Source: a virus. Taken from it: 64,000 bases of DNA. A program made the translations under genes and the position numbers. A model generated the notes under the pieces. It was not told the DNA's origin and did not search any database. It was given only the letters and a program-made list of their open reading frames with translations. Numbering within the stretch: the first letter of the stretch is position 1; every line of letters begins with the position of its first letter. Positions 1-64,000 of the stretch are shown one piece after another. The stretch covers positions 15,794 to 79,793 of the IMG/VR virus record IMGVR_UViG_3300037069_002825; one strand, given 5' to 3'.

Positions 1-63
1 CTGGAGATGACCGTCTACGCGATGCTGGCAGGGGTCCTCGCCGAAGCGGGCATCACACCGTGA
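1..63 (+). CDS. 3' end of upstream gene (partial, probably tail)
   Basis: Open frame 1 ends in TGA overlapping the GTG of the next gene. Confidence 0.5.
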   Translation: MEMTVYAMLAGVLAEAGITP

Positions 64-2102
64 GCGTCTCCCCCGAACTGTATGCTCGCTGGCGATCCAA
101 AGAGCACGTCGGACCAGCCAAGCCGTCACTGCGCGTGACGGTGACAAGGGGCCTCATGGACAAGACCTACCGACCCTTCGAATTTATTGGCGGTGGCAGC
201 GAGCGGTTTATGACGATCGTGAATGGTGAAAACGACGAACCGTGGCAGGGGTTCTGGCGTGCGACCGGCGAGCCCATCGAACTGCCGAATGTGCTGTCGG
301 TGGTGTGGGACCAAGCTATGAAGGAGAAGGGCGCGCGGTCGGCCACCATTGAGATAGAGAACATCGTCTTCAAGGCCATAGCGGGGCCGGGCGGCGTCTT
401 CCATCAGGTGAGTCGTGGCTATCTCTCTCCGACGCTTGGCGCCAGACTGCTGACGCGCCTTGCGCAGATCGACGAGGCCCAGAACGAATGGTACGAGATC
501 CTCAACAACGGTTATAAGATCGATGTCTACGAGGGCTACGGCGACCAGACGACGCGGACGTACAGCGGGCTGATAGACACCACCCAGCTTGAGACGCACC
601 CCGATCGCATCACCATCAACTCGCGTTCGTTTTGGATGGTGTTCACCGACCAGCGGGTTATGGGCAGCAACAAGGCTCCGGAAATCATCTCCCCCCTGAT
701 CGTTGCGGACAGGGAGTCCACACTGGGAATCAAGCCTGTCGGCTCGACACCTGTCGCTTCGAGCACTGCGGCCGGTCGGAGCGTCCACGATATCGTGGCC
801 AAAGACAACAGCAAAAGCTGGCTCTCTAAGGGGCGCTCGGACGGAACTGGGACCGAGTGGGTGGAGATAGACCTGCCCCCCGGGTACTACGAGAACTTCT
901 ACCTTCGGCTGCCGTTCGCCGGCCAATCAATCCATGTCGGAGTCTTCGCGGGGGCGGGCAGCGACTGGAACGGCACGCTCGTGGGCGTAGACGAGTGGGT
1001 GGACGCGGGCAAAGGCAGCTTTGGCGGCGTACCCTTCACAAACTACTGGGGCGCAAGCAATGCCACGGGGGAGAAGCGGTCGCTGGGCGCACCCTTCCAG
1101 GCGGCAAAAGGGAGCAAACTGCGGGTCACGTTCTCCAAGCTGCCCTATCGCCCGGAATCGCACGACTACCGCGCCGGCTGCACACGGCTCGCAGCCTTCC
1201 TCTTTGGCACCGATTCGAAGCACCCACTCAACGGGCACGCCGGGGTGAACGCTAATCACTGGGTACTGATCGACGACCTTGCGGATATTGCCAAGCTGGT
1301 CTTCATGTGGGGCGGCTACCACGAGTGGGAGGTCGAGGATGTGGGTCTCTCCCTCTACTTCCCCATGTCATGGCAGCAGGACAAGTTCCTGATCGACATG
1401 ATCGACGACGCCCTCGCGCAATGCAACTGGGTGTGTTACGAGAAGAGTCCCTCGGCCAGCTCGGAAAGCCTGGGTGTCCCAGTGTTCGAGCACAATCGCG
1501 CCATGGATAAGCCGGCCTCCAAAGGCATGCTCCAGATCACGGACGACGACATGATCGAGACGATCAACCCCACCTTCGATCTCTCGAACCTACCTTACGT
1601 CATCCGTGCGCGAGGTGCGGTCGACACTAAGAACGGCAACGAGTACGGTGAAGAACTGATCCGCCGCTATATGGCCACCTACTTCCCACCGTGGTCGGGC
1701 GCCGGGCCGCACATCACCGAGGCGGGCCGCGTGGCTGGCATAAGGCGTCACGACCTTTCGGTGAACGAAAAGCTCTTCTCTGACACGGAGTGCGAGTTTT
1801 ACGCGCTGCTCATCGCCGAGCAATACGCGCTCGAAGCCTATAAAGCTCAGCTCCAGATCGCAGGCTACCCGGGAATCGAGATGAATCAGCAGGTATCGAT
1901 CGTGAGTGACACGACGGGCATCAACTCGCGACTGCTGGTCGACAGCATTCACTCCGAGCACACCACTGGCCCCAAGGGCTCATGGAAGATGACGGTCGCC
2001 GGTTCGCTTCTCGACAACATCGACATGCAGCAGATTCGTGCCGACCTGTTCGAACGGGAAGCCGAAGTGCAGGCAGAGAAACGACTCAAGGAGCCCGTGT
2101 GA
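60..2102 (+). CDS. Minor tail / baseplate-hub-like protein
   Basis: 680 aa, position before fiber genes, internal discoidin-like segment (SWLS...EWVEIDL), C-terminal hub-like G.PGIE..QQVSI motif. Confidence 0.6.
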   Translation: MSVSPELYARWRSKEHVGPAKPSLRVTVTRGLMDKTYRPFEFIGGGSERFMTIVNGENDEPWQGFWRATGEPIELPNVLSVVWDQAMKEKGARSATIEIENIVFKAIAGPGGVFHQVSRGYLSPTLGARLLTRLAQIDEAQNEWYEILNNGYKIDVYEGYGDQTTRTYSGLIDTTQLETHPDRITINSRSFWMVFTDQRVMGSNKAPEIISPLIVADRESTLGIKPVGSTPVASSTAAGRSVHDIVAKDNSKSWLSKGRSDGTGTEWVEIDLPPGYYENFYLRLPFAGQSIHVGVFAGAGSDWNGTLVGVDEWVDAGKGSFGGVPFTNYWGASNATGEKRSLGAPFQAAKGSKLRVTFSKLPYRPESHDYRAGCTRLAAFLFGTDSKHPLNGHAGVNANHWVLIDDLADIAKLVFMWGGYHEWEVEDVGLSLYFPMSWQQDKFLIDMIDDALAQCNWVCYEKSPSASSESLGVPVFEHNRAMDKPASKGMLQITDDDMIETINPTFDLSNLPYVIRARGAVDTKNGNEYGEELIRRYMATYFPPWSGAGPHITEAGRVAGIRRHDLSVNEKLFSDTECEFYALLIAEQYALEAYKAQLQIAGYPGIEMNQQVSIVSDTTGINSRLLVDSIHSEHTTGPKGSWKMTVAGSLLDNIDMQQIRADLFEREAEVQAEKRLKEPV

Positions 2103-2581
2103 TGAGCGACGAGGGGCGCCCCGTCGGGCAGCTTGAGCGCGGTCTCGTCGGGCTCACGATCGATATACACCGCGAGAAGGACCAGCGCACCCGCAAGCTG
2201 GACGAGGTCGCGGGACACGAGATCGAGCAGCAGATCCGGGCGCCAATCAGCGGAACGGCGGGGACCGACTGGACCTTCATCGATCGCGGGTACGGCTTCC
2301 TTTATCCGTTCGTATGGCGCCCGATGCAGCGTGGCGCGCCGTTCAAGACGCCGCACTTTTCCTACGGGATAGAGCACGTGACCGGCTCGGACGAACTTGT
2401 GTTGGTCCAAGCGGCTATTGTGAAGTGGAATATCAACACGTCGAGCCTCGTTGTGGGCGCTCGGGTGAGGTTCAGCGCACAGGCACCGAACGCATCGTTG
2501 GTCCCGGCGTCGTTTAGTGCTGTCGTTCATCTGACCTTCCAGGGCTGGGCCGGCGAGACTGAGGAAGGGGAAGTGGTCTAA
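2102..2581 (+). CDS. Putative minor tail protein
   Basis: ATG overlaps upstream TGA (TGATG); lies within the tail operon. Confidence 0.55.
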   Translation: MSDEGRPVGQLERGLVGLTIDIHREKDQRTRKLDEVAGHEIEQQIRAPISGTAGTDWTFIDRGYGFLYPFVWRPMQRGAPFKTPHFSYGIEHVTGSDELVLVQAAIVKWNINTSSLVVGARVRFSAQAPNASLVPASFSAVVHLTFQGWAGETEEGEVV

Positions 2582-5500
2582 ATGCCCGAAGCGTCCTACA
2601 CGTCGTTCGCGGGGCTGCTGCGGCTACCGCCAGGCTCTCCGCTCAGCTCTGATGGGTTCGCGTTCCAGTGGATCGATCCGCTCACAATCGACAGGTTGCT
2701 CAAAATCGGCGCAGTCACGCACCATCACGACGGGGTGGCCGCCATGGGCAACCCGGTGGCGCTCCCGACAGTCAACGTCAAAGGCGCAGGTGGCTCGATC
2801 GCGGCGAACACCACGGTCGGCGTGACCTATACGATCGTCGACGATGAGGGCGGCGAGAGCCTTCCCGCCCCTCCACAGTCGGTCACCACGTCCGGCGGCG
2901 TCCCGGACCCACAGGAGGCACCAGCGGCGGCCGTCAGCTACGCGGCGGGCAATCTGTTGGCCTACACCTACACCTACGGCCTCACGATCACAGACGGCGC
3001 GGGTGGCGAGACGGCCCTTAGTCCACTGGTCACCGTCACGGTCGAACCCGGCTTCCTGCACGCGGAGGTCACACTGACCAAACTCGCTGAAATACTCGCC
3101 GAAGTCGGAGGAGGAGAATGGCGGCTGTGGCGCATGCAGGAAGGTGGCGAATGGAACCTGATCGGCAATGGGACGGCCGCTGAATTCAAAGACGACGGCA
3201 CGCACACGCCCGATTGCACCGTCACCCCACCGACCACCTCGACGACGCATGGCACGAGCGCACTGGAAGTGATAGTGCCCAACCCAGCTGAACCCCGGGC
3301 CACTTTCATCAGGCTCTACGCCACAACCGACGGCTCTTTCGGACCATCCTCCTACATCGCCGAATACCCCATCAGTGAAGCCGGCAAAGCAATCGAACTA
3401 ACGGCGCTTGCGCTGCTAAATGGTGCCCCTCCCGCCGTCAGTAGGTCGGTAGCTCACGCGGCCAAGATTGACCCAGACACGGACCTGATCGCCTTCCCCT
3501 GGAAGCGGCCCGTGGGCAAAGCGAGCGAACTCCCAACCGAACACAATGAAAACGGGGACGTGCGGGAGAGCCTCGACGATCACAAGCTCCACTCCTGGGA
3601 CGCCGAATCGAAAACCTGGGTGACCATCACCAGCGAAGGTGGTGGCAGCCTGGAGATAGAGAACCCTGCGGGCGAAGGGATGCCCGGCGAGCCCAAGCTC
3701 CAGTTCACGGGCGCTGGGGTTGCCTCGGTGGCCGACGACCCTACGCACAACCGTACCGTGGTCACCGTCAACGCGGGCACGATCATCAGCTACAAAGGCG
3801 TGTGGGCCGGGGGCACCACCTATCACGCGGGTGATGTCGTCACGCGCCTCGGCAGCTCCTACTTCGGAATCTCCGAAAGCAAAGGCGACGATCCGTCCAC
3901 CGACGAAGGGGTCCACTGGGGACTGCTCGCGGCCGCAGGCGCAAAAGGTGAAGGCGGCGGAGGCGGGGGACTGACATGGCGCGGCGCCTGGGCGAACGCC
4001 ACGACTTACGCGGTGAACGACGTGGTCTCCGAAGGTGGCAGCTCCTATGTGAGCGTCGTCGCCGAAAACGTCGGTCACAAACCCGCAGGGGACGAAACCC
4101 ACTGGGCCGTCGTCGCGGAGGCCGGCGCGGGACTCACCCCAAGGGGTGCATGGTCGGAAGCGACGACTTACAACGTCGCCGATCTCGTGGAGTACGAAGG
4201 CTCGGCCTACGTCAGCCGCACCGGCGCCAATCTCAACCACAACCCCGAAACGGACCCCACCCACTGGACGCTCTACATCGAGCGAGGCCTTGAAGGGCCG
4301 AAAGGGCTCAAAGGTGAAATTGGACCGCCCGGATCGCCGGGCATGCGCTGGCGAGGCGTGTGGGGCGCGGGGACCACCTATGCCGAAGATGATGTGGTGC
4401 AGCGCGAAGGCAGCTCCTACCTCAGCGTGGCCGTCGGCAACAAAGGACACGACCCCGCAACGGATGGCGAAGTTCACTGGCAGCTCGTGGCCGTGAAGGG
4501 GGCGGCGGGTGCCGCAGGCGCCCCCGGCGCCGAAGGCCCGGGGATTAGGTGGCGTGGAGTATGGAAATCTGGAACAGCCTATGCAGTGCATGATGCCGTC
4601 CAGCGGGGCGGTTCGTCCTACATCACGCAGGTTGGCAGCACGGGAGAAGATCCGCTGATCCCGAACATGATCGCCAACGGCAGCGCCGAGTCCGGGAGCA
4701 TGACGGGGATCTCCGGGGTCAACGCCGCGACAGTCGCCCGGAGCAAAGAACAGGCTCACGATGGGGTCTGGTCGTTCAAGGTGGTTACGGCAGCCGGTGC
4801 TGATTCTGGGGTGCTGTTCGCCGGGCCTACCATCACCTCGGGCGAGACATGCCGAGCCGAAGCCGCTATTTACGGGGAAGCGGGCGACAAATACCGCATC
4901 GCCTTCATGAACGGTGCGACACCCGAGATCGTCTACGAAGGCGAACTCGCCGAAGCCGGCTGGAATATCGTCACCGTAGCCGGAACGGCGACGACCACGA
5001 TCGACCACTTGCGCATCGATAACGGTGCAACGGGCGGGGCGCACAACTGGTACGTGGACAGCGTTGGCGCCTTCGCCGACAACTGGGAACTGCTCGCGGC
5101 CCGAGGTGGGAGCGCCTACGCTGTGACCGAAGCGGCCGAAGCCGGACGCATCATCGAGGACACGTGGTCGCTATCCGAAGCTATAGCGGTGGGCGCGAGG
5201 CCCGGGTTCTCAGTGCGCCTCGGCTCCAGTGACATTTCCCAGCATGTGATTGGAGTACGAACCCACCTCGCCGAAGGCGAAGTTACCGTGACGTTCCTCA
5301 AGAACGGGGAAGCGATACCCGGCCTCACCGGAATCGTCATCAAAGCGGGCGCAACCGAGTTCGATCTGACCGCGAAAAGCAAAGCCGAAGAAGAAGGTGG
5401 CGCGCATCCGCCGCTCGCCGTCGCTACGCACGACTATCTATCGATGGAAGTGACTGCGGCTACGGGCAGCCCGGCCCAGCTGTCGATGACGATCTTCCGT

Positions 5501-6214
5501 GAAGCGAGGACCGATGGACCGCTCCAGGGTCCGGAAGGCAAACCGGGACCGGAAGGCAAAGAAGGTAAAGAAGGTAAAGCGGGCGAAGGTGGTGGCGGCG
5601 GCGGCGCCCCCACCCCTGTCCTCGACGAACCGTTTACCGAAAACCACCTCGCCTCATACACGTTCCTGGAAGAAACCAAAGAAGAAGGACTGACGGTTAG
5701 TGCCGGCGTACTGCATTGCGGGGACACTAATCCGCATGTGTTTGCCGATACGGGCGTGAACATCACCGACTTCAAGGGGGTCGTGAAGCTCATACCGGCG
5801 GGGGTGCAGCCGGTTATCACCCTGGGCAAGGAGGTCAGCAGTGGCAATATGATCTACGCCCAGATCAGCGCCAGCAAACTCTGGATATTCAAGGAGATCG
5901 CTGGTGTCGCCTCCTCACTGATAAACGAAGCGTTCCCGAAAACCGAAGGACAGTCCTACTGGCTCGTCGTACGCATGGTGGGAAACCTTTTCACCGCCGA
6001 GATCTGGACGGAGGACCCACGGTACGCCATGCCCGAGGCGAGGCAGATCGTTATTACCTACATGCTGACGGGCGAAGACGCCACGGACCTTGGTGTCGGC
6101 GTCTCCGGGCATCCCGTGATGTCACTGGCTAGCGGGAGCCTCGCCGCGACGGAAACGGTTGTCGATGACTGGGTAGTCACCGACCTCGAACTCGGGTCGA
6201 GAGGCGCGTTCTAG
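2582..6214 (+). CDS. Tail fiber / receptor-binding protein with five CBM5/12-like repeats, a CBM4/9-like domain and collagen-like Gly-X-Y runs
   Basis: Repeats of G-x-W-x5-Y-x3-D-x-V-x3-GS(S/A)Y...W; GPEGKPGPEGKEGKEGKAGEG. Confidence 0.75.
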   Translation: MPEASYTSFAGLLRLPPGSPLSSDGFAFQWIDPLTIDRLLKIGAVTHHHDGVAAMGNPVALPTVNVKGAGGSIAANTTVGVTYTIVDDEGGESLPAPPQSVTTSGGVPDPQEAPAAAVSYAAGNLLAYTYTYGLTITDGAGGETALSPLVTVTVEPGFLHAEVTLTKLAEILAEVGGGEWRLWRMQEGGEWNLIGNGTAAEFKDDGTHTPDCTVTPPTTSTTHGTSALEVIVPNPAEPRATFIRLYATTDGSFGPSSYIAEYPISEAGKAIELTALALLNGAPPAVSRSVAHAAKIDPDTDLIAFPWKRPVGKASELPTEHNENGDVRESLDDHKLHSWDAESKTWVTITSEGGGSLEIENPAGEGMPGEPKLQFTGAGVASVADDPTHNRTVVTVNAGTIISYKGVWAGGTTYHAGDVVTRLGSSYFGISESKGDDPSTDEGVHWGLLAAAGAKGEGGGGGGLTWRGAWANATTYAVNDVVSEGGSSYVSVVAENVGHKPAGDETHWAVVAEAGAGLTPRGAWSEATTYNVADLVEYEGSAYVSRTGANLNHNPETDPTHWTLYIERGLEGPKGLKGEIGPPGSPGMRWRGVWGAGTTYAEDDVVQREGSSYLSVAVGNKGHDPATDGEVHWQLVAVKGAAGAAGAPGAEGPGIRWRGVWKSGTAYAVHDAVQRGGSSYITQVGSTGEDPLIPNMIANGSAESGSMTGISGVNAATVARSKEQAHDGVWSFKVVTAAGADSGVLFAGPTITSGETCRAEAAIYGEAGDKYRIAFMNGATPEIVYEGELAEAGWNIVTVAGTATTTIDHLRIDNGATGGAHNWYVDSVGAFADNWELLAARGGSAYAVTEAAEAGRIIEDTWSLSEAIAVGARPGFSVRLGSSDISQHVIGVRTHLAEGEVTVTFLKNGEAIPGLTGIVIKAGATEFDLTAKSKAEEEGGAHPPLAVATHDYLSMEVTAATGSPAQLSMTIFREARTDGPLQGPEGKPGPEGKEGKEGKAGEGGGGGGAPTPVLDEPFTENHLASYTFLEETKEEGLTVSAGVLHCGDTNPHVFADTGVNITDFKGVVKLIPAGVQPVITLGKEVSSGNMIYAQISASKLWIFKEIAGVASSLINEAFPKTEGQSYWLVVRMVGNLFTAEIWTEDPRYAMPEARQIVITYMLTGEDATDLGVGVSGHPVMSLASGSLAATETVVDDWVVTDLELGSRGAF

Positions 6215-6218
6215 CATC

Positions 6219-6866
6219 ATGAAACCATTCAAGTCGTTGCTCGGCGTCCAGTTCTCGGCGCTCGGTGCCAATCCCTACGAACCGTTCTACGCGGGACAGA
6301 TTTGGACATTGAGTTCTAACGCCAGCGAAAAAGGCGGCACAGTCTTTGAAGCGGGCAACGTGGAAGTTGTGGAGCTGTACACGGAAAGCGGGACTGCGAC
6401 GAGCATCTGGTTCGGCATCTACGATTACGATCTCTTCAAAACGGGCGAAACGAGCGAATATCTCCCCAACAACCCACTGATCAGCGCACACCACATAGGA
6501 GCAGTGCCGGTCAACGGCGTGATCCGCGTCGCACTGCCATTGACCGTTGCGTCGGGCGATCATCGAACCCTGGCGGTGCTCCCGCTCGGGGGCGACGTGA
6601 AACCCGCTCTCGCCACTGGGGGGGGCGGGCTTGACAACGTCCTGTGGCAGAACGAAACCCAGCGGCCGCCCTATACGGGCTGGGACACGCGGAAAGAAAC
6701 GAGGCCGGGGGTCACGCCGTTCGAAGAACTGATCAAAGATCTACACGGGCCCAATGAAGGCGGTCTACCGTCGAACATCTCCGGGCCGTCGGGGGGGGAA
6801 CGTACAGCCGCGTTCGCCATCAGGGCAGGGCATGACCTCGGTAGTGAGCTGGCGATGATGCTCTGA
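6219..6866 (+). CDS. Hypothetical tail-associated protein
   Basis: Coupled ORF inside the tail cluster. Confidence 0.5.
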   Translation: MKPFKSLLGVQFSALGANPYEPFYAGQIWTLSSNASEKGGTVFEAGNVEVVELYTESGTATSIWFGIYDYDLFKTGETSEYLPNNPLISAHHIGAVPVNGVIRVALPLTVASGDHRTLAVLPLGGDVKPALATGGGGLDNVLWQNETQRPPYTGWDTRKETRPGVTPFEELIKDLHGPNEGGLPSNISGPSGGERTAAFAIRAGHDLGSELAMML

Positions 6867-7759
6867 TGCCGCTGCCCGGCTTTGAAGCGCCGCTGATCAA
6901 AGAACCCGACGTTGAACTCGTGCGTGGGATCGCGGTCGACGGCACCTATATCTACTGGGCCAACAACGAAAGCCTAGCTGAAGGTACATCGAGCATCGGC
7001 CGCTCCAAGCTCGACGGGTCGGAAGTCATCCCCCACTTCATCGTCGTGGCGACCAAAGACCCCAGTGACGACCACCCCGTTACCGTGGCCGTCAACGCCA
7101 CGCATGTCTACTGGACGACGGAACCTAACGGTCGGGTAGGTCGGGCAAGACTGGACGGGTCCGAAGTGGAACACGAATTGCACAAAATGAAAGGCGAAAG
7201 CCTGGGGCTGGCTCTCAGCGCGACACACGTCCACTGGAGCTGGGTATATGGGTTCGAAGGGAAGAACGGGATCGGCCGAGCTAATCTCGACGGCTCGTCT
7301 GCGGAAGAAGCGTTCCTGCTGCTCACCGAAGAAGTGAAGCGTTACGGCAAACTGGCATGTGACGGCACCTACCTGTACTTCACCTATGGCAACTTTGCCC
7401 CCAACATCGGCCGCTGCAAGCTCGACGGCAGCGAAATCATCACCAACTTCGTCCCCATTCCTATCACCGGCGGCGAAGTCGCCCTAGCGGTCGCAGACGG
7501 CAAACTATGGTGGCGGGCGCCAAGCGAATCCGAAGGCTACGTCATCTTCACCGCCGGGCTCGACGGCAAAGTACCCAAAGAACTGTACGCGACGGGGAGC
7601 GGTGAACAGATCGCGGTCACCGTCAGCCAGCGTGTCTACGTGTCGCATCGAGGCACACCCGTGGGTGGCTACATAGCCCGCAACGAGGTCAGCAAACCGT
7701 CCGCCACAACAGGGGCCATCGTGGCGGCGAGGGGCACGATCGGCGCCATACATGGGTAG
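6866..7759 (+). CDS. YWTD-like beta-propeller protein (tail-associated)
   Basis: Repeats GIAVDGTYIYW...IGRSKLDGS, VAVNATHVYW...GRARLDGS, IGRANLDGS, IGRCKLDGS. Confidence 0.7.
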   Translation: MPLPGFEAPLIKEPDVELVRGIAVDGTYIYWANNESLAEGTSSIGRSKLDGSEVIPHFIVVATKDPSDDHPVTVAVNATHVYWTTEPNGRVGRARLDGSEVEHELHKMKGESLGLALSATHVHWSWVYGFEGKNGIGRANLDGSSAEEAFLLLTEEVKRYGKLACDGTYLYFTYGNFAPNIGRCKLDGSEIITNFVPIPITGGEVALAVADGKLWWRAPSESEGYVIFTAGLDGKVPKELYATGSGEQIAVTVSQRVYVSHRGTPVGGYIARNEVSKPSATTGAIVAARGTIGAIHG

Positions 7760-7871
7760 CCCACGCATCACCACAGGGCCGCCGACTCCGGGCATAGTGC
7801 AGCCACGGCTGTGGATAGTGGGCGTGACGGGGTCGCCCGTAAGTATTTCACTTCAACTAGGAGACGAAATT

Positions 7872-8984
7872 ATGAAACTTCTTGACAACCTCGACCTTCA
7901 AAAGCACGAACTACTCAACGCGGTAATCGAGAAGCTATCTGCACCGCCCGAAGGCGTGGAAGGTCTCGTCTACTTTGACACCACCAAACACGAATTCGGC
8001 TGTTACAACGGCACCGCCTGGGTTTATAGCGCGACCCTCGCGGAAGCCACCGAAACCACCCTGGGAGGAGTCAAGCTAGCGGGAGATCTCAAAGGCGGCA
8101 CGGGAGCAGCGCCGCATGTCACCAACCTGCATCTCGAAGGTGATACGGCGATCAACCACAAGCTCACGTCCGTCACGGACCCCACGAATCCCCAGGACGC
8201 CGCCACGCTGAAATTCGTGCTTGGCAAGGTCAACGGGCTCTCGTGGAAGCAGCACGTCCAGCTCGCTACCTTCGGCGCCCTCCCCGCCTACACACATTCG
8301 GGCACGGGTGAAACCGGCACCCTAGAAGCCAACGCAAACGGTGCCCTGACCGTTGACGGCGTAGCCGTGACCGTAGGCATGAGGATCTTCGTCACACAGG
8401 CCGTGGAAGAAAAGCACAACGGCATCTACGAAGTCACACAAGCTGGAGGCGCCGGGGAAAAGTACAAGCTCGTCCGATCCTCCGACGCCGACACGGGCGC
8501 GCTTCTCGAAAACGCAGCGGCCTTCGTGCAGGAGGGGACGGAATACGCGACGCAGGAGTTCGTGGTGTCTGACACGGGCGCGATCAACATCGACGTGACG
8601 GCCGTGAAAGTCATCGACTACTCAAGCGGCACGAGTGTCGTAGGCGATGGCACATACACCACCCGCACGGGCAACACGATCGCGCTCAAACCGAACACAG
8701 CTGTGCCCGCCGTGCCTGCCGAAGGGGCGGTCAGCGCGGTTGGCTCCGGAGCCGTGCGTGTCAAGCGCTTCGCCATCACAGGAAACGCCGCCAAGACAGA
8801 ATTCGAAGCGGAACACAAACTCGGGACCAAGCTACTCCTTGTGCAATGTCAGGAAAACGCAGCGGGTGAACCTACGGCTCCTGTGGAAATCGATTGGGAA
8901 CCCGTCAGCACGGAAATCATCAAGATCAAGTTCGTAACAGCGCCCGCCAAAGGCACCAGCTACTTTGTAACGGTCATGGGTTGA
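7872..8984 (+). CDS. Tail fiber-related structural protein
   Basis: RBS GGAG before ATG 7872; DPTNPQDAAT..FV and DGV....GMRI.V......NGIY motifs typical of fiber proteins. Confidence 0.65.
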   Translation: MKLLDNLDLQKHELLNAVIEKLSAPPEGVEGLVYFDTTKHEFGCYNGTAWVYSATLAEATETTLGGVKLAGDLKGGTGAAPHVTNLHLEGDTAINHKLTSVTDPTNPQDAATLKFVLGKVNGLSWKQHVQLATFGALPAYTHSGTGETGTLEANANGALTVDGVAVTVGMRIFVTQAVEEKHNGIYEVTQAGGAGEKYKLVRSSDADTGALLENAAAFVQEGTEYATQEFVVSDTGAINIDVTAVKVIDYSSGTSVVGDGTYTTRTGNTIALKPNTAVPAVPAEGAVSAVGSGAVRVKRFAITGNAAKTEFEAEHKLGTKLLLVQCQENAAGEPTAPVEIDWEPVSTEIIKIKFVTAPAKGTSYFVTVMG

Positions 8985-8988
8985 TCCT

Positions 8989-9894
8989 ATGAGCGCTATA
9001 AAGCCCTTTATTGAGACAGTACAGCTAAACAACGGTTTGATTATTCCGGCCTCAGCTGCTGCCGGACGAGTGCTCATGTCCGATGCCTCAGGCAATGCGA
9101 CATGGGAGCCGGATGATATAGGAGTTATCAAGACAAGCGCAAGTGCTTTTACGTTGCCAGAAAACTATGAATTTTGTAACGGGAGAACGTACGAACGCAC
9201 AGGCGAATTCGCCGTCTTGTATGAAATACTTTCTCACTCTTCCTTCAAAGTAAGTCTAACTAAAGGCTCCAAGATTCTCACTCTCAGCACTGCGTTTTCT
9301 AACTCAGGGTTCGGTATAGGGTGGCCCGTAGAGCTAGCTGGTGCGATCCCTGCGGGTACGAAAATAGCTAAACTTGTAGGTACCAAAGAAATCGAATTGA
9401 CAGCTGCTGCATCCGCAACTGTAACATCAGGTGAAAACCTTGCCGCTATATTTTTCCCGTGGGGAAACGGGAACGGAACAACTACATTCAACATACCTAA
9501 TATACCTGCCGGTACGGCTCTTGTGAACGGAGGCACCACTGCATTTCCGGTAGCTGTGGCAGGGGGAGCAGCTACGGTAACTCTGGCCGTAACTCACTTG
9601 CCTTCCCACGCACATGGAGGCAAAACTGGTACTGGGACCACGGGGACAGAAAGCGCGACCCACATACATAACCCTCCTGGGGGCAGTGAAGGTTCCGTTT
9701 TTCTTACAGGTGGAGCAACCAACTCGAACATAGGGCTGGGATCATCTTTCGCTACGGCCGCACATACAGGGGCAAATACAACAACGCACACTCATGCTGT
9801 TCCGGCGCTGACAGTTAGTGCCGAAGGCGGCGGAGAAGCGCATAGCAATATGCCTCCCTACGTAGGCACCAGTTTCATCATCAAGGTCAGCTAG
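8989..9894 (+). CDS. Tail-collar domain fiber protein, low GC
   Basis: P.NYEFCNG...LYEIL / WGNGNGTTTFNIP, LPSHAH, GGGEAHSNMPPY...FIIK. Confidence 0.8.
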   Translation: MSAIKPFIETVQLNNGLIIPASAAAGRVLMSDASGNATWEPDDIGVIKTSASAFTLPENYEFCNGRTYERTGEFAVLYEILSHSSFKVSLTKGSKILTLSTAFSNSGFGIGWPVELAGAIPAGTKIAKLVGTKEIELTAAASATVTSGENLAAIFFPWGNGNGTTTFNIPNIPAGTALVNGGTTAFPVAVAGGAATVTLAVTHLPSHAHGGKTGTGTTGTESATHIHNPPGGSEGSVFLTGGATNSNIGLGSSFATAAHTGANTTTHTHAVPALTVSAEGGGEAHSNMPPYVGTSFIIKVS

Positions 9895-10001
9895 AGGGCT
9901 GCTCGCAATTTGCGGGATTTACCGACGACGGGCGACCGGCCATGGTTGTAGTATCGCTCTACACAGCCACCGAGACGCAGAGAGCCCAGGAGGACCACCG
10001 C

Positions 10002-10958
10002 ATGCCCGAAGTCGCAGAGCCGCTCAAGACGCAACGCGAAGGTAGCCGCTGGCGCTACGCGCGTCCCACCCCCCAGGAAGTGAGCGAGTGGTTCAAGACC
10101 CAACCGCTCGACGAGGGGATGAGGCACGAGGAGTATGAGAGCGGCGTCGTGATAATCCCCGCAAGCGAGAAGGTCAAAAAGCAGCGGTCCGACGGCAGGG
10201 GCACCGAAGACGTCTACGAGATGACCTTTACCCCCTATATGCGCGTCGATATGCGCGTGCTCTACTTCCGCCGACTGGCCGAGCGGCGTCGCCTAAAGCC
10301 GGTGATCGAGCCGGTCCCCGCCGTGCGCATCGACGACACCAAGTCGGCCTACTTCAACGGCAACCTCGGTGAGGGTCTCTGGTGGCACGTCGTGAGGGGC
10401 TCCGATGGGGCTGCGGTGCGCTACCTGGCCGCCACCTGGCGGGTGGCCCTCTACGAGCCCCACAAGCTCGCCAACGACGAGGGTGCCGAGATCGAAGGTG
10501 TGGCCACTAAGCAGGTCGCAGGCGGCGCCGACATCAACGGGATCATGAAGGCCGAGACGGGCGCGATCGGTCGCGCGCTCGCAGCTGCCGGCATCCTGGT
10601 GCTGGGGACGGGGCTCGCCTCGGCCGAGGACATGCAGGATCTCGCTAGCGCTGGGCCGGCTGGCGGCGTTGAGCCGCTCGACACGGGGCGTTCCCCGGCC
10701 GTTGCCACCGACCCGGAGGAGGAGCGCAAACAGCTCATCGGCCGGCCCGCCGAGCTGGAGGCGACGATGAGAGCCCGGGCGCCCGAGAGCTGGACGTCGT
10801 TCGCCGCCTGGTGGGACGAGCGTAAGCGGGCCGAGGGCTGGGCCAATATCACCTCGGTGCCCACCGACGCGCTGCGGGGGATCATCGTGAAGATGGAACG
10901 CGAGCTGGACGCGGCACTCCACGCGCAGGCGAACCTCCCCACAGCGGGCGCGTCATGA
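10002..10958 (+). CDS. Rad52/Sak-like single-strand annealing protein
   Basis: AGGAGG RBS; KAETGAIGRALAAAGI...ASAEDM motif; near exonuclease. Confidence 0.6.
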   Translation: MPEVAEPLKTQREGSRWRYARPTPQEVSEWFKTQPLDEGMRHEEYESGVVIIPASEKVKKQRSDGRGTEDVYEMTFTPYMRVDMRVLYFRRLAERRRLKPVIEPVPAVRIDDTKSAYFNGNLGEGLWWHVVRGSDGAAVRYLAATWRVALYEPHKLANDEGAEIEGVATKQVAGGADINGIMKAETGAIGRALAAAGILVLGTGLASAEDMQDLASAGPAGGVEPLDTGRSPAVATDPEEERKQLIGRPAELEATMRARAPESWTSFAAWWDERKRAEGWANITSVPTDALRGIIVKMERELDAALHAQANLPTAGAS

Positions 10959-11146
10959 GGGCCACGCGCGCCAAAGAGCTGAAAGACCGCGTCGTGATCG
11001 AGGGCGGCGGACGGCCCGAGTATCGGCGCCGGAAGAAGCTCTACATGGAGGTAAGACGCAGCAAGGGTGTAACGCCCGTGGTCAAACGAGAACGCCAACG
11101 CCGCGCCCTCCGGGCGAAGCCCCCGACAACCGAGAGCATCTTCTGA
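10955..11146 (+). CDS. Small basic hypothetical protein
   Basis: Overlapping start/stop coupling on both sides. Confidence 0.5.
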   Translation: MRATRAKELKDRVVIEGGGRPEYRRRKKLYMEVRRSKGVTPVVKRERQRRALRAKPPTTESIF

Positions 11147-11481
11147 TGCCGGCCGAGGTCGAGAGTGGCGAGCCCGTCATCAAACTTGGTGAGCAGCTGA
11201 GGGAGCTGCGGGAGGAGTGGGGTGACGGCTTCGACGAGGACATTGCTCAGCCGATCGCCAAGTGGATCAAGAAAGTCCGCGAGCAGCTCGCCGGCCAGAC
11301 GGCCGATCACGAATGCGATATCGATAGGCTTGAGGAACAGGTCGAGGACCTTGATCGCGAGCTGGAGGAGTCGCGGATTAGGGCCACGCAGGTTGAGCGC
11401 GTGCTGGAGGATCTCGCGGACATCGGTCGCGGAGTACGCACCGTCGAGGAGGTATTGGAGAAGTGGGGGCCCGTCCCGTGA
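11146..11481 (+). CDS. Coiled-coil hypothetical protein
   Basis: Heptad-like acidic stretch; coupled. Confidence 0.55.
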   Translation: MPAEVESGEPVIKLGEQLRELREEWGDGFDEDIAQPIAKWIKKVREQLAGQTADHECDIDRLEEQVEDLDRELEESRIRATQVERVLEDLADIGRGVRTVEEVLEKWGPVP

Positions 11482-11888
11482 TCAAGACGTTCGTGCTCAC
11501 CTACGACGAGGCACCTAAGTCGCTCAACGCGGGCGGCGCGGGTTCGCGCAGTCACTGGAGCAAGGGTTACGCCGAGAAGCGTCGCTGGGAAGGGATCTGG
11601 GCGCTGCTCCTGATCGAGGGCAAGGTTCCGCGCGGGATGACGCACTGCTCGGTCGAGGGACTGATCGAGTTCGTGCGCGCCCAGAGACGTGACGTGGAGA
11701 ACTACCGCCCTGCCCTGGTGAAGGCCTTTGCCGACGCGCTCGTGCACGGAGGCTGGCTCCCCGACGACGAGGAGCGGTTCTTCGTAATGGCCGGTCTGAC
11801 CCTTCGGGCCGGGATGGAGTCCGGCAACCCATTCGTGCAGGGTCGCACCACGCTCACACTTCAGGCGACCTATCCGGATGCCGACTGA
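11478..11888 (+). CDS. RusA-like Holliday junction resolvase
   Basis: PKSLN...HW, RRDVENY...KAFADALV.GG.LPDD; GTG overlaps upstream TGA. Confidence 0.75.
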   Translation: MIKTFVLTYDEAPKSLNAGGAGSRSHWSKGYAEKRRWEGIWALLLIEGKVPRGMTHCSVEGLIEFVRAQRRDVENYRPALVKAFADALVHGGWLPDDEERFFVMAGLTLRAGMESGNPFVQGRTTLTLQATYPDAD

Positions 11889-12546
11889 GGCGCCAACGAT
11901 CCGCACCTTCGCGGAGTACATGGCCGAGCGACGCTGGGTGGACATGCGCGTCGTCACCGTAGGCCGGGTAGACCGCGTGCGCATAGAGGGCCTCGACATC
12001 AGGCTGCACCAAGACCACGTGCACGTGCGGCAGAAGTTCCTGGAGAGTGAGACGGTGCGCTCCGCCGATCATGTGTTCGATTGTGAAGACGTGCGGTGGG
12101 TCAGGCCCACCAAACTGATGCTCGACCAGGTGCGCCCGTTGAGCCAGCCGCGCCCGGTGCCCGGCGGCGAGTCGGTCGACGATAAACAGGCGCAGGAGAT
12201 AGTGGACGCAATCGTCTCGGTGGTCTCGTTCACAAGTGGCGAGGCTGTCAGCGCGATCCGTGCGGGCGCCAACCGCGCGGGTCTGGACGAGCGTCAGGTT
12301 GCCATGTGGTGCGCCTTCGAGATGACCGACCTCTCGCTGGAAGTGATCTGCAAGCGTGAATTCGGATACCTCTCGACAATGCCCCTGGCTACGGTCCTCT
12401 CCTACATAGAAGACTTCTATCGGGGTGACCGATTTAGCAAGCGCTTCGTGGAAAGGGTCAGGGCCGCCGCCACGGGTGCCAGTCTCGCGCTGGGGTACGT
12501 GCCTCGACGCTCCGCTCTTGTCCCGGACTGGAAACGGGTGCTCTGA
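11878..12546 (+). CDS. Protein with C-terminal DnaA domain IV-like HTH
   Basis: RQVAMWCAFEMTDLSLEVICKREFG resembles DnaA_C RQIAMYL.RELTDLSL..IG..FG. Confidence 0.55.
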   Translation: MPTEAPTIRTFAEYMAERRWVDMRVVTVGRVDRVRIEGLDIRLHQDHVHVRQKFLESETVRSADHVFDCEDVRWVRPTKLMLDQVRPLSQPRPVPGGESVDDKQAQEIVDAIVSVVSFTSGEAVSAIRAGANRAGLDERQVAMWCAFEMTDLSLEVICKREFGYLSTMPLATVLSYIEDFYRGDRFSKRFVERVRAAATGASLALGYVPRRSALVPDWKRVL

Positions 12547-13748
12547 TGGACCTCACCATCTTCGGCAACGCCGTGGGGATCTCCGACATCAACGACTGGC
12601 GCGAATGCCCCGCTCGGATGGCGGACGGCATGCGCCGGCACACCGAGGGTGAGCTGCCCGGTCACACCAACTGGACCAACGCCTACGGCTCGGCGATCCA
12701 CGAGGCAATCTCGGTCGTCGAGAAAGAGTTGGTGTCCAACGAAGAGGCCATCGACCGCGTGTGGATCACCTACGGACCCTACCTCGACCCCGAGGATCTC
12801 GCGCTGTTGCGGGAGGACCTAGACAAATACCGTCGCGACACGCCGCTTGGCTTCCGGCTGGTGGCGGCCGAGGTGGACTGCCGCGTGCCGCTGGCCGTGA
12901 TAGACGGCACGCAGTATTACTTTCGCTTCAAGCTCGACGCGCTATATCAGTCGCTCGCCAACCCGTCACTCTTCTTTCACCGCGACTACAAGTCCTCCAA
13001 GTGGCCGAAAAGCGAGGAAGAAGTCCACAAAGATCCCCAGATGTCGGCGTACAACTGGGCGATTTTCGAGCTGTACCCCGAGTGCCAACGGCTGGTGCAG
13101 TCCTATGAGCAGCTGCGCCACGGCAACATCATCACCTCTCGCAACGACACGCAACGCGCCGAGACCAAGGACTGGCTGATCAGGAACGTGAAGGCGCTGC
13201 TCGCTGACGAGGAGATGAAGCCAAAGATCAACGACTTCTGTCGCTATTGCCCGAAAGTCATGGTGTGTCACGAGACGGAGCGCGCGACCACCTACTGGCG
13301 TGGCACGCTGGCGGTGCTCGCGCCGATGAGCAAGGAGGGCCGGCGCATCAAGGTCGACTTGGGCGACGACCAGGAAGAGGTCGAGCGGCTGATAACTGAC
13401 GTGCTGCCCCGCGCCATCACCGCGCGCAAGCACCTCGAATACTTCGAGAAGACACTAAAGGGCGTGCTCGACGAGATGCCAAGCGGTGAAAGGTCTCGGC
13501 TTGGCTGGCGCACCAAGGATCGCAAGTCGAAAACCTTCAACCCCGATGGACTGAAACGCATCCACGAGGCGACGGGCGATCTCTTCTACGACCTGATAAG
13601 TCTCAGCCGTAAAGCCGTCGACACCTTCATCGGGAAGCCGGAAAAGGGCAAGCCGCTCACCCCGCAGCTGACAGTGATCCGCGAACAGGAGCTGGAGATC
13701 GTGGGCTCATCCCTTGAGGTGCCCGAGCGGGCGCCGGACGAGGACTGA
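12546..13748 (+). CDS. PD-(D/E)XK RecB/Cas4-like exonuclease
   Basis: CPAR, GSAIH, KLDAL, DYKS, QMSAY, CRYCP...C. Confidence 0.85.
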   Translation: MDLTIFGNAVGISDINDWRECPARMADGMRRHTEGELPGHTNWTNAYGSAIHEAISVVEKELVSNEEAIDRVWITYGPYLDPEDLALLREDLDKYRRDTPLGFRLVAAEVDCRVPLAVIDGTQYYFRFKLDALYQSLANPSLFFHRDYKSSKWPKSEEEVHKDPQMSAYNWAIFELYPECQRLVQSYEQLRHGNIITSRNDTQRAETKDWLIRNVKALLADEEMKPKINDFCRYCPKVMVCHETERATTYWRGTLAVLAPMSKEGRRIKVDLGDDQEEVERLITDVLPRAITARKHLEYFEKTLKGVLDEMPSGERSRLGWRTKDRKSKTFNPDGLKRIHEATGDLFYDLISLSRKAVDTFIGKPEKGKPLTPQLTVIREQELEIVGSSLEVPERAPDED

Positions 13749-13875
13749 GCTTTTCGCCGCACGTGGGGCGAAGCTGGTGCTCTCAACCCGACACGGGTCC
13801 GCCCGTCAGATGGGAAGTATCCCGGAAGTACGCGCCGGTCGCGGAAACCGGACTCAAGTGAAAGCCACACGTTGG

Positions 13876-14085
13876 TCATGGCCTCACCGCCGATTTGTGC
13901 CGCTCGATCACGTGCTGCACGACGACCCGCGTGTAACCGCTGTGCTTCTTTGCCTCGGCTCGCATGGCCTCCAGGGCCTCGTCGTGAGTGGCAGCCGTGC
14001 GTAGGAGACCCCACCGTGTAACCAAATTCGGGCGCCATTCGATTCGGTAGGGAGCCAGGCGGTCAATCTCCTCCAGCGAAGCCAT
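13876..14085 (-). CDS. Hypothetical protein
   Basis: GGAGG RBS; coupled to the upstream gene. Confidence 0.5.
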   Translation of the reverse strand: MASLEEIDRLAPYRIEWRPNLVTRWGLLRTAATHDEALEAMRAEAKKHSGYTRVVVQHVIERHKSAVRP

Positions 14086-14389
14086 CCTCCCTCACCTCCC
14101 CGCCATGTAGACGGAGTTCGCGCTCTAGCTCGGCGACGATCAGCGCCGCCGCCTTCACCAGGCTGCGTCGTCGCGTCGAGAGTTTGAAGTCGCCAAGGTC
14201 CCAGGGCCAGTAGCGCTCCGCGAGGGGAGCGGGGTCGAGGTACGCGATCGCCGCGAACGCAAGCTCACCAAATAGGTGGTTGTCGTCATGCTCGGGCGTC
14301 CAGCCCTTTGCGATCTGCTGGGCGCGCTCGGCGCGGACCAGGTCGAGCGCGGTCCCCTCGGTCGCGTGGCCCATCCGCTCGGCGCCCAT
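14063..14389 (-). CDS. Conserved phage hypothetical protein
   Basis: ERAQQ..KGWTPEHDD.H..GEL..AA..Y...WPW...LVKAAALIVAE.ER, a recurrent phage family pattern. Confidence 0.7.
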   Translation of the reverse strand: MGAERMGHATEGTALDLVRAERAQQIAKGWTPEHDDNHLFGELAFAAIAYLDPAPLAERYWPWDLGDFKLSTRRRSLVKAAALIVAELERELRLHGGEVREDGFAGGD

Positions 14390-14862
14390 CACACCCTCTC
14401 CGCCGCGCCCAGCACCTGCCGGGCAAGAGTCATGGGCGTTGGCTCGCCCTCCTCCAGCTCGCTCTCGGCCCACCCGAGCTGCGTGAGCGAGTCCTCGATC
14501 GCCTCGGCGCCCGCGTGCACCCGCTTCTCGAAGGTCGGTTCGTCGACCTCGTACTGAAACGGCATCGGGGTGGTGAGCCGGTAGGTGAAGTCTGGATCGA
14601 GTGCGTCCAGGAACACCCGGCCGAGGTCCTCCTCCAGCGCGATCTGGGTTCTGCGGCCCCTAGCGAAGCGCACCCCAATCGAGTCGATCCCCCGCTCTTC
14701 GACGATGGCCGCGAAGGGAAGGGGGCGCCTGTTGGAGTGCTCGGGCGGCCGGATCGCCAGCACCCACGCCTCTCCGGGCATCGGGCCGGCGGCCGGGCGG
14801 GGCTCGACCGCGACGGGCTGGACTAGATCCTGGGTGGTGTCCTTCGGTTGGAGCTGCGGCAT
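14389..14862 (-). CDS. Hypothetical protein
   Basis: GGGGAG RBS before ATG 14862; coupled stop. Confidence 0.55.
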   Translation of the reverse strand: MPQLQPKDTTQDLVQPVAVEPRPAAGPMPGEAWVLAIRPPEHSNRRPLPFAAIVEERGIDSIGVRFARGRRTQIALEEDLGRVFLDALDPDFTYRLTTPMPFQYEVDEPTFEKRVHAGAEAIEDSLTQLGWAESELEEGEPTPMTLARQVLGAAERV

Positions 14863-14968
14863 CGTTCTCCCCTTCGGTCGCTTGGTCGAGACGCATCCTA
14901 ACCCGGACGTTGCGAGCTTGCCCACGCCGACCCCGCAAACTCCGACAGCCGGGCGGAAGATCGAGCCG

Positions 14969-15913
14969 ATGCGCCGTGTACGGTCAGAGCAAGTGCCCGT
15001 CACACTCCCCTTCTACGCCGTGCTGAGCCGCGCTGAGGTGCGAAAGCTCCCGTGCCCCAAGTGCAACGCCGATATCGGCGGCAACTGTCTCGCCGACGAT
15101 GGGTCGGAGAGCGAGAGGAACCACACGGCACGTACCCAACTGGCGATTGAGCGCTCGCTCATCACGATCGACGATCACGGAAATCTCCTAAATAGCGGAG
15201 GAAATATCGTCGCGTCAGTGGCGGGGGCCTTGACAAGCCGAGGAGTGACGATAGTGTGGGACTACGGGGATTCTTCGTCTGAACTGCCAACTGCGTCAGA
15301 GCGCAATCCCCCAGAGCGAAGCGAATCCCCTCCCTCCCCTCGTAGTAGACGATCAGGGACAACACCGCGCGCACGTGTATGGGACCACTACGACCGTGTG
15401 ATCCTGAAATCGAGGGGAATGGACCGTCGGCTCGAAGTAAAGCGCGCCAAAGTCATTGACAAAGCGCTGGAGGTGCGAACAATCCAGCAGTGCTGCCGCG
15501 CTATCGATGGGCTCAATGTGTCAGCGCACCACAACGGTGTGAATGACAGGCGCAAAAAGTACCTCGACATCCGGTACGCCCTCGCCGGGATCGGCAAGGA
15601 AGGTGATGACGAACGAATCGACAAAATGGCGGAGAAAGCGCCGAGGCAGGACACGAGCACAGCCCAGGTCAGCGCCGGCTTCGTGACGGTCACCGAGTTC
15701 GTGGACAGCGTTCCGTCGGTCGTGGGCGAAAACGTCTGGACCCACGTGAAGAATGTTGAGCGCATGAGGAGAACGCCCGAGCATCTAACGCTACTATCCA
15801 TTGGACAGCAGTCCGAACGAGAGCTGCGGGATCGCTTTCGCGTGGAGGTCCTACTAACCGACGCGGATGGCAGGGCTTACCCCCGGCCGATGCTGAGACG
15901 CCTGGAGGCATGA
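14969..15913 (+). CDS. Putative replication initiator / replisome organiser with N-terminal Zn finger
   Basis: CPKC......C........NH..R, S/P-rich linker, helical C-terminal domain, upstream of DnaB; start uncertain. Confidence 0.45.
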   Translation: MRRVRSEQVPVTLPFYAVLSRAEVRKLPCPKCNADIGGNCLADDGSESERNHTARTQLAIERSLITIDDHGNLLNSGGNIVASVAGALTSRGVTIVWDYGDSSSELPTASERNPPERSESPPSPRSRRSGTTPRARVWDHYDRVILKSRGMDRRLEVKRAKVIDKALEVRTIQQCCRAIDGLNVSAHHNGVNDRRKKYLDIRYALAGIGKEGDDERIDKMAEKAPRQDTSTAQVSAGFVTVTEFVDSVPSVVGENVWTHVKNVERMRRTPEHLTLLSIGQQSERELRDRFRVEVLLTDADGRAYPRPMLRRLEA

Positions 15914-16098
15914 TGGACCCCGTCGTGATCGCCGTCGTGCGCTCGGCCGGTAGGCTCACCGAAGGCGAGCTACGCTATCAGCTCCAGAAGCGCGGGCATC
16001 CCATGTGCGACAGCGCCGAGCTGCTCGGCGAGCTGGTCGATCTTGAACGCTGGGGTCTCGTCAAGACCGAGCTGCTGATCACGGCGGCGAGAGCATGA
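15910..16098 (+). CDS. Small winged-HTH-like protein
   Basis: Coupled; L..LERWGLV pattern. Confidence 0.45.
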   Translation: MMDPVVIAVVRSAGRLTEGELRYQLQKRGHPMCDSAELLGELVDLERWGLVKTELLITAARA

Positions 16099-17468
16099 CG
16101 GTCCCGCCCGCAAGCGCGGCGGCCGAGTGGCAGGTCGTGGCGCACATGATCGACAAGCCGATGACGATCCCGGAGGTCGTCGGCATCCAGCTTGAGAGCC
16201 GGGACTTCGCCTCCACCGACGCGGCCTTGCTCTACGCGACCGCGACGGAGCTGTACTACTCAGACCTGCGGGTTGACCCAGTGATCGTCGGCGAGCGCCT
16301 TAGACCGTCGCTCTCGAAGCTCTGGAACGTCGCTGAGGGTCGGGTCTACGAGGAGCTGACGGGCCGAATCGCCCGAGCCGGCTATGCGGAGAACGTCCTA
16401 GAGCACGCGCACATCGTGAAGCGGCTCTCGGTCAGTCGCCAGCTCCTGAAGATAGCCATCCAGGCTCAGGGTGAGATCGCCGACGGGCGACTGACTCCAC
16501 AGGAGATCGGCGACAGGATGTCGGCCGAGGCGCTGAAAGTCACGAGCGAAACGATCAGGCGCTCGGAGCTGCTCACCTGGATGGAGGTCGGCACCGAGTA
16601 CGCCAAGCACCTGCGTCGGCAGCGCATCGCCCGCGAGCAGGGGATCGAGCTGGCCGTCTACACGGGCCTGCCCTTCATCGACGACTGGACCATGGGGATA
16701 GCGCCCGGGGAGCTGATGTTCCTCGCCGGAGACCCAGGTGTCGGCAAGACAGCCATTGCATGGAGCGCCCTCAAGGGGTTCGCCGATCGCCAGCTAATGA
16801 AGCTCCGCGATCAGCAAATGGCGACCCTGGTGCTCTCGCTTGAGATGAGCCTGATCGCCTCGACGGCGCGGCAGGTGCAGGCCCTCACGAAAATCGACGG
16901 CATGCGCCTACGCTCCGGCGATATCTCAGATCGCGAGTGGAAACACATCCTGCGCGACTGGAAGGATCACGAGAACCTGCCGATCTTCTTCAACTTCGCA
17001 TCGTCGTTCCGTCTGTCCCAGATGAGAGCATTGATTGTGGAGGCGATCCGCAAGTACAACGTGGGGTTCGTCGTCATCGACCACTTCAGGCAGATCGATG
17101 CTGACCAGAAATTCGCAAATTCCAATGACGCCGACGAGGCCAAGGTGCGTTTCCTCAAGGAGGAGATTGCAAAGGATCTCAACGTCGCGGTACTGTGCCT
17201 GGCGCACACGATCAAGGTCGGCCGAGGCGAGGGTGACCGCCGCCCGAAACTCTCGGACCTACGGGGCAGTGGCCAGATCAGTGCGCATGCAGACTTCGTC
17301 GCGTTCATGTACCGACCGGCAAAGCATGCCGGACCGGAGGAGATGTCCATGGGCGCGATGGATGAGACGGACGCCGAGCTGGTCTGGAGCAAGAATCGAC
17401 ACGGCACAGACGGCATAGCGCCGTTTTACTTCGAACCGACAACGATGACCGCCCGAGCGCGGTACTGA
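16095..17468 (+). CDS. dnaB: DnaB-like replicative helicase
   Basis: GDPGVGKT, SLEM, VIDHF, RPKLSDLRGSGQI...AD.V, KNRHG. Confidence 0.95.
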   Translation: MTVPPASAAAEWQVVAHMIDKPMTIPEVVGIQLESRDFASTDAALLYATATELYYSDLRVDPVIVGERLRPSLSKLWNVAEGRVYEELTGRIARAGYAENVLEHAHIVKRLSVSRQLLKIAIQAQGEIADGRLTPQEIGDRMSAEALKVTSETIRRSELLTWMEVGTEYAKHLRRQRIAREQGIELAVYTGLPFIDDWTMGIAPGELMFLAGDPGVGKTAIAWSALKGFADRQLMKLRDQQMATLVLSLEMSLIASTARQVQALTKIDGMRLRSGDISDREWKHILRDWKDHENLPIFFNFASSFRLSQMRALIVEAIRKYNVGFVVIDHFRQIDADQKFANSNDADEAKVRFLKEEIAKDLNVAVLCLAHTIKVGRGEGDRRPKLSDLRGSGQISAHADFVAFMYRPAKHAGPEEMSMGAMDETDAELVWSKNRHGTDGIAPFYFEPTTMTARARY

Positions 17469-17480
17469 GAGGAGCAGCAA

Positions 17481-18452
17481 ATGATGGACGGAGACGGCAG
17501 TGGATTCAGTCAGGGCCTCGACGATGATCCCTTCGAGGGCTCGGAGTTCGACGACGAGCTGATGGGCGGCGGCGAGTCGGAGGGCGCGACCACCATCTCG
17601 CAGGCGGCTCAGGCCGCAGTGACGCACCCCGCGCCGGCCGAGGCGGCGCAGCCCATCGCACAGGCCGGGGTCGCCCAGGAGCCGGAGCTGCCCGTCGTGA
17701 ACAGGGAGGGCGAGCCCGTCGACCCTCCGATTGCCCCTACGACTGGGGCATCGACTGTCCAGCCTGTCGCGACATCGCCAGCGGCGACTCCCGAGCCGGC
17801 TTCGGCCCCCGCCGATCAGACGGCGCCTTCGAGTTCCGAGTCCCCCGTTCTGAGTGGACCTGGTGAGCCCGGTGAGCTGCGCCGGGAGCCCGAGGAGGTC
17901 ACGCCGGAGCGCGCAGCCGAGGAGCTGTCGGTAAACGCGGCGGTCGCCGAGGCACTGGTCGCCGACCCGTCGGAGCCGCAGGAGACGGAGAAGGCCGCCC
18001 GTGGTGGGGCGATGCTGGGATCGCCGGGCGAGCCGGAGCCGGACCCTACGCAGCCTTTCGAGCCGCCGAGCGCATCAGAGCCGACGCAAGACGTGCTTGA
18101 GCCCCTAGAGCCCGAGGACGCAGCGCCGCCGGAGCAGGTGGCCACCAAAGACGGGCGAGTGACGCACAGGCGCTATGTGGTCCTGACCCCAGACAGGGGC
18201 GGCGTTTTTAGGCGCGTCTACTGGTACGAGAAGAATGGCGAGCTGTGCACGCGGGGCACACCGGGAGCGAAGCGCCAGAGCCTCGCGCTTGCGCGAGACG
18301 CGGACGGCGCCCGAGCCATCGCCTACCGAGCGTTGGGCAACGAGGGCCCAGTCGATCTCGTTGCGGTCTCGGAGTCCAACTTCCAGGTTGTGACAGTCGA
18401 GCCCGACGAACCGAAACCTGCCAAGCGCAAGCTGAAAATGACCCGGCGGTAG
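17481..18452 (+). CDS. Acidic Pro/Ala/Glu-rich protein with small C-terminal domain
   Basis: GAGGAG RBS; low-complexity N-terminal two thirds. Confidence 0.6.
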   Translation: MMDGDGSGFSQGLDDDPFEGSEFDDELMGGGESEGATTISQAAQAAVTHPAPAEAAQPIAQAGVAQEPELPVVNREGEPVDPPIAPTTGASTVQPVATSPAATPEPASAPADQTAPSSSESPVLSGPGEPGELRREPEEVTPERAAEELSVNAAVAEALVADPSEPQETEKAARGGAMLGSPGEPEPDPTQPFEPPSASEPTQDVLEPLEPEDAAPPEQVATKDGRVTHRRYVVLTPDRGGVFRRVYWYEKNGELCTRGTPGAKRQSLALARDADGARAIAYRALGNEGPVDLVAVSESNFQVVTVEPDEPKPAKRKLKMTRR

Positions 18453-18464
18453 GAGAAGAGTCCG

Positions 18465-18821
18465 ATGGCAGAGCAGGTGAAAGCCAACGAGAAGGAGATG
18501 CAACTCAAGATCACGGGTTGCTCTCCCGTCTATTCGGGGAAAAATACACGCGGCGACGACTATACGATCTTCGAGATATTTGCGGAGAAGCCAGACGGCA
18601 CGCCGATAACCGAAAAGCTCAGGGCTTTCACCGCTCTGCCGGTCGGACAGTTCATGGACGTGACAGTAAAAGCCTTCAACAGCGAGGAGCACGGACGCTC
18701 CTTCACCGTCTTCCCAAAGGACAAGAAAGCCAGTGCCACCCAGGCCGTGAACGAGCTGACCGAGATGGTCACCGACCTCATGCGCCGGGTGGGAGAGTTG
18801 GAGAGGCGCGGTGGTGTCTAG
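18465..18821 (+). CDS. Hypothetical protein, possibly OB-fold
   Basis: AGGAG RBS; beta-rich sequence in replication cluster. Confidence 0.5.
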   Translation: MAEQVKANEKEMQLKITGCSPVYSGKNTRGDDYTIFEIFAEKPDGTPITEKLRAFTALPVGQFMDVTVKAFNSEEHGRSFTVFPKDKKASATQAVNELTEMVTDLMRRVGELERRGGV

Positions 18822-18862
18822 GCGACACCCGTCCGAGTGTCAGTGCTACAGTGTCCGCCGAG

Positions 18863-19471
18863 ATGAGTAACTCGTCGCTTAGCGCCGTCGAGCTGGAGCC
18901 CTACGAGGGCCTGATCTTCACCACGGCGCGCAGATTTGCCACGAGATGCGGGATGGAGGAAGAGGATCTCCGTCAAGAGCTACGGCTCAAGGCGGCTCAG
19001 GCGGTGGTGAAATACGACTCCTCGCGGAGCAGGCAGCCACTCGCAAACTGGGTGTTCAGCCTGATAGTGAATCGGGTGACAGATCTACGGCGCACACACA
19101 TGCGCCAAAGGCTGAGCGTGGGCCACATCGAGGATTTCAGGGGTCACAGTAGCGACGGCAGTGATATGGACCTCAGCCAGTTCGAGCTGCGCTACTTTCA
19201 CCTCGATCACGACACCGTCTACGGGCGCATCGATGAGGGCGGGTTCGTAATGCCCGCGACCCTCACCGAGCGCGAGACGAACGTGTTGCGCCTGCTCCTG
19301 CTCGACTACTCCAAGGTGGAAGCCGCGAAGATCCTCGGCCTCACCGACTGGATGGTGTACGAAGCGGTCGAACGGCTGAGAGAAAAGCTCAGCGACTGGC
19401 ACCCTACCTCACAGCCCGACAACTGTTCAGTTGTCGGGCTGCACGGCGCCGAGCTTCCCGTCGCTGCCTAG
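18863..19471 (+). CDS. Phage sigma-70/ECF-type RNA polymerase sigma factor
   Basis: Region 2 (YEGLI...A.RF....EEEDLRQE...AV.KYD...W....NRVTDLRR) and region 4 (LTERE..VL.L...YS..EAA.ILG). Confidence 0.85.
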   Translation: MSNSSLSAVELEPYEGLIFTTARRFATRCGMEEEDLRQELRLKAAQAVVKYDSSRSRQPLANWVFSLIVNRVTDLRRTHMRQRLSVGHIEDFRGHSSDGSDMDLSQFELRYFHLDHDTVYGRIDEGGFVMPATLTERETNVLRLLLLDYSKVEAAKILGLTDWMVYEAVERLREKLSDWHPTSQPDNCSVVGLHGAELPVAA

Positions 19472-19792
19472 CTCGCGGCCGTGCAAAACGCCGGCTAGGT
19501 AGGAAACCAGCATCGCGTAGACCCAGCTCCTGACAGCGCCCTCGGCATCAGCTATCTCCTCGCGAAGGTTCAGATCGGACCTCTTGAACTGGGCCTCGAC
19601 CGCGACTATCAGCTCGTCGAAGCTCTCGCGTGTGGCGAGCATAATCGCTCCGCCTGTGGCGTTGATGTCTACTCCTAGCGCCGCACAGTTGCCCTCCAGC
19701 GCCGCGAGCGCGCTCGCGGCGTCCTCGTTGGACCACATCGGCCATCGCTGGATCTCCGCGAACAGTTCGGCGACCTGCTCCTCGGACTTCAT
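19427..19792 (-). CDS. Hypothetical protein
   Basis: ATGA coupling to the recombinase gene. Confidence 0.55.
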   Translation of the reverse strand: MKSEEQVAELFAEIQRWPMWSNEDAASALAALEGNCAALGVDINATGGAIMLATRESFDELIVAVEAQFKRSDLNLREEIADAEGAVRSWVYAMLVSYLAGVLHGRELGSDGKLGAVQPDN

Positions 19793-20805
19793 GCCACGAG
19801 CCCGAGACGCTCAGCGAACGCGCCTTCCGTCTGTTCGCCAACGCGCTGGATGTCGGCCTTTGCGATGCGTGCGTAGGCAAGGGTCTGATCGATCGAGCCG
19901 TGTCCCATCGTGATCTGGAGGTGCTCAAGCGGCATGCCGGCGCGCAGGCTCTCGGTTGCGTAGGTGTGACGGAACGGGTGCCAGTTCCAGACCTTACCGG
20001 AGAGGCTGATCCCGTTGTGCATCTGGTCGAGTGTCATTGGCGTGAGGTAGTCCGGTGGGTACAGCCGGAGCCACGGTCGGTTGTGGGTGACGCCGAGTCG
20101 CTCGCGGAACTCCAGCCATTCGGCGACGGCTAGGCGTGAATGGGCCATGTAGGGGACCTCGCGTTCCTTCGCCGTGCCCGGTCCCTGCTTGGCGGTGACG
20201 ACGATCACACCGTCGTTGTCGGGGTGAATCTGGGCCATCGTAATATGGCATATCTCGATGCAACGCAGGCCCTCCTCCAACGCGAGTGAGACCTGCGCCT
20301 CCAGCTGGTAGCGCCTCGCCCATAGCCAGATCCCCCGTTGGATCGGCGTCTTGCCCTCGTCGAAGCGCTTGAGTTTGCGAGAGCCCTTCCCGCTCAGCGG
20401 CGGTGACGGGTAACGCTCGGCCAGCTCGCGGTAGAAGGTGCGGATCTCGCTGGGTGTGTAGGGCTTCGGCGTAGACTGCGCGGAGCTGCCCCGTGGGTTC
20501 GGTACGGCTTTCAGGCGCAGGCGCAGCTCGGCGTCGATGAGTCCCGCTCTAAAGGCCCACGTGTGAAAGGCGCGAATCATCCCGTGCTTCGTTCGTACGG
20601 TGTTGGGGTGAAGACCACGGTCAATCTCGGCACCCATCCACTCCATGACCTCGCCGGGTTGCATCTCCACCAGCGGACGGTCATTCAGCACTTCCTCGGC
20701 AAAGCTCCCCAGCAGGGCAAGCTGTTCCTTGCGCCGCTGGGGAGTCACGCTGTTGGGCGCCATGTGCTCTTGCTCAAAGCGCAGCAGCAGCTCCTTGTTC
20801 GTCAT
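19789..20805 (-). CDS. Tyrosine recombinase (XerC/D-like)
   Basis: GLRCIE, AKQG, HPFRHTYA, MGH, TLAY catalytic set; SAM-like N-terminus. Confidence 0.92.
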   Translation of the reverse strand: MTNKELLLRFEQEHMAPNSVTPQRRKEQLALLGSFAEEVLNDRPLVEMQPGEVMEWMGAEIDRGLHPNTVRTKHGMIRAFHTWAFRAGLIDAELRLRLKAVPNPRGSSAQSTPKPYTPSEIRTFYRELAERYPSPPLSGKGSRKLKRFDEGKTPIQRGIWLWARRYQLEAQVSLALEEGLRCIEICHITMAQIHPDNDGVIVVTAKQGPGTAKEREVPYMAHSRLAVAEWLEFRERLGVTHNRPWLRLYPPDYLTPMTLDQMHNGISLSGKVWNWHPFRHTYATESLRAGMPLEHLQITMGHGSIDQTLAYARIAKADIQRVGEQTEGAFAERLGLVA

Positions 20806-20809
20806 GGGC

Positions 20810-21292
20810 TTAGGACGCGGTCCCGGTCCCGGGGACGGTGGTGACCTTCAGGGCGAGGCTCGCATCCTCCAGGCGCTGCCTGCGCTCGGCCAGCTCGGAG
20901 ATCTCAAACGTCAACGCTTCGACCCGACCCTCGACGTGGGCGATGCGCCCGGTGACGGTCGCCAGCTCACGTGAGACGTGATCCTCGACCGACAGGGCAT
21001 CGTCCGGCCGAGCGTCGAGCAGGGTCGGTTCACCTTTGATACCCGAGCGCTTGGGGGCGTCCGCCTTCGGCCGTGAGGTGATGGCCTGCCCTGTCCGGGC
21101 GCGCGGGCTACGGCGACCGCGCCGCGATCCCAGGCCGCCGATTTTGTAGCCGGCCTCCTCTATCCGCCGTTTGTGCTGGTAGATGCCGTTCACCGAGATG
21201 CCCATGACCTTTGCGGCCTCCTCGGCATCCTTTCCTGCGACCAGCAGGTCATGCACCCGCTGTTGCTTCGGTGTGAGCTTGGCTTTCGCCAT
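20810..21292 (-). CDS. LuxR-type HTH protein with coiled-coil tail
   Basis: LTPKQQRV..LL..G....EAA..MGIS...IY.H..RI. Confidence 0.7.
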   Translation of the reverse strand: MAKAKLTPKQQRVHDLLVAGKDAEEAAKVMGISVNGIYQHKRRIEEAGYKIGGLGSRRGRRSPRARTGQAITSRPKADAPKRSGIKGEPTLLDARPDDALSVEDHVSRELATVTGRIAHVEGRVEALTFEISELAERRQRLEDASLALKVTTVPGTGTAS

Positions 21293-21297
21293 CCTTG

Positions 21298-21804
21298 TCA
21301 GCCTCCGTTTTGGTTTGTGTTTTGTTTGTTGGGTGTGTTGGATGGTACTACAGCTGGCTGCGCTGACTGCACCTTCGCAACGATGCCGTCAGCCTGATCC
21401 CCTACCAGCTTGTAACGCTCGATGAGCGCAGTGGCTACGTCCTGCGGTGGGTACCCCATAGCAAGCGCCGCCATGGCCTCCCCTTCCATCGCCGCCTCCC
21501 GACGTGAGGCAGCCTTCCTAAACGCACGGGCCTTGTCGGCGAGGGCGTTTCGGTAAGGAGAGAGGACATCCTTCAGCACGATCTTGCCATCGACCGAGCC
21601 TGGCGCCATCCAGGAGCCGAATCGGTCATGCACGTAGTAGGTGACGCCCTCAGTGCTGAGCCGAGCGTGCAGGTAGCCGTCGGGGTGCATGCTGAACTTT
21701 GTGATTCGGAAGCTGTCGCAGCGTCCGACTGGCTCGATCACGTCGCGTGCCGCCTCTGCCATCAGGCGCTCGTCTTCGGCAACTCCACGCTCGTCGTCGC
21801 TCAC
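21298..21804 (-). CDS. Hypothetical protein
   Basis: GGAGG RBS before GTG 21804. Confidence 0.55.
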   Translation of the reverse strand: MSDDERGVAEDERLMAEAARDVIEPVGRCDSFRITKFSMHPDGYLHARLSTEGVTYYVHDRFGSWMAPGSVDGKIVLKDVLSPYRNALADKARAFRKAASRREAAMEGEAMAALAMGYPPQDVATALIERYKLVGDQADGIVAKVQSAQPAVVPSNTPNKQNTNQNGG

Positions 21805-21977
21805 TGGGCCTCCTGTTCGTTGGTGGTGGTCTTGCCGCAGCCCTGGCAGGTTGGGCACGGCGCTGGGAGCGTAGGTGGTCCGACACGCCCGGCACCCCCG
21901 CACTGCGGGCAAGTCACGATCTCCACGCCGCACATGGCGCGCTCCACTAGCTCTCGGTCGGACACGTGTCCCGTCAT
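21801..21977 (-). CDS. Small DnaJ-type zinc-finger protein (not in ORF track)
   Basis: Manual translation MTGHVSDRE...CPQCGGAG...CPTCQGCG; coupled at both ends. Confidence 0.6.
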   Translation of the reverse strand: MTGHVSDRELVERAMCGVEIVTCPQCGGAGRVGPPTLPAPCPTCQGCGKTTTNEQEAQ

Positions 21978-22222
21978 GAGACGATTTCACCCACCTCGCC
22001 CACGGCGTCGGCGTCGGCGTCCTCTATGTAGGGCAGGTGGACGACACCAACGCGCCCGGGCTCGTGGCCGAAGCTCATGCGGAACAGCGCCACGATCGCT
22101 TCGCGAACCTGATGGATCGACCCCTGGCGTGGCAGTTCCGTCATGCCGACCTTCGCCTCCACCGAGTAGCCCTCGGTGTCGCAGGCCCGCGCGATGATTA
22201 CGTACTTGATTGCATCGGTCAT
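21974..22222 (-). CDS. Hypothetical protein
   Basis: GAGGAG RBS; coupled stop. Confidence 0.55.
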   Translation of the reverse strand: MTDAIKYVIIARACDTEGYSVEAKVGMTELPRQGSIHQVREAIVALFRMSFGHEPGRVGVVHLPYIEDADADAVGEVGEIVS

Positions 22223-22266
22223 TCGATCGGTCTCCTCGTGCTCGTGGGTGGGAACCTTGCGTAGCT

Positions 22267-22891
22267 TTATGGTTGTCGCCGGCGTGAGTCGTAGGGCTTT
22301 GTGAGGAAGGCCCAGAATGTCCGTGGGTCGCTTAGGTCATAGCCCATCGCCTCGCCGCTACGTTCCTCGGCGATCGACCGGTCGATGATCGGCCGGCCCT
22401 CAACGGCCGCGACAGCCTCGACGTAATCGGGGTGAATCTCGACGCCCCAGTAGCCCCAGTGGGTCGGGTCGAGCGACTCGAATCGACCGCCGTTGCCCGC
22501 TGCGATTTCCACGGATTCCCAGGTCGGCATTGACAGCTCCAGTAGCTCGTCGTCGGGCGTGACGGCCCAGGCGTGAGTGGTGTAGTGGCCGAAGCCGGAC
22601 GAGTAGACCCCCCTCGAAGTAGCGAAGAGCCGGGTCGATGCGCACGGCAGCGATCGCATTTTCGAAGCACCGCAGGTTCTCACCCATCAGGTGCCGGTAC
22701 TTTTCGGGCAACACTCGTCCCGCGAAGAAGCGGCCGTGCTTGAGCAGAATCTCCGCCGCCCCGGCATAGACGGTGCCGGAGGCACGGGGCTCACGGAGCC
22801 ACTGGGCCACCCGCCGTTCAAGCTCTCGCCTGAGGGCGATGCGGTTACGGTCGGCTGGCGTGGTGCCGGTGAGGTCGTTGAACAGGCTCAT
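22267..22891 (-). pseudogene. Frameshifted transglutaminase/papain-fold-like gene
   Basis: CFENA...LRYFEG in one frame, VY...HAW...TW...YWGV in another; switch at G6 run 22608-22613. Confidence 0.6.
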
Positions 22892-23577
22892 CGGGTCTCC
22901 GGCCTGTAATTAGGCCCGGTGCTGATCCCGGGTCGCCAGTCGCGCTGCGAGCCCTTGCTGTCATCGAGGCCCAGCTCTTTCAGCCGGCGCCGGCGTTCCT
23001 CGTCGTTCAGCATGAGACCTTCGGGGAAGCCCACGGAGATGGCTTGACCGGCGGCCGTCACCCAGATGTGCGTCTGGTCCGCCTGGTCTACCAGTCGTGC
23101 CTCGGCCGGGAACAGCTCGAAACCCTCGCGACCCCAACCACAGATCTCGTTCTTGATCGCCTGGAGATCGCGCCAGTCATGCGCGGGCGTCTTGTCCCAG
23201 CGCTTGATCGACAGGTGCATTGGCCCCGCGCGCCCACGGTCGCCGAGATACATAACCTTCACTTCGTATTCGTCATTTTTCCACACCTCGTCGATGGTTT
23301 CGGCGATTACGAGTTGCTCGTGGTTTACCTCGCCGCGCTTGAGGGGTTGCCATGGGAGTCGGCCGCTCAGCACCTCGAATAGCAGTCTCAGTCGATCGCG
23401 CTCCTCGACGATCGCGGATACCTGGTCCCACGGCACCCAGCCTTCACCGCGCGCTTGAACATTATTTACGCGCGGCCATTTGCGGCCGGTCCGTTCGCTT
23501 TCGTGTTCACCCCTGTGATCCGGCGGGAGCCAGCACACCCCGTGCTCGCCGCTTATGCCGCAACGCTCACGACTCAT
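22888..23577 (-). CDS. Conserved phage protein
   Basis: HLSIKR.D...HDWRDLQ.IKNEI.G...E..E.FP...RLVD.A...H.W. Confidence 0.65.
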   Translation of the reverse strand: MSRERCGISGEHGVCWLPPDHRGEHESERTGRKWPRVNNVQARGEGWVPWDQVSAIVEERDRLRLLFEVLSGRLPWQPLKRGEVNHEQLVIAETIDEVWKNDEYEVKVMYLGDRGRAGPMHLSIKRWDKTPAHDWRDLQAIKNEICGWGREGFELFPAEARLVDQADQTHIWVTAAGQAISVGFPEGLMLNDEERRRRLKELGLDDSKGSQRDWRPGISTGPNYRPETR

Positions 23578-23619
23578 CGGTGTGCTCCTTACGGCGCCGC
23601 TGGTCGGTCGTACACCTCA

Positions 23620-24705
23620 TCACAGCCTCCTTGCTCGGGCCACGCCCGTCGGTGTTAGTTCACGGCCCTGCGGCGATACTTGGACGAGCCCCTGCTGGAG
23701 CAACCACGGCTCCACAAAGAGCGCGACGTTCTTGGTGTCGCGCGAGAAGCCGAGCGCGGTGGCGATCGTGTTGACCGAGGCTCGATACTTCGTCTCTCCG
23801 CCGACGACCCGTTCGGCCGAGAGTAGAAACCGCAGCATCCGCTGCATCGGCATCGTGAGCCCGTCGAGCGTGGTCGAGTTGAGGTCGACCACGACTTCCC
23901 TGGCGATCTCCCCCCCGATCAGCCCCTCGGCCAGCGAGCTGGCGTTGCGGAGATAGCGGTTGAGCTGGCGCGGGTTGGCGCGCGACGCCCCGGCGAAGAT
24001 GCGCGCGGCCACGGCCGTGAGCCCCAGACCCAGCGCAGCGGCGTTGTGGCGGGCCAGCACGGCCATGTCATCGGTCGTATAGGGGTCGAGCTGGGGTTGG
24101 AGCGGAAATCGCCCCAGGAACGGCTCAGGAAGCAGCCCCGCGTCGGTCGTGCACCCGATGATCGTGATCGCCGGGAAGTCCACGACCCCGGTGCTGGTCA
24201 CTAGCCGGCGGTCCTCCATGACCGAGAAGAACGCCTCGGGGTCGGCCGCCTGGGTGATCCCACGTCGATCGCCGCTGACCTGCATGTGGATCTCGTCCAC
24301 GATCACCACGTCGCCATCCTGGGCCACCTGGCGCAGCTGCTCGAACACATCGGTGGTCACGGGTGCACCCACCTGGAAGACTCGGCGCCCGGATTCATGG
24401 GCGATCACCTGGCCGAGCGTCGTCTTTCCGGTCCCCGAGGCACCGACCAGCAGGATGTGATCCAGGGGCCGCCCGCTGGCGCGAGAAGCGCCCACGATGC
24501 GCCCCAGCAGCCGCTTGAGCCGCTGCTGGCCCACCATGTCGGCAAAGGTCTGGGGCCGCAGCTCGTTGGCCGAGCGCGATTCGAAGTCGAGCGGGGCGAT
24601 CGTCGTGCGAGCTACCTGCTCCTCCGGCACAAGCGTCAGCCGACGGGCCATGTGCTGGGTGGCCTTGGCGCGGTCACGCTCCATCACGTCTGCGAGCGTT
24701 CTCAT
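23620..24705 (-). CDS. ruvB: RuvB-like Holliday junction branch-migration ATPase
   Basis: LRPQTF...VGQ, LDH.LL.G..GTGKTT, VDEIH, TT..GLL..P...RF, SR..PR, EPWLLQ.GL...P.GR. Confidence 0.88.
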   Translation of the reverse strand: MRTLADVMERDRAKATQHMARRLTLVPEEQVARTTIAPLDFESRSANELRPQTFADMVGQQRLKRLLGRIVGASRASGRPLDHILLVGASGTGKTTLGQVIAHESGRRVFQVGAPVTTDVFEQLRQVAQDGDVVIVDEIHMQVSGDRRGITQAADPEAFFSVMEDRRLVTSTGVVDFPAITIIGCTTDAGLLPEPFLGRFPLQPQLDPYTTDDMAVLARHNAAALGLGLTAVAARIFAGASRANPRQLNRYLRNASSLAEGLIGGEIAREVVVDLNSTTLDGLTMPMQRMLRFLLSAERVVGGETKYRASVNTIATALGFSRDTKNVALFVEPWLLQQGLVQVSPQGRELTPTGVARARRL

Positions 24706-24947
24706 GCCTCAACCCCGGTTCTCTTGTGGGTTCTCATGTGGTCGAGGACGGTACCCCAGTCTTGCTCGGGCTTGCCGCACTCGATGCATCGAGTGGGGTC
24801 TTCGCCCGGCGCACGTTGAGTCAGCGGTTCCCAGTGTCCGGCGGGCGCAGTCTCGATCGCGCAGCGACCGCAGAGCGACCACTTGCGTTTGTGGTGACGG
24901 AAGCCGATCACTGGCATCCCGGCGGTGTGGGTGACAATCGACCCCAT
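24702..24947 (-). CDS. Small Cys/His-rich protein
   Basis: CGRC, CIEC; coupled. Confidence 0.5.
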   Translation of the reverse strand: MGSIVTHTAGMPVIGFRHHKRKWSLCGRCAIETAPAGHWEPLTQRAPGEDPTRCIECGKPEQDWGTVLDHMRTHKRTGVEA

Positions 24948-24948
24948 G

Positions 24949-25593
24949 TTAGGGTTTCACCTTTCTGTACTCCGCGATGCCCCAGACGATTGCCCAGCAG
25001 CACCAAAGATAGTGGTTGTCCCACTCACGCATGTCATATTCGTATGCGTCGCGGATGGTAAGCCGGTCGTGCTCGAACCCCTCCAGTCGTTCGATGGCCG
25101 CGCGCCGGTCACATGGCTCTTCGACGTCAAGGAGCTGTTCCCTTACCGCCAGCCGTAGGTCGGCGACTACTCGCAACCCCGGGTCGCCGGGGTCGCCCTC
25201 GTCCACGCCCTCCCCGATCTCCTCGACCGCTTCCTTCAGCCATTCCTCCACGGTACGCCGATAGGCGTCAACGGTGAACACGCGGGTCGCTGCGCGGTCC
25301 GGGCGCGAGGTGATCTTCTCGGCCCAGTAGTCGGGACTGATGGTGTCCGAACCACCAAAGAAGTCGAACATATCGGGGATGCGCGAGAAGGTGTGATCCT
25401 GAACATCCCCGGCAATCGCAAGGTGCCCGGGCCAGGTGATGATGTCGAAGCCGTAAATGTAAGTGCGCGGTGCCTGGAAGCGAAGGTGTCGGTAGAGGCC
25501 CTCGTCGTGAAGGACGCGCATCTCGTGTTGCTCCGTATCGGCACGGAAACGCTCCCGTGCCACCATGTAAGGGTCACCACCGCCCATCATCAC
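24949..25593 (-). CDS. Conserved phage hypothetical protein
   Basis: H.M.VLHD.GLYRHLRF...FDIITWPG.L...GD...F.R..DMF.FF...YWAEK...W.C.AI.WGI..Y. Confidence 0.7.
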   Translation of the reverse strand: MMMGGGDPYMVARERFRADTEQHEMRVLHDEGLYRHLRFQAPRTYIYGFDIITWPGHLAIAGDVQDHTFSRIPDMFDFFGGSDTISPDYWAEKITSRPDRAATRVFTVDAYRRTVEEWLKEAVEEIGEGVDEGDPGDPGLRVVADLRLAVREQLLDVEEPCDRRAAIERLEGFEHDRLTIRDAYEYDMREWDNHYLWCCWAIVWGIAEYRKVKP

Positions 25594-26585
25594 TCACCAC
25601 CCAGTCCTTTCAGTTGCTTGCGCATCAGCTCGATAGCCTGATCGACCTCTTCGCTCTCGTCGGCCAGCGCGGCGTTGTAAGCGGCGGCCCTGCGTTGAAG
25701 TGACCTGAGCTTCGACCAGTGCACCTGGATCACGTTGCCACGGATAGCCTTGGTGCGGTCCTCGTAGGCGAGCACTTTGCGCACCTCCTCGATCGCCTGC
25801 TTGCTCTCTTCGAGCGCGCTGGCAATGTGGTGGCGACGAATCAGCTCCCGCTCACTGGCGCCATCGGCCAGTGGGACCGAATGCAGGTAGCCCCGGTGCT
25901 CGCTAAACAGGCGGTCGAGCACTTCGGACAACGCCTCGACCTGCTCAGCGTGCCGCGCGAGCACAAAGTACACACCTCCAGCCTGACCGCGAAGGCTAGT
26001 ACCTGACAGCCCGACGATCCCACGACCCTCGTCGCTGTCCTGCTTGATGTAGTTGCGGATGATCCCACGGACCTTGCGACCCGTGACGCTCTTCGCGTAC
26101 TTCTCCACATAGTTATCGATCTCCGTCATCATCGGCAAGCACTCCGCGCGTGGCACGCCGCCGAGCACGTAGTATTTCACCTCGTCTGTTTCCTTGTTGA
26201 AGATGACACGCATGGCTCGGGGGTAATCGACGGCCTTCTCCTCCAAGTCACGAACAACCCGGCTGATCTGATAGACGATCTCCACCTCACCGTTCACTAC
26301 GTCCACAACGTCTGTCTGCGTGATCGTGCGATCGGGATTGGTCACGCGAGCTTCCTGGGCACGCATCGCGCGCCGGAAGATATCGGCGGCCTTCTGATCG
26401 CGCGGCAACGGCTCGGGATCGAGGCCGGCGAGTAGCCACTCACGACGCAGCTTGCTGATCTGTACCGGCTCCTCCGGCATCGAGAACCAGCACACGTAGC
26501 CAAGCGGTTTGATCTTCGAGTCCTTGCTTACTGCCACCAGCCCGTCAAGGTTCCTCCCCGGACGGGAGGTGGTCGCGGACGACAT
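25590..26585 (-). CDS. Hypothetical protein (DUF6744-like) accompanying vWA/AAA genes
   Basis: LG...WFS, D.FRRA, GGVYFV, C-terminal coiled coil; family name from memory. Confidence 0.55.
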   Translation of the reverse strand: MSSATTSRPGRNLDGLVAVSKDSKIKPLGYVCWFSMPEEPVQISKLRREWLLAGLDPEPLPRDQKAADIFRRAMRAQEARVTNPDRTITQTDVVDVVNGEVEIVYQISRVVRDLEEKAVDYPRAMRVIFNKETDEVKYYVLGGVPRAECLPMMTEIDNYVEKYAKSVTGRKVRGIIRNYIKQDSDEGRGIVGLSGTSLRGQAGGVYFVLARHAEQVEALSEVLDRLFSEHRGYLHSVPLADGASERELIRRHHIASALEESKQAIEEVRKVLAYEDRTKAIRGNVIQVHWSKLRSLQRRAAAYNAALADESEEVDQAIELMRKQLKGLGGE

Positions 26586-26620
26586 TTTTGGTTCTCCGTT
26601 CATCGAGTGTTAGTTGGAAA

Positions 26621-28309
26621 TCAGGATATGTGTGTCGCGAGCATCGTCGTGGCGTCGCTCGGGTCAGTAAGATCGAAATCGCTGACGGGCACGACGTGCT
26701 CGCAGTATTGGTCCAGGTAGTTGAAGCTGCCACCGATGCCGATGCCCCACAACCTGACCCCCATTTCTGTGAGCTGATTGCGCAGGCGCTCATCTTCGAC
26801 GCTAAAGCCGGCCTCGCCGTCGCCGACCATGACCAGATCGGCCTTGCGGAACTCCGGCGCCTCGGACATCACCTTGGCCGCAGCCTGCACGCCGATCAGC
26901 GGGATGGTGCCGCCACCGAAGAAGTGAGAGCACATCTCCACGAGCAATTCGGGATCGAGGCCCTGCTTAGCCGGGAACATCCACTGTTCCGTCGAGCCGG
27001 AGAACTCGATGAGGCCAAAGTCTCGCTTCTCGGTCCTCGCGATGTGGAGTAGGCACATGGAGATCGCTCGCGCCCACACGTTCCGCTCACCGTCCATCGA
27101 GCTGGAGCCGTCAACGATCATGAGGATCGGACCACGACCAGCGTGCTCCTCCCCGACCGTGGAGTACACCAGCAGCTCGCTGCTCACGTACCGGGACAGG
27201 AAGTCGTCCTCCAGGTCGGCGTCCGCAAACGCGGCCAGCTCGCCAGCGGTGATGCGGTTCAGGGCGTCACCGAACTTGACATCCACAATCTCGTCCTGGC
27301 CGCCAGTGACACGCTTCGAGCGGTGGAAGCGGATATCGCGGTCGAGCCGGCCAAACATCTCGGCCATGCGCTTCAGGTCGGGGTTGTTGGTCCACTGCTC
27401 GGCGATGCTCAGCGCCTGCTCGGGCGACTTGTAGTGAGGCTCACCCGCGCCGAAGCCCTGGCCAAAGCTCGGGATGCCAGCGCCAGATTCCGCCGCTTCA
27501 CCCCCCGCAGCCGCCGCCTGGGCGATGGCTTCAGCCGCAGCGGCAGACATTGGAGTGGCAGATTCGGCAGCGCCGATGGCCTGCTGTTGGGCCTGCTGCT
27601 TGGCCTTCACCTGTTCGGCGATCTGTTCCTTCAATGCCTGGGGTATCGGCTGGCCGTTTTCGTGGTGGTTGCGCGCTTCCTGGCGTAGACCTTCCAGCCC
27701 CTGCATCGCGGACTGGGCCTGTTCGCGCATCTGTTCGTATTCCTGCGACTCGCGCGCCTGCACCACAAGCTCCTCGGTGAGCGTGTCCTTGAGCTTGTCG
27801 AGCACGGCCATCGTCGCCAGCGCGGACATCGCGGGGTCCTCGCGGGTGACGTTACGAGACTGTGCGTGGTCGTCCGTCGAGAAGAGCTTGGGCAGGATGC
27901 GTTTATGCAGCGAGACGCCGGGGTCGACCGGATCATCAACGAGCTTGGGCTGTTCCCGGGAGTGATAGCTGTAGAACACGTCCCGAGTGAGGTCAGCCCA
28001 GGCCTTGTACGGCTCGGCTTTTTCACGCGCAGCCTTGGCGTCACGCGCAGCCTTCTGATACTCCTGGATCTCTTGCTGCGAGGCGGTGGTGATGTCGATC
28101 ATGTCCGGCTCCGGCACGTCGGGCACGATCACCGGCGCCTCTTTGACGGCCATGCGCTGGAAACGCGGGCTGTCTTCCACGTAGGTGTTGTGCTCCAGTT
28201 GGTCGATCGAATCGTGAGCGACCACAGAGCGGTCCAGCTTCACCTTAGGCGCAGCGATGCGCTGTCCGGCGTGACCGAACAGGCGCTGTAGTCGCTCACT
28301 GATTGGCAT
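26621..28309 (-). CDS. vWA domain protein (ViaA/CoxE-like)
   Basis: MIDAS DGSSSM, FFGGGT, DLVMVGDGE. Confidence 0.88.
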   Translation of the reverse strand: MPISERLQRLFGHAGQRIAAPKVKLDRSVVAHDSIDQLEHNTYVEDSPRFQRMAVKEAPVIVPDVPEPDMIDITTASQQEIQEYQKAARDAKAAREKAEPYKAWADLTRDVFYSYHSREQPKLVDDPVDPGVSLHKRILPKLFSTDDHAQSRNVTREDPAMSALATMAVLDKLKDTLTEELVVQARESQEYEQMREQAQSAMQGLEGLRQEARNHHENGQPIPQALKEQIAEQVKAKQQAQQQAIGAAESATPMSAAAAEAIAQAAAAGGEAAESGAGIPSFGQGFGAGEPHYKSPEQALSIAEQWTNNPDLKRMAEMFGRLDRDIRFHRSKRVTGGQDEIVDVKFGDALNRITAGELAAFADADLEDDFLSRYVSSELLVYSTVGEEHAGRGPILMIVDGSSSMDGERNVWARAISMCLLHIARTEKRDFGLIEFSGSTEQWMFPAKQGLDPELLVEMCSHFFGGGTIPLIGVQAAAKVMSEAPEFRKADLVMVGDGEAGFSVEDERLRNQLTEMGVRLWGIGIGGSFNYLDQYCEHVVPVSDFDLTDPSDATTMLATHIS

Positions 28310-28328
28310 GGTGGTCCTTCCCCCCCCT

Positions 28329-28742
28329 TTAGGAGCTGTAGGTCGCCCGCTCGTTGTCGGTGGGATAGATGACGCCCAGCTCAGGGTCGTCTACCGAGAA
28401 GGCGATAAAGTCGTCGCTTGCGGCGGCGTAACGGTTGATCGCCCGTTCGAGAAAGCTCACGCCGTAGGGCTGTGGCGCGGGCTTGGCGGGAATCGCGGTC
28501 TTCGTGAGTGGGAGCACTAGGACTGTTCCGACATTCCTCCTCTCCTCGAAGGGAATCGCGGCGCCGCCGCTTTCCAGCTCGTCGGCCATCGTCCGGAGCG
28601 CTGTGACTGCCTTCGGGCGCAGTCGCTCGATCGCGGCCTCGCGCTTAGCCGTCCAGCCGTCACGTTCTCGTACGAGCCTATCCCGCTGCTTAGTCGCATC
28701 CGAAATCAGCTTTTTCCTGTCGATCTTGATTTTCGCGGCCAT
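28329..28742 (-). CDS. Hypothetical protein
   Basis: GGGAG RBS; lies between the AAA and vWA genes. Confidence 0.55.
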   Translation of the reverse strand: MAAKIKIDRKKLISDATKQRDRLVRERDGWTAKREAAIERLRPKAVTALRTMADELESGGAAIPFEERRNVGTVLVLPLTKTAIPAKPAPQPYGVSFLERAINRYAAASDDFIAFSVDDPELGVIYPTDNERATYSS

Positions 28743-28770
28743 GTTGCTCCCTTTTTGTGGTGGTGGATTG

Positions 28771-29991
28771 CTAAGCGGCCTCGCCGGTGAGGGCCGTCTC
28801 GGCCCATTCCAGCGCGGTTGCGATCTGCGCAGCGACCCCTTCGAGCATCGTCACGTCCTGGCCCTGTTTCTTGCCGTCAGCGATGGCGGTGGCGCTGTTT
28901 TTACGCAGCTTGCGGAGGTTGCGCATCAGCTTCCAGCCGCTGTCCATCAGCTCGTCCTTCTCCTCCTCGGTGCCGGCGCCTTCGAGGTTCGACTTCAGCT
29001 CTTCCATTTCGAGGTTGATCGGCTCGAATGCCTCACGCAGTTCCGTCGCCTTGCGAGTAAACCTGCTAGCGAACTCCAAGATCACGTTGCGCGCCGAGTC
29101 GATGTCATCGGGTCGATCCCAGGCCATGTGCTGGCAGGGCAGCAGATCGTCAGACGCCACGGTGGTGCGTTCGTTTGACCATGCGCGCGCCTTGATGACC
29201 TTCCACATCTGCCCGATGCGTCGCTGGCTGGGAGGATGGGAGGCCTCAAGCCATTTCGCCTGAGCATTGACCATCGTGTCGCGGATCGCGTCCGGGACCT
29301 TGACAGTGCGCACCTCCTCGCGGATGGCGTAAATCTCTTCGAGCGACAGCGGTTCGAGGCCGGTCGTGTCGATCCCTTCGCTCTGGAAGTCCAGCTGGAT
29401 GTCCGTGACCGCGCGCCGGTCTTCCGGCGAGCGCACTTCCTTCACGATCTTGGTGATCCCGATACGGTTACGGAACGCAGCGAGGTCCTCGCGGTCGGGC
29501 AACTCGTTGGAGGACATCAGGATCGCCAGGAGCTGTTTGCAGTCCTGCACCACACCACCAGTCTTTAGGATGCGGTTGGCGAGCAGATCGAGCAGCGGGT
29601 TGAGCATCGGCGGTGAGGCCTTGAACACCTCGTCGAGGTAGGCGTAGTTTGCCTCGGGGAGGTAGCCAGCCGTGAGACGAGCGATCTTGCCTTCCTTCAT
29701 CGCCATGATGTCCCGTGGTCCCAGCACCTCGTCTGCCGATTGGTCCTTGGCGAGCAGGTGCGAGAACAGTGCGCTTTCGGTGAGACACTCGTTCACCAGA
29801 AGCTCGATCATCCACGTCTTGCCAACGCCGGGATCGCCGAGCAGGAGCATGTCCACGCCCGAGATCGTTGCAAGGCCGAGTAGTTCGATCTCCTCACGTC
29901 TGTCGATGTTGTGCCGGTCGAGGAACCCGTCGGCGCCAAAAATTGTCTGGTAGCGCTGAACGAGCGTCTGCTGTGCGGTTGCGGTTGCCAT
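28771..29991 (-). CDS. MoxR/RavA-family AAA+ ATPase
   Basis: GDPGVGKT, YLDEVFKA, LN.LL..L..R, SSNELP, AF..R. Confidence 0.9.
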   Translation of the reverse strand: MATATAQQTLVQRYQTIFGADGFLDRHNIDRREEIELLGLATISGVDMLLLGDPGVGKTWMIELLVNECLTESALFSHLLAKDQSADEVLGPRDIMAMKEGKIARLTAGYLPEANYAYLDEVFKASPPMLNPLLDLLANRILKTGGVVQDCKQLLAILMSSNELPDREDLAAFRNRIGITKIVKEVRSPEDRRAVTDIQLDFQSEGIDTTGLEPLSLEEIYAIREEVRTVKVPDAIRDTMVNAQAKWLEASHPPSQRRIGQMWKVIKARAWSNERTTVASDDLLPCQHMAWDRPDDIDSARNVILEFASRFTRKATELREAFEPINLEMEELKSNLEGAGTEEEKDELMDSGWKLMRNLRKLRKNSATAIADGKKQGQDVTMLEGVAAQIATALEWAETALTGEAA

Positions 29992-29993
29992 GT

Positions 29994-30184
29994 TTACCCC
30001 TGCTCCTGTTCGTATTTCACTTGCCGTTCCGCGATGCCGATTAGGTCATCCAGCATCTCCGCCATGCGCTGTACCGAGGCGCGGGCTTGGCGGAGGACTG
30101 CGCCGGTTCGCTGTGAAAGGTGTAGCGATCCTTCACGTCGATTGCAGGCTTGCCGTCGCGAAGCACGATCGATTGATCTGTCAT
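29994..30184 (-). pseudogene. Small gene with a probable frameshift near 30105
   Basis: Coupled ATG frame ends early; the alternative frame has phage-like codons and stops 2 nt before the AAA start. Confidence 0.35.
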
Positions 30185-30402
30185 GACCTTTGTACCTCCT
30201 CGTTGTCGGTCTCGATCTCTTGCCAGTGGTGGCCCGGGTTGCGCGGGTGATCGTTGCGGCCCACCCTGGCCTCCTCCACCGTGTACCACGACAGCGAGTC
30301 ACTTCGATACTCCTCCCTGATGACACCCATGATGCGCGCCATCGCAGCGGGTGAAAGCTCGCCGAGATAGATCCGGTTGAATGTGCGCTGCCCAATGCCC
30401 AT
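30181..30402 (-). CDS. Hypothetical early protein
   Basis: Coupled stop; plausible composition. Confidence 0.45.
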   Translation of the reverse strand: MGIGQRTFNRIYLGELSPAAMARIMGVIREEYRSDSLSWYTVEEARVGRNDHPRNPGHHWQEIETDNEEVQRS

Positions 30403-30454
30403 CGTTACTCGCTTTCGTTGTGCGGCTCGTGAAGTTCCTGCGCCTCGGAGTGAT

Positions 30455-30814
30455 TTATGCGCACGATTGCACCGTCTCGCGGCCGCTAACCAAATACTTG
30501 CCGCCGGTCTTGACGTGGAAGTCGTCAAAGCCGTTGTATGGCCCAATGATCGCCTCTCGGTCGATCAGGTAAAGCTGAGCGATCCATTCGCCCCACTCAT
30601 CCCACGTGGCGCCATAGCCGTGGCCGGCACCTACGGTGCCGCTGTTGCGCCGCCGCCGCCCGGGAATGGGTGCCGCGTCGAGCTGAACCTCATAGGCACG
30701 ATCGCGCTTCCTCGATCCGTGGAGGGTCGATTCGACCGTGATGTCTTTCAACCCTGCGCGTTCGAGCGCAGCTGGGAAGTCGTGATAGTGCAGCTTGGCG
30801 GTGTGGACTCTCAT
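30455..30814 (-). CDS. Hypothetical early protein
   Basis: AAGGGAG RBS; RRRNSG...ATWDEWG.W...LY..D..A..G.Y. Confidence 0.6.
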   Translation of the reverse strand: MRVHTAKLHYHDFPAALERAGLKDITVESTLHGSRKRDRAYEVQLDAAPIPGRRRRNSGTVGAGHGYGATWDEWGEWIAQLYLIDREAIIGPYNGFDDFHVKTGGKYLVSGRETVQSCA

Positions 30815-30849
30815 GGCAACTCCCTTGTAAAGTTCGCGGGTTCGTGTAA

Positions 30850-31248
30850 CTACCAATCCATACAGCGGTGTATGTCGTCGCCCTCGCGGGCTTTGCTTAT
30901 CCCCTTGATGTCGAGTACCTTCGCCGCTTGGTCTGGCGAGAGGCGATAGAAGCCGCCCGTGCAGTTACGCTCCCAGGAGAAGAAGCACTGTGGCTTGAAT
31001 CCAAGCGCCGAGACCATGCTGCGTCTGGCCCTGTGGCTGGTCGCCTTGATAAGTACCGTGGCCGGTTCGTCGGGCGTCTCGTCGACGATCCCCCACCGAC
31101 CCACCGTGTTGCCGTTGGCGTCGGGCACGCCACCCTCCCAGTAGCCTTCGCGGAGCGCCTCAGCGACGCCGTAGACAGCCTGAGCTACATCCTCCAGGTC
31201 GCTCATGGCATCGTTGCCGAGCTTGATCTGGACGGTGAGGACTGACAT
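30850..31248 (-). CDS. Hypothetical early protein
   Basis: GGAGG RBS; I.LGNDAM...D.NGN.VG.W. Confidence 0.6.
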   Translation of the reverse strand: MSVLTVQIKLGNDAMSDLEDVAQAVYGVAEALREGYWEGGVPDANGNTVGRWGIVDETPDEPATVLIKATSHRARRSMVSALGFKPQCFFSWERNCTGGFYRLSPDQAAKVLDIKGISKAREGDDIHRCMDW

Positions 31249-31436
31249 GGAGGGCCTCCGTAGATTCATAGGTGTTTGTGGCGATGTCCGGCGCGTTTGT
31301 GGACGGCTTCGGCCAATATACACGAACGTTCAAGGCTGGGAAAGTCGGAATGCGGGGAGCGGTGATGTACCACGGTCAACGGGGCTTGTTCGCGGCTCCG
31401 TTCGTATAGCGACTCACCCCGAGCGGCAGCGCGGGA

Positions 31437-31458
31437 GCGAGCACCCGAAGGTGCTCGC
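31437..31458 (-). terminator. 9-bp hairpin with C(UUCG)G tetraloop
   Basis: Minus strand GCGAGCACC-TTCG-GGTGCTCGC just after the stop at 31473; no U-tract. Confidence 0.55.
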
Positions 31459-31472
31459 AGTGCGCGAGATGT

Positions 31473-31757
31473 TCAGGATCGAGCCGCGCGAAGCTGCTCG
31501 ATCTCAGCGTCTGTGATGACCTGACCGAGGATGGCGGCGCCGACGTAGCCAAGAGGCGTGCCGGTCATCGTGGAACCATCCACGTGAATGAGGTGCGGCG
31601 CGCCAGTCTTGACGTGCACGCCGCGCGTGACGAAACAACCTTCGCCAGTGACCGCGCGAGGCGCGCCGTCGTCAATGCGAAAGGCAGGCGGGCGCCGCGC
31701 GACCGTAAGAAGCTCGGCCACGTGCGATGCGTCGGACTGCTTAGCAGCTGCGGGCAT
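31473..31757 (-). CDS. First gene of leftward operon, hypothetical
   Basis: GGGAG RBS before ATG 31757. Confidence 0.55.
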   Translation of the reverse strand: MPAAAKQSDASHVAELLTVARRPPAFRIDDGAPRAVTGEGCFVTRGVHVKTGAPHLIHVDGSTMTGTPLGYVGAAILGQVITDAEIEQLRAARS

Positions 31758-31792
31758 TGTGAATTGCTCCCGTGTTGGTTGGATGCTTACAC

Positions 31793-31969
31793 AGGGGACA
31801 GTCCGATGACCCAGCCAAACCTTACAGGCTGACACTCGATCCGTTGTAAGGTTCCGAGCGGTCAGCGGACTGTCCCTTATGAATCACGATCCTCCTACCC
31901 CAATCGGCCGGAGACTACGACGCCACCCACACTCAATCTCATCGGGGTGGACGCAAAGTCTCCGGCCGA
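31793..31969. repeat. Two long imperfect inverted repeats
   Basis: GGGACAGTCCG 31795-31805 / 31866-31876 with inner arms; TCGGCCGGAGACT 31904-31916 / 31957-31969. Confidence 0.85.
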
Positions 31970-32000
31970 GCGGATGGAAAGTCCAACGAGCGTCCATGAT

Positions 32001-32029
32001 TTGACAGACGGTCGAATGGTCTGTAGCTT
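32001..32029 (+). promoter_or_regulatory. Sigma-A-type promoter
   Basis: TTGACA-17 nt-TAGCTT upstream of gene 32078; ACAGAC/GTCTGT dyad overlaps it. Confidence 0.75.
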
Positions 32030-32077
32030 TCTATCCGACACTCGTCTTACGGAAAGCCAACCGAGAGGAATCGTGAA

Positions 32078-32992
32078 ATGTCCATCCTGACTCCAAAGCA
32101 GTGGCGCGAACAGCGTCAACTCCTCACCCCGACAGAGCTACTCAGCCGCTGTAAGTCGGCGGCCCGCCTAGAGATGCGCGGCCAGATGTTCTCGACAGAC
32201 GACCGACTGGAATGTGCCGCGTCGATCATGGCCGATGGTGTCGCCGAGCTGAAAGGCTCGATGCCACGAGAGGGCGATCAGCGTCACTCGCTCAACGCCT
32301 ACTGTGGCCGCGCCAAAAACTACAGGCGATCCATCCAGCGCCAGCGAGACCGCGACGCGGCAGACGCCGAGCGCTGCGCCGATGAGCAGGCCTGGACACT
32401 CGATGCACTGATGCCCGACTACGGCGTGGACGTCGAGCCTCCCAGCATGGAAACCGCCGCGAGAGCCGCCGAGCACGCCATGCAACGGCTCGACCTGGAC
32501 GGCGAGAACGTCTTCACGCTCTTCTACGGCTACTGCCGAGACCTGCCTGGGCCAGTCGTCGCAGACGAGCTGACGATCAGCGCCAACGCCTATGACGTGC
32601 GCTGTCTGCGCGCCAAGGCGGTTGTGCGGGACGCATACCCGACGGCAGTCGAGTTCCTTGCCGCACTGGTAGGCGAGCCGATCCGCGTCGATGATCCGCT
32701 CACCGGCGAGACAATGCTCCGGTTCTGCCTGGAGGATGCCAGCAGCGAGGCGCACAACCGCACTCACTGCCTGCACCAGCCGTGGCGCGAGGGAACAGAT
32801 GCCGGCAGCTGGCCAACACGGCCAGAGACCGCCGATGCTGCCCGCGCCGTCTGTGAGGTGCGCCAGCGCCGCGCCGCGCCAAAGCTCGCCGTCGAGAACA
32901 TCCGCAAGGCAACGCGCGGAACCTCGATCGAGCAGGTGCAGGCAGACAGCTTGCTGCGACTCAGCCGCGCGCTGGTCGCAGGGCGCCGATAG
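32078..32992 (+). CDS. Divergent ECF-sigma-like protein with C-terminal extension
   Basis: Region-4-like MQRL....ENVFTLFY....LP...VADEL.IS.NAYDVR..RAK..VR; weak region-2-like AKNYRR. Confidence 0.5.
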   Translation: MSILTPKQWREQRQLLTPTELLSRCKSAARLEMRGQMFSTDDRLECAASIMADGVAELKGSMPREGDQRHSLNAYCGRAKNYRRSIQRQRDRDAADAERCADEQAWTLDALMPDYGVDVEPPSMETAARAAEHAMQRLDLDGENVFTLFYGYCRDLPGPVVADELTISANAYDVRCLRAKAVVRDAYPTAVEFLAALVGEPIRVDDPLTGETMLRFCLEDASSEAHNRTHCLHQPWREGTDAGSWPTRPETADAARAVCEVRQRRAAPKLAVENIRKATRGTSIEQVQADSLLRLSRALVAGRR

Positions 32993-33003
32993 GAACTTAC
33001 TCA

Positions 33004-33079
33004 GTCCGCCAGCGGAAAGTACCGAGAGCCAACATGGAAGTTGGCTATCCGCTGGCGGACATCGCTGGCGGACATCGCT
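33004..33079 (+). repeat. Hairpin whose 3' arm is tandemly duplicated
   Basis: GTCCGCCAGCGGA / TCCGCTGGCGGAC; CGCTGGCGGACAT x2 plus CGCT. Confidence 0.8.
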
Positions 33080-33334
33080 CATACATACGTCCAAACCACT
33101 ACAGGACCGTGGGAAAGTCGCCGATACTAGAACCATGATGACATTGACACTCATAGCGGCGCTGCTCACAGCCACCTGGCTGGTGCTCAGCGCCCCACAC
33201 ATGCAGACACCAGACCAGCAGGTGTGCTGGTCAACCACCACAGCAGCACGCATCGACAGCAGCACCACCATCGTCTCACGGCTCCGCTGGGCAGCACACC
33301 ACCTCAGCCACCCAGGTACAGCGGAGTGCTGGTC

Positions 33335-33511
33335 GTGAGCACCGACCTCGACGCACGCACAGCCTGGGTAAGGCAGCAGTCGCTCTCATGCGGCGGCACG
33401 TACCAGCGCTGGCAGGCAGAACAGCAGACAGCAGAGCGTCGGCGCACACGGCGCGACCGTCGCACCAACCTAGTCCGCCGACTACTCGGCCGAAGGAGCA
33501 CAGACAGATGA
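33335..33511 (+). CDS. Small basic protein
   Basis: GGAG RBS; ATGA coupling downstream. Confidence 0.4.
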   Translation: MSTDLDARTAWVRQQSLSCGGTYQRWQAEQQTAERRRTRRDRRTNLVRRLLGRRSTDR

Positions 33512-33843
33512 CCACCACCACGGAGCGCCAGTCAATCGACCGTGCGAAGGTCGCCGGAGCGAAGATCGTCAACGGCACCACGGCCATCATGGCCACCATC
33601 GCATTCCTCACCGTCGCCGCCATCGCCGTCGCAGTCCTAGTCCATGCAGCTACTGACGGGGCAGCAGGGATTTTCGCCGTGATCGGAGTGATACTCCTCT
33701 CCAAACACACCACTAAGCCCAAGGAGAGCAAGACAACCCAAAACACACGGGTAGCGACCCTGGCTCAGTGCATCGAAATCCAGCAGCAGCAGGACAGAGA
33801 ATGGCGCGAGAAGCTCAACCACACCGCGCACAGCAGGAGCTAG
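33508..33843 (+). CDS. Two-TM membrane protein
   Basis: AAGGAG RBS; two hydrophobic helices. Confidence 0.6.
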   Translation: MTTTTERQSIDRAKVAGAKIVNGTTAIMATIAFLTVAAIAVAVLVHAATDGAAGIFAVIGVILLSKHTTKPKESKTTQNTRVATLAQCIEIQQQQDREWREKLNHTAHSRS

Positions 33844-33852
33844 AGACCGCAG

Positions 33853-34044
33853 ATGAACACTCCAGCACAGCCCCCATACGAATACAGCGCCGGTGACAAG
33901 ATCGAAGACGACGACGGTACGTGGGGCGTCGTCATGTATGCAGACCCCGAGAGGGGTGGCGTCGTCCGCTGGGACGATGGAGAAGAAACGGACTACACGT
34001 GGCATCAACTCGGGATGCTTCCACCGCAGCGGTGCATGCCCTGA
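33853..34044 (+). CDS. Small SH3-like beta protein
   Basis: Y..GDKI....G.WGVV.......VRWDDG. Confidence 0.5.
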   Translation: MNTPAQPPYEYSAGDKIEDDDGTWGVVMYADPERGGVVRWDDGEETDYTWHQLGMLPPQRCMP

Positions 34045-34610
34045 CACACGGAGGTTTGGGGGACGCGCACACCACATGGCATGTACTTTCACACGGAACC
34101 GTCGCACAATCACACGGTCACGTAGGTCCGTCCAAAATTGGACGGTGGCGCCACGTGCCTCCCCCCCTTCCGCCAAGATTTGGGCCGGTTTCGACGAACG
34201 AGCAACACCACACTCCCTCAAGCAGTGAACCCCAAAATCCACTTTCGGCCACGGTAGAAACCTGGCTTTCGCACAATCTCCCCTCGTTGCCTTGGCCCGG
34301 GGCTTTGCAGGGCTTTTTCCTCCGCCAGACGGATGGCGCCCGCACAAAGTCTGCCTTTCCCCCAGACGCGTGTCGAGGGGTGAGCCTGGGTGCAAACCAC
34401 CCTGCCCGAGCATGCCGTGGTGCTGTCGTGGTGGCCTGTGTGCGGGAGATCCCGGGAAAGGGCCGCAAAATGGACAGTCGGCGAGCTTTCCAGGAAAGTT
34501 CCGAGGATATGTGTGCATATCCAGGTGGAGGTGTGATATGTTCGTTTAGCCCGGAACACCTGCTCATCAGCCCCGCGCTGAGAGCCAGGAAACCGGGTGT
34601 CATATGTCTC

Positions 34611-34790
34611 GCCTTTCCAGGAGAAGCCCCCGGCGGCCCGGCATGGACTGCCGGGGGTGTGTCCTGGAGGTTGCGGTATCGCCAGTTCGCCCGACGGAGA
34701 GCCTCGGAAGGTTGGGGGATTCGACCTCCGAGGCTCTCCCCGGGAAAGGCAGGCGGCAAAAAATAATCGGTTGCGCTCACGCGCAGTTGA
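34611..34790 (+). ncRNA. Candidate structured RNA element
   Basis: Nested stems with G-U pairs that work only on the + strand, in a non-coding tract. Confidence 0.35.
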
Positions 34791-35171
34791 ATCTCCCAGC
34801 CCTCGGTGTAGGATGGATCAAGGAGGATCGTGTGCGATACCAGGCGAGACAGCTCAAGGACGACGAGGCGAAGACTCACCCATGCCTGGTCAACTACGTC
34901 GACGTCGCAAGCAATGGCGTTCGCCGAGAAGACCCTGCAACTTGCCCGCGAGAACGAAGCCCGCGCCGGACGCCCGTGGCTGCTCTTCACCTGGTGGAAG
35001 GTCACTCGTCGGATCGACCGCCGGAGCGCGTGCGATGAAACGCTACCAATCGTTCAAAATCCTCCGTGCGAGGCGCCGCTATCTCGCGCAGGTGAACGCG
35101 GGACAGCCGGCGAGAGTCGAACCGCACCGTTGCCACCCGCGCCGTGACAGGCGCCGACCGGGCAAGCCGAG

Positions 35172-35660
35172 ATGACAACCACCATCGTTCTTCAGCTGGA
35201 TACCGCCGAGAGTCGCCAGCTCGCTGAGTTCAAGGCCCGAGTCAAGGACAGGCGCGCCCTCGAACTGAGCGACCAGGAGGTCGCCAAGGCGGCGCTCCTC
35301 GCGGCGCTCGCCGAAGCGCGCGTCGCCCCCGCAAACGAACGGGGCTTCTACCACCTGCTTCTGTCCTTCGCAGAACTCATGAGGGGGCGTGTGACCACGA
35401 CAGCGGCAGCCGCCCCCGCGACTGCCGCGACGACGCCTGCCCCCGATCAAGAGACCGTGAAGATCTATACGTGGGTCCGGGTCGTGGGTCTTGAGCCCAT
35501 CGAGGTCAAGGAGGACGCCGAGGTCGTGCTGGAACAACACCGCAGGGCGCTGAATCACGACAGTCGTTGGGTTGAGCTTCACCCGGCGGCGGGTGGCTTC
35601 CTCCTCGTGGTCGCCGAGGACATCCGGGGGATCGTCCAGCGAAACGCCGAGCGACTTTGA
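35172..35660 (+). CDS. Hypothetical protein
   Basis: Phage-like codon usage; coupled stop. Confidence 0.55.
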   Translation: MTTTIVLQLDTAESRQLAEFKARVKDRRALELSDQEVAKAALLAALAEARVAPANERGFYHLLLSFAELMRGRVTTTAAAAPATAATTPAPDQETVKIYTWVRVVGLEPIEVKEDAEVVLEQHRRALNHDSRWVELHPAAGGFLLVVAEDIRGIVQRNAERL

Positions 35661-35914
35661 TGGAGGGCGACGTGTGGAACAGGATTGCAATGATCGAAGC
35701 CGCTCGCGTCGATTGCCGATCCCGGGGCTGCACGTGCGGCGACCGCGCGTTGATCGTGACACTCGGGGACAGCGTCATCACCGACGCCGACGTGGCGCTC
35801 GGGATCTATCACCTAGCCTGCTGTCCGCTTTGGGTGCCCCGCGATCTGCGAAACCTGCCGCCGGACACCCAGTGTGACTCCATCGTCAATGTTGAGCTAC
35901 CGGACATCGGCTAG
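35657..35914 (+). CDS. Small Cys-rich protein
   Basis: C...GC.C...H...CP; coupled. Confidence 0.45.
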   Translation: MMEGDVWNRIAMIEAARVDCRSRGCTCGDRALIVTLGDSVITDADVALGIYHLACCPLWVPRDLRNLPPDTQCDSIVNVELPDIG

Positions 35915-35918
35915 GAAC

Positions 35919-36395
35919 ATGAAAGCGATCTCGCTGTGGCAACCGTGGGCCTCCCTCATCATGCTCGACGCGAAGCGCATCGAGACGCGCTCGTGGAAGC
36001 CGCCGGAGTCAGTCATCGGGCAGCGAGTGTTCATCCACGCCGCCAAACGGCTGGACCCGTGCGTGCTGGAGGAACCCTTCTCGACGGTGATCGGTGATCC
36101 CGCCAACGCACCGATAGGTGTGCTGCTCGGCAGTGTGAAGCTAGAGGGCGCGTGGCGCATCGACCATGAGTGCGAGGCCGGGATGCTCGCGCGGGAGTAC
36201 CATCGCACGGATGATGGCCGGCGTGACCCGGCTGCTGCCGAGCGAGAGCTGGCATTCGGTGACTTCACTGTGGGAAGGTGGGCATGGGGGCTAGCCGATG
36301 TGCGCCCGTTGCAAAGGCCGCTCCCGTGGAACGGCGGCCAACGATTCTGGAATCTCGGCGAGACCCTCGAAGGGCTGCTAGCCCACCACGCGTGA
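35919..36395 (+). CDS. ASCH domain protein
   Basis: MKAISLWQPWASLI...KRIETRSW, IHAAK, GRWAW, G.QRFW. Confidence 0.88.
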   Translation: MKAISLWQPWASLIMLDAKRIETRSWKPPESVIGQRVFIHAAKRLDPCVLEEPFSTVIGDPANAPIGVLLGSVKLEGAWRIDHECEAGMLAREYHRTDDGRRDPAAAERELAFGDFTVGRWAWGLADVRPLQRPLPWNGGQRFWNLGETLEGLLAHHA

Positions 36396-36423
36396 TGATT
36401 ATCGATCGAAGTCGAGCGGGCAC

Positions 36424-38232
36424 ATGACCCCCGGGCACCCCGTAGAGGGAGAGGCACGAGAGGCGCGCTGGGGTTCCGGCGGTCCAGGTAGGGGCGCTCT
36501 CGCTGCCCTGTTGGGTGCGCTTGAGCGTCGTCGCGCATTGTTCTGGACGGGCCGCGTGCTGATAGAGCTTGACCGCGAGTTTGACCCGGTTGAGGAGGGC
36601 ACGGGTGCTGTCCAGATGGTCCTCGACGACCAAGACTTCGCGGCTTTGAAGGCGCTGGCCGTCCCGGTCGAGCGGGGAGAGGCACGAGAGGCGACGTGGC
36701 AGGACGCGATCGACTGGCTGCGACGTGAATACGCCCACGAGCGGGCCGACACGATCATGCACTACTACGCATATCGCTACGCCGACGACCTTGAGCGACA
36801 CAAGCCTGCCGCCGTCCCGGTCGAGCGGGAGCACGAGGACACACCAACGTGTCTCCCGATGAGCGTACGGGAGCTACTAGCGGAGCTTTTCCTGCATGTC
36901 CAGAAGCACGAGGTCGACGAAGTCGAGCGACGCGTTGCCGACGCGCTCGCGGGGAAGCTTCACTGGATCAGCGACGACCAGCGGGCACTCGAACTTGCGC
37001 GTTGCGTCCTCGCTGCTGCTGGTGGCGCCTCAGGGTTCCAAGGGGTCCGCCATCGTTTCGAGGCTGACTGGGTGCCGGTCGACCGGACGCACGACGATGC
37101 ACGCGCGATGGAGAAGACGCCTGGGCGGCAGGAGGACCCTTGGCATGCGGTCGGTCGTGAGATCGGTGAGGCGCACCGGGAGCGGGAGCACGAGGTCTCA
37201 GACGCCGAAGTGAAGGCGGTCGCGGCGATCCTCAGGAACGTATGGCTCAAAGAGCTAGACGGCCTGGGGGTCATCGCGGACGAAGCGGAGAACATCGCTA
37301 TCGATTGCCTCCGGGCCGCTCGGCGCGCTGCTGTTCGTGGCACCTCACTCGACTCGTGGGAGTTGCCAGAAGGGTGGGAAGATCACGATCTGGAGGAGCT
37401 TGATCTCTATGCGCGCAAGCTGACCATCGATGTGGACGAGATGATCGATGCTGGAAGCTTCACCCGCGATGGGCTACGGAGGGCCATTAGCGCAGTTGTG
37501 GCGGGGCGTGACACCTCACCCGAGCGCGTGAACGTCCCTGGCTATCGGGTGCGTGGAGAGGACGGGACGCTCGGCAACACGGTAGTCGATCGCCGCAAAG
37601 GTGAGCGCCGGCAGGGTGAACGGCGCAGCGAGGCGAACAGCCCCCGGTCGGAAATGCTGCCTCAGCGTCGGGACTGGGGCAAGGGCGATCGCCGGAGCGG
37701 GAACGACCGCCGTGACACCTCACCCGAGCAGTCGGGGGGGCCAACCGACGAGGAGCTGACGGAGCTGATCGAGCTTCCCCGTGACCTCGCTGCTGTCTTG
37801 AAGGACCCGGGCATCATCATCGCCCAGGACCAAAAGGTATTCGAGCTGATCGCAAAGTGGCAGAACGCTGCGTGTCCGACCCTCGGCGTTACCCCGACCT
37901 CACCCGAGCAGCCGGAGGAATCGCACGCGACGCAGCCTGCGGGGCTTCGTGTCGGCGGCCGGGTTTGGAGAGGCGGCCATTGGCGGTCGGCGAGCACCGA
38001 AGACGGGGGTGGCCCCGCCATTGTCAAGACTCCCGACGTAGAGCCAGATTCACACGGCGAGCATGCCCCCGCGTCCCATGATGAGGTAGAGCGGCTCGCC
38101 AAGTGGCTGCACGGCAATTGCTCCGACATAGAGAAGACCTACACATGGGCGAGATTGCCCTTCTTCTATCGCCACCGCTTTCGCTCACAGGCCCGGGCCG
38201 CTCTCGCCGCTACACAGGGAGGCCGGGACTGA
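36424..38232 (+). CDS. Mosaic multi-module protein joined by repeated linkers
   Basis: Unrelated blocks separated by (A)VPVER-type and DTSPE-type repeats. Confidence 0.6.
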   Translation: MTPGHPVEGEAREARWGSGGPGRGALAALLGALERRRALFWTGRVLIELDREFDPVEEGTGAVQMVLDDQDFAALKALAVPVERGEAREATWQDAIDWLRREYAHERADTIMHYYAYRYADDLERHKPAAVPVEREHEDTPTCLPMSVRELLAELFLHVQKHEVDEVERRVADALAGKLHWISDDQRALELARCVLAAAGGASGFQGVRHRFEADWVPVDRTHDDARAMEKTPGRQEDPWHAVGREIGEAHREREHEVSDAEVKAVAAILRNVWLKELDGLGVIADEAENIAIDCLRAARRAAVRGTSLDSWELPEGWEDHDLEELDLYARKLTIDVDEMIDAGSFTRDGLRRAISAVVAGRDTSPERVNVPGYRVRGEDGTLGNTVVDRRKGERRQGERRSEANSPRSEMLPQRRDWGKGDRRSGNDRRDTSPEQSGGPTDEELTELIELPRDLAAVLKDPGIIIAQDQKVFELIAKWQNAACPTLGVTPTSPEQPEESHATQPAGLRVGGRVWRGGHWRSASTEDGGGPAIVKTPDVEPDSHGEHAPASHDEVERLAKWLHGNCSDIEKTYTWARLPFFYRHRFRSQARAALAATQGGRD

Positions 38233-38468
38233 TGGACCCAAACGGCAACATCTATCTCCTTCCGGAGGACGAGATTCCGGCCGAGGACAAGGCACGGATG
38301 GATGGCTACCTCCGAGGCAAGGCTGAGAACGATCTGGAGGTTTCGCGCCTCTTCTTGCAGGTCGGAGTCGAGCGGGAGAGAGCCGCAATGGCTGAGGTTG
38401 CAGCACGTGAGGCATTGACCGAACGCGACGAAGCCGAGGCTACACAAGGAGACGGCGACCGTGGATGA
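38232..38468 (+). CDS. Hypothetical protein ending ATQGDGDRG
   Basis: GGAGG RBS, TGATG coupling. Confidence 0.55.
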   Translation: MDPNGNIYLLPEDEIPAEDKARMDGYLRGKAENDLEVSRLFLQVGVERERAAMAEVAAREALTERDEAEATQGDGDRG

Positions 38469-38625
38469 ATACGAGCGCATGAAGCAGGCGATCGAAGTTG
38501 GCCGTGGCGTAGGGCAATCGCCAGTGATGTCGGTAGCGAGGATGAGACCGGTTTGCAAAGACGCTGGTGTTCTCCTGCGCCGCTGGCTTGACGAGCAGGG
38601 CGCTACACAAGGAGAGGGCGAGTGA
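38461..38625 (+). CDS. Small hypothetical protein ending ATQGEGE (not in ORF track)
   Basis: AAGGAG RBS, GTG start, GTGA coupling downstream. Confidence 0.55.
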   Translation: MDEYERMKQAIEVGRGVGQSPVMSVARMRPVCKDAGVLLRRWLDEQGATQGEGE

Positions 38626-38918
38626 TCGTCGGGTACCGACAGATGAATCCCCGCGAGAGGGCATCGATGCGCCGAGAGGTCCTAATCGACATCTTGCGCG
38701 AGCGGCCGCTGCTCAGTACAAGCGAGTTGAGCGCCATTCTGCTTGCGGAGACGGGTGGTCCGCCCGCGATGCTTACAGGCGCGATCTTCGCTGGCCCTTG
38801 GACGGTCTACAGCGACCTCTCGACGCTCGCAAAGCAGGGCGTCGTGCATCGCTGGAAGGCGTCCGAGCGGCGCGCCGTCTCATGGTCTGTCGCTGATTCG
38901 GGAGGAGCGGGCGAGTGA
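38622..38918 (+). CDS. Winged-HTH protein
   Basis: RR..L..IL......STSEL...TVYSDL..L.KQG.V. Confidence 0.6.
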   Translation: MIVGYRQMNPRERASMRREVLIDILRERPLLSTSELSAILLAETGGPPAMLTGAIFAGPWTVYSDLSTLAKQGVVHRWKASERRAVSWSVADSGGAGE

Positions 38919-39325
38919 GCCTCAAGGCGATGGAGAAGGTCTGCTGGGAGGCGACCTGCGACAACTGCGGCGAGGGCGACAACTTCGAATACTACGGGAG
39001 CTTCCACTACCCGAGCCGTGAGGCGGCGCTGGAAACCATCGTCAGTGACCTTGAGTGGGTCGAGCGCGACGGAATCCTGCTCTGCAACGGCTGCATCGAA
39101 AACGAGGATTACCCCCCGGAGGATGTAGAGAAGGCGGTCGCGTCGCTGATTGAGAAGGTGCGCGCCGAGCGGGCCGATGGCTCACCCGAGCACTCGTCCT
39201 GCTGTGGTGTGGGCGTCCGTGTTGATAGCGGCGATGAGGGGACGAGCTGCTACGTGTGCGAGCGGTGCGGCAAGCCGTGTGATGCGCGTCGTGGCTCTCC
39301 TGAGCGGGGAGGAGAGGGCAAGTGA
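38915..39325 (+). CDS. Zn-finger mosaic protein
   Basis: CDNC...CNGC then CC...CERC...C after the DGSPEHS linker. Confidence 0.6.
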   Translation: MSLKAMEKVCWEATCDNCGEGDNFEYYGSFHYPSREAALETIVSDLEWVERDGILLCNGCIENEDYPPEDVEKAVASLIEKVRAERADGSPEHSSCCGVGVRVDSGDEGTSCYVCERCGKPCDARRGSPERGGEGK

Positions 39326-40107
39326 GCACGCAACCCGACTACGAGTATCGGCTCTCGTGGGAGTGCCCGAGCGCCGCTTGTGTCATGGCTCATCAGGGCG
39401 TGGCTTGGGAGACGCTGACGGCTGAGGAATGGGACGGCCTTCCGTGGGAGTCGAGCTACCGGATCGCGGACGGCGGTGACATCTTCACGCAGCGACACAC
39501 GCTCGAACTATGGGCCGAGCATCACCACGAGCCCGTGCGCAACGTCCGCTTCGCGCGTCGCCCCATGCCCGATCCCGACGAGGGCTGGGACGAGATCGCT
39601 GAGCGTGGGGCGACGGGAGTAACCCACTGGAAGCCAGTTGACCGTGTCATGGCGCGGGCCGATGGCTCACCCGAGCACTCCCCGCACATCACGACGGCGC
39701 ATCGCGTCTATGAGGGGAGCAGCGGTGAGATCGTGGTCGATCCCCCCGTTGACGGGCCGCACGTCTTCATCAACCGGCTGCGGTACGGGAACCTCTCGGA
39801 GCCGATGAGCGGGAGGGCGCTCCGCCTGCTACCCAACCCTCCGGTACCCGAAGACGACGACCTGTGGGAAGAGACTGCGGTCGGTGCCGATGGGGACCGT
39901 CTTGTCGGCCGTGACGACGTCCTGAAGGTCGGGAACGGCGAGCGGTTCTACACATCGCCTTCGTCAATCACTGCGGGCTCACCCGAGCACTCCACGGAGG
40001 AGGCGAAGGTCTGCAAGCTTTGCAACGGGAGGGGTTACCGGAAAGTGGCGGGTGCGCCCTACAGCGAACCGTGTGGCTGCGAGCACTCCACGGAGCCCGA
40101 GCGATGA
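39322..40107 (+). CDS. Mosaic protein (three modules, GSPEHS linkers)
   Basis: Linkers at 39654 and 39976; terminal CKLCNG.G...C.C. Confidence 0.6.
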   Translation: MSTQPDYEYRLSWECPSAACVMAHQGVAWETLTAEEWDGLPWESSYRIADGGDIFTQRHTLELWAEHHHEPVRNVRFARRPMPDPDEGWDEIAERGATGVTHWKPVDRVMARADGSPEHSPHITTAHRVYEGSSGEIVVDPPVDGPHVFINRLRYGNLSEPMSGRALRLLPNPPVPEDDDLWEETAVGADGDRLVGRDDVLKVGNGERFYTSPSSITAGSPEHSTEEAKVCKLCNGRGYRKVAGAPYSEPCGCEHSTEPER

Positions 40108-40652
40108 GCGATCGGCTTCGGATCGTCCCGATGATGCGCGACGAGGCGAACGATTTCGTGAAGCGCCATCATCGCCATTCGGGCATCCGCCAGGGCTACC
40201 GCTTTGCTCTCGGCGCCGCGCTCGGTGACGAGTTGGTTGGCGTGGCGATCGTCGGTCGTCCCGTGGCGCGTGGTCTGCAGGATGGCTGGACGGCCGAGGT
40301 TCTTCGGCTATGCACGACAGGCACGCGCAACGCCTGCTCGTTTCTCTATGGCGCTTGCTGGCGCGCTGCTAGAGCGCTCGGCTATACGAAGCTCGTCACG
40401 TACACCCTCGCGAGCGAGGCAGGAGCGTCGCTTCGCGCGTCGGGCTGGCGCGTAGTCGCCGAGGTAAAGGGCCGCGAGTGGACGACCCCGAGCCGCCCAC
40501 GCGACCCAAGTCACCCACAGGATCGTCTCCGCTGGGAGCTGGCCGAGCACCCCACGACTGAACCGGCTGGACGTAAAGCGGTATCTGCTGAGGATCTCGC
40601 GCAGGCGATTGACGGAGTTGCAGCCGGCATGATAGCTTCGCAACGCGCATAG
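40104..40652 (+). CDS. XF1762-like GNAT-fold protein
   Basis: AN.FV..HHRH, GVAIVGRPVAR, EV.RLC..G..NACS.LY.A..RAA.ALGY....TYTL..E.GASL.A.GW. Confidence 0.75.
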   Translation: MSDRLRIVPMMRDEANDFVKRHHRHSGIRQGYRFALGAALGDELVGVAIVGRPVARGLQDGWTAEVLRLCTTGTRNACSFLYGACWRAARALGYTKLVTYTLASEAGASLRASGWRVVAEVKGREWTTPSRPRDPSHPQDRLRWELAEHPTTEPAGRKAVSAEDLAQAIDGVAAGMIASQRA

Positions 40653-40685
40653 GCCAATATCAACGCAACGAAGAAGGGGAGGTCA

Positions 40686-40985
40686 GTGGTGGATAGACCC
40701 GAAGCAGTGAAGGTGCTGAGGACTCACGCGCAACGTCACTACGGTGAGCTTCGTTACGAGAAAATCACCCTAGTGCCGCTAATCAGGGGTGCGATCCTGG
40801 CGTCGACGGACGAAACGGACGGAACGGAGTCTGGGTATGAGGTGGTGAACACGGCGATCGAAGCCCTTCTCGCGCCGGAGGGATCGGTGGCCGAGACGGG
40901 AAGCGAGCTGTTCATAGGCCGCGATGGCACCCTGTCGAAACTGGGGTCACCCGAGGCGGCTGGCCCACTGGCCGACGCTCAATAG
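40686..40985 (+). CDS. Hypothetical protein
   Basis: GGGGAGG RBS. Confidence 0.55.
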   Translation: MVDRPEAVKVLRTHAQRHYGELRYEKITLVPLIRGAILASTDETDGTESGYEVVNTAIEALLAPEGSVAETGSELFIGRDGTLSKLGSPEAAGPLADAQ

Positions 40986-40988
40986 CTG

Positions 40989-41366
40989 ATGACCCGCGAG
41001 ATTACGGTTACGTTCGGTGACGCGGGAGAGCCCACGGTCTACGTTGGCGGCGTCCGGCACCACTCGGTGGTCGACGTGATCTACCTTGAGCATGGGGCTC
41101 TTGAGGTCGGGAAGATCACCGTGGACCTGACGAGACCCGTGCGTCCGACGGTCGAGGAGCGCATGGCGGCGGCAACGCGCCGCCGCGAGCTGGAGCAGCG
41201 CATCAGGGCATATCCGGGAATCGCGACCGAGGCGCTGTTCGTCAACCTCGACTGCCGCACCTATCCAGGCGAGCACCCCAGGGGCGAAATGCTCGTGGAT
41301 CTCGCGGAGTTGCATCGAGAAGGCAAGATCAAACGCGACGACGAGCAGAAATGGACCGTGATATAG
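40989..41366 (+). CDS. Hypothetical protein with wHTH-like C-terminus
   Basis: I...PGI....L...L.EL..EGKI.....KW. Confidence 0.5.
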   Translation: MTREITVTFGDAGEPTVYVGGVRHHSVVDVIYLEHGALEVGKITVDLTRPVRPTVEERMAAATRRRELEQRIRAYPGIATEALFVNLDCRTYPGEHPRGEMLVDLAELHREGKIKRDDEQKWTVI

Positions 41367-41373
41367 TCGCGCC

Positions 41374-42489
41374 ATGGCCTCGATTGCCGGCAATGTAAGC
41401 GCTCTCTCTGCCGCCACGGCGCTCAACCCCGATGGTTCAGCGGTCATCAGCCTGACGGGGTCGGACGTTGCCCAGCAGCTTCGCTTCACGTCTAGCGAGG
41501 TTGTCAACATCAGGGCCTCTCTCACCCCGCCATCGTCGATTCCCTTCGAACCGGGGATGAACACTGGAACGGAACCTGAGGACTTCCTTTGCCTCGCCAG
41601 GGAGGGTGTCAAGTTCGTCCGCGTCGAGATCAAAGCTGTGGACATATTTACGGCGCCGCCGACCACGTTGTCTCGCGCTAGCCTGGTCGTGGCGGCCTCC
41701 ACCATCATCGAAGAGTTCGCGGCGCAGGGTATTCGGGTGCAGCTCCTCGTGGGCGCCCACGGTTCGATGGTCTCACCCGAACACATGGCCGCGCTCGGTG
41801 ACATCGCCAAGCGGTTCGGTCCCCACAGTGGCTTCCGCCTTCCGATCCGGCGGATCGAGCTGATGAACGAGACGAGCATGGGCTACCAGTACAACGACGG
41901 TCACGAATCGGCGTCGTACAAGCTGCGCGCTCGCACCTACGCCGAACGCGCCAAGGAAGGCGCGCTCGCGATGCTCCCCTACGGCGTCGGGGCCATCGTG
42001 CAGGCCGAGGACGGCGGTTCCGGTTCCAGCGTCTGGGTCGACGAAATGTTCTCCGCCGTGCCGGATCTCGCTAGTCACGCCGGCGGCTGGGTGATCCACG
42101 CCTACCCGTCGCAGGGCAAACCGGGTGTCGTCGACACCGGCGGCGCACCGAAGCTGGAGCGGATGATCGCCGACCTCGCTGCGCACGGTGATCACACTAT
42201 TCCGATCGAAATCACCGAGTGGGGCTTTTGCTCCAACAACGGAGAGGTACTCAACAACGGCCAGCACTTCACCTGGGCGGAAGCGGCGGTGATGGCCAAA
42301 GAACACCTCGCAGAAATCAAGGGCATCTGCGGGCCGCGTCTGCGTTCGTTTATGGTGTATCAGGTGCGCGACCAGGCGCCGAGTGTCCCGGCCAGCGCGG
42401 ACCATGAACGCTACTTCGGTGTGCTCGGCCACGAAGGGCAGCCTAAGGGTGCCTACACCGAAGCCATCGAGCACATCCTCGCCAGCTGA
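41374..42489 (+). CDS. Clan GH-A glycoside hydrolase
   Basis: IELMNE (acid/base), IHAYP, IEITEWG (nucleophile), YQ.RD, FG.L. Confidence 0.8.
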   Translation: MASIAGNVSALSAATALNPDGSAVISLTGSDVAQQLRFTSSEVVNIRASLTPPSSIPFEPGMNTGTEPEDFLCLAREGVKFVRVEIKAVDIFTAPPTTLSRASLVVAASTIIEEFAAQGIRVQLLVGAHGSMVSPEHMAALGDIAKRFGPHSGFRLPIRRIELMNETSMGYQYNDGHESASYKLRARTYAERAKEGALAMLPYGVGAIVQAEDGGSGSSVWVDEMFSAVPDLASHAGGWVIHAYPSQGKPGVVDTGGAPKLERMIADLAAHGDHTIPIEITEWGFCSNNGEVLNNGQHFTWAEAAVMAKEHLAEIKGICGPRLRSFMVYQVRDQAPSVPASADHERYFGVLGHEGQPKGAYTEAIEHILAS

Positions 42490-42729
42490 CGATTCACCCG
42501 CAGTTTGCGTGGTGATCACAGCGGGACGCGCCTCGGTTAGTGTAGGGTCATGCCACATGGACGACCCCGATGCTCCGCTGTTCGACACACCAAAGCTCGA
42601 CAGGGACGAAGGGATGTCGCTTGAGCCGACGTTCACGCCGATGTGGCTTGCGTCACTGGCGTTGGTCCTGGCCCTCGTGGCGTTCATCGTGGGGAGTCTG
42701 GCGCTGTTCATCGCCGTAGGGCCCCGCTG

Positions 42730-43257
42730 ATGCTCGCGACGCGGCCGCCCGACCTCCTTCATCGGCTCTATCCGCTCAAGCGTGAACTGAACGAATATGC
42801 CGACAAATATGTCAATCAGGGGCCCGACGGTGAAATGGGTGCCGACTGGGTGGTCTTCGGCTCCTTCGTCTTGCTCCTCCACGGCCTGCGCGAGGGTATC
42901 GGCGATGTCGACGTGTTCGTGGCGCCCAGTCTCTGGGTCGCACTGTCCGGCACGCTGAACTGGCGCCTTCAGCTACCCAATCGTAAGGACCCTCCCCTCC
43001 TCGAACGCCTCGTCGGCGGGGTCCGCGTCCACGCTTTCTACGCTTGGACGACCAGCGAACCCGTCGTGACAGCCGAGGAGGCGCGCGAGCAAGCCGAGGT
43101 CGTCGGGGTGGGCGTCGATGCGTGGCCGTGCGTCCCCCTCTCGCTCATTCGCAGACACAAGATCGCCTCCCGGGAGTACAACCCCGGCAGTGTCGGTCAC
43201 AACAAGCACCGAGCCGACATCGCGGCAATCGACGGCTACCTCGGGGGTCAAGCGTGA
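42730..43257 (+). CDS. Pol-beta-superfamily nucleotidyltransferase
   Basis: WVVFGS..L.LHGL....GDVDVFV...; C-terminal K........K...D. Confidence 0.65.
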   Translation: MLATRPPDLLHRLYPLKRELNEYADKYVNQGPDGEMGADWVVFGSFVLLLHGLREGIGDVDVFVAPSLWVALSGTLNWRLQLPNRKDPPLLERLVGGVRVHAFYAWTTSEPVVTAEEAREQAEVVGVGVDAWPCVPLSLIRRHKIASREYNPGSVGHNKHRADIAAIDGYLGGQA

Positions 43258-43697
43258 TCGAGGTCTGGACCGACGGCGCCTGTTCGCAGAACCCGGGACC
43301 GGGCGGCTGGGCGTTTGTCATCCAGTCAGCCGAGGGGACAACGGAGGGCTCGGGCGGACACGTGTCTACCACAAACAACCGCATGGAGCTAATGGCTGCG
43401 ATCCAGGGCCTCGCCGAACTTCCCGACGAGAGCGGCCCGATCGAGGTGGTGTCCGACTCGGTCTATGTCGTCGAAGGCGCGCGGGTGTGGATGCACAAGT
43501 GGAAGGCCAGGGGTTGGCGCAGGGCTGGCGGACCCCTGATCAACGTGGACCTCTGGAAGTTGCTCCACGCCCAGGTCGAGCGACTGTCACCGACCTTCCG
43601 CTGGGTAAAGGGGCACGCCGGCCACGCGCTCAACGAGCGCTGTGACGGGCTGGCGGTTGCAGCCGCCCTTCGGGCTACGAGGAAGTTCTCAACCTGA
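43254..43697 (+). CDS. rnhA: Ribonuclease HI
   Basis: TDGACS.NPGPGGW, TTNNRMEL, SDS.YV, N.DLW, WVKGHAG...NERCD.LA. Confidence 0.95.
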   Translation: MIEVWTDGACSQNPGPGGWAFVIQSAEGTTEGSGGHVSTTNNRMELMAAIQGLAELPDESGPIEVVSDSVYVVEGARVWMHKWKARGWRRAGGPLINVDLWKLLHAQVERLSPTFRWVKGHAGHALNERCDGLAVAAALRATRKFST

Positions 43698-43833
43698 CAC
43701 TCGTCGCCCCGAGGTGAGCAAAAGTGGGGTCTCGGGAAACTCCCTTCTTCCTGCGTCTCCGCAATTAATCATAGCTCTTCGACTCGCTAGCGCTCGCCGC
43801 GCCGCCTACGGCTGGTAAGAAAACATAATCACC

Positions 43834-44097
43834 GTGTCAAATGTCCGCAACGAGCAGGTGAAACGCGATGTGCTCGCCTACGTCAGCTGGGTTTGGAGTC
43901 TCCAGGCGCGTGAGCGCGAACGCAACGATCCGGCGATCGACTGGCAGTCCGACATGAGCTGGGACGAGATAATGGCTTGCACCGGATGGGAGGGTCGGAA
44001 CCTGATCTCGGCGATGACGCTGGCGCCGGGCGACCTCACCGGCAGTTCCGAGATCAACGCGCAGCTCTACTGGCCCGACACACCGCCGCAGCGGTAG
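43834..44097 (+). CDS. Hypothetical protein
   Basis: Only plausible ORF in the interval. Confidence 0.4.
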   Translation: MSNVRNEQVKRDVLAYVSWVWSLQARERERNDPAIDWQSDMSWDEIMACTGWEGRNLISAMTLAPGDLTGSSEINAQLYWPDTPPQR

Positions 44098-44124
44098 ATA
44101 TGTAATGATCCCCAAATCGGTGCG

Positions 44125-44255
44125 GTCGGCCACTGATGTGCACATGGGAACCCACAAGCCGACAGCGCGAGCGAACCTTCCTGCGACCCCCACGCCACGG
44201 GCACGTGCGGGAATCCCGGTAGGTCGGTGTGGCGCCGACCCCCGGGCTCTCGCGT
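44125..44255 (+). ncRNA. Candidate structured RNA
   Basis: GTCGGC/GCCGAC; GCGCGAG/CTCGCGT enclosing TTCCTGC/GCGGGAA and CCCGG-GGTCGGTG/CGCCGACC-CCGGG. Confidence 0.35.
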
Positions 44256-44296
44256 CCACTGCCCCTCAGTGAGTGTTGGGGCCGGGGCGTCGAAGG

Positions 44297-44325
44297 TTGC
44301 GCCCCGCAAAGCTTCCCGTTATGAT
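44297..44325 (+). promoter_or_regulatory. Sigma-A-type promoter of the tRNA-like RNA
   Basis: TTGCGC-17 nt-TATGAT; predicted +1 near 44332. Confidence 0.7.
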
Positions 44326-44331
44326 GCGTGG

Positions 44332-44494
44332 GCGCCCCTAGCTCAGTTAGCCCAGCCGCTTGAGCTAAGCACCAACGTAGTGCTTAGCGAGGTGAAAGAG
44401 CACCCGTGGACGAAACGGGAGGTCGTCGGTGGTGACCAAGGCCTCGATTGGATCGATCTGGGCGGCGGAAACCAGGGCCAGCCGGCGGGGCGCA
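44332..44494 (+). ncRNA. tRNA-like RNA (ACG at anticodon position) with expanded D- and T-loops
   Basis: Acceptor GCGCCCC/GGGGCGC+A, TA 8-9, D stem GCTC/GAGC, anticodon stem CCCGT/ACGGG, variable AGGTC, T stem GTCGG/CCGGC. Confidence 0.7.
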
Positions 44495-44507
44495 CTCGAA
44501 GTGTTGT

Positions 44508-44885
44508 ATGATCCCACACGTGGATATTTATGACACCTACTCGGAGGTGCAGCGGCGGAAGGATAGGCCGATCTGGGAGGGCGAGGGCCCTTCCCGTGAG
44601 ATGATCGAGAAGATCAGCGCGACGTTTCGCGCACAGGTGGGTCGCGAGATCGCCTCGGCCGAGCTAAAGACGACCCTGGACGGCATGGGCTGGCTGATGA
44701 GAATGGCCGCCGAGGAGGACGTCCCGCTGGAGGCTCTGATGCAGATCGCCGAAGACATCGAAAGTAAAGCGCGGGCCAACATCGCGCGGACCTCGATCGG
44801 GGTTCACGACCAACTGTCAGTAGGCGTGGGCGCGGGCTTCTTCACTGGCCTGTGGGTCGGCATCCTATTCGAGCGGGAACGATGA
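44508..44885 (+). CDS. Hypothetical protein
   Basis: ATG just after the RNA gene; coupled stop. Confidence 0.5.
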   Translation: MIPHVDIYDTYSEVQRRKDRPIWEGEGPSREMIEKISATFRAQVGREIASAELKTTLDGMGWLMRMAAEEDVPLEALMQIAEDIESKARANIARTSIGVHDQLSVGVGAGFFTGLWVGILFERER

Positions 44886-45121
44886 CCCAGCTCCGCTACA
44901 AGCAGTACACCCGCGACGCGCTGCTACGCGAACTGGAACGGCATGCCGACTGGGACACGACGGGCGGCTACGCGCTGGCAATCCAACATTCGCGCACTAC
45001 AACCCGCAGATATCTCGACCAGCTCGTCAGGGAGGGACGCGTCGAGGTATGGAAGATAACCCATTGCGGTCGAGCCCCGGGACCGGGGTCGTCGATGCAC
45101 CTCTACCGGATAAAGATATGA
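44882..45121 (+). CDS. Small winged-HTH protein
   Basis: SRTTTRRYL..LV.EG.V...GR.......LYR. Confidence 0.6.
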   Translation: MTQLRYKQYTRDALLRELERHADWDTTGGYALAIQHSRTTTRRYLDQLVREGRVEVWKITHCGRAPGPGSSMHLYRIKI

Positions 45122-45237
45122 GCTGCATCGCCCTCTGCCTGCTGGTGGCCCTCGTAGGCGTCTGGTCACCCGGCGCCTACGTCGCACGCTCTGACGACCG
45201 GGCGGCGCGTCGGATGATGCGCTGCTATCGCCGCCGC

Positions 45238-45656
45238 TCACGTAGACGCTGGTAGCCACGCCTCACCAGCGTGAAGCTGGCGCTCCTGCGGTGTCGCCGG
45301 CAGGCATGCGGCCTCGTTGGCCTTGCGTAGGGCATCCTCGCCACCCTCGGCCATGATCTCGACGTTCTTCACCCAGGTATCGTCGGGGTCGTACATGGCC
45401 GCCTTCCACAGCTTCCTCACGTGACACCCATCGCCTCGTGGGCTTCGGCCTCAACCCGGGCCTCAGCCTCGGCTTCGGCCCGCGCCTGCACTCGGTAGTG
45501 GTTGGCGAGATCCTCCACCTCGGGGTAGAGCGAGCGCAGGTGGGCCTCGTAGTCATCCACTGCCGTTTGCAGCAGGATCGTCTTGCCACAGTGTGCGCAC
45601 ATCTCCTCGCCGGGGAGATTGATGCGTTCGCACCGGCAGAGCTGCGTGGGCGTCAT
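45238..45656 (-). CDS. Two small coupled minus-strand genes (45417-45656, 45238-45420)
   Basis: GTGA coupling; the first has C.C...CAHC. Confidence 0.4.
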
Positions 45657-45723
45657 GGTCGGGCCACCCTAACACGCTGTCGTGATGTTCTGTCCGAGCT
45701 GCATGGGACTGTCTGACTACGTT

Positions 45724-45827
45724 GCCCATGTGGCGGAATTGGTAGACGCAGCCGGTCTAAACCCGGACAAAGCTCGAAGCCTCCTGGCGGCGGCGACGAG
45801 ATGTGGGTTCGACTCCCACCGTGGGCA
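45724..45827 (+). tRNA. tRNA-Leu-like gene (TAA by stem register), 104 nt, atypical
   Basis: GCCCATG/CGTGGGC+A; D arm GGCGGAATTGGTAGACGC; T arm GTGGG-TTCGACT-CCCAC; ~35-nt variable arm. Confidence 0.8.
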
Positions 45828-45914
45828 CCTTGTAGACTCTAGGGGATGAAAAGTCCGCGAATTGCGAGAACAAGGACCATGGTCTCGCGCATCTTCACGT
45901 AGGCTTCCTAGATC

Positions 45915-46439
45915 GTGCCGTCGCCGCCAGGAAAACTCCACGTTCGCGAGCGCATAGTGCTCCAGGCGCTCGCGCACTATCGCAGCACGCCACTGACTCC
46001 GGCCCAGGTCCAGCAGCGCGCCGAACGTGACAGCAGCGTGCTGCTGATGCGGCGGGCCGTGCACACTACGCTCGGCGGCCTCGTGCAGGGTGGCTTCGCC
46101 AACGCGCTGCGCTACAGCGAGGGCTATCGATACACCATCACCGAGGACGGTCGCCGCGAGGCTTCGATGATCACCCCAGATGAGGTCGAGCCCTCCTTCG
46201 CTCGGATGGGGCTCGATCTACTGCTCGAACGATTCCCTACTCGCGACGTGGTGTCGATCGGCGATGGCAGCCGTTCTGGCGGCGTCTGGTTGGTCGTACG
46301 CTTCGCTGATGATGCGCGCTACGTGATCTGGCGGAACACGGGGCACATCTACGAGATGGACGATGATGGCGGTGTCGGTGACGACCCGGTGATCGAGAAC
46401 CCCGCCTACCAGTGCAACGATTGTTCAACCATAAGGTAA
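45915..46439 (+). CDS. PadR-like wHTH fused to an unknown domain
   Basis: V...L..LV..GF.......Y.Y.IT..GR. Confidence 0.55.
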   Translation: MPSPPGKLHVRERIVLQALAHYRSTPLTPAQVQQRAERDSSVLLMRRAVHTTLGGLVQGGFANALRYSEGYRYTITEDGRREASMITPDEVEPSFARMGLDLLLERFPTRDVVSIGDGSRSGGVWLVVRFADDARYVIWRNTGHIYEMDDDGGVGDDPVIENPAYQCNDCSTIR

Positions 46440-46440
46440 G

Positions 46441-47223
46441 GTGGGTAGAGCAGTGGATGAGGTAATCAGGGACAACAAACCCGGAGAGCGCTGGCACAGC
46501 GAGGGCGAGAGCTTCGAGCATTACGTTGAGCGCCAGTTCGTCTCCCTTCACGAAAGGCTGGACCGAATGGCCCCAGTAGAGCAGGAAATCGCCGCAGATG
46601 TGGACACGCTTGCACAGGTGATCCCACAGCTCGCCACGGACATCGGTGACCTTCACACGACCGTCACCGAAAAGGAAACCAAGCTCACAGAAGCAATCGC
46701 CGCCAAGACCGAAGATGACGCCGAGAAGGCCGCGCTGGAAGCGGAACTGAAAGCGATCCAGGGCCTGAAGCCGCAACTGGACTCGATCGTGCAGCAGGCG
46801 CAGAGCGTGGTGCAGCCGACGGGGGCGGGAGCGCCCGGCGCCGGAACATCTGCCGCAGCGCCGGGGGGGACGGTAGCGCCCGGCTTCGGAACATCCACCG
46901 CAGGTGCCGCACCGACTGGCCCGGGCACCAGTGCCGGGAGCAGTGTCGCGGCGGCGGCAGCTGGACCGGCCGCAGGGGAGAAGCCCAAATACACCTACCA
47001 CGGTCCCGACGTGACCAAAGTCGATTCGGTCGTCTGGATCGAGACGACGCTGGTCGACTCGGCTGGCGAAAAGGTGTGGGAATTCGCGAGCGACACACCC
47101 GGAGGCGCCCCCACGGGCGCCGAGGCCGGCGTGTGGGAGGTTGCGAGCCCCCCCTTCACCGACACCGCCGCAGTACAGGGCTCGTCGGGCCAGGAGGCAG
47201 TCGCGCCGCCCGTCGCTGGGTAA
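46441..47223 (+). CDS. Coiled-coil plus Ala/Gly/Thr/Pro linker protein (alternative start 46567)
   Basis: Composition; GAA/AAA codon style shared with structural genes. Confidence 0.55.
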   Translation: MGRAVDEVIRDNKPGERWHSEGESFEHYVERQFVSLHERLDRMAPVEQEIAADVDTLAQVIPQLATDIGDLHTTVTEKETKLTEAIAAKTEDDAEKAALEAELKAIQGLKPQLDSIVQQAQSVVQPTGAGAPGAGTSAAAPGGTVAPGFGTSTAGAAPTGPGTSAGSSVAAAAAGPAAGEKPKYTYHGPDVTKVDSVVWIETTLVDSAGEKVWEFASDTPGGAPTGAEAGVWEVASPPFTDTAAVQGSSGQEAVAPPVAG

Positions 47224-47255
47224 GTAGTACAATCCCTCGCGTGGGGATGGTCGTA

Positions 47256-47297
47256 ACGACGGGGCGCCGAGTCATTCTGGCGCCCCGTCGTATATTA
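47256..47297 (+). terminator. 13-bp hairpin followed by an AT-rich tail
   Basis: ACGACGGGGCGCC / GGCGCCCCGTCGT then ATATTAT. Confidence 0.55.
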
Positions 47298-47430
47298 TGT
47301 CCGTAACCGTCCAACAGTAGGGCGAAGCGCACTAAGCAAAACGCTTGTGTGATCCGGCCGCGACTAACGTTGCGTGCGACCCAAGTGAAAGGTCTAGGCT
47401 ATCCGCCTCCACCGCACACTCCTGGCCGTA

Positions 47431-47844
47431 ATGACGTTGATCCTCCCGTCTCACCATCACAAACCAGTCCATCACCAGCGGTGCCGCACGGAAGCCTGTC
47501 ACCAGCGTACAGACGCACGGTGGGGGCGCGAACATCACTGGCATGCACCCGCACCGCCGTTTCATGTCACCGAATTCGACTACTGCGTCGCCAATCGCGA
47601 GCAGGGCGAACCCGGCTCCGTCGATCCGGCCCTCATCCACTGGGACGCCCAGCAGGGAATCTACGGAGGCGCCTACTCGATGGAAGGAAGTAAATGGGAA
47701 GACGGCGGTGGCAAGGAATACGCTGCCAATCCATGGGAAGCGAGCGCAGTCGAGCAGACGCGGGTCTTCGAGCGATTGCGCCGTCGAGAACCCGGGGCCT
47801 GGCAAGAAACTCTGCCGCTGTGCCTGGATCGCGCTGGGGCGTAG
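47431..47844 (+). CDS. Rpf-like lytic transglycosylase
   Basis: CVA.RE.G...GIYGGAY.M....W...GG..YA..P..AS..EQ......L.....GAW. Confidence 0.7.
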   Translation: MTLILPSHHHKPVHHQRCRTEACHQRTDARWGREHHWHAPAPPFHVTEFDYCVANREQGEPGSVDPALIHWDAQQGIYGGAYSMEGSKWEDGGGKEYAANPWEASAVEQTRVFERLRRREPGAWQETLPLCLDRAGA

Positions 47845-48056
47845 AATTGAAGCGTGCGTTGGGTCTTAACTGATGGGACCTGTTGGCGAGCTGCGCGGTG
47901 GATCGCGTTCCGGCCGACGATGGCGGCACTACTAGCTCGTAAGGGCCGCCAGCGCACCCGGCCTGCGCGCGCTCCCATCCCTGCCGTGAGGTGGGAGCGC
48001 GACGCCGGGATTCAGCTACGATCCGCATAATTCCCACGAGAAAGAGGAGCGAGAAA

Positions 48057-48416
48057 ATGTCAGGCATCCCAGCGAAGGTCGAAGAGGGCACAAACCTGGT
48101 CCTCGACGAGGAGGAAATCGCGCTCGCCGAAGGCTGGTCGAGCAAGCCCAGCGGTTCGTCGGTGGACCGCATCGGCGAGACGGTGATCGTGAGCCTCCAG
48201 GTCCGCTACCTCGCGAAAGCGGCAGCGCTGGTCGCGACGCTGCCCGTCGAGTACAGGCCGGCGGCGAGCTACACGACGGGCGACGGCAAATTCACCATCG
48301 CGACCAACGGTGAAGTCACGTCGAACGAGACCAAAACGGAACTCGAAACGGCGCTGGTCGAAGGCAAATACCTCACCTGCCACGCCTCCTACCGCGCGGC
48401 GGTCCAGAACCCCTAG
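48057..48416 (+). CDS. Small beta-rich protein resembling fiber C-terminal domains
   Basis: AGAGGAG RBS; R.G..V.........ATLP..YRP. Confidence 0.55.
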   Translation: MSGIPAKVEEGTNLVLDEEEIALAEGWSSKPSGSSVDRIGETVIVSLQVRYLAKAAALVATLPVEYRPAASYTTGDGKFTIATNGEVTSNETKTELETALVEGKYLTCHASYRAAVQNP

Positions 48417-48518
48417 TCTGTAGTGGTGCGGGGCAGTTCACCGGGCTGGCGGCTGCCCCGCGCTTTGCGACAAACCGAGGTACATGACGGCGCGGCCTTT
48501 CGTGTAGGGTGTGTTCTG

Positions 48519-48806
48519 ATGCGACCCGCAGTCGAGCAACAGCTATCGACCCTAGGACGAGCCACGAGGGCACGCCGGCAGATGGCCGAAGCCCTTGAGA
48601 GCGATAAGCGTGTGCTCCAGGTGGTATTTAGTCGGCAGGCGCTCGCGGCGGGCATGACCTGGCAGTGGATCGCCGATCAGGTAGGCGGCATGTCGGCCGT
48701 CGCCGCGCGGCGCTATTACGTACGTCACGAGAAATCGATTGGACCGGCCCAGCTACGAGAGGTCGCCGAGCGAGTAAAAATCCCCTATCCGGTCTTGAAG
48801 GGTTGA
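48519..48806 (+). CDS. HTH protein
   Basis: A...GMTW..IA...G.MS..AA.RYY. Confidence 0.6.
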   Translation: MRPAVEQQLSTLGRATRARRQMAEALESDKRVLQVVFSRQALAAGMTWQWIADQVGGMSAVAARRYYVRHEKSIGPAQLREVAERVKIPYPVLKG

Positions 48807-48839
48807 AGGGATGACGACCTAGCGGCGATCAAGCGTCAA

Positions 48840-49124
48840 ATGGACAGCGGCGAGTTTGCGAAGGCGGCCAAGGAAACCGTCCGGATGGCTGGACTGCTCC
48901 AGCAGCTCGCCTCGGCGGAGCAGGTCCTGGGCTACATCGGCAAGGGCTCGATCGTGAACGGCGCTGACTTGGAGATTGGCATGCAGATCGTTGGTATCGG
49001 AACCGTGGCTGAGCTTTACGAAGAGGACTGCGAGGGGTGCGGAGGCCGTCATCCGATGGCCCGAACGACGGGAGGCGAGGAGCTTCCGCTGGACGACGCC
49101 CAGTTCGTGGTGTCCGATGGCTGA
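48840..49124 (+). CDS. Hypothetical protein
   Basis: Hint-like C-terminal GA.L.IGM and CEGC; function unknown. Confidence 0.45.
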   Translation: MDSGEFAKAAKETVRMAGLLQQLASAEQVLGYIGKGSIVNGADLEIGMQIVGIGTVAELYEEDCEGCGGRHPMARTTGGEELPLDDAQFVVSDG

Positions 49125-49187
49125 GCTAGCTTGGGCTGTGCGAGCAGACCCTCTCCCTTCTCGCACAGCGCGACGCCGGGGCTGAAA

Positions 49188-49568
49188 ATGCCCCGGCGCT
49201 CGCCTCTTGAGAGGGCGCTTGAGGCGGAAGAGCGCGCTGACGAGCTAGAAGCCCGTGTAGGCGATCTGCTGGGGCGACTGAAAGGCGTCCTGGGCTCCGA
49301 CCCGACGAGCGCCGTCCGCGCGCTGTCCTGGATGAGCAGGGCCGAAAATGGCGAGAAGCTGATCCAGGAGATCGTCAGCAGCGACATGCGCTCGACCGAT
49401 CTGCCCCCCGGCTGGCTGACCCGCGCGGAGGCACAGCTTGCCGCCTTGCGTATCCTCAAGCGAGACCAGCGCGAGCTGACCGAATCGGCGCCGGATGATG
49501 AGTGGTGGGAGCAGTACGCTAACGGCTACGCAACCGTCCGACCCGGGAGGCCCAAGGGTGACCGCTAA
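49188..49568 (+). CDS. Hypothetical protein
   Basis: Codon usage; overlaps the next start. Confidence 0.5.
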   Translation: MPRRSPLERALEAEERADELEARVGDLLGRLKGVLGSDPTSAVRALSWMSRAENGEKLIQEIVSSDMRSTDLPPGWLTRAEAQLAALRILKRDQRELTESAPDDEWWEQYANGYATVRPGRPKGDR

Positions 49569-49914
49569 CCTCGCCACACTCCACTTCATCAGCCAGGCGC
49601 CGCAGTCGGGCCAGCCCGTGGTGATAACGAGCTGGATGGAACTGCTGGCCGTGGCGTCGCTATTTACGATCCTCGCCGCGTTCGCGACGGGCTACCACTA
49701 CCTCGAATGCCATGAACCCGGGTGCAGAAAGCTCGGCCGCCATCGTCTTGGCCATCTGCGACTCTGTGGGCCACATCACCCAGACGTGCCGGGCACCGGC
49801 GTCGATCGGCTGCACATCGAGGAGACGCACAGACGACTGTCCGGCCGAGACCAGGAGGAATCAAATGCCGCCCAGCGAGGCCGAGGCACAGGAGACCCAG
49901 AACGACGAGGTTGA
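49558..49914 (+). CDS. Membrane protein with a Cys/His motif
   Basis: One TM segment then CH..GC...G.......LC..HHP. Confidence 0.5.
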   Translation: MTANLATLHFISQAPQSGQPVVITSWMELLAVASLFTILAAFATGYHYLECHEPGCRKLGRHRLGHLRLCGPHHPDVPGTGVDRLHIEETHRRLSGRDQEESNAAQRGRGTGDPERRG

Positions 49915-50209
49915 GGTCGGCACGACCGAGACCGACGAGCAGTTGCACGCCGCCGAGGAGCACGACCCCGACCACGCGCCGCGTGCCCAGCAAGAACAGG
50001 ACGCGATTGTCGGGAGCGCGGGCCTCGGCGAGTCCCAGCCGATTGAACCGGGCTCCCCGAGTCAGGACACCCCGCTGGTCAACGCGCAGAGCCCGCAGGC
50101 ACAGTCGGGCGTCGCGCTGCCGGAGGATCGGGCCGCAGGCGTCCAGCCGGACCCGAGGTTCAAGGGGATGGTTGCGCCGGCCAGCCCGGCAGACCACGTG
50201 CGCGAGTAA
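49865..50209 (+). CDS. Acidic low-complexity protein
   Basis: AGGAGG RBS. Confidence 0.5.
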   Translation: MPPSEAEAQETQNDEVEVGTTETDEQLHAAEEHDPDHAPRAQQEQDAIVGSAGLGESQPIEPGSPSQDTPLVNAQSPQAQSGVALPEDRAAGVQPDPRFKGMVAPASPADHVRE

Positions 50210-50293
50210 AGCCAGACGGAGCGGGAAGCGGGGCGCCTGTGCGTGCGCCTCGCTGTCTGCCCGCGTAGTGTACGTAGTGTAGGATCACCCTAC

Positions 50294-50836
50294 ATGGAGA
50301 AGATCCCCCCAGAGGCTCATTTCGGCACACGCACGTACGTCCGGCGTAAGATGGCCCAGGGCTACTCGCTCGTCGCCGGGCAGCACGGCTTCCCCGATGC
50401 GTCGGTGGCCCTCGACTGGCTGATGCACAAAGGTCTCGTGGTCGAGTCGGGGGAGCCGGAAGGCGGGCTGCTTCACTGGGGTCACAGTGAGGGTGACTTC
50501 TCGATCGTCGAGCTGACATCGGTAGGCGCGCGCCAGCAAACGGTATGGGAGATCCCGGAGAAGGAGAAGGCAACCGACGGGTGGTTCAGGGAGCTGAAGG
50601 GCGGACGCCTGGAGGCAATGGTGAAATCACCTGAGACGCGGCTCCGTGTTAGTGGGACGCCCGATCAGGTATGGGAGGCCGTGGAGATGTTTGAGCGTTG
50701 GACGGGGATCGAGGTCAATGGTGAGTGGCGACGACCACTACGCCGTGGGCCGAGGCCGATGGCCGGCCAGCAATCCCTCCTGGTGGACAAACGAGTGTCG
50801 GATGGGGAGGAGCCTGATGCGCTCAGCAATAGTTGA
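50294..50836 (+). CDS. Hypothetical protein, probably leaderless
   Basis: TAGGAT a few nt upstream of the ATG; no RBS. Confidence 0.55.
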   Translation: MEKIPPEAHFGTRTYVRRKMAQGYSLVAGQHGFPDASVALDWLMHKGLVVESGEPEGGLLHWGHSEGDFSIVELTSVGARQQTVWEIPEKEKATDGWFRELKGGRLEAMVKSPETRLRVSGTPDQVWEAVEMFERWTGIEVNGEWRRPLRRGPRPMAGQQSLLVDKRVSDGEEPDALSNS

Positions 50837-51470
50837 CGAGATCATGACACCGCGCATTCGCGCGCTCCCTCGCGATCGGCGTGGGTATCCTGTGCCTTGG
50901 TTTGTCGCATGGATCGACGATGAGCCAGATTTCAGGATCATCGGCACGGGCAAGATCGGCGAGGCCGTGGAGTATCGACGGTGCTGGATCTGTGGTGACA
51001 CGCTCGGAGGTTTCGTCGCGTATACCATCGGCGCGATGTGCGCGGTGAATAGGGTGAGCGCCGAGCCGCCGAGTCACCGCGAGTGTGCGATCTACGCTGC
51101 GCGCGCCTGCCCCTTCCTGAGTAAACCAAACGCCAAACGCCGTACGGCAAAGATGCCGGACGAGGTCGTCGACCTACCGGGCGAGGCCCTAAGGCGCAAC
51201 CCGGGCGTGGCGCTCGTCTGGGTGACACGTGACAAGATCAAACGGATAAGGACCACCGACGGTTACCTCTTCTACGTGGGCAAGCCGGTCGAGACCCTGT
51301 GGTATCGGGAAAGCAGGGCAGCGACCCGGGCCGAGGTTGAAGCGTCGATCGAGTCGGGCGCGCCGACCCTGCGCGGGCTCGCCCAGGCCGAAGGCGAGCG
51401 GGCGCTGGCCGACCTACGTAAGATGCTCGCGGACGCGGAGCAATACCTACCGGAGGAGGACGCGGCATGA
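50817..51470 (+). CDS. Conserved Zn-binding hypothetical protein
   Basis: RGYPVPW, RCWICG..L, EPP.H.EC..YA...CPFL. Confidence 0.7.
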   Translation: MRSAIVDEIMTPRIRALPRDRRGYPVPWFVAWIDDEPDFRIIGTGKIGEAVEYRRCWICGDTLGGFVAYTIGAMCAVNRVSAEPPSHRECAIYAARACPFLSKPNAKRRTAKMPDEVVDLPGEALRRNPGVALVWVTRDKIKRIRTTDGYLFYVGKPVETLWYRESRAATRAEVEASIESGAPTLRGLAQAEGERALADLRKMLADAEQYLPEEDAA

Positions 51471-51694
51471 GGACCAACTGCACGGGCTGTGGGGCAACCG
51501 TCGAACTGGCCCGGATTGAGGGTAGCCGCGAGCGCGTCGCGTTGGAGATCAACCCCGAAACGGGCGCCGATGCACAGCGCTACCGCGTGGTGCGACTCAA
51601 CCCGCTGGTCGTCTCTCGCGTCCCGAAGGACGCACCCGGGACATTCCAGCCGGACCATGCGTTCGACTGCCCGGCGCATAATGCCGGCCGCTGA
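51467..51694 (+). CDS. Small Zn-ribbon protein
   Basis: C.GCGA.V...H..DCP; GGAGGAGG RBS. Confidence 0.6.
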   Translation: MRTNCTGCGATVELARIEGSRERVALEINPETGADAQRYRVVRLNPLVVSRVPKDAPGTFQPDHAFDCPAHNAGR

Positions 51695-51896
51695 CGTCGA
51701 CAAGCTCCGTGACGAGCTGCAAGAGATCGGCCGGCGCCGCGACGACCTCAGCACCGATCAGGCGAAGCTCGCCAGGGACACGCGGCTAGCGCTGCGCAGG
51801 GCGCGCGGGCGTCTCCCGGTGACCGAGATGGCCCGGCTGGTGGGCCTGGAGCGATCGTCGCTCTACCGGACCTACGGCGACGTGCTCACCACGTGA
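51681..51896 (+). CDS. Small HTH protein
   Basis: PVTEMARLVGL.RSSLYR. Confidence 0.6.
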   Translation: MPAADVDKLRDELQEIGRRRDDLSTDQAKLARDTRLALRRARGRLPVTEMARLVGLERSSLYRTYGDVLTT

Positions 51897-52345
51897 GCGC
51901 GGAGGAGGGCGAGTACGGCGACTGGCGGGCTCGACTGGAGCGCCGCGAGGTCGAGGGCAGGCGCCCCGGGCCGGAGAAGCAGGGCACGGCCGCCGAGCTG
52001 GGCCTTCTCCCGGGCGCGCGATGGGCCACATGGCTAGCAGGGGTAGGTCTGACCCCGGTGCAGATCCCGGGTGCCTACTGGTCGCGCAATTCGCAAACGG
52101 AGCCGGGGCTCGACCTTGACGGCCACCCGACGACCGTCGAGGTCCCAACCGCGATCGTGGCGTGTCCGTGTGGCAACGAGCCGACCGTCCGCAGCCTCGC
52201 GCCTCCGACGGTGTGCGGGGGCGACGGCTGCGAGCGCTACTTTTTCTTCGACGGCGACTCCGTCTACGTCTTCAACTCCACGAAGGACCGTCCGAGCGAC
52301 GAACCGGCGCCTGAGCAGATTCCACCAGACGGACCATCCGCTTAG
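51893..52345 (+). CDS. Zn-binding hypothetical protein
   Basis: CPCG...C....CER. Confidence 0.5.
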   Translation: MSAEEGEYGDWRARLERREVEGRRPGPEKQGTAAELGLLPGARWATWLAGVGLTPVQIPGAYWSRNSQTEPGLDLDGHPTTVEVPTAIVACPCGNEPTVRSLAPPTVCGGDGCERYFFFDGDSVYVFNSTKDRPSDEPAPEQIPPDGPSA

Positions 52346-52419
52346 AACTCGGAGCGTCTCTACGTATATTAGGGGGCGGAGCGTGTCGGCAGATGTTCGG
52401 ATCTCACTGACCAACGTGG

Positions 52420-52641
52420 ATGACAAAAGGACGCTATCTTCCCCCGTGGCTGCTACAAGTAGCGGGACTATTGCTGATCATGGGAGGCGCGATCTTCTGG
52501 GCCATCACCGGACACCAATCGGCGCTGATCGTCGGAGCCGGGCTGTCACTGGCGGCGCTTGGCGCCTACAGTGGCCTGCACGTCACTGTAGAGAAGGAGC
52601 TGGAGCCCAACGAAGAGGGCGGGCGTCGAGGCGGAAAATGA
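52420..52641 (+). CDS. Two-TM membrane protein (lysis cassette)
   Basis: Two hydrophobic helices, charged C-terminus. Confidence 0.6.
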   Translation: MTKGRYLPPWLLQVAGLLLIMGGAIFWAITGHQSALIVGAGLSLAALGAYSGLHVTVEKELEPNEEGGRRGGK

Positions 52642-52814
52642 AGCGCCTCGCGATCACGTGCCACCTGCTCGCCGTCATCATCGCGGCGTCCTATCTGACG
52701 CTTATCGCGAGCGATCTCGGGGAAGCGAAGCGCTTGGTGCCCCTATATGGCACTGTCGTCTTCTTCCTGACGATTTTCAACCTTTGGAGCGAGCATCGTG
52801 GGCAAAAATGCTGA
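52638..52814 (+). CDS. Small two-TM protein
   Basis: ATGA coupling; hydrophobic. Confidence 0.5.
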   Translation: MKRLAITCHLLAVIIAASYLTLIASDLGEAKRLVPLYGTVVFFLTIFNLWSEHRGQKC

Positions 52815-53250
52815 GGACGGACTAGGCGCTTTTCAGTCTCGCATAGAGGATGGGCTCCGACTGGGCCGCGAACCAACGACCGCCGAACTCCGTCAAGAGT
52901 ACATCCTCCTGGCGGAGCGCAACCGTGGACTGGTGATCGACTTCTCCAGGCACGTGAGGAAACTCCTGGTTCTCCTCGTCGTCCTACTGATGGGGCTGGG
53001 CGTCGTCGCTATGTTCGCGGCAGTCACGAGCTACAACCTGGAAGGGCGCACCTGTAAAATCCAGAACGTCGGCCTGAAAGCTCAGCCCCACCTGACAAAG
53101 ATCATGTACGACATCAACGGCGTCGTACAGCCACTAAAGGGTGAGGCGCCCGCGCCCAAGGAGATCCAGGCATACGTGGAAAACCTCCGCGAAGAGCTTG
53201 CGGCGTATGTCTACTTCGAGCGGCACCAACCAGCGGGCCGGAGTTGCTAG
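52798..53250 (+). CDS. Single-TM protein (lysis cassette)
   Basis: Central hydrophobic helix; two Cys in the C-terminal domain. Confidence 0.55.
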   Translation: MGKNAEDGLGAFQSRIEDGLRLGREPTTAELRQEYILLAERNRGLVIDFSRHVRKLLVLLVVLLMGLGVVAMFAAVTSYNLEGRTCKIQNVGLKAQPHLTKIMYDINGVVQPLKGEAPAPKEIQAYVENLREELAAYVYFERHQPAGRSC

Positions 53251-53290
53251 CCTCGGGCTGACGACTGTTCCGTAGTGATGGTGGTGTAGT

Positions 53291-53581
53291 ATGGCCCCAC
53301 AGATGAGGCCTTCCCTCCGACAGCTCGCGAATGCACTCGGCCGCGTCGTGACCCGGCTCGAAACCCCGACGGCTGACTACTGCTTCGAGGGCCGGTTCCG
53401 GTTCGCCCTCGATAACGGCTGGTCGCTCGTGCTTTCCCCGGACGATGCGGGACGTTTCCGCCTCGACGCTTGCCTACGGTCCAGGGTAAGGGCTACCATG
53501 TGGTGCGCGGCAGACGATCACGAGCGCCTCGACGCTCTGGTCCTCGCCGCGAGAGACGAAGCCGCTGCCCTCGTAGCCTGA
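53291..53581 (+). CDS. Hypothetical protein
   Basis: Fills the gap; plausible codons. Confidence 0.5.
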   Translation: MAPQMRPSLRQLANALGRVVTRLETPTADYCFEGRFRFALDNGWSLVLSPDDAGRFRLDACLRSRVRATMWCAADDHERLDALVLAARDEAAALVA

Positions 53582-53597
53582 CCGAAGGGGACCATCG

Positions 53598-54374
53598 ATG
53601 CGAAACCTGCTATTGACATCGCCGGAGATGCGTGGCGAGGACGTGCGCACCCTGCAGCGGGCGCTCAACGACCGGCTGCATGCCCGCAAGTCACGCGTTC
53701 ACCTGGCCGAAGACGGGATCTTCGGACGCGAGACCCTGCACGCCGTCAAGGTGATTGCCTATGACCTGGGCCTCCACGACTACAACGCGACGCCGGCCGT
53801 TCAGCGCCTGATCATCCAGCCGCACTACCGCAACCCCGGCGAGCTGTGGGCGGCGCGCAAGCGCGAAGAGGAGCGCAAGGCGGCATCTGAGGCAGCGGGC
53901 GGCGCGGTCGGCCTCGACGCCATCGTGGCTCACGCCCATCGCTTCCTGGGCACGCATGAGCAGCCACCGGAATCGAACTGGGGCGAGCCGTACCCTGCCG
54001 ACTGGGAGCGCGAGTTCGGCTTCGACTCGGGCGTCAGCTGGTGCGGGTGCTTCTCGGGCGCCATGGTGAACCTCGCGGGCGGCCACGTCACCGATCGCGT
54101 GGCGTTCTGTCCCTACATCGAGGCTGACGCCCGCTCGCGATCGAACGGCTTCGATCGGTGGGTGCCCAACCACGGCGAAGGTGTCGAGCCGGGCTGGCTG
54201 GTCCTCTTCAACTGGGTCGGCGGCTCGGAACCGGAGCACGTCGAGATCGTCAAGAAGGTCCAGGCCGATCAGCTCATCACGATCGGCGGCAACACGGGAG
54301 GGTTCGGTGGGGAGGTCGCCGAACAGGGTCGTCCATTCAACTTGACGGTCGGCTATGCCCGGCCGCGCGTCTAA
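53598..54374 (+). CDS. Endolysin: peptidoglycan-binding domain plus CHAP amidase
   Basis: G.DV..LQ.ALN...DGIFG..T..AVK; WC..F; HVEIV; TIGGNT. Confidence 0.88.
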   Translation: MRNLLLTSPEMRGEDVRTLQRALNDRLHARKSRVHLAEDGIFGRETLHAVKVIAYDLGLHDYNATPAVQRLIIQPHYRNPGELWAARKREEERKAASEAAGGAVGLDAIVAHAHRFLGTHEQPPESNWGEPYPADWEREFGFDSGVSWCGCFSGAMVNLAGGHVTDRVAFCPYIEADARSRSNGFDRWVPNHGEGVEPGWLVLFNWVGGSEPEHVEIVKKVQADQLITIGGNTGGFGGEVAEQGRPFNLTVGYARPRV

Positions 54375-54403
54375 ACAGAGTCCCTAGAGGAGAACTGCTC
54401 GCT

Positions 54404-55021
54404 ATGTCAACACCCGCAATGTCAACACCCAAGTCGCCGCTCATTACCATTGAGCGCTCAGTCGCGTTTGCCGTTGGTCCGCTGGTTGCTGCCGGCGCTG
54501 GCTGGCTCTCGACCTTTCTCGCCGCGAAGCTCGGCATCAACGAGAGCGCCGAAGCGATTGTCGGCGTGTACGTCGTCGGGCAGGGGGGCGCCTTCTACCT
54601 TGCCAACAAATGGCTCGGCGGTCGACAGGCTGCCTATCTCCTGAAAATCGAGCACGAGGCCGCCAGCCTCGGGCACGTTGCGGCGGCACTCGGGATCGGC
54701 GCACCCGCCCAGCACGCCGCCGCCGGTGACCTGATGAAGCTGCTTGAGACCACCGCTGACGATGCGGTGAGGGCGGCGGCCAACAAGATCGCCGCCACGT
54801 CGCACGCCGAGGGTGTCGCGGCCGCTCGGGCGGCATCAGATGCGCTGCGGGCACCGGCCGACGCAACTGCTCCATCCGGCGAGGTGGTTGCCACGCCGCC
54901 GCCGGCCGCCATGGCCCCGATTGCCCCGGCTCAAGATCCCGCCCCCCCGGGCACGCCCGTAGTGGGCACGTCCGGCGATGGCACCCAGGCGGCCGGCGCG
55001 GGAGCGGCCCCGGGCCAGTGA
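54404..55021 (+). CDS. Putative holin with Ala/Pro-rich tail
   Basis: Two TM segments directly after the endolysin; GAGGAG RBS. Confidence 0.6.
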   Translation: MSTPAMSTPKSPLITIERSVAFAVGPLVAAGAGWLSTFLAAKLGINESAEAIVGVYVVGQGGAFYLANKWLGGRQAAYLLKIEHEAASLGHVAAALGIGAPAQHAAAGDLMKLLETTADDAVRAAANKIAATSHAEGVAAARAASDALRAPADATAPSGEVVATPPPAAMAPIAPAQDPAPPGTPVVGTSGDGTQAAGAGAAPGQ

Positions 55022-55443
55022 GTAGCGCCAAGGCAGACTGGCACCTCGCCGATCTGCTTGACGCGACCGAAGACCCCTTCGACACGATGATCTACTCCTC
55101 CGGGCTTACGGTCGACCTGACCGGCTCGGAGGAGGATCTGGCGGCCGCCGTGGCCGAGACCCTGGCGATGGAGCGACGTCTGTTCGAGCGTGGCGTCATC
55201 TGCGATCTAAAGGACAACGGACAGGACTGCCAGACGTGCCCAATGCCCATGAGCGACGAGCGCGGCCTGCATCCGCTCTGCCGGGTCGGCAAGGACCAGT
55301 TCAACCTGCTCGGCCGCCTAGCGCAGCGCAAGCGCACGCGGCAGGCGCCGTTCGTCGAGATCGCACGGGCGGTGGGCGAGTTCGTCGAGCTTGGCCACCT
55401 CAACGCCCACGACGCCGAGCTGCTGACGGCGGTGGGCATGTGA
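55018..55443 (+). CDS. Cys-containing hypothetical protein
   Basis: C.LK....C..CP......LC. Confidence 0.5.
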   Translation: MSSAKADWHLADLLDATEDPFDTMIYSSGLTVDLTGSEEDLAAAVAETLAMERRLFERGVICDLKDNGQDCQTCPMPMSDERGLHPLCRVGKDQFNLLGRLAQRKRTRQAPFVEIARAVGEFVELGHLNAHDAELLTAVGM

Positions 55444-55459
55444 GTGCCCCCGTCGTCTG

Positions 55460-55933
55460 ATGGCCGCGCCGCGCGACTACCCGGCCCACCGACTGTCCAC
55501 GCTCTTCCTTCGGGTGCCGAGCGTGGACTGGACGGCGGTGCGAAGGGGGAGCAAGACCGAGTTTCGGACACTGGCTCGGCCGGGGAAGCTGATCCTGCCT
55601 CTCTGCCCGACACCCGTCGTGGCCTACATGGTGAAGCGGAACGGCGAACACGCCGCCAAGCTCATGGTCCTCATCAGCCAGGAGAAGCAGCAGCTCCTCC
55701 AGATCGCCGAGGACGGCGACGCGCTCGCCCGCGAGGGCTTCAGCACCTACCGCGAATTCATCGACTACTTCCGTCGTCGTCAGGCCCACGCCTACCGGAT
55801 GAACCAGGACGTCGTTGTGAGCCGTGTGCGACCCTACGGCGCACTGGACGATTCCGAGATGGGCGCACGTCTGCTCAGGCGCCTTTATGGTGAGTACCGC
55901 AATGGGGAGTTCTCTGAGCATGCGCACCTGTAA
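55460..55933 (+). CDS. ASCH/PUA-like protein
   Basis: V..G.KTEFR, L..I....A..REGF....EF...F. Confidence 0.55.
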   Translation: MAAPRDYPAHRLSTLFLRVPSVDWTAVRRGSKTEFRTLARPGKLILPLCPTPVVAYMVKRNGEHAAKLMVLISQEKQQLLQIAEDGDALAREGFSTYREFIDYFRRRQAHAYRMNQDVVVSRVRPYGALDDSEMGARLLRRLYGEYRNGEFSEHAHL

Positions 55934-56438
55934 GTACAGCGGATGCCCGCGCGGCGGCGAAGGGTTTCTGCCGGCCTACCCAACCCAGGACTACTGCACG
56001 GCGGCTTGTCGCCGCGATGACAAGAAGGCAAGCCCGAAGCCCCGAAGGGAGACCGTCACTGAGGCCACGACGCGGGCGGCAGGCAAGGCTCAGTTCAAGA
56101 GCGGGGACGCGATCTGTCGAGGCCCGAACTGCACGAGAAGGGTCCAGCACGAGCACCACGCGGTTTACGAAAAAACACTTGTCCGGCTGAGACTGCCGAT
56201 ATGGGATCGGCGTAACGCACTCGGGCTGTGTGTCAACTGTCACTTTAACCACCACCACGGGATTCGTAAGCTCCCACTCACTTGCCTGCACCAGCGGAAC
56301 ATCGACTATGCCTTTGAGGTCATGAAAGAGCGCGCGGGCGACTACCTGCGGCGTAAGTACGACGGCTTCGATGCCCGCGTGCAGGTGAAAGAGACCGAGA
56401 TCGGCCTACCGCCGCTGAGGCTATGCCCGCCCCTGTAA
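55920..56438 (+). CDS. HNH endonuclease
   Basis: C....C......HH...N...LC.NCH..HH; adjacent to terminase. Confidence 0.75.
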   Translation: MRTCKYSGCPRGGEGFLPAYPTQDYCTAACRRDDKKASPKPRRETVTEATTRAAGKAQFKSGDAICRGPNCTRRVQHEHHAVYEKTLVRLRLPIWDRRNALGLCVNCHFNHHHGIRKLPLTCLHQRNIDYAFEVMKERAGDYLRRKYDGFDARVQVKETEIGLPPLRLCPPL

Positions 56439-57079
56439 ACGACTACAGCGTCGAGCTGCCTGCGGGCGGCACTATGCACCTCCAGAGCGACGAGGAGGTC
56501 GAGATATGGGAGAAGGCGCTTGAGCGCTATCGCGAGGACTACACGTTCGCGAAGATGAATGACCTGTTCACCCTCGGTTCGTTGCTCCAGCAGCAGCTCA
56601 TCCTCTTCCGGGCGCAGGTGAGGATCAACGGCATGGAGCCCGTGCTCGACGCTAAGCGTGTGCCCACCGGCCAGTACCAGGCGGTCGAACTTGAACCGTC
56701 GCAGGTCTCGCACTACCAGAAACAGGTTATCGCCGCCAGTACGGAGATGCGTAACCTGGAGAAGCAGCTAGGAATCGACAAGGCCACGCGCGAGCAGGGC
56801 GGCACACACACCGTGGACAGCTTCCTCAGTACACTGAAGCGCGCGGCCCATGAGCGCGGAGTCCACATCTCTAAGCGCACACTGGAGTACGAACGTGTGA
56901 TAAACGACCTTCGCACCCGGCTGCGCATACTAAAAAACGGTGACGCAGAAGACCGGGCCTATCACAACATTAGCCCCAAGACGATCCTACTCTGGCTGGA
57001 CGATGAGTGTGACACACTCGCCAAGGTGGACCAGGAATTCAATCGCGATAAGGGCAAGCTCTTCGTGGGGAAGCTGTGA
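56423..57079 (+). CDS. Putative terminase small subunit
   Basis: Directly upstream of TerL; helical, ..LGI...R motif. Confidence 0.55.
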   Translation: MPAPVNDYSVELPAGGTMHLQSDEEVEIWEKALERYREDYTFAKMNDLFTLGSLLQQQLILFRAQVRINGMEPVLDAKRVPTGQYQAVELEPSQVSHYQKQVIAASTEMRNLEKQLGIDKATREQGGTHTVDSFLSTLKRAAHERGVHISKRTLEYERVINDLRTRLRILKNGDAEDRAYHNISPKTILLWLDDECDTLAKVDQEFNRDKGKLFVGKL

Positions 57080-59934
57080 TGGCCGTTAGCGAACTGGGGC
57101 GCATTGACGGGCAGAGGGACATGCGAGTCGTCGAGGGCGTCTGGGCGTTCAACGAGGAAGACTTCCTCCTCCTAGCCATGCTCGCAGATCCCATCTTCTG
57201 CGCCGAGCTGCTTTTCGAGAACCCAAAGAACCACACTCACGGCGGCTGCTATGTAGTGCTGGATTACCAGTATCCACTCTTTAGGCCGACCGAGTGTTAC
57301 GAGACGTTCCCCTGCGCGCGAAGCGTCGGCAAGACGGAGTCGCTCAAGGCGCGCTCCGTGAGCCACGCCTTCCGGAGACTCGGAGAGGATCTCCTCCTAA
57401 CTGCGCCCGAGCTGATCCACCTCCAGCCGCTGACGCAGGCCGTCGAATCCCGCATCACTTCCACCCGGCTGCTGAGGGAGTTCCTCAAGAAAGAAAACCA
57501 GCGCACGGGCATCGTCAAAACACCCGCCTTCCAGGTGGACTTTGTGGACAGCACCCGCATTATGGGCCGCATCCCGAAGGTTACGGGCACCGGGGTGAAG
57601 GGCATGCACGAGCCCGACATGATGATGGATGAGTGCTTTCCGGCGGGGTCACTGGTGCTGACGAAAACGGGACTTGTGCCGATCGAGAAGGTGAAGGTTG
57701 GCGAAATGGTGCTAACCCACAGAAACCGCTGGCGCCCCGTGACGGCGACGATGAAACGGCGTCGCGCAACTGTAATAGTCAAAGGGCAAGGACACACGGG
57801 CATCCGCTGCTCGGTGAATCACAAGTTTTGGAGCCTCACCACGCGTCGTGGAGCGCGAGAGACCGACGGGCATCAGCGAAAGGTCTACGGCGACCCGACG
57901 TTTACTCCGGCGATCGACCTAGCGCCCGAAGGTGGGTACCCCAAGGACGACGGTGCGCGATACGGTGCGCACTACTGGGCGACGCCCACTGTCGTTCCCT
58001 CCGTATCGGTCCCCGCAATGCCGGAGGTCAATTGGGACTGTGACGCCTTCTGGTGGCTCATGGGTGTCTACATGGCCGAGGGGTGCGTATCAAAGGCGGG
58101 CCAGTTGATCCTGGCTGTCCATCGCGACGAGGTGCGGGAGGTTAGCCGCGCTCTCGACGAGGTCGGAGTCGAATGGAGCGTGTATTTCGATAACGATAGC
58201 CTCGGCGCGCGAATTCAGCTAAGAGGTGTGGCTGCCAAAAGCTACGCAAGGTTCATGTGTGGAGAGGTGGGGCGCATCGCGGCACAGCATCAGGTCCCGG
58301 TGTGGGTGTGTAGCTCGGGGGGGCGATGCCGATCGCTAGTGCTCGATGGTTATCTTTGGGGCGATGGATCAGCGGACCCCGACGCTCGCTATGCGCCAGG
58401 GCGCTGGAAAGCCGCGTGCAGGGACAAGCAGCTCGCCCTCTCTATCAAGCTGCTTGCACAGACTCTGGGCTACTCGGTCGCACTGCACTGGACGCCGCCG
58501 GAGCAAAAAGAGATTCGGGGCAGGCCCGTGAAGGGCATGGGCTATTACCAGATCGTCGGCTCGCTCAAGTCGTTTACCCACGAACGGGACGGCCAGCGCT
58601 TCTCCCTGGTCAAGGACATCCAGTTGACCGGGGAGACCGAGGAGCTATATGACCTGGCGGTGGCCGACGATCATAGCTTTGTGTGTGAACAGACAATTGT
58701 CTCGAATTCGCAAGACTACCCCGAGCGAGGCTTCATCGAGATACACGAGACGGTGATGAAGGACCACGTGGACGCCACCGGCAGATACGACTTCACATAT
58801 CACCTCTACGGCGTGCACTCAGCCGTACAGGGCGGTCGGTTCGCGAAGCTCGCCAGCAGCGGCGACTTCAAGGTGACGGCCGTCACCGCGATTATGAAGC
58901 CGGGGTGGAATAAGCACGAGAAGGCGGCTGCGGCTGCAATGTACGGTGGCACAAACGCCCCCGACTATCGTCGTAACATTCTGGGCGAGGCTGGCACGGG
59001 GGCCTCGCAGTTCTTCGTGACGAGCCGTCTGATGGCGTGTGTCGACCAGGACGAGGAGTCGACCTACAACCAGTTGGAGTACCGGGCGCAGGAGTTCCAG
59101 ATCGAGGAGGTGGACAAACTCATCCCAGCGGGCGGTGACGTCGGCAACATCCTCGACCTGCCTGACAATCTCGGCCAGCAGGTATATGGCGGGATGGACG
59201 TCGGGCTCGTCACCGACCCCACGGTGATCGTCATCTGCGCGGTGCTGCCTGATAAGAATAAGAAGGCGCGCCTCAAGCTCGTGCGGAAGTTTCACCTCTG
59301 GCGCTTCCGCGAGACCCAGATCCGTCAGTGCACCTACGCGATAGCGCGCAAGTACGGGCTCACCCTCAGGGCGTTTGGCCAGGACATCACCGGGCTGGGG
59401 CTGCCGCTCTACCAGGCGATGGGCGATGACGAGAAGTGCCCCGAGCACCTGCGCGAGGTCTCCAAGGGCTACGTATTCAACGCCAAGATGCCGATCGCCG
59501 TGGACCCTAACTTCGTCTCAAAGCAGGCCGGTGAAATGGTCGACCAGTTCGGCCACGTCGTCGAAGAACGGCGCAACGACTGGACGGGCAAGATCGAACT
59601 GGTCGCAAAGATGACCATGATCGAGGCATCGACCCGCTACCTACGCGGCTTCGTCGACAACAGCTTCCTCCAGCTGCCGTTCGACCCAAGACTGGTGAAG
59701 GACATGCAGGGTGAGACCGAACAGCGCGTGCGCGCCATGGGCGCCAGTCACCTACGGAAGAAGCCCAACGCCTTCCACGAACTGGATGCGCTGCGTGCGC
59801 TCGCCATGGCCTACAAGGCCGGCGAGATCGAGGAGATGGTCTACGCACGCTCCGAGGGGCCGATTATGGAGAAAGCGGTCGACCTCACCGGCACGGGGGA
59901 GATGTCCATCGGCGGCCAGGAACTGATGCAGTGA
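57076..59934 (+). CDS. terL: Terminase large subunit containing an intein
   Basis: ARSVGKT Walker A, MMDE|SQD Walker B, GGMDVG...DPT, D.TGLG, H.LDA.R. Confidence 0.9.
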   Translation: MMAVSELGRIDGQRDMRVVEGVWAFNEEDFLLLAMLADPIFCAELLFENPKNHTHGGCYVVLDYQYPLFRPTECYETFPCARSVGKTESLKARSVSHAFRRLGEDLLLTAPELIHLQPLTQAVESRITSTRLLREFLKKENQRTGIVKTPAFQVDFVDSTRIMGRIPKVTGTGVKGMHEPDMMMDECFPAGSLVLTKTGLVPIEKVKVGEMVLTHRNRWRPVTATMKRRRATVIVKGQGHTGIRCSVNHKFWSLTTRRGARETDGHQRKVYGDPTFTPAIDLAPEGGYPKDDGARYGAHYWATPTVVPSVSVPAMPEVNWDCDAFWWLMGVYMAEGCVSKAGQLILAVHRDEVREVSRALDEVGVEWSVYFDNDSLGARIQLRGVAAKSYARFMCGEVGRIAAQHQVPVWVCSSGGRCRSLVLDGYLWGDGSADPDARYAPGRWKAACRDKQLALSIKLLAQTLGYSVALHWTPPEQKEIRGRPVKGMGYYQIVGSLKSFTHERDGQRFSLVKDIQLTGETEELYDLAVADDHSFVCEQTIVSNSQDYPERGFIEIHETVMKDHVDATGRYDFTYHLYGVHSAVQGGRFAKLASSGDFKVTAVTAIMKPGWNKHEKAAAAAMYGGTNAPDYRRNILGEAGTGASQFFVTSRLMACVDQDEESTYNQLEYRAQEFQIEEVDKLIPAGGDVGNILDLPDNLGQQVYGGMDVGLVTDPTVIVICAVLPDKNKKARLKLVRKFHLWRFRETQIRQCTYAIARKYGLTLRAFGQDITGLGLPLYQAMGDDEKCPEHLREVSKGYVFNAKMPIAVDPNFVSKQAGEMVDQFGHVVEERRNDWTGKIELVAKMTMIEASTRYLRGFVDNSFLQLPFDPRLVKDMQGETEQRVRAMGASHLRKKPNAFHELDALRALAMAYKAGEIEEMVYARSEGPIMEKAVDLTGTGEMSIGGQELMQ
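57634..58707 (+). mobile_element. 358-aa intein with LAGLIDADG homing endonuclease
   Basis: CFPAGSLV, block B CSVNHKF, MGVYMAEG and LDGYLWGDG, YDLAVADDHSF...VSN|S. Confidence 0.93.
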
Positions 59935-60185
59935 TTGGGCAATACACCGATCGGTTTTACGACGAGGCGGGACGTCGGCGTGAGACGCCGAAGAAGCGTC
60001 AGCCGCGACCCGTCACGCGTGGGCGCCGCAAGAGCCGAGCGCCCGAGACCAGGCGCCGACGCATCGAGCGCCTGGAACTGCTCCCACGCGAGGTCTTCTC
60101 CGGCCCGGTCGTCCGGCCGTTTCGCCCGAGCGCGAAAGAGATCGAGACACGCGCCCGCGAAGGCTACGTCCCGCTGCGCTCGTGA
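59931..60185 (+). CDS. Small Arg-rich protein
   Basis: GTGA coupling at both ends. Confidence 0.45.
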   Translation: MIGQYTDRFYDEAGRRRETPKKRQPRPVTRGRRKSRAPETRRRRIERLELLPREVFSGPVVRPFRPSAKEIETRAREGYVPLRS

Positions 60186-60490
60186 CCGAAGCTGCGCTGA
60201 CGCCCCCCCGCTGGGATCTGACGCTGCCAAAGCTGCGCAGGCGTCGGAAACGGCGCCCCGACTGGCGGATACGCGTCCTCCTCCTCCTCGCCGCCCTGCA
60301 CGCCGTCGAGCTGGTACTCGTGATCGGCACGGGTGACTATCTCGCTATGGCGGTCGTGGCTATCAAAGTGGGCCTGCTCGTCGAAGCGGCGCGGGCGCTC
60401 GGTCGGGGGCGTGAGCTGTGGTCCCTTCGACTAATGCAGATGTTCCTCGCCGTGAACGTCGCCACGTTGATCCTTCTTCCGGCGTCGTGA
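60182..60490 (+). CDS. Three-TM membrane protein
   Basis: Hydrophobic helices; coupled. Confidence 0.5.
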   Translation: MTEAALTPPRWDLTLPKLRRRRKRRPDWRIRVLLLLAALHAVELVLVIGTGDYLAMAVVAIKVGLLVEAARALGRGRELWSLRLMQMFLAVNVATLILLPAS

Positions 60491-60903
60491 CCCTCGACGA
60501 GATCAGGCAGACGCTCGCGCTAGCGCTCCCGGTGCGGACGCCGACCTTCGAGCACGGGACGCCCGCGCACCAGCGCGTCGCCGGCATCGAGGATTACATG
60601 TTCGACGCGGCGGTTCACCACGGGTCACTTGTCGAGGCGAGACACTGGCTCCGGCACGCAGAGGACGAGCTGCGTCGCAAGGTCGACGAGATGCAGGGCT
60701 GGGAGCAGTTCATGTCCCGGCGTGGCAGCGGAGCGCCCACCAGGCCAGAGATCGACCGCGCGAAGCGCCAGCTCGACCCCGGGCTGTTCGCCGCCGGCCG
60801 TGAGGTGAGGCTGCTGCGCGGGAGCGTTGACGATCAGATCGCGCGCTTCGAGTTCGAGCAGTCCACGCTTTCCCGGGTCTACAGCCTGATCTCTGGGTCC
60901 TGA
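60487..60903 (+). CDS. Hypothetical helical protein
   Basis: GTGA coupling. Confidence 0.55.
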   Translation: MTLDEIRQTLALALPVRTPTFEHGTPAHQRVAGIEDYMFDAAVHHGSLVEARHWLRHAEDELRRKVDEMQGWEQFMSRRGSGAPTRPEIDRAKRQLDPGLFAAGREVRLLRGSVDDQIARFEFEQSTLSRVYSLISGS

Positions 60904-61004
60904 GGGCCAGATTTCCTACGGACAGACGCGTATATTAGGCCCGAGATGGCCAAGATTCCCCCCCGACGCCGTGATGGCTCGATAGACGCACGACTGGCAG
61001 CCTG

Positions 61005-63683
61005 ATGGACTCGATCCTGTTCCCGGCTGTTCCCCAGCCGGAGATGAACGTGGCCCATCGCGGCCCGGGCAGTCAGCCGGTCGAGGGCGCACCACATGCG
61101 GTTATCGATAACCGCACCGACCTCCCGGACGGTGTCGTTCAGCACGCCATCGAAGACAGGTGGGTCGAGCTGGCGGGTATGCAGTTCAGCCAGCCGAGCA
61201 ACTTCTCGCTCTACGCGACGACCAACCAGGGCTCGATGCTCGCTCGCACGCCGTTCCGCACGCCGAGCAACCCGATCCAGGAGGTTCAGCTCGCCCGCAC
61301 CGTCGCTGACACCGACGACGACGTAGGCGCAGCCATCGGCGAGTTGCTCGCCATCGCGTTTGGTGGTGGCCTGATGAATCAACATAGTGACGAAAAGACG
61401 CTCGAATTCTTCAACCAGATATGTGAACCCACGGGGCTCGATCTGGAGACCACCTTCGAAGAGATGTACCGCGAGTATCTGATAAGTGGCTCGATCACGA
61501 CGCTGTCACTCTTCCTTCGGCAACGCCTCTCCTACTTCCCGCCCAAGAGTGACTCGCCGGTTGCGGCCCAGCTACAGGTGCCACGGGTAGGCATTCTGCC
61601 GGCCGAGAACCTACGCGTCATCACCAACGACATTCTCGGCCAGGGTGAGCTTGCCTACCACGTCGAGGACAGCAACTTCAAAAACTGGCTCAACGAATAC
61701 TTCAACCCGCGCACGCCGCCACTGCGTAAGTCGATCATGGCGCAGGAGGAGCCGGTGATGGCCGCGTTGTTCACCGGGCGCATCCAGGTACCCTACAATG
61801 ACGGCGACCCGGCCTCACGCGGCCTGGCGCTCTTCACGCTCAACCAGCGCATGGTTCACCGGACCACAATGCCGAAGGGCGCGATGCCCTACCCACGCCC
61901 GCTGCTGACGCGCAACTTCCCCCTGCTGGAGGCCAAGCGGCTGCTGAACATCATGGACTACGCGCTGCTCATGGGTGGAACCAACTACATCGTCATCGCG
62001 AAGAAGGGCTCGGAAAAGCAGCCGGCCCAGCCGGGCGAGGTGGAGAACCTCCAGAACCAGATCGTGCACGCCTCCCGCTCGGGCGTGCTCGTCGGTGACC
62101 ATCGCCTTGACATTCAGATCGTCACCCCGAATCTCGAAGAAATGCTGAATCCGAGCAAGCGTAAACTCGTTGGCCGCAAGATCGCCATGGGATTGCTGCG
62201 CCAGACAGAGCAGGTGACAGGTGACGCCGGAACGATGGGCGCCGAAAACGAGATGAGCCTGCTGGCGCGAGTGGTGACAAGTGACAGACGCAAGATCATC
62301 CGTCACGCCCACTCCACATTCTACGCCGAGACGGCCACGCGCAACCGGGTCGTATTCAAAGAGGGCGCGCCGACGATCTGGGCACCACCGATAATCCTCA
62401 CCGGCGTCAAAGACTTCTGGGCGAACGTGATCCAGGCGAGCGACCGTGGGCTCATCCCCCACCGCTATACCGTCGAAGCGCTGGGCTACGACTACGACGC
62501 CGCAATTGCGGAGCGCGAGCGAGAGCTTGCGCGCGGCGACACCCTGAGCCTCATTCCGGGGAAGATCCCCTACAGCGGCGGCGAACCGGGTGACGCCGAG
62601 AACGAAGAAGGAAATCCCGGCAATCCACGTGGACCCCAGGACGCCAATAAGGGGCGCCCGAAAGGCACCAGCTCCAACAACGGGCGCGGCAAGGACACAC
62701 CGGGCCAGGGCAAAGACCGCTTCGCACCCAATCATGTCATTCGGCGCACGGCCGGCGAGACCGTGCGCGCGATCGTCGAGAACGACGAGGTCGCCTATAT
62801 CGGCGAGACGACGCAGGCGCTCCTCGAACAGTACGAGGGCCGCATGGAGTTCGGTTACGTCACCGGCAGCGAGCGTGAAGCAATCGAGCAGAACCAGACG
62901 ATCAGGGCGGCCAGCTCCGTAATCGTGCCGGTCAACCCCGCCTTCGACTGTGTCGCCTTCCGCACGGTGAAGCTCGATGAGGGCCTGCGCCTGGTCGTAG
63001 GGCAGCGCCGGCACGATGATGCCCTGGTGGCCAAGGCCCTCCGCTTCTCAGAGCCGCAGTTCGATCTGCGCAAGGCCAGCGAATATGCACTGCGTTGGGG
63101 CTTCGTCACCGAACCATTCGTCGAAGCCGCCGGCGTGAAGCGATGCGCCAACTGTGGCAACGAACTGCCCGACTACTCCACGATGAACCCGGTGTGCCCC
63201 GACTGCGGTGCGGACAACACCGAACGGGACAGCGGCGGCTCACCCGTCCCGTCGGTCCCAGCCGAGGCGCCCGAGACCACTGCGCTGCTCACAAAGCTGG
63301 TGGAGTCCGGCGCGGCGAGGGAGCGCACACTGACGGAGCTGCTCCGCGACGCCACGGCGCGCAAGCGCGAGTCCGAAGAGCAGGCCGTCGAAATGCGCTG
63401 CCCCACCTGCGGGCTGCTCCAGAACGTCGAATTCGACATCATGGGCGAAGACTGTGAGCGATGCGGTGAAGCGCTCGGGCCGGCGTCCAAATCCATGCTC
63501 GCCTTCTTTGAGAAGAAGGGCGTCGAGCCGAGACGGGGCACGACTCCGCCGGCTGCGGCCTCTCAGCCGGACTTCCGTCAGGACGAAAGCGCCTGGACTA
63601 ACCTTGCGAGTTCCGAGGGCGCGACACTGCTCGACGAATGGGCTGCCGGCCACCACCAACGCGCGAAGGAGAAGCGAACATGA
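61005..63683 (+). CDS. Putative portal protein with long C-terminal extension
   Basis: Large gene after TerL; D..V..AI, P.P.L, .LG.D......E..RE followed by a GRP-containing tail as in portals. Confidence 0.7.
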   Translation: MDSILFPAVPQPEMNVAHRGPGSQPVEGAPHAVIDNRTDLPDGVVQHAIEDRWVELAGMQFSQPSNFSLYATTNQGSMLARTPFRTPSNPIQEVQLARTVADTDDDVGAAIGELLAIAFGGGLMNQHSDEKTLEFFNQICEPTGLDLETTFEEMYREYLISGSITTLSLFLRQRLSYFPPKSDSPVAAQLQVPRVGILPAENLRVITNDILGQGELAYHVEDSNFKNWLNEYFNPRTPPLRKSIMAQEEPVMAALFTGRIQVPYNDGDPASRGLALFTLNQRMVHRTTMPKGAMPYPRPLLTRNFPLLEAKRLLNIMDYALLMGGTNYIVIAKKGSEKQPAQPGEVENLQNQIVHASRSGVLVGDHRLDIQIVTPNLEEMLNPSKRKLVGRKIAMGLLRQTEQVTGDAGTMGAENEMSLLARVVTSDRRKIIRHAHSTFYAETATRNRVVFKEGAPTIWAPPIILTGVKDFWANVIQASDRGLIPHRYTVEALGYDYDAAIAERERELARGDTLSLIPGKIPYSGGEPGDAENEEGNPGNPRGPQDANKGRPKGTSSNNGRGKDTPGQGKDRFAPNHVIRRTAGETVRAIVENDEVAYIGETTQALLEQYEGRMEFGYVTGSEREAIEQNQTIRAASSVIVPVNPAFDCVAFRTVKLDEGLRLVVGQRRHDDALVAKALRFSEPQFDLRKASEYALRWGFVTEPFVEAAGVKRCANCGNELPDYSTMNPVCPDCGADNTERDSGGSPVPSVPAEAPETTALLTKLVESGAARERTLTELLRDATARKRESEEQAVEMRCPTCGLLQNVEFDIMGEDCERCGEALGPASKSMLAFFEKKGVEPRRGTTPPAAASQPDFRQDESAWTNLASSEGATLLDEWAAGHHQRAKEKRT

Positions 63684-64000
63684 GCTACACAGACGCCGAG
63701 ATCGCCACCCAGCTGACGCGGGTGATCTTCACCCGCGAGGACCAGGAGTACGCCAAGGCTCACTCGGCGGCCAACAGGAAGCAGCTCGCGTCCGAAGGCA
63801 AGGCACTCCCCGACGGCAGCTATCCCATCGAAGACGCCAGCGATCTTGGTCCAGCCATCTCGCTGGCGCAGTCCGGCCACGGCAATGTCGCGGCGGCGAA
63901 GGCGCTGATAAAGCGGCGTGCAAAGGCGCTCGGCAAGGCGAACATGCTCCCCGAGGATTGGGCGTCCGTCGACGAAATGCTGCACCTACCGCCGCAGGCC
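63680..64000 (+). CDS. Head maturation/scaffold-associated protein, 5' part (partial)
   Basis: ATGA coupling to portal; ALPDGSYPI...DL..AI...G....AK..IKRRA..LG...LPE.W domain seen in phage head genes. Confidence 0.65.
   Translation, partial: MSYTDAEIATQLTRVIFTREDQEYAKAHSAANRKQLASEGKALPDGSYPIEDASDLGPAISLAQSGHGNVAAAKALIKRRAKALGKANMLPEDWASVDEMLHLPPQA

Follow-up and report, generated by a model that had tools for sequence, protein, structure and literature searches.

Among known systems, the locus described here comes closest to the PeSL cassettes of T4-type phages, to Botstein-type linkers and to the conserved motifs of T-even adhesins. Integrons are arrays of exchangeable units parted by repeats, and Rickettsia palindromic elements (RPEs) are selfish in-frame insertions which keep the host ORF open. 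The 'linker' hypothesis, reportedly put forward by Botstein in 1980 and associated with Botstein and Susskind, held that conserved short boundary sequences would guide homologous module exchange between phages, and boundary sequences of lambdoid phages are said to have been treated by Clark and colleagues in 2001 with HK620. These lambdoid linker sequences lie at gene boundaries, are common to the phage group and are still weakly supported. In T-even tail fibres, the His boxes of gp37 were reportedly recognized as conserved motifs by Tetart and colleagues in 1998. The glycine-rich motifs of the T-even gp38 adhesin are in frame, separate variable segments and permit recombinational swaps (Trojet et al. 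2011, PMC3157838). Promoter-early stem-loop (PeSL) cassettes are short conserved repeats around small, uncharacterized genes in a plastic region of T4-type phages, and recombination between nearby copies, with gain, loss and mini-circles, was demonstrated there (Arbiol et al. 2010, PMC2839356; Comeau et al. 2014, PMC4122927). Phages and conjugative elements also encode polyvalent proteins, which carry 2-15 unrelated domains per polypeptide in highly variable architectures (Iyer et al. 2017, PMC5512222).

The locus belongs to an uncultured temperate soil phage of high GC content (64%), with a record of 79.8 kb, of which 64 kb, hereafter the window, is the whole stretch of DNA that was analyzed. 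A single, tightly packed block of early genes occupies 36.4-41 kb, and the array genes are placed within the early operon with ASCH-like and Mom-like genes on either side, not among virion genes. All of this region is contained in one contig with a depth of 116, and other runs carry identical fragments. The genes and the two modules referred to below are:

36424-38232, + strand: A602, a 602-aa chain of at least 8 mini-domains (ORF, GC3 periodicity, module-wise homologues)
36484-36657, + strand: module 1, aa 21-78, LFWTG..MVLD
37739-37896, + strand: module 2, ELIELPRDL..WQNA, with about 40 homologues
38915-39325, + strand: E136, two modules joined by RADGSPEHS, ending in RRGSPERGGEGK and the stop
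39322-40107, + strand: F261, a three-module chain whose own module 1 is common to P0066, P0067 and P0068
40104-40652, + strand: Mom-like DNA-modification gene, with linker variant EHPTTE at 40544, then a short appended tail
40686-40985: gene H, with an SPE copy near its end

GC3 periodicity backed a single 602-codon ORF for A602, and the ATG at 36424 is preferable as the start to that of the database call (P0001, from aa 39, inside module 1). No Pfam or PHROG family was matched by A602, and none of the array modules matched Pfam. The AlphaFold2 model of A602 resembled beads on a string, in which the pLDDT was below 50 across most or all of 7 of 9 linker sites (the eight A602 linkers and a degenerate copy at 37341) and across part of the other 2, with confident blocks between them. 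Module 1 was modeled with a pLDDT of 71 and gave no fold match. The linkers were short, acidic, proline-rich and disordered in the model, and the chain proteins of 602, 136 and 261 aa are predicted to be strings of independently folding mini-domains of 30-110 aa. Short tails were also appended to the Mom-like gene, where the tail is common to P0015, and to the next gene downstream.

At the DNA level, the linkers are direct repeats of 16-36 nt, identical including their rare codons and constant in codon phase. The four repeat families (A to D) listed by the first-pass annotation were all found at the positions it gave. Family A comprised 19-nt exact pairs at 36447/36675 and 36658/36811 and a 16-nt exact pair at 36823/37180, and family B a 19-nt exact repeat, CGTGACACCTCACCCGAGC, at 37507/37711, with ACCTCACCCGAGCAG at 37897 and the degenerate copy at 37341 matching at 10/12 positions. 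A 27-nt exact repeat at 39169/39654 together with 17-18 nt at 39976 made up family C, and a 16-nt exact repeat at 39984/40080 with a 12/13 variant at 40544, where the Mom-like gene has its tail, made up family D. The individual linkers are:

36439-36465, + strand: L1, PVEGEAREA, right 19 nt identical to 36675-36693
36658-36693, + strand: L2, AVPVERGEAREA, composite, left 19 nt as in L3 and right 19 nt as in L1
36808-36843, + strand: L3, AAVPVEREHEDT, of which GAGCGGGAGCACGAGG occurs again at 37180
37069-37095, + strand: L4, WVPVDRTHD, a diverged, weaker family A copy (VPVDRTHD, about 37072), pLDDT below 50
37171-37200, + strand: L5, HREREHEVS, carrying the 16-nt family A copy at 37180
37507-37525, + strand: L6, RDTSPE, 19-nt exact repeat
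37711-37738, + strand: L7, RDTSPEQSG, left flank of module 2
37897-37918, + strand: L8, TSPEQPE, right flank of module 2, sharing 91% identity with L7 across 22 nt
39169-39195, + strand: RADGSPEHS, copy 1 of the 27-nt exact repeat, in E136
39287-39307, + strand: linker variant RRGSPER, with the synonymous change TCT CCT GAG at 39296
39654-39680, + strand: RADGSPEHS, copy 2 of the 27-nt exact repeat
39966-39999, + strand: linker AGSPEHSTE, overlapping both the SPEHS and EHSTE families
40080-40095, + strand: linker EHSTE, 16-nt exact repeat, enclosing with 39984 a 32-codon Cys-rich module
40943-40955, + strand: LGSPEA, an eighth SPE copy (GGGTCACCCGAGG at 40947, gene H), absent from the first-pass list

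Exact direct repeats of at least 16 nt were concentrated in the array, 8 of the 12 in the window falling within 36,447-40,095 (3.7 kb), compared with a mean of 1.15 per whole window in the triplet-shuffled control. Six copies of CTCACCCGAG(C) occurred in the same interval, all on the + strand and all read S-P-E. For CTCACCCGAG, 7 matches were counted against 0.46 expected, a number reached in 0 of 100 shuffles, and the sole 11-mer with at least five copies in the window includes it. Chance is therefore excluded as the origin of the repeats by the shuffle controls and the enrichment. Relative to its own ORF, every + strand SPE copy had the identical codon phase, with four genes and more than one absolute frame represented, and none was intergenic or out of phase, which bore out the earlier remark that the core is always read S-P-E. 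The string TCA CCC GAG was used in 7 of the 8 SPE copies (P about 2e-11 under independent codon choice), with usages of 10% for Ser TCA, 36% for Pro CCC and 62% for Glu GAG. Thus, the linkers were copied as DNA, together with their rare codons. The eight SPE copies are spread over 3.4 kb, one linker family joins at least five different right-hand and left-hand partners, and the flanks of the repeats are unrelated to one another.

Five further cassettes are located at the gene junctions:

38208-38233, + strand: A/B junction, RBS with TGATG stop/start overlap
38439-38463, + strand: B/C junction, beginning GCTACACAAGGAGA
38601-38626, + strand: C/D junction, GCTACACAAGGAGAGGGCGAGTGA, rare codons, tail ..ATQGEGE and stop
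38903-38923, + strand: D/E junction
39310-39330, + strand: E/F junction

These are clearly RBS cassettes, with AAGGAG, a GTGA overlap and rare codons. They are comparable with the start-associated sequences of Cluster K mycobacteriophages, which carry an RBS directly 5' of many start codons (Pope et al. 2011, PMC3203893), in that the cassettes of 38208-39330 are conserved, RBS-bearing, placed before starts and in one orientation. Their sequence differs, however, and unlike the Cluster K elements they also encode the preceding protein's C-terminal tail and overlap its stop codon.

The modules are real units, as the single ORF and the confident blocks of the model indicate. A total of 62 non-self homologues were found at E < 0.001 (an extra match, P0035, was spurious), and a fixed architecture was not seen among them, most being lone modules or modules at varied positions in other chains. 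The mini-domains of the array recur in phages that are otherwise unrelated, among them as free 60-aa genes; module 1, for example, occurred as a free 52-67-aa gene or at varied positions within other chains. At least 9 other genomes enclosed module 2 in a different direct repeat, and depending on the protein it was bounded on both sides by TTEG, AENGDT, QPVDR, VQEQ, PSGE or SEQE. Such genome-specific flanking repeats were documented in three contigs and about nine proteins. Two adjacent A602 modules kept their order in P0018, with HPETGERE and PLQDGGERE at the joints, and module 1 of F261 sat between ETEAT repeats in P0068. Contig L008, which has only module 2 in common with the window, repeated a core of about 26 nt, read AALAAREEP, 9 times in phase over more than six ORFs; a QEREA core was present there in 5 copies. 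In contig L027, module 2 lay between copies of a 31-nt exact in-frame repeat, placed in a helical segment and not in a linker, and removal of the insert restored a continuous helix. L008 and L027 are independent DNA-level instances of repeat-flanked modules. With different linkers on one module across genomes, homologous exchange alone is insufficient as an explanation.

The breakpoints of the closest relatives were placed at protein level. P0070 matched E136 at 82% identity from ADGSPE through the C-terminus, with an unrelated N-terminal module, and P0003 was 91% identical to aa 382-436 of A602, the similarity ending at RDTSPEQ. These closest relatives sharing the SPE linker thus swap partner exactly at it, as had been anticipated for linker recombination, but P0066 and P0067 ended 4 aa before the repeat and the P0003 match had its left end 14 aa into a module. 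The HSP ends, 124 in the count, were mutually non-independent, and domain boundaries would draw alignment ends whatever the model. Judged from these comparisons, module shuffling at the linkers is real, and because relatives differ exactly there, the linkers probably allow modules to be gained, lost and reshuffled in frame.

The explanation that we favor, with a probability of roughly one half, is that the in-frame linker repeats were duplicated by cassette entry and then served as sites for cassette gain, loss and reassortment. Short-homology or template-switch recombination would bring a cassette into a linker, duplicating the latter; the in-phase copies would then offer short homologies for further gain, loss and reassortment, and the same exchanges would keep the copies alike. 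As the copies share their codon phase, exchange or deletion between any two would stay in frame, also across genes and absolute frames. Repeat lengths of 16-31 nt and the varying distance to the module ends point to homology or template switching, not to a fixed-end transposase. The first-pass annotation had credited the phage with a protein like a single-strand annealing protein (SSAP) and an exonuclease; the latter was confirmed and is the only recombination gene identified, whereas RecT, ERF and Rad52 models found no SSAP. The domain-shuffling reading was partly supported, the shuffling at the linkers being borne out and the SSAP being unconfirmed.

12546-13748, + strand: PD-(D/E)XK exonuclease, not adjacent to the array

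Recombination between the repeats would be the presumed cause of the array, and any benefit might lie in combinatorial proteins for early functions or host takeover. In four soil runs, neither deletion or circle junctions nor indel polymorphism were seen; these runs are uninformative on junctions because they consist of assembled contigs only.

We infer that the repeats are handles, although they could be insertion scars instead. Passive scars would be left if insertion of a foreign cassette duplicated its target, by a staggered break or double template switch, and would have no later role and decay. The variable repeat lengths, the tendency of each module to go with its own flanking pair and the helical repeat of L027, continuous once its insert is removed, are consistent with scars, as is the uninformative lack of junctions in the soil contigs. 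The SPE family speaks against them, having eight copies in four genes with many different partners, and still others in relatives; so do the nine copies of one core in L008. Moreover, exact identity of 19-27 nt next to unrelated flanks suggests that homogenisation is ongoing or that many sites have undergone very recent events, and scars alone are an unlikely, if conceivable, account. It is more doubtful still that the proteins are polyproteins with linkers cut by a phage or host protease and kept alike by protein-level selection. The pattern x-(P/V/T)-E, with a small or charged residue after it, recurs in nearly all linkers, the linkers are disordered, and GSPE is retained in one copy despite synonymous changes, but Glu is simply abundant in the array proteins and protein-level selection leaves the identity of rare synonymous codons unexplained. 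A single protease specificity is unlikely because the linkers differ strongly within one protein (PVEGEA and SPE) and between genomes (AALAAREEP, TTEG, ENGDN, VQEQ). Furthermore, the 79.8-kb record yielded no S78, S77 or ClpP protease, and the genes lie in the early operon, from ASCH-like to Mom-like, away from virion genes.

There is little probability that the repeats serve as regulatory signals in DNA or RNA and code by accident, whether operator- or stoperator-like, internal ribosome-binding or RNase processing sites. The RBS cassettes at the five junctions, the GGAG or GAGG in many linkers of the window and the homologues, and the single orientation of all copies would suit such signals. 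Nevertheless, the SPE core has no Shine-Dalgarno-like run, most linkers have no start codon at a working distance downstream, several unrelated families occur inside 4 kb, and copies between genes or out of phase, as well as promoter-like or terminator-like sites associated with the repeats, were not found. Ordinary paralogy, low-complexity sequence or an assembly artefact is very improbable and largely refuted. High GC and richness in Glu, Arg and Pro do make the sequence prone to short chance matches, but the shuffle controls, the unrelated flanks, the single deep contig with identical fragments in other runs and the like architecture of unrelated contigs all argue against it.

Compared with integrons, the array has neither attC-like inverted repeats nor an adjacent IntI or other dedicated integrase, so the earlier likening to an integron-style library survives as an analogy. 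RPEs are one palindromic element, whereas the modules here comprise a variety of conserved protein domains whose ends vary. Like polyvalent proteins, the chains string unrelated domains into one polypeptide, but those proteins are large with recognisable conflict domains, while the modules here lack Pfam matches, and repeat-bounded linkers are no part of that definition. With PeSLs, the locus shares repeats flanking small units, differences between relatives which map to the repeats, and the recombination between copies proposed here. PeSLs, however, are intergenic regulatory units (sigma-70 promoter and terminator stem-loop), whereas these repeats are intra-ORF, in frame and linker-coding, with no promoter-like or terminator-like site associated; mini-circles are a PeSL feature, while this array is known from assembled contigs; and the lineage differs, a high-GC soil phage as against T4-type myoviruses. 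Botstein linkers are likewise short conserved sequences at module boundaries, but the boundaries here are within proteins, genome-specific and exact to 16-36 nt. The T-even adhesin motifs are alike in being short in-frame motifs between exchangeable segments; there the motifs are structural parts of one fold and the segments are variants of one function, whereas here disordered linkers join unrelated domains.

The DNA came from soil metagenomes and had a GC content of about 64%. The source IMG/VR record, of which the window covers bases 15,794-79,793, was 79.8 kb long with a CheckV completeness estimate of 91%. The chain proteins, in which mini-domains (modules) are joined by short linkers, form an array within a long block of small genes, and the layout of the phage was as follows.

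Features of the phage, in window coordinates
2.6-9.9 kb: tail-fibre genes
12546..13748: PD-(D/E)XK exonuclease, in the replication block after the tail-fibre genes
Same replication block as the exonuclease: DnaB-like helicase
19789..20805, minus strand: phage-type integrase, the sole integrase, 16 kb from the array and on the opposite strand
Starting near 32 kb, rightward: long block of small genes
36424..38232: A602, chain protein of 602 aa, a single continuous 602-codon ORF by the GC-by-codon-position profile
38232..38468: small gene B
38461..38625: small gene C
38622..38918: small gene D
38915..39325: E136, chain protein of 136 aa with two modules
39322..40107: F261, chain protein of 261 aa with three modules
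40104..40652: gene G, Mom-like (phrog_1384, E 4e-38)
40686..40985: small gene H

Most neighbours from A602 to G overlapped by 1-8 nt (TGATG, GTGA or ATGA), and an ASCH-like gene was located upstream of A602, so the neighbours of the array were ASCH-like and Mom-like genes. The sole promoter-like site in 35000-41500 was on the minus strand and not at a repeat, and the three terminator-like sites were at shuffle level, none of them at a repeat. Based on the gene overlaps and the lack of a promoter- or terminator-like site accompanying the repeats, the block from A602 to G was regarded as one translationally coupled operon. The database call for A602 (P0001, 564 aa) began at an internal codon, 36538, within the first mini-domain (module 1, LFWTG..MVLD). 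Since the homologues of module 1 start at about aa 21, the ATG at 36424 was the better start.

All repeats listed in the first-pass annotation were present in the window, and every array repeat sat inside an ORF. Eight of the 12 exact direct repeats of at least 16 nt in the 64-kb window fell within 36,447-40,095, and triplet-shuffled windows contained a mean of 1.15 such repeats. The sequence CTCACCCGAG occurred 7 times vs 0.46 expected, and CTCACCCGAGC was the only 11-mer with at least five copies in the window; its lone reverse-strand copy, in the tail-gene region (2459-2469, minus), was at chance level. An additional, eighth copy of the S-P-E linker was found at 40947 in gene H. The plus-strand SPE copies, which belong to four genes and to different absolute frames, all shared the codon phase of their own ORF. 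TCA CCC GAG encoded seven of the eight SPE linkers, although these codons account for 10% of Ser (TCA), 36% of Pro (CCC) and 62% of Glu (GAG) in this phage (P ~2e-11 if codons were chosen independently), and GAT, a minor Asp codon, was also contained in the 27-nt repeat. When the copies were aligned, the cores were sharply bounded and the flanks were unrelated. The repeats are thus DNA copies rather than convergent peptide motifs, and protein-level selection alone cannot explain them because the identity extends to rare codons. The copy at 39296 retained GSPE despite two synonymous changes, for which some protein-level constraint or an older age is possible.

Other functions of the repeats were considered and rejected. 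A hairpin at the SPE core was ruled out, with only 3-4 base pairs, and internal start codons after the linkers were ruled out by spacing and Shine-Dalgarno content. A single regulator-binding site cannot account for the repeats either, since several unrelated families occurred within 4 kb, all of them phase-locked. In the Mom-like protein, the linker variant EHPTTE was followed by a short C-terminal tail ..AVSAEDLAQAIDGV (40544-40652); the same tail was also detected inside the homologous chain protein P0015 (aa 190-215), directly preceding a linker and module 2 (ELIELPRDL..WQNA).

With 38 homologues as input, AlphaFold2 modelled A602 at a mean pLDDT of 54, which is low overall confidence, and the model displayed a beads-on-a-string profile of at least eight blocks. 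Confident blocks were located at aa 21-80, 91-120, 160-199, 260-300, 450-480 and 551-599, with pLDDT below 50 between them. Of the nine linker sites (eight linkers and a degenerate copy at 37341), seven had a pLDDT below 50 over most or all of their length, and two over part of it. On this predicted profile, the modules are real units. One module was a low-complexity Arg-rich stretch and several were Cys-rich mini-fingers. Searches of Pfam and PHROGs with whole proteins and single modules left every module unmatched, also when E values up to 1 were allowed; ESM Atlas yielded no usable match, and module 1 had no Foldseek match below E = 4. Because the modules belong to an early operon next to the ASCH-like and Mom-like genes, a role in host takeover or counter-defence would be plausible for them. 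A long, nearly perfect low-complexity run of about 110 aa (AAEAAGAAWAAEAA..) was observed in an ORF of another contig (L012:6900-7976).

A HMMER scan of 1.84 billion representative proteins gave 64 matches at E < 0.001, including the window's own protein (P0001) and one spurious match (P0035), and nearly all of the remaining homologues matched one module only. Module 1 (aa 21-80) existed as a free protein of 52-67 aa or at positions 5-60, 142-207 and 386-479 of longer proteins, and the roughly 40 homologues of module 2 (aa ~437-490) either stood alone or were embedded. Three further segments were each found in other contexts, namely the Arg-rich module (aa 368-429), the ELPEGWE module (aa ~310-361) and aa 250-301. 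F261 module 1 was present in 144-aa proteins and was fused to a MerR-type HTH in P0068; for modules 2 and 3 of F261, no short homologues were found. A fixed architecture in relatives, which the first-pass annotation had named as one observation that would refute shuffling, was not seen; the homologues varied in architecture.

The breakpoints agreed in part with the proposal that they lie in the repeats. Among the nearest relatives, P0070 (99 aa) and E136 shared 82% identity from ADGSPE through the second linker, RRGSPE, to the end, and the N-terminal module of P0070 was unrelated; P0003 shared 91% identity with A602 aa 382-436, and the similarity stopped at RDTSPEQ, followed by a different module. 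In both pairs the partner changed at an SPE linker, at the protein level, and as a result of these changes the SPE(H/Q/R) linker had at least five right-hand and five left-hand partners in the window, P0070 and P0003. However, some ends fell off the repeat: P0066 and P0067 parted from F261 four residues before it, and the left end of the P0003 match lay 14 residues inside a module.

No counterpart of the region was detected among the INPHARED cultured phages. Megablast and blastn against cultured phages gave short matches to the Mom-like gene only, and tblastn of A602 gave none. No close relative emerged from IMG/VR scans with A602, F261, P0003, P0002, P0070 and the junction-cassette pattern, the scans of the genome-contig collection gave no match, and one metagenome scan gave 17 loci, mostly free-standing module-2 genes without repeats. 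Module 2 with a conserved tail, ..(L)YRQTQ..SSTTPAGC(Y/F/C), was observed as a free-standing protein of about 80 aa in many metagenome contigs (L015:5776-6225, L020, L023, L024, L026, L028 and others), some of them above 100 kb. By sequence, this protein has the look of a conserved family of small peptides carrying a C-terminal Cys, and its reading as a RiPP-like precursor would be guesswork.

The most informative result was that the homologous chain proteins of each genome had their own repeated linkers.

Repeated linkers of homologous chain proteins
P0002: PVEGEA / PVEREHE
P0006, P0008: SSAPE
P0009, P0010: TTEG
P0015, P0018: HPEPRQ, QPVDRA, HPETGERE, PLQDGGERE
P0019: VQEQP
P0026, P0030: AENGD(N/T)
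P0042, P0064: AAREEP
P0068: ETEAT

Internal 4-mer repeats exceeded those of shuffles in 9 of the 36 homologues of at least 140 aa (p at most 0.01). Module 2 was bracketed by differing direct repeats in P0009/P0010, P0015, P0019, P0030, P0050, P0059 and the window, and P0018 kept the order of two adjacent A602 modules (ELPEGWE, then Arg-rich) joined by other linkers. The 33-kb viral contig L008 had only module 2 in common with the window. In this contig, a core of about 26 nt (GCCGCTCTCGCTGCCCGTGAGGAGCC), read as AALAARE(E/D), occurred nine times in phase, over six or more ORFs and three absolute frames, and a second core of about 29 nt, read as (DLN)DQEREA, was present five times, at the starts and ends of genes. 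Between the repeats, the interiors were unrelated, some helical and another a zinc finger. In L027, a 31-nt exact in-frame repeat (LERVTRERDE) flanked a 94-codon insert containing module 2. These two unrelated contigs confirmed repeat-bounded modules at the DNA level. L008 also contained a Cas4-like exonuclease ORF (8415..9236) and about nine tandem 33-nt repeats (3307-3600), possibly iterons or an origin; the 232-aa ORF that directly follows these repeats (3636..4334) looks, by sequence, like an ERF-type annealing protein.

A second class of repeat, the junction cassette, was found at the borders of consecutive genes. Five consecutive junctions (38208-39330) carried the common sequence (GCTACAC)AAGGAGAGGGCGA, followed directly by GTGA, which combined a strong ribosome-binding site (RBS) with a stop/start overlap and was written in rare codons (GCT, ACA, CAA, GGA). 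Since the cassette is also coding, successive proteins ended in ..ATQG(E/D)G(E/D), for example ..ATQGEGE, and such a tail was also found in P0003 (..AALAATQGESE). The SPE and EHSTE linkers ran into junction cassettes: up to the stop codon, E136 ended in RRGSPERGGEGK, P0070 in RRGSPEHSTEGEG and F261 in EHSTEPER. The junction cassettes, RBS-containing conserved sequences directly upstream of several starts in a single orientation, resembled the start-associated sequences of Cluster K mycobacteriophages (PMC3203893). In P0066, P0072 and P0074, which belong to one 90% cluster, the F261-module-1 gene and the next gene were either separate (144 + 102 aa) or fused (219 aa), the fusion being in frame, at the overlapping junction and among near-identical strains. 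This was either a live gene fusion at the junction or an assembly error.

As for the recombination genes, the first-pass annotation had credited the phage with an SSAP-like protein and an exonuclease. The PD-(D/E)XK exonuclease was indeed found, but the RecT, ERF and Rad52 models recognized no SSAP, and the YqaJ model was likewise negative. A match to AAA_24 fell on the P-loop of the DnaB-like helicase and was rejected as a recombination gene. A 222-aa ORF (11878-12546) immediately precedes the exonuclease, where annealing proteins are usually encoded; its sole match was a weak DnaA_C HTH (E 0.008). Four soil runs (X1-X4), searched as assembled contigs of low depth and thus blind to rare recombinants, showed no joints of deletions or circles, no indels and no variant letters, and the partial sequences X5-X7 were fragments of the same sequence rather than variants.

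Our best reading is essentially the recombination-handle idea of the first-pass annotation, with corrections. Cassettes would enter linkers by short-homology or template-switch events that duplicate the target, and the in-phase repeat copies would then recombine with one another; recombination among the copies would keep the repeats alike, and the same process would add, remove or reassort modules with the frame unbroken. The observed pattern fits this course of events. The repeat lengths are near the shortest homologies known to be usable by phage annealing proteins and RecA. The repeats may also be partly or wholly a consequence of insertion, not its cause.

A transposon-like cassette with fixed ends and a fixed-length target-site duplication is unlikely, because neither measure was constant: the repeats were 16-31 nt long, and they lay 0-30 aa from the conserved module ends, depending on the genome. 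The chains might instead be protease-processed polyproteins cut at the linkers, a weaker explanation here: the linkers were too diverse, the genes lay within an early operon, and the S78, S77 and ClpP models were negative across the 79.8-kb record, the S77 test being weak because its control matched nowhere. The cassette-entry reading has a bolder form, in which a dedicated, lineage-spanning and so far undescribed mechanism would actively insert small coding cassettes into soil-phage ORFs, duplicating 16-36 nt of target and building in-frame repeat-module-repeat arrays, as a generator of combinatorial early proteins and not a by-product of general recombination. We consider this form improbable. 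The proposed insertion has a formal likeness to CRISPR spacer integration, with its repeat duplication, or to long target-site duplication.

Phage genomes are mosaics, and little is understood of the assembly of new multi-domain proteins from small ORFan genes. To our knowledge, the "linker" hypothesis of modular exchange has had little sequence support beyond the PeSLs of T4-type phages and tail-fibre motifs. Here, mini-domains of three or more unrelated soil phage contigs were bounded by short, letter-identical, in-frame and genome-specific repeats, and the repeats around one and the same domain differed among about nine genomes. Should the repeats serve as exchange sites, they would provide a directly testable route for sub-gene domain shuffling and account for some phage "hypothetical proteins" that consist of many tiny domains in a row; annotators should then search such chains module by module. 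The repeats would also offer natural frame-preserving junction sequences for phage protein engineering.

Among known systems, integrons differ from the array: no IntI-type integrase with an attI was found beside it, and no attC inverted repeats were found, the array boundaries being direct repeats; local inverted repeats were found neither at the linkers nor flanking the modules. Like the polyvalent proteins (PMC5512222), the array has several unrelated domains per polypeptide and variable architectures. However, the recognisable conflict domains of that class (anti-restriction, methylases, peptidases) were not found in the modules, and repeats such as those of the array do not enter into its definition. 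The conserved motifs of T-even adhesins (PMC3157838), and also Botstein-type linkers, are conceptual relatives of the array linkers.

Among published systems, the PeSL cassettes of T4-type phages come closest: their short conserved repeats recombine, so that small genes are shuffled and mini-circles are formed (PMC2839356, PMC4122927). As in PeSLs, the differences between relatives mapped to repeats (P0070/E136 and P0003/A602, at the protein level only). In contrast, the promoter and terminator that define the PeSL were absent from the array, and the array repeats are coding, whereas the PeSL unit is intergenic. What is new about the array is therefore its boundary repeats, which lie within genes and are both frame-locked and genome-specific, in soil phages of high GC content.

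Follow-up and report, generated by a model that had tools for sequence, protein, structure and literature searches.

A 163-nt element in the genome of an uncultured soil phage (positions 44332–44494, plus strand) has the stems of a tRNA and carries about 50 extra bases in both the D loop and the T loop. Its descent from a tRNA-Arg(ACG) gene is well supported by sequence comparison. The reading favored here, with a probability of roughly 0.4, is that the element is the gene for a non-decoding, structured RNA derived from tRNA-Arg(ACG), which would act as a mimic or look-alike of that tRNA. The element is neither a canonical tRNA nor a coding sequence, and it is neither a recognizable intron-bearing precursor nor an attP site. 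The case rests on one sequence and is a lead, not a discovery.

The stretch of DNA that was analyzed (the window; 64 kb, G+C content 64%) comprises bases 15794–79793 of a 79.8-kb IMG/VR virus record. It codes for DnaB, a RuvB-like ATPase, a PD-(D/E)XK nuclease, RNase HI, an intein-bearing reductase-like protein and a tyrosine integrase. The stretch is present in six soil-metagenome DNA runs, the contigs of which are letter-identical (0 differing letters), and no RNA run is among the listed sequencing holders of the stretch. The sole detectable relative in IMG/VR is a 106-kb genome (G001), the DnaB of which is 71% identical (DnaB was queried both alone and as an alignment). Besides DnaB, few genes are common to the two genomes, and the phage is nearly an orphan. 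An archaeal-virus assignment, suggested by a DUF7130 match and by GC content, was dropped, as the replication genes are of the bacterial DnaB type. An NTase-like open reading frame (ORF) at 42730–43257 has no sequence match in Pfam, PHROG or PDB and no homolog among 5.8 billion proteins. Its single-sequence AlphaFold model (pLDDT 42) is too poor for use, and the AbiEii and aminoglycoside-NTase folds indicated for it by an ESM Atlas structure look-up are a lead only.

Anatomy of the Element and Its Relation to tRNA-Arg(ACG)

The four cloverleaf stems are placed at canonical spacing (2 nt between the acceptor and D stems, 1 nt before the anticodon stem, a 5-nt variable region, and a T stem that abuts the acceptor stem), an arrangement that, when taken alone, also arises by chance. 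On the plus strand, the 5′ strand of the acceptor stem (GCGCCCC; 44332–44338) is followed by U8 and A9 (44339–44340) and by the 5′ strand of the D stem (GCTC; 44341–44344). The 53-nt D loop (44345–44397) begins with AGTT, as in normal tRNA-Arg, and ends with GGTGAAA, which may provide G18, G19 and A21. Within this loop, a perfect 9-bp hairpin (44364–44372/44380–44388) with the 7-nt loop CAACGTA is surrounded by a weaker outer helix (44357–44361/44390–44394). The 3′ strand of the D stem and A26 (44398–44402, of which GAGC occupies 44398–44401) lead into the anticodon arm (44403–44419), which consists of a 5-bp stem (CCCGT/ACGGG) and the 7-nt loop GGACGAA. In this loop, the anticodon ACG (44410–44412) is preceded by G32 and G33 in place of C/U32 and U33, and is followed by A37 and A38. 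The 5-nt variable region (AGGTC; 44420–44424) is the same as that of ordinary tRNA-Arg(ACG). The 5′ strand of the T stem (GTCGG; 44425–44429) is followed by a 52-nt insert (44430–44481), which replaces the 7-nt T loop, has no TTCRA motif and is predicted to form an imperfect hairpin. The 3′ end of the element (44482–44494) comprises the 3′ strand of the T stem (CCGGC; 44482–44486), the 3′ strand of the acceptor stem (GGGGCGC; 44487–44493) and the discriminator base A73 (44494). CCA is not encoded after the element, and the next bases are CTC. This reading of the sequence agrees with the initial annotation in the positions of the stems, T8A9, A26 and the variable AGGTC, in the 53-nt D loop with its 9-bp hairpin, and in the 52-nt T loop that is devoid of a canonical motif.

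All 21 stem pairs (7 + 4 + 5 + 5) are Watson–Crick pairs, and all three loops are altered. The tRNA elbow, which is made of a 7-nt T loop (T54-Psi55-C56-R57-A58) and a 7–11-nt D loop with G18G19, is replaced by loops of 52 and 53 nt, and U33 and pyrimidine 32 are both replaced by G. Lacking U33, the T-loop motif and a normal D loop, the element is, as judged from its sequence, not a canonical decoding tRNA, and its RNA would probably be unable to read codons.

A pattern taken from the acceptor and D stems of the element was used to retrieve tRNA genes from bacterial genomes. The retrieved genes are ordinary 74-nt tRNAs of many bacteria, and most of them are tRNA-Arg(ACG) with the block order GCGCCCC-TA-GCTC-AG(T/C)TGGATA-GAGC-R-stem-CTACGAA-stem-AGGTC-T arm-GGGGCGC-A (Acidobacteriota, Leucobacter and others). 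The element agrees with every block of this order and departs from it only at C32U33, in the T loop and in the central part of the D loop. Identity in the acceptor and D stems was imposed by the search pattern, whereas the agreement in AGTT, A21, R26, ACG-AA and AGGTC and in overall spacing is independent of that pattern. Ordinary tRNA-Arg(ACG) genes of Acidobacteriota (L046, L042) and Leucobacter (L045, L052) have the same acceptor stem, U8A9, D stem, AGTT, A21 and R26 as the element, and likewise the anticodon ACG with A37A38, the variable AGGTC and A73. In contrast to these genes, the element has a D loop of 53 nt rather than 9 nt, a 52-nt insert rather than TTCGAAT, and G32G33 rather than CU, and it escapes both ARAGORN and Rfam. 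When both loops were trimmed to normal length, ARAGORN called tRNA-Arg(acg) in 102 of 400 constructs, with a score of 105.5, and a control construct supplied with a canonical T loop scored 117.1. The derivation from tRNA-Arg that had been proposed at the outset is supported by the match of blocks and by the call on the trimmed core, to which the signature bases described below are added.

In its intact form, the element is missed by standard finders, as had been predicted. ARAGORN found no tRNA in the window, and with intron or relaxed settings it gave only floods of false calls. Rfam RF00005 gave no match over 44332–44494, either at the gathering threshold of 29 bits or at E ≤ 10 in a second search that covered 3.5 kb, and the same Rfam searches score a neighboring tRNA (45724–45827) at 45.7 bits. 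Standard tRNA finders can therefore overlook tRNA-derived genes in phage genomes.

The cloverleaf was also compared with chance. A scan for bare scaffolds (four stems, G-U pairs permitted, any D-loop and T-loop length from 7 to 70 nt) found three scaffolds with a perfect acceptor stem in the real genome, and one to five in each of 10 simulated genomes. With 6/7 acceptor pairs allowed, the real genome contains 36 scaffolds and each simulated genome 21–40 (about 30; n = 10). Because such scaffolds are equally common in simulated genomes, four stems at canonical spacing prove nothing alone. The signature bases of tRNA are more discriminating: the element has 7/8 of them (U8, A14, R15, A21, R37, G53 and C61), only U33 being missing, whereas the other perfect scaffolds of the real genome have a score of 1 and the maximum in the 10 simulations was 4–6. 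The combination of a perfect scaffold and 7/8 signature bases occurs only once in the genome and in none of the 10 simulated genomes.

Folding, Flanking Sequences, and Relatives

The D-insert hairpin is more stable than shuffled sequences (z = −2.9), although a fold of equal quality is reached by 19% of genomic windows of that length. For the whole element, the z score is −2.7. The minimum free energy (MFE) is −75.4 kcal/mol, compared with −70.0 kcal/mol when the cloverleaf is enforced, so that the cloverleaf costs 5.4 kcal/mol. The MFE structure retains the acceptor stem, the anticodon hairpin and both insert hairpins, and the D stem is lost. The initial annotation had described two sub-hairpins in the T insert, the predicted fold of which has no extra stability over shuffles (z = −0.7). 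It had also drawn attention to complementarity between the D and T inserts (GCCCAG/CTGGGC), from which it proposed a new paired domain. Of shuffled pairs, 34% contain a 6-nt Watson–Crick run and 23% equal the duplex energy, which places this pairing at chance level and leaves the proposed domain unsupported. No other copies of the inserts are present in the phage genome (G000) or in G001.

The element lies in a 420-nt stretch (44098–44519) that lacks the GC3-high, GC2-low pattern of the neighboring genes. A 94-aa ORF over the element belongs to no protein family, and among 1.84 billion representatives it finds only itself and one weak partial match outside the element. A coding reading is rejected on these grounds, and the interval is not the conserved protein-coding sequence that the initial annotation had considered as a counter-possibility. 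In the upstream part of the same stretch, a candidate “multibranch RNA” (44098–44331) was also rejected, because it folds no better than shuffles (z = −0.29).

A promoter, TTGCGC-17-TATGAT (44297–44325), had been proposed directly upstream of the element. Both hexamers are present as placed on the plus strand. The −10-like TATGAT (44320–44325) matches the consensus at five of six positions and lies 6 nt before the first acceptor base. The promoter is weak, as the −35-like TTGCGC (44297–44302), which is located within the upstream arm of an inverted repeat (10 bp), matches TTGACA at only 3/6 positions, and a consensus promoter scan of 43600–46500 called none. TATGAT occurs only three times on the plus strand of the window, and two of these copies flank the element. 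The second copy is placed 7 nt before a GTG codon (44507–44522, plus strand; GTG at 44520), which is likely the leaderless start of a downstream gene for a 121-aa membrane protein (44520–44885). This protein has one relative, 46% identical, on a Logan contig (P0002). No terminator was found between the element and GTG 44520.

The upstream arm of the inverted repeat is a second copy of the 5′ strand of the acceptor stem, TGCGCCCCGC (44298–44307, plus strand), and is complementary at 10/10 nt to 44485–44494. In any transcript starting upstream, TGCGCCCCGC would be predicted to out-compete the acceptor stem. The inverted repeat (44298–44307/44485–44494) dominates the fold once upstream sequence is included, and the region extended in this manner folds no better than shuffles (z = −1.0).

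Searches for homologs of the element gave no counterpart. Megablast and blastn of the region found no match in 50,697 phage records. Seven pattern queries were constructed, covering the D-loop junction, the GAGCA..GGACGAA..AGGTC frame, tRNA-Arg frames with an expanded D loop or an expanded T loop, and the D hairpin. In IMG/VR and the JGI metagenomes, DNA patterns matched only coding DNA by chance, tandem partial tRNAs and unrelated odd tRNAs, and a pattern of the anticodon arm and T stem had 0 matches in bacterial genome contigs. BLAST and the scaffold scan found no counterpart in the relatives G001 and G002. As far as these sequence searches reach, the element is a singleton in IMG/VR, the JGI metagenomes, the phage records and the relatives searched. 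Conservation among related phages, of the T4 species 1/2 type, is not seen for it in G001, IMG/VR or the JGI metagenomes.

Unusual tRNA loops of other kinds are found in this phage group. The Rfam-positive tRNA of the same phage (45724–45827) has a 32-nt variable-arm insert and C33, and its homolog in G001 has a 49-nt variable-arm insert and C33. The two have Leu-type bodies, their arm sequences differ, and their acceptor stems differ by compensatory changes. In addition, G001 encodes a 92-nt tRNA-Glu(UUC) (L015:1501–1592, minus strand; Rfam tRNA score 56.9 bits) with a 20-nt hairpin insert (5-bp stem) in the D loop and with a canonical T loop, GG and U33. Because of this D-loop hairpin and the giant variable arms, structured tRNA-loop expansions seem to be tolerated, and are probably selected, in this phage group. 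A further G001 candidate, a “tRNA-Gly with 89-nt intron,” proved to be a false call.

Possible Roles and Alternative Origins

RNase P and RNase Z recognize the tRNA elbow. In the favored reading, the acceptor stem, the discriminator base and the 7-nt ACG anticodon loop have been kept, and the D and T loops of the elbow have grown into arms of about 50 nt. Because the elbow and U33 are gone, the RNA should escape elbow recognition by RNase P and RNase Z, and it would be a poor substrate for EF-Tu/ribosome accommodation and for decoding. Transcription would start from the weak promoter of the element itself, with +1 at or near G1, so that no 5′ processing would be needed. The RNA might then work as a mimic or sponge and occupy a factor that recognizes the acceptor end, the anticodon stem-loop of Arg(ACG), or both. 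Candidate targets are a host tRNA-targeting defense nuclease or nucleotidyltransferase, TadA, and ArgRS. Codons CGT, CGC and CGA are those of tRNA-Arg(ACG) once A34 is deaminated. As these three make up 66% of the Arg codons of the phage, tRNA-Arg(ACG) would be worthwhile to protect or mimic, and a mimic could matter if the host attacks this tRNA.

A narrower version of the mimic, which must be regarded as speculative, takes into account that the ACG triplet is present in two loops, GGACGAA of the anticodon arm and CAACGUA of the D-loop arm. An elbow-less RNA with two such loops, made from the promoter of the element itself, might soak up a host factor with specificity for the anticodon loop or acceptor end of tRNA-Arg while avoiding translation, and the factor might be one such as a colicin D-type anticodon nuclease, a MenT/AbiEii-type nucleotidyltransferase or TadA. 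If true, this would be counter-defense by an RNA decoy, a mode that differs from that of the replacement tRNAs described to date.

The most serious alternative, only somewhat less probable than the mimic, is that the element is a young pseudogene, namely a once-working phage tRNA-Arg(ACG) that suffered two insertions and an anticodon-loop change and is not yet deleted. This would account for an element that is a singleton across the collections searched, that has lost all of the canonical functional motifs (U33, the T loop and the compact D loop), and in which the structure of the T insert and the D–T pairing are not above chance. The duplicate of the acceptor strand 33 nt upstream resembles a rearrangement scar. 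Stability points the same way: artificial D- and T-loop inserts destabilize tRNA in vivo, and a tRNA-frame RNA that has no elbow may be unstable, because such engineered inserts gave no detectable RNA (PMC5397188). However, a selected look-alike is favored over a young pseudogene, because the 21/21 stem pairs are intact and the loops are altered, with both inserts located exactly in loops. Since 2/7 bases of the anticodon loop have changed, some of the 42 stem bases should also have been broken under neutral decay, and the intact stems thus argue against long neutral decay, as the initial annotation had held. If two insertions hit a 76-nt gene at random, the chance that both fall exactly in loops can be put at about 1%. 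The pseudogene would also leave several features unaccounted for: the −10 box is correctly placed, a 420-nt non-coding stretch is retained although phage genomes are compact, and the relatives keep working-looking tRNAs with structured inserts.

An improbable alternative to both the mimic and the pseudogene is that the element acts in cis, as a leader or processing element within the mRNA for the downstream 121-aa protein. Transcripts initiated at the upstream promoter, or arising by read-through, would then extend into that gene, and the tRNA-like fold would be an entry site for RNase P, RNase Z or RNase E, or a stabilizer. By pairing with the 3′ acceptor strand, the 10-bp upstream complement would allow the RNA to fold in a second way. 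Such a role is consistent with the terminator-free junction between the element and GTG 44520 and with the dominance of the inverted repeat (44298–44307/44485–44494) in folds that include upstream sequence. On the other hand, a separate TATGAT precedes the downstream gene at a position suited to a leaderless start, the elbow that RNase P and RNase Z recognize is missing in the element, and the extended region, with its z score of −1.0, is not distinguished from shuffles.

It is still less probable that the element encodes a precursor of a decoding tRNA-Arg, from which both inserts would be removed post-transcriptionally as unconventional introns, an option that the initial annotation had included as a precursor with two intervening sequences. 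The D loop is restorable, in that excision of 44349–44390 leaves AGTT+GGTGAAA with G18G19 in place. ARAGORN calls the trimmed core tRNA-Arg(acg), and a functional product would have ample use, CGN codons read by tRNA-Arg(ACG) being 66% of the Arg codons. The T loop, however, is not restorable by one excision: no single excision gives TTCRANY, the best trimmed loops being TGGTGAC and TGGTGAG. G32G33 would persist after excision, Rfam yields no match to an intron or ribozyme, and neither an RNA ligase nor a splicing endonuclease was recognized among the scanned proteins. The element does not have the form of a tRNA with a group I intron or a bulge-helix-bulge intron, the bulge-helix-bulge geometry having been judged by eye, and inserts of about 45 nt are too short for a group I intron. 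D- and T-loop introns occur in archaea and in some eukaryotes, and they are not known to occur in bacteria or their phages.

Least probable of all is a DNA-level element, such as an attP core or a protein-binding site in which tRNA sequence is reused, or a cloverleaf formed by chance. A tyrosine integrase is encoded by the phage, integration into tRNA genes is common among phages of this kind, and bare scaffolds arise frequently by chance. However, the integrase gene (19789–20805) is 24 kb from the element and has no tRNA 3′ fragment or T-arm-like sequence beside it, an attP core overlapping a tRNA gene would match the intact T loop of the host, which is disrupted in the element, and the agreement with tRNA-Arg in signature bases greatly exceeds that expected by chance.

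Comparison With Known tRNA-Like RNAs and tRNA Fusions

For an RNA-coding element of this kind, the closest described class consists of small stable RNAs with tRNA-like character from the tRNA regions of phages, for example T4 RNAC and RNAD, the function of which is still unknown (PMC9697503). Like the element, the T4 species 1 and 2 RNAs (rnaC, rnaD) and the tRNA-like stable RNAs of T5 are phage-encoded, about 120–160 nt in length, tRNA-like and located near tRNA genes. The element differs from them in that its anticodon loop has the usual size and contains a true anticodon, and in the expansion of both elbow loops. In addition, expression and processing have been shown for the T4 RNAs, whereas the RNA of the element is a predicted one. 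Ever since the T4 species 1 and 2 RNAs were described, phage RNAs that are tRNA-shaped and non-decoding have lacked an explanation.

Phage tRNAs have been proposed or shown to counter tRNA-targeting defenses as working replacements (van den Berg 2023, PMC10264068; PARIS, PMC11464382; retron effectors, PMC11555353). These also have altered anticodon loops, and changes of the anticodon loop on the phage copy of a heavily used tRNA are seen here as G32G33 in the element and as C33 in the neighboring Leu-like tRNA. The defense-countering tRNAs are chargeable, have a normal elbow and replace the cleaved host tRNA, whereas the RNA of the element is almost certainly incapable of decoding and could only be a decoy. 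A decoy mode for a phage tRNA is not shown in those studies (PMC10264068, PMC11464382, PMC11555353).

Insertion of extra folded domains into tRNA has been explored artificially with Spinach-tRNA fusions, which, like the element, have a tRNA frame (about 180 nt in total) with a folded domain in a loop (PMC5397188). In fusions to E. coli tRNA-Tyr, D-loop and T-loop aptamer inserts were undetectable in cells, and only variable-loop inserts were stable and active in E. coli (PMC5397188). The stability of the variable-loop fusions fits with the neighboring tRNA of this phage, with its expanded variable arm, being functional.

A natural counterpart is the tRNA-Glu(UUC) of G001, which is likewise a phage tRNA frame with a structured hairpin in the D loop. 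Unlike the element, it has one insert, which is placed at another position of the D loop, it keeps the elbow and U33, and it has no sequence homology to the element.

YrlA, the bacterial and phage Y RNA, is a non-decoding RNA that borrows part of the tRNA fold. Rfam detects no Y RNA in the element. In YrlA, the D/T elbow and an acceptor-like stem are retained and the anticodon arm is replaced, and the element shows the reverse arrangement. By discarding the elbow and keeping the acceptor end and the anticodon loop, the element would uncouple the two halves of tRNA recognition from each other, and, if expressed and stable, its RNA would be a candidate RNA decoy and a natural probe of the host or phage factors that read tRNA-Arg independently of the elbow.

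Repeats within and around the tRNA-Arg-derived element

The 163-nt tRNA-Arg(ACG)-derived element (window 44332-44494, + strand) is spanned by a perfect 10-bp inverted repeat (window 44298-44307 / 44485-44494). The upstream arm of this repeat, TGCGCCCCGC, duplicates the acceptor 5′ strand and overlaps the proposed -35; it pairs better with the element's 3′ end than does the true acceptor strand. Fold predictions for longer transcripts have the repeat closing the whole region, and it could be either the scar of a rearrangement or an alternative fold. Within the element, the 7-nt loop of the 9-bp hairpin in the D-loop insert (CAACGTA, window 44373-44379) has ACG at its three central positions, just where GGACGAA, the true anticodon loop, carries it; this coincidence was spotted post hoc and has a chance of about 1 in 50.

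Downstream of the element, TATGAT (within the feature at window 44507-44522) is located 7 nt upstream of the GTG (44520) of a 121-aa gene, the mRNA of which is probably leaderless. The product has a C-terminal membrane segment, GAGFFTGLWVG, that is conserved in two distant relatives.

Other odd tRNAs in the phage and in a related phage

A second odd tRNA is present at window 45724-45827 (+ strand; Rfam tRNA match, 45.7 bits) and was not called by ARAGORN. It has a Leu-type body, a G27-A43 mismatch, a variable arm with a 32-nt insert, and an anticodon loop (TCTAAAC) with C33 and the anticodon UAA. Decoding by this tRNA is doubtful because the TTA codon is used only three times in ~20,000 phage codons. 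Its homolog in G001, a related IMG/VR phage, is located at L019:1501-1623 (L019 being a stretch of that genome) and has a 49-nt variable arm. C33 is shared by the two tRNAs, and the changes between their acceptor stems are compensatory, whereas the loop of the homolog is CCTTTAA and its anticodon is UUU.

The G001 genome also encodes a 92-nt tRNA-Glu(UUC) (L015:1501-1592, corresponding to G001:55682-55773; - strand; Rfam, 56.9 bits), in which the D loop carries a 20-nt insert that folds as a 5-bp hairpin and the remainder is canonical. In addition, the motif TCCGAAGC-(2-3 nt)-..TCTAG is found in three copies within L019:1440-1850, two of them upstream of the G001 tRNA genes and the third between them. 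This motif may be a phage-specific promoter of G001, and is absent from the 64-kb window. Separately, a DNA pattern search yielded by chance a tRNA-like gene on an unrelated AT-rich metagenome contig (L162:2370-2480), in which the T arm and acceptor are canonical but a long insert lies around the anticodon and variable region.

Protein-coding genes in the window

The phage is probably temperate, as judged from the encoded tyrosine integrase (window 19789-20805, - strand; PF00589, 50 bits); attP was not located. A 952-aa protein (window 57076-59934, + strand) contains Hint, intein-splicing, and LAGLIDADG domains within a reductase-like host protein.

An orphan 175-aa ORF (window 42730-43257, + strand) has a G-S...D-x-D nucleotidyltransferase (NTase)-like motif, and shares its last 4 nt with the beginning of an RNase HI gene (window 43254-43697, + strand; Pfam, 1e-36). 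No sequence matches to this ORF were found in Pfam, PHROG, or PDB, and an ESM Atlas structure look-up returned NTases of the AbiEii / aminoglycoside-2″-adenylyltransferase type (TM 0.65-0.69). Both odd tRNAs lie 1-2.5 kb downstream of the ORF. A link between this NTase-like ORF and the two tRNAs is conceivable, because AbiEii/MenT enzymes modify tRNA 3′ ends (PMC7450476, PMC10435456).
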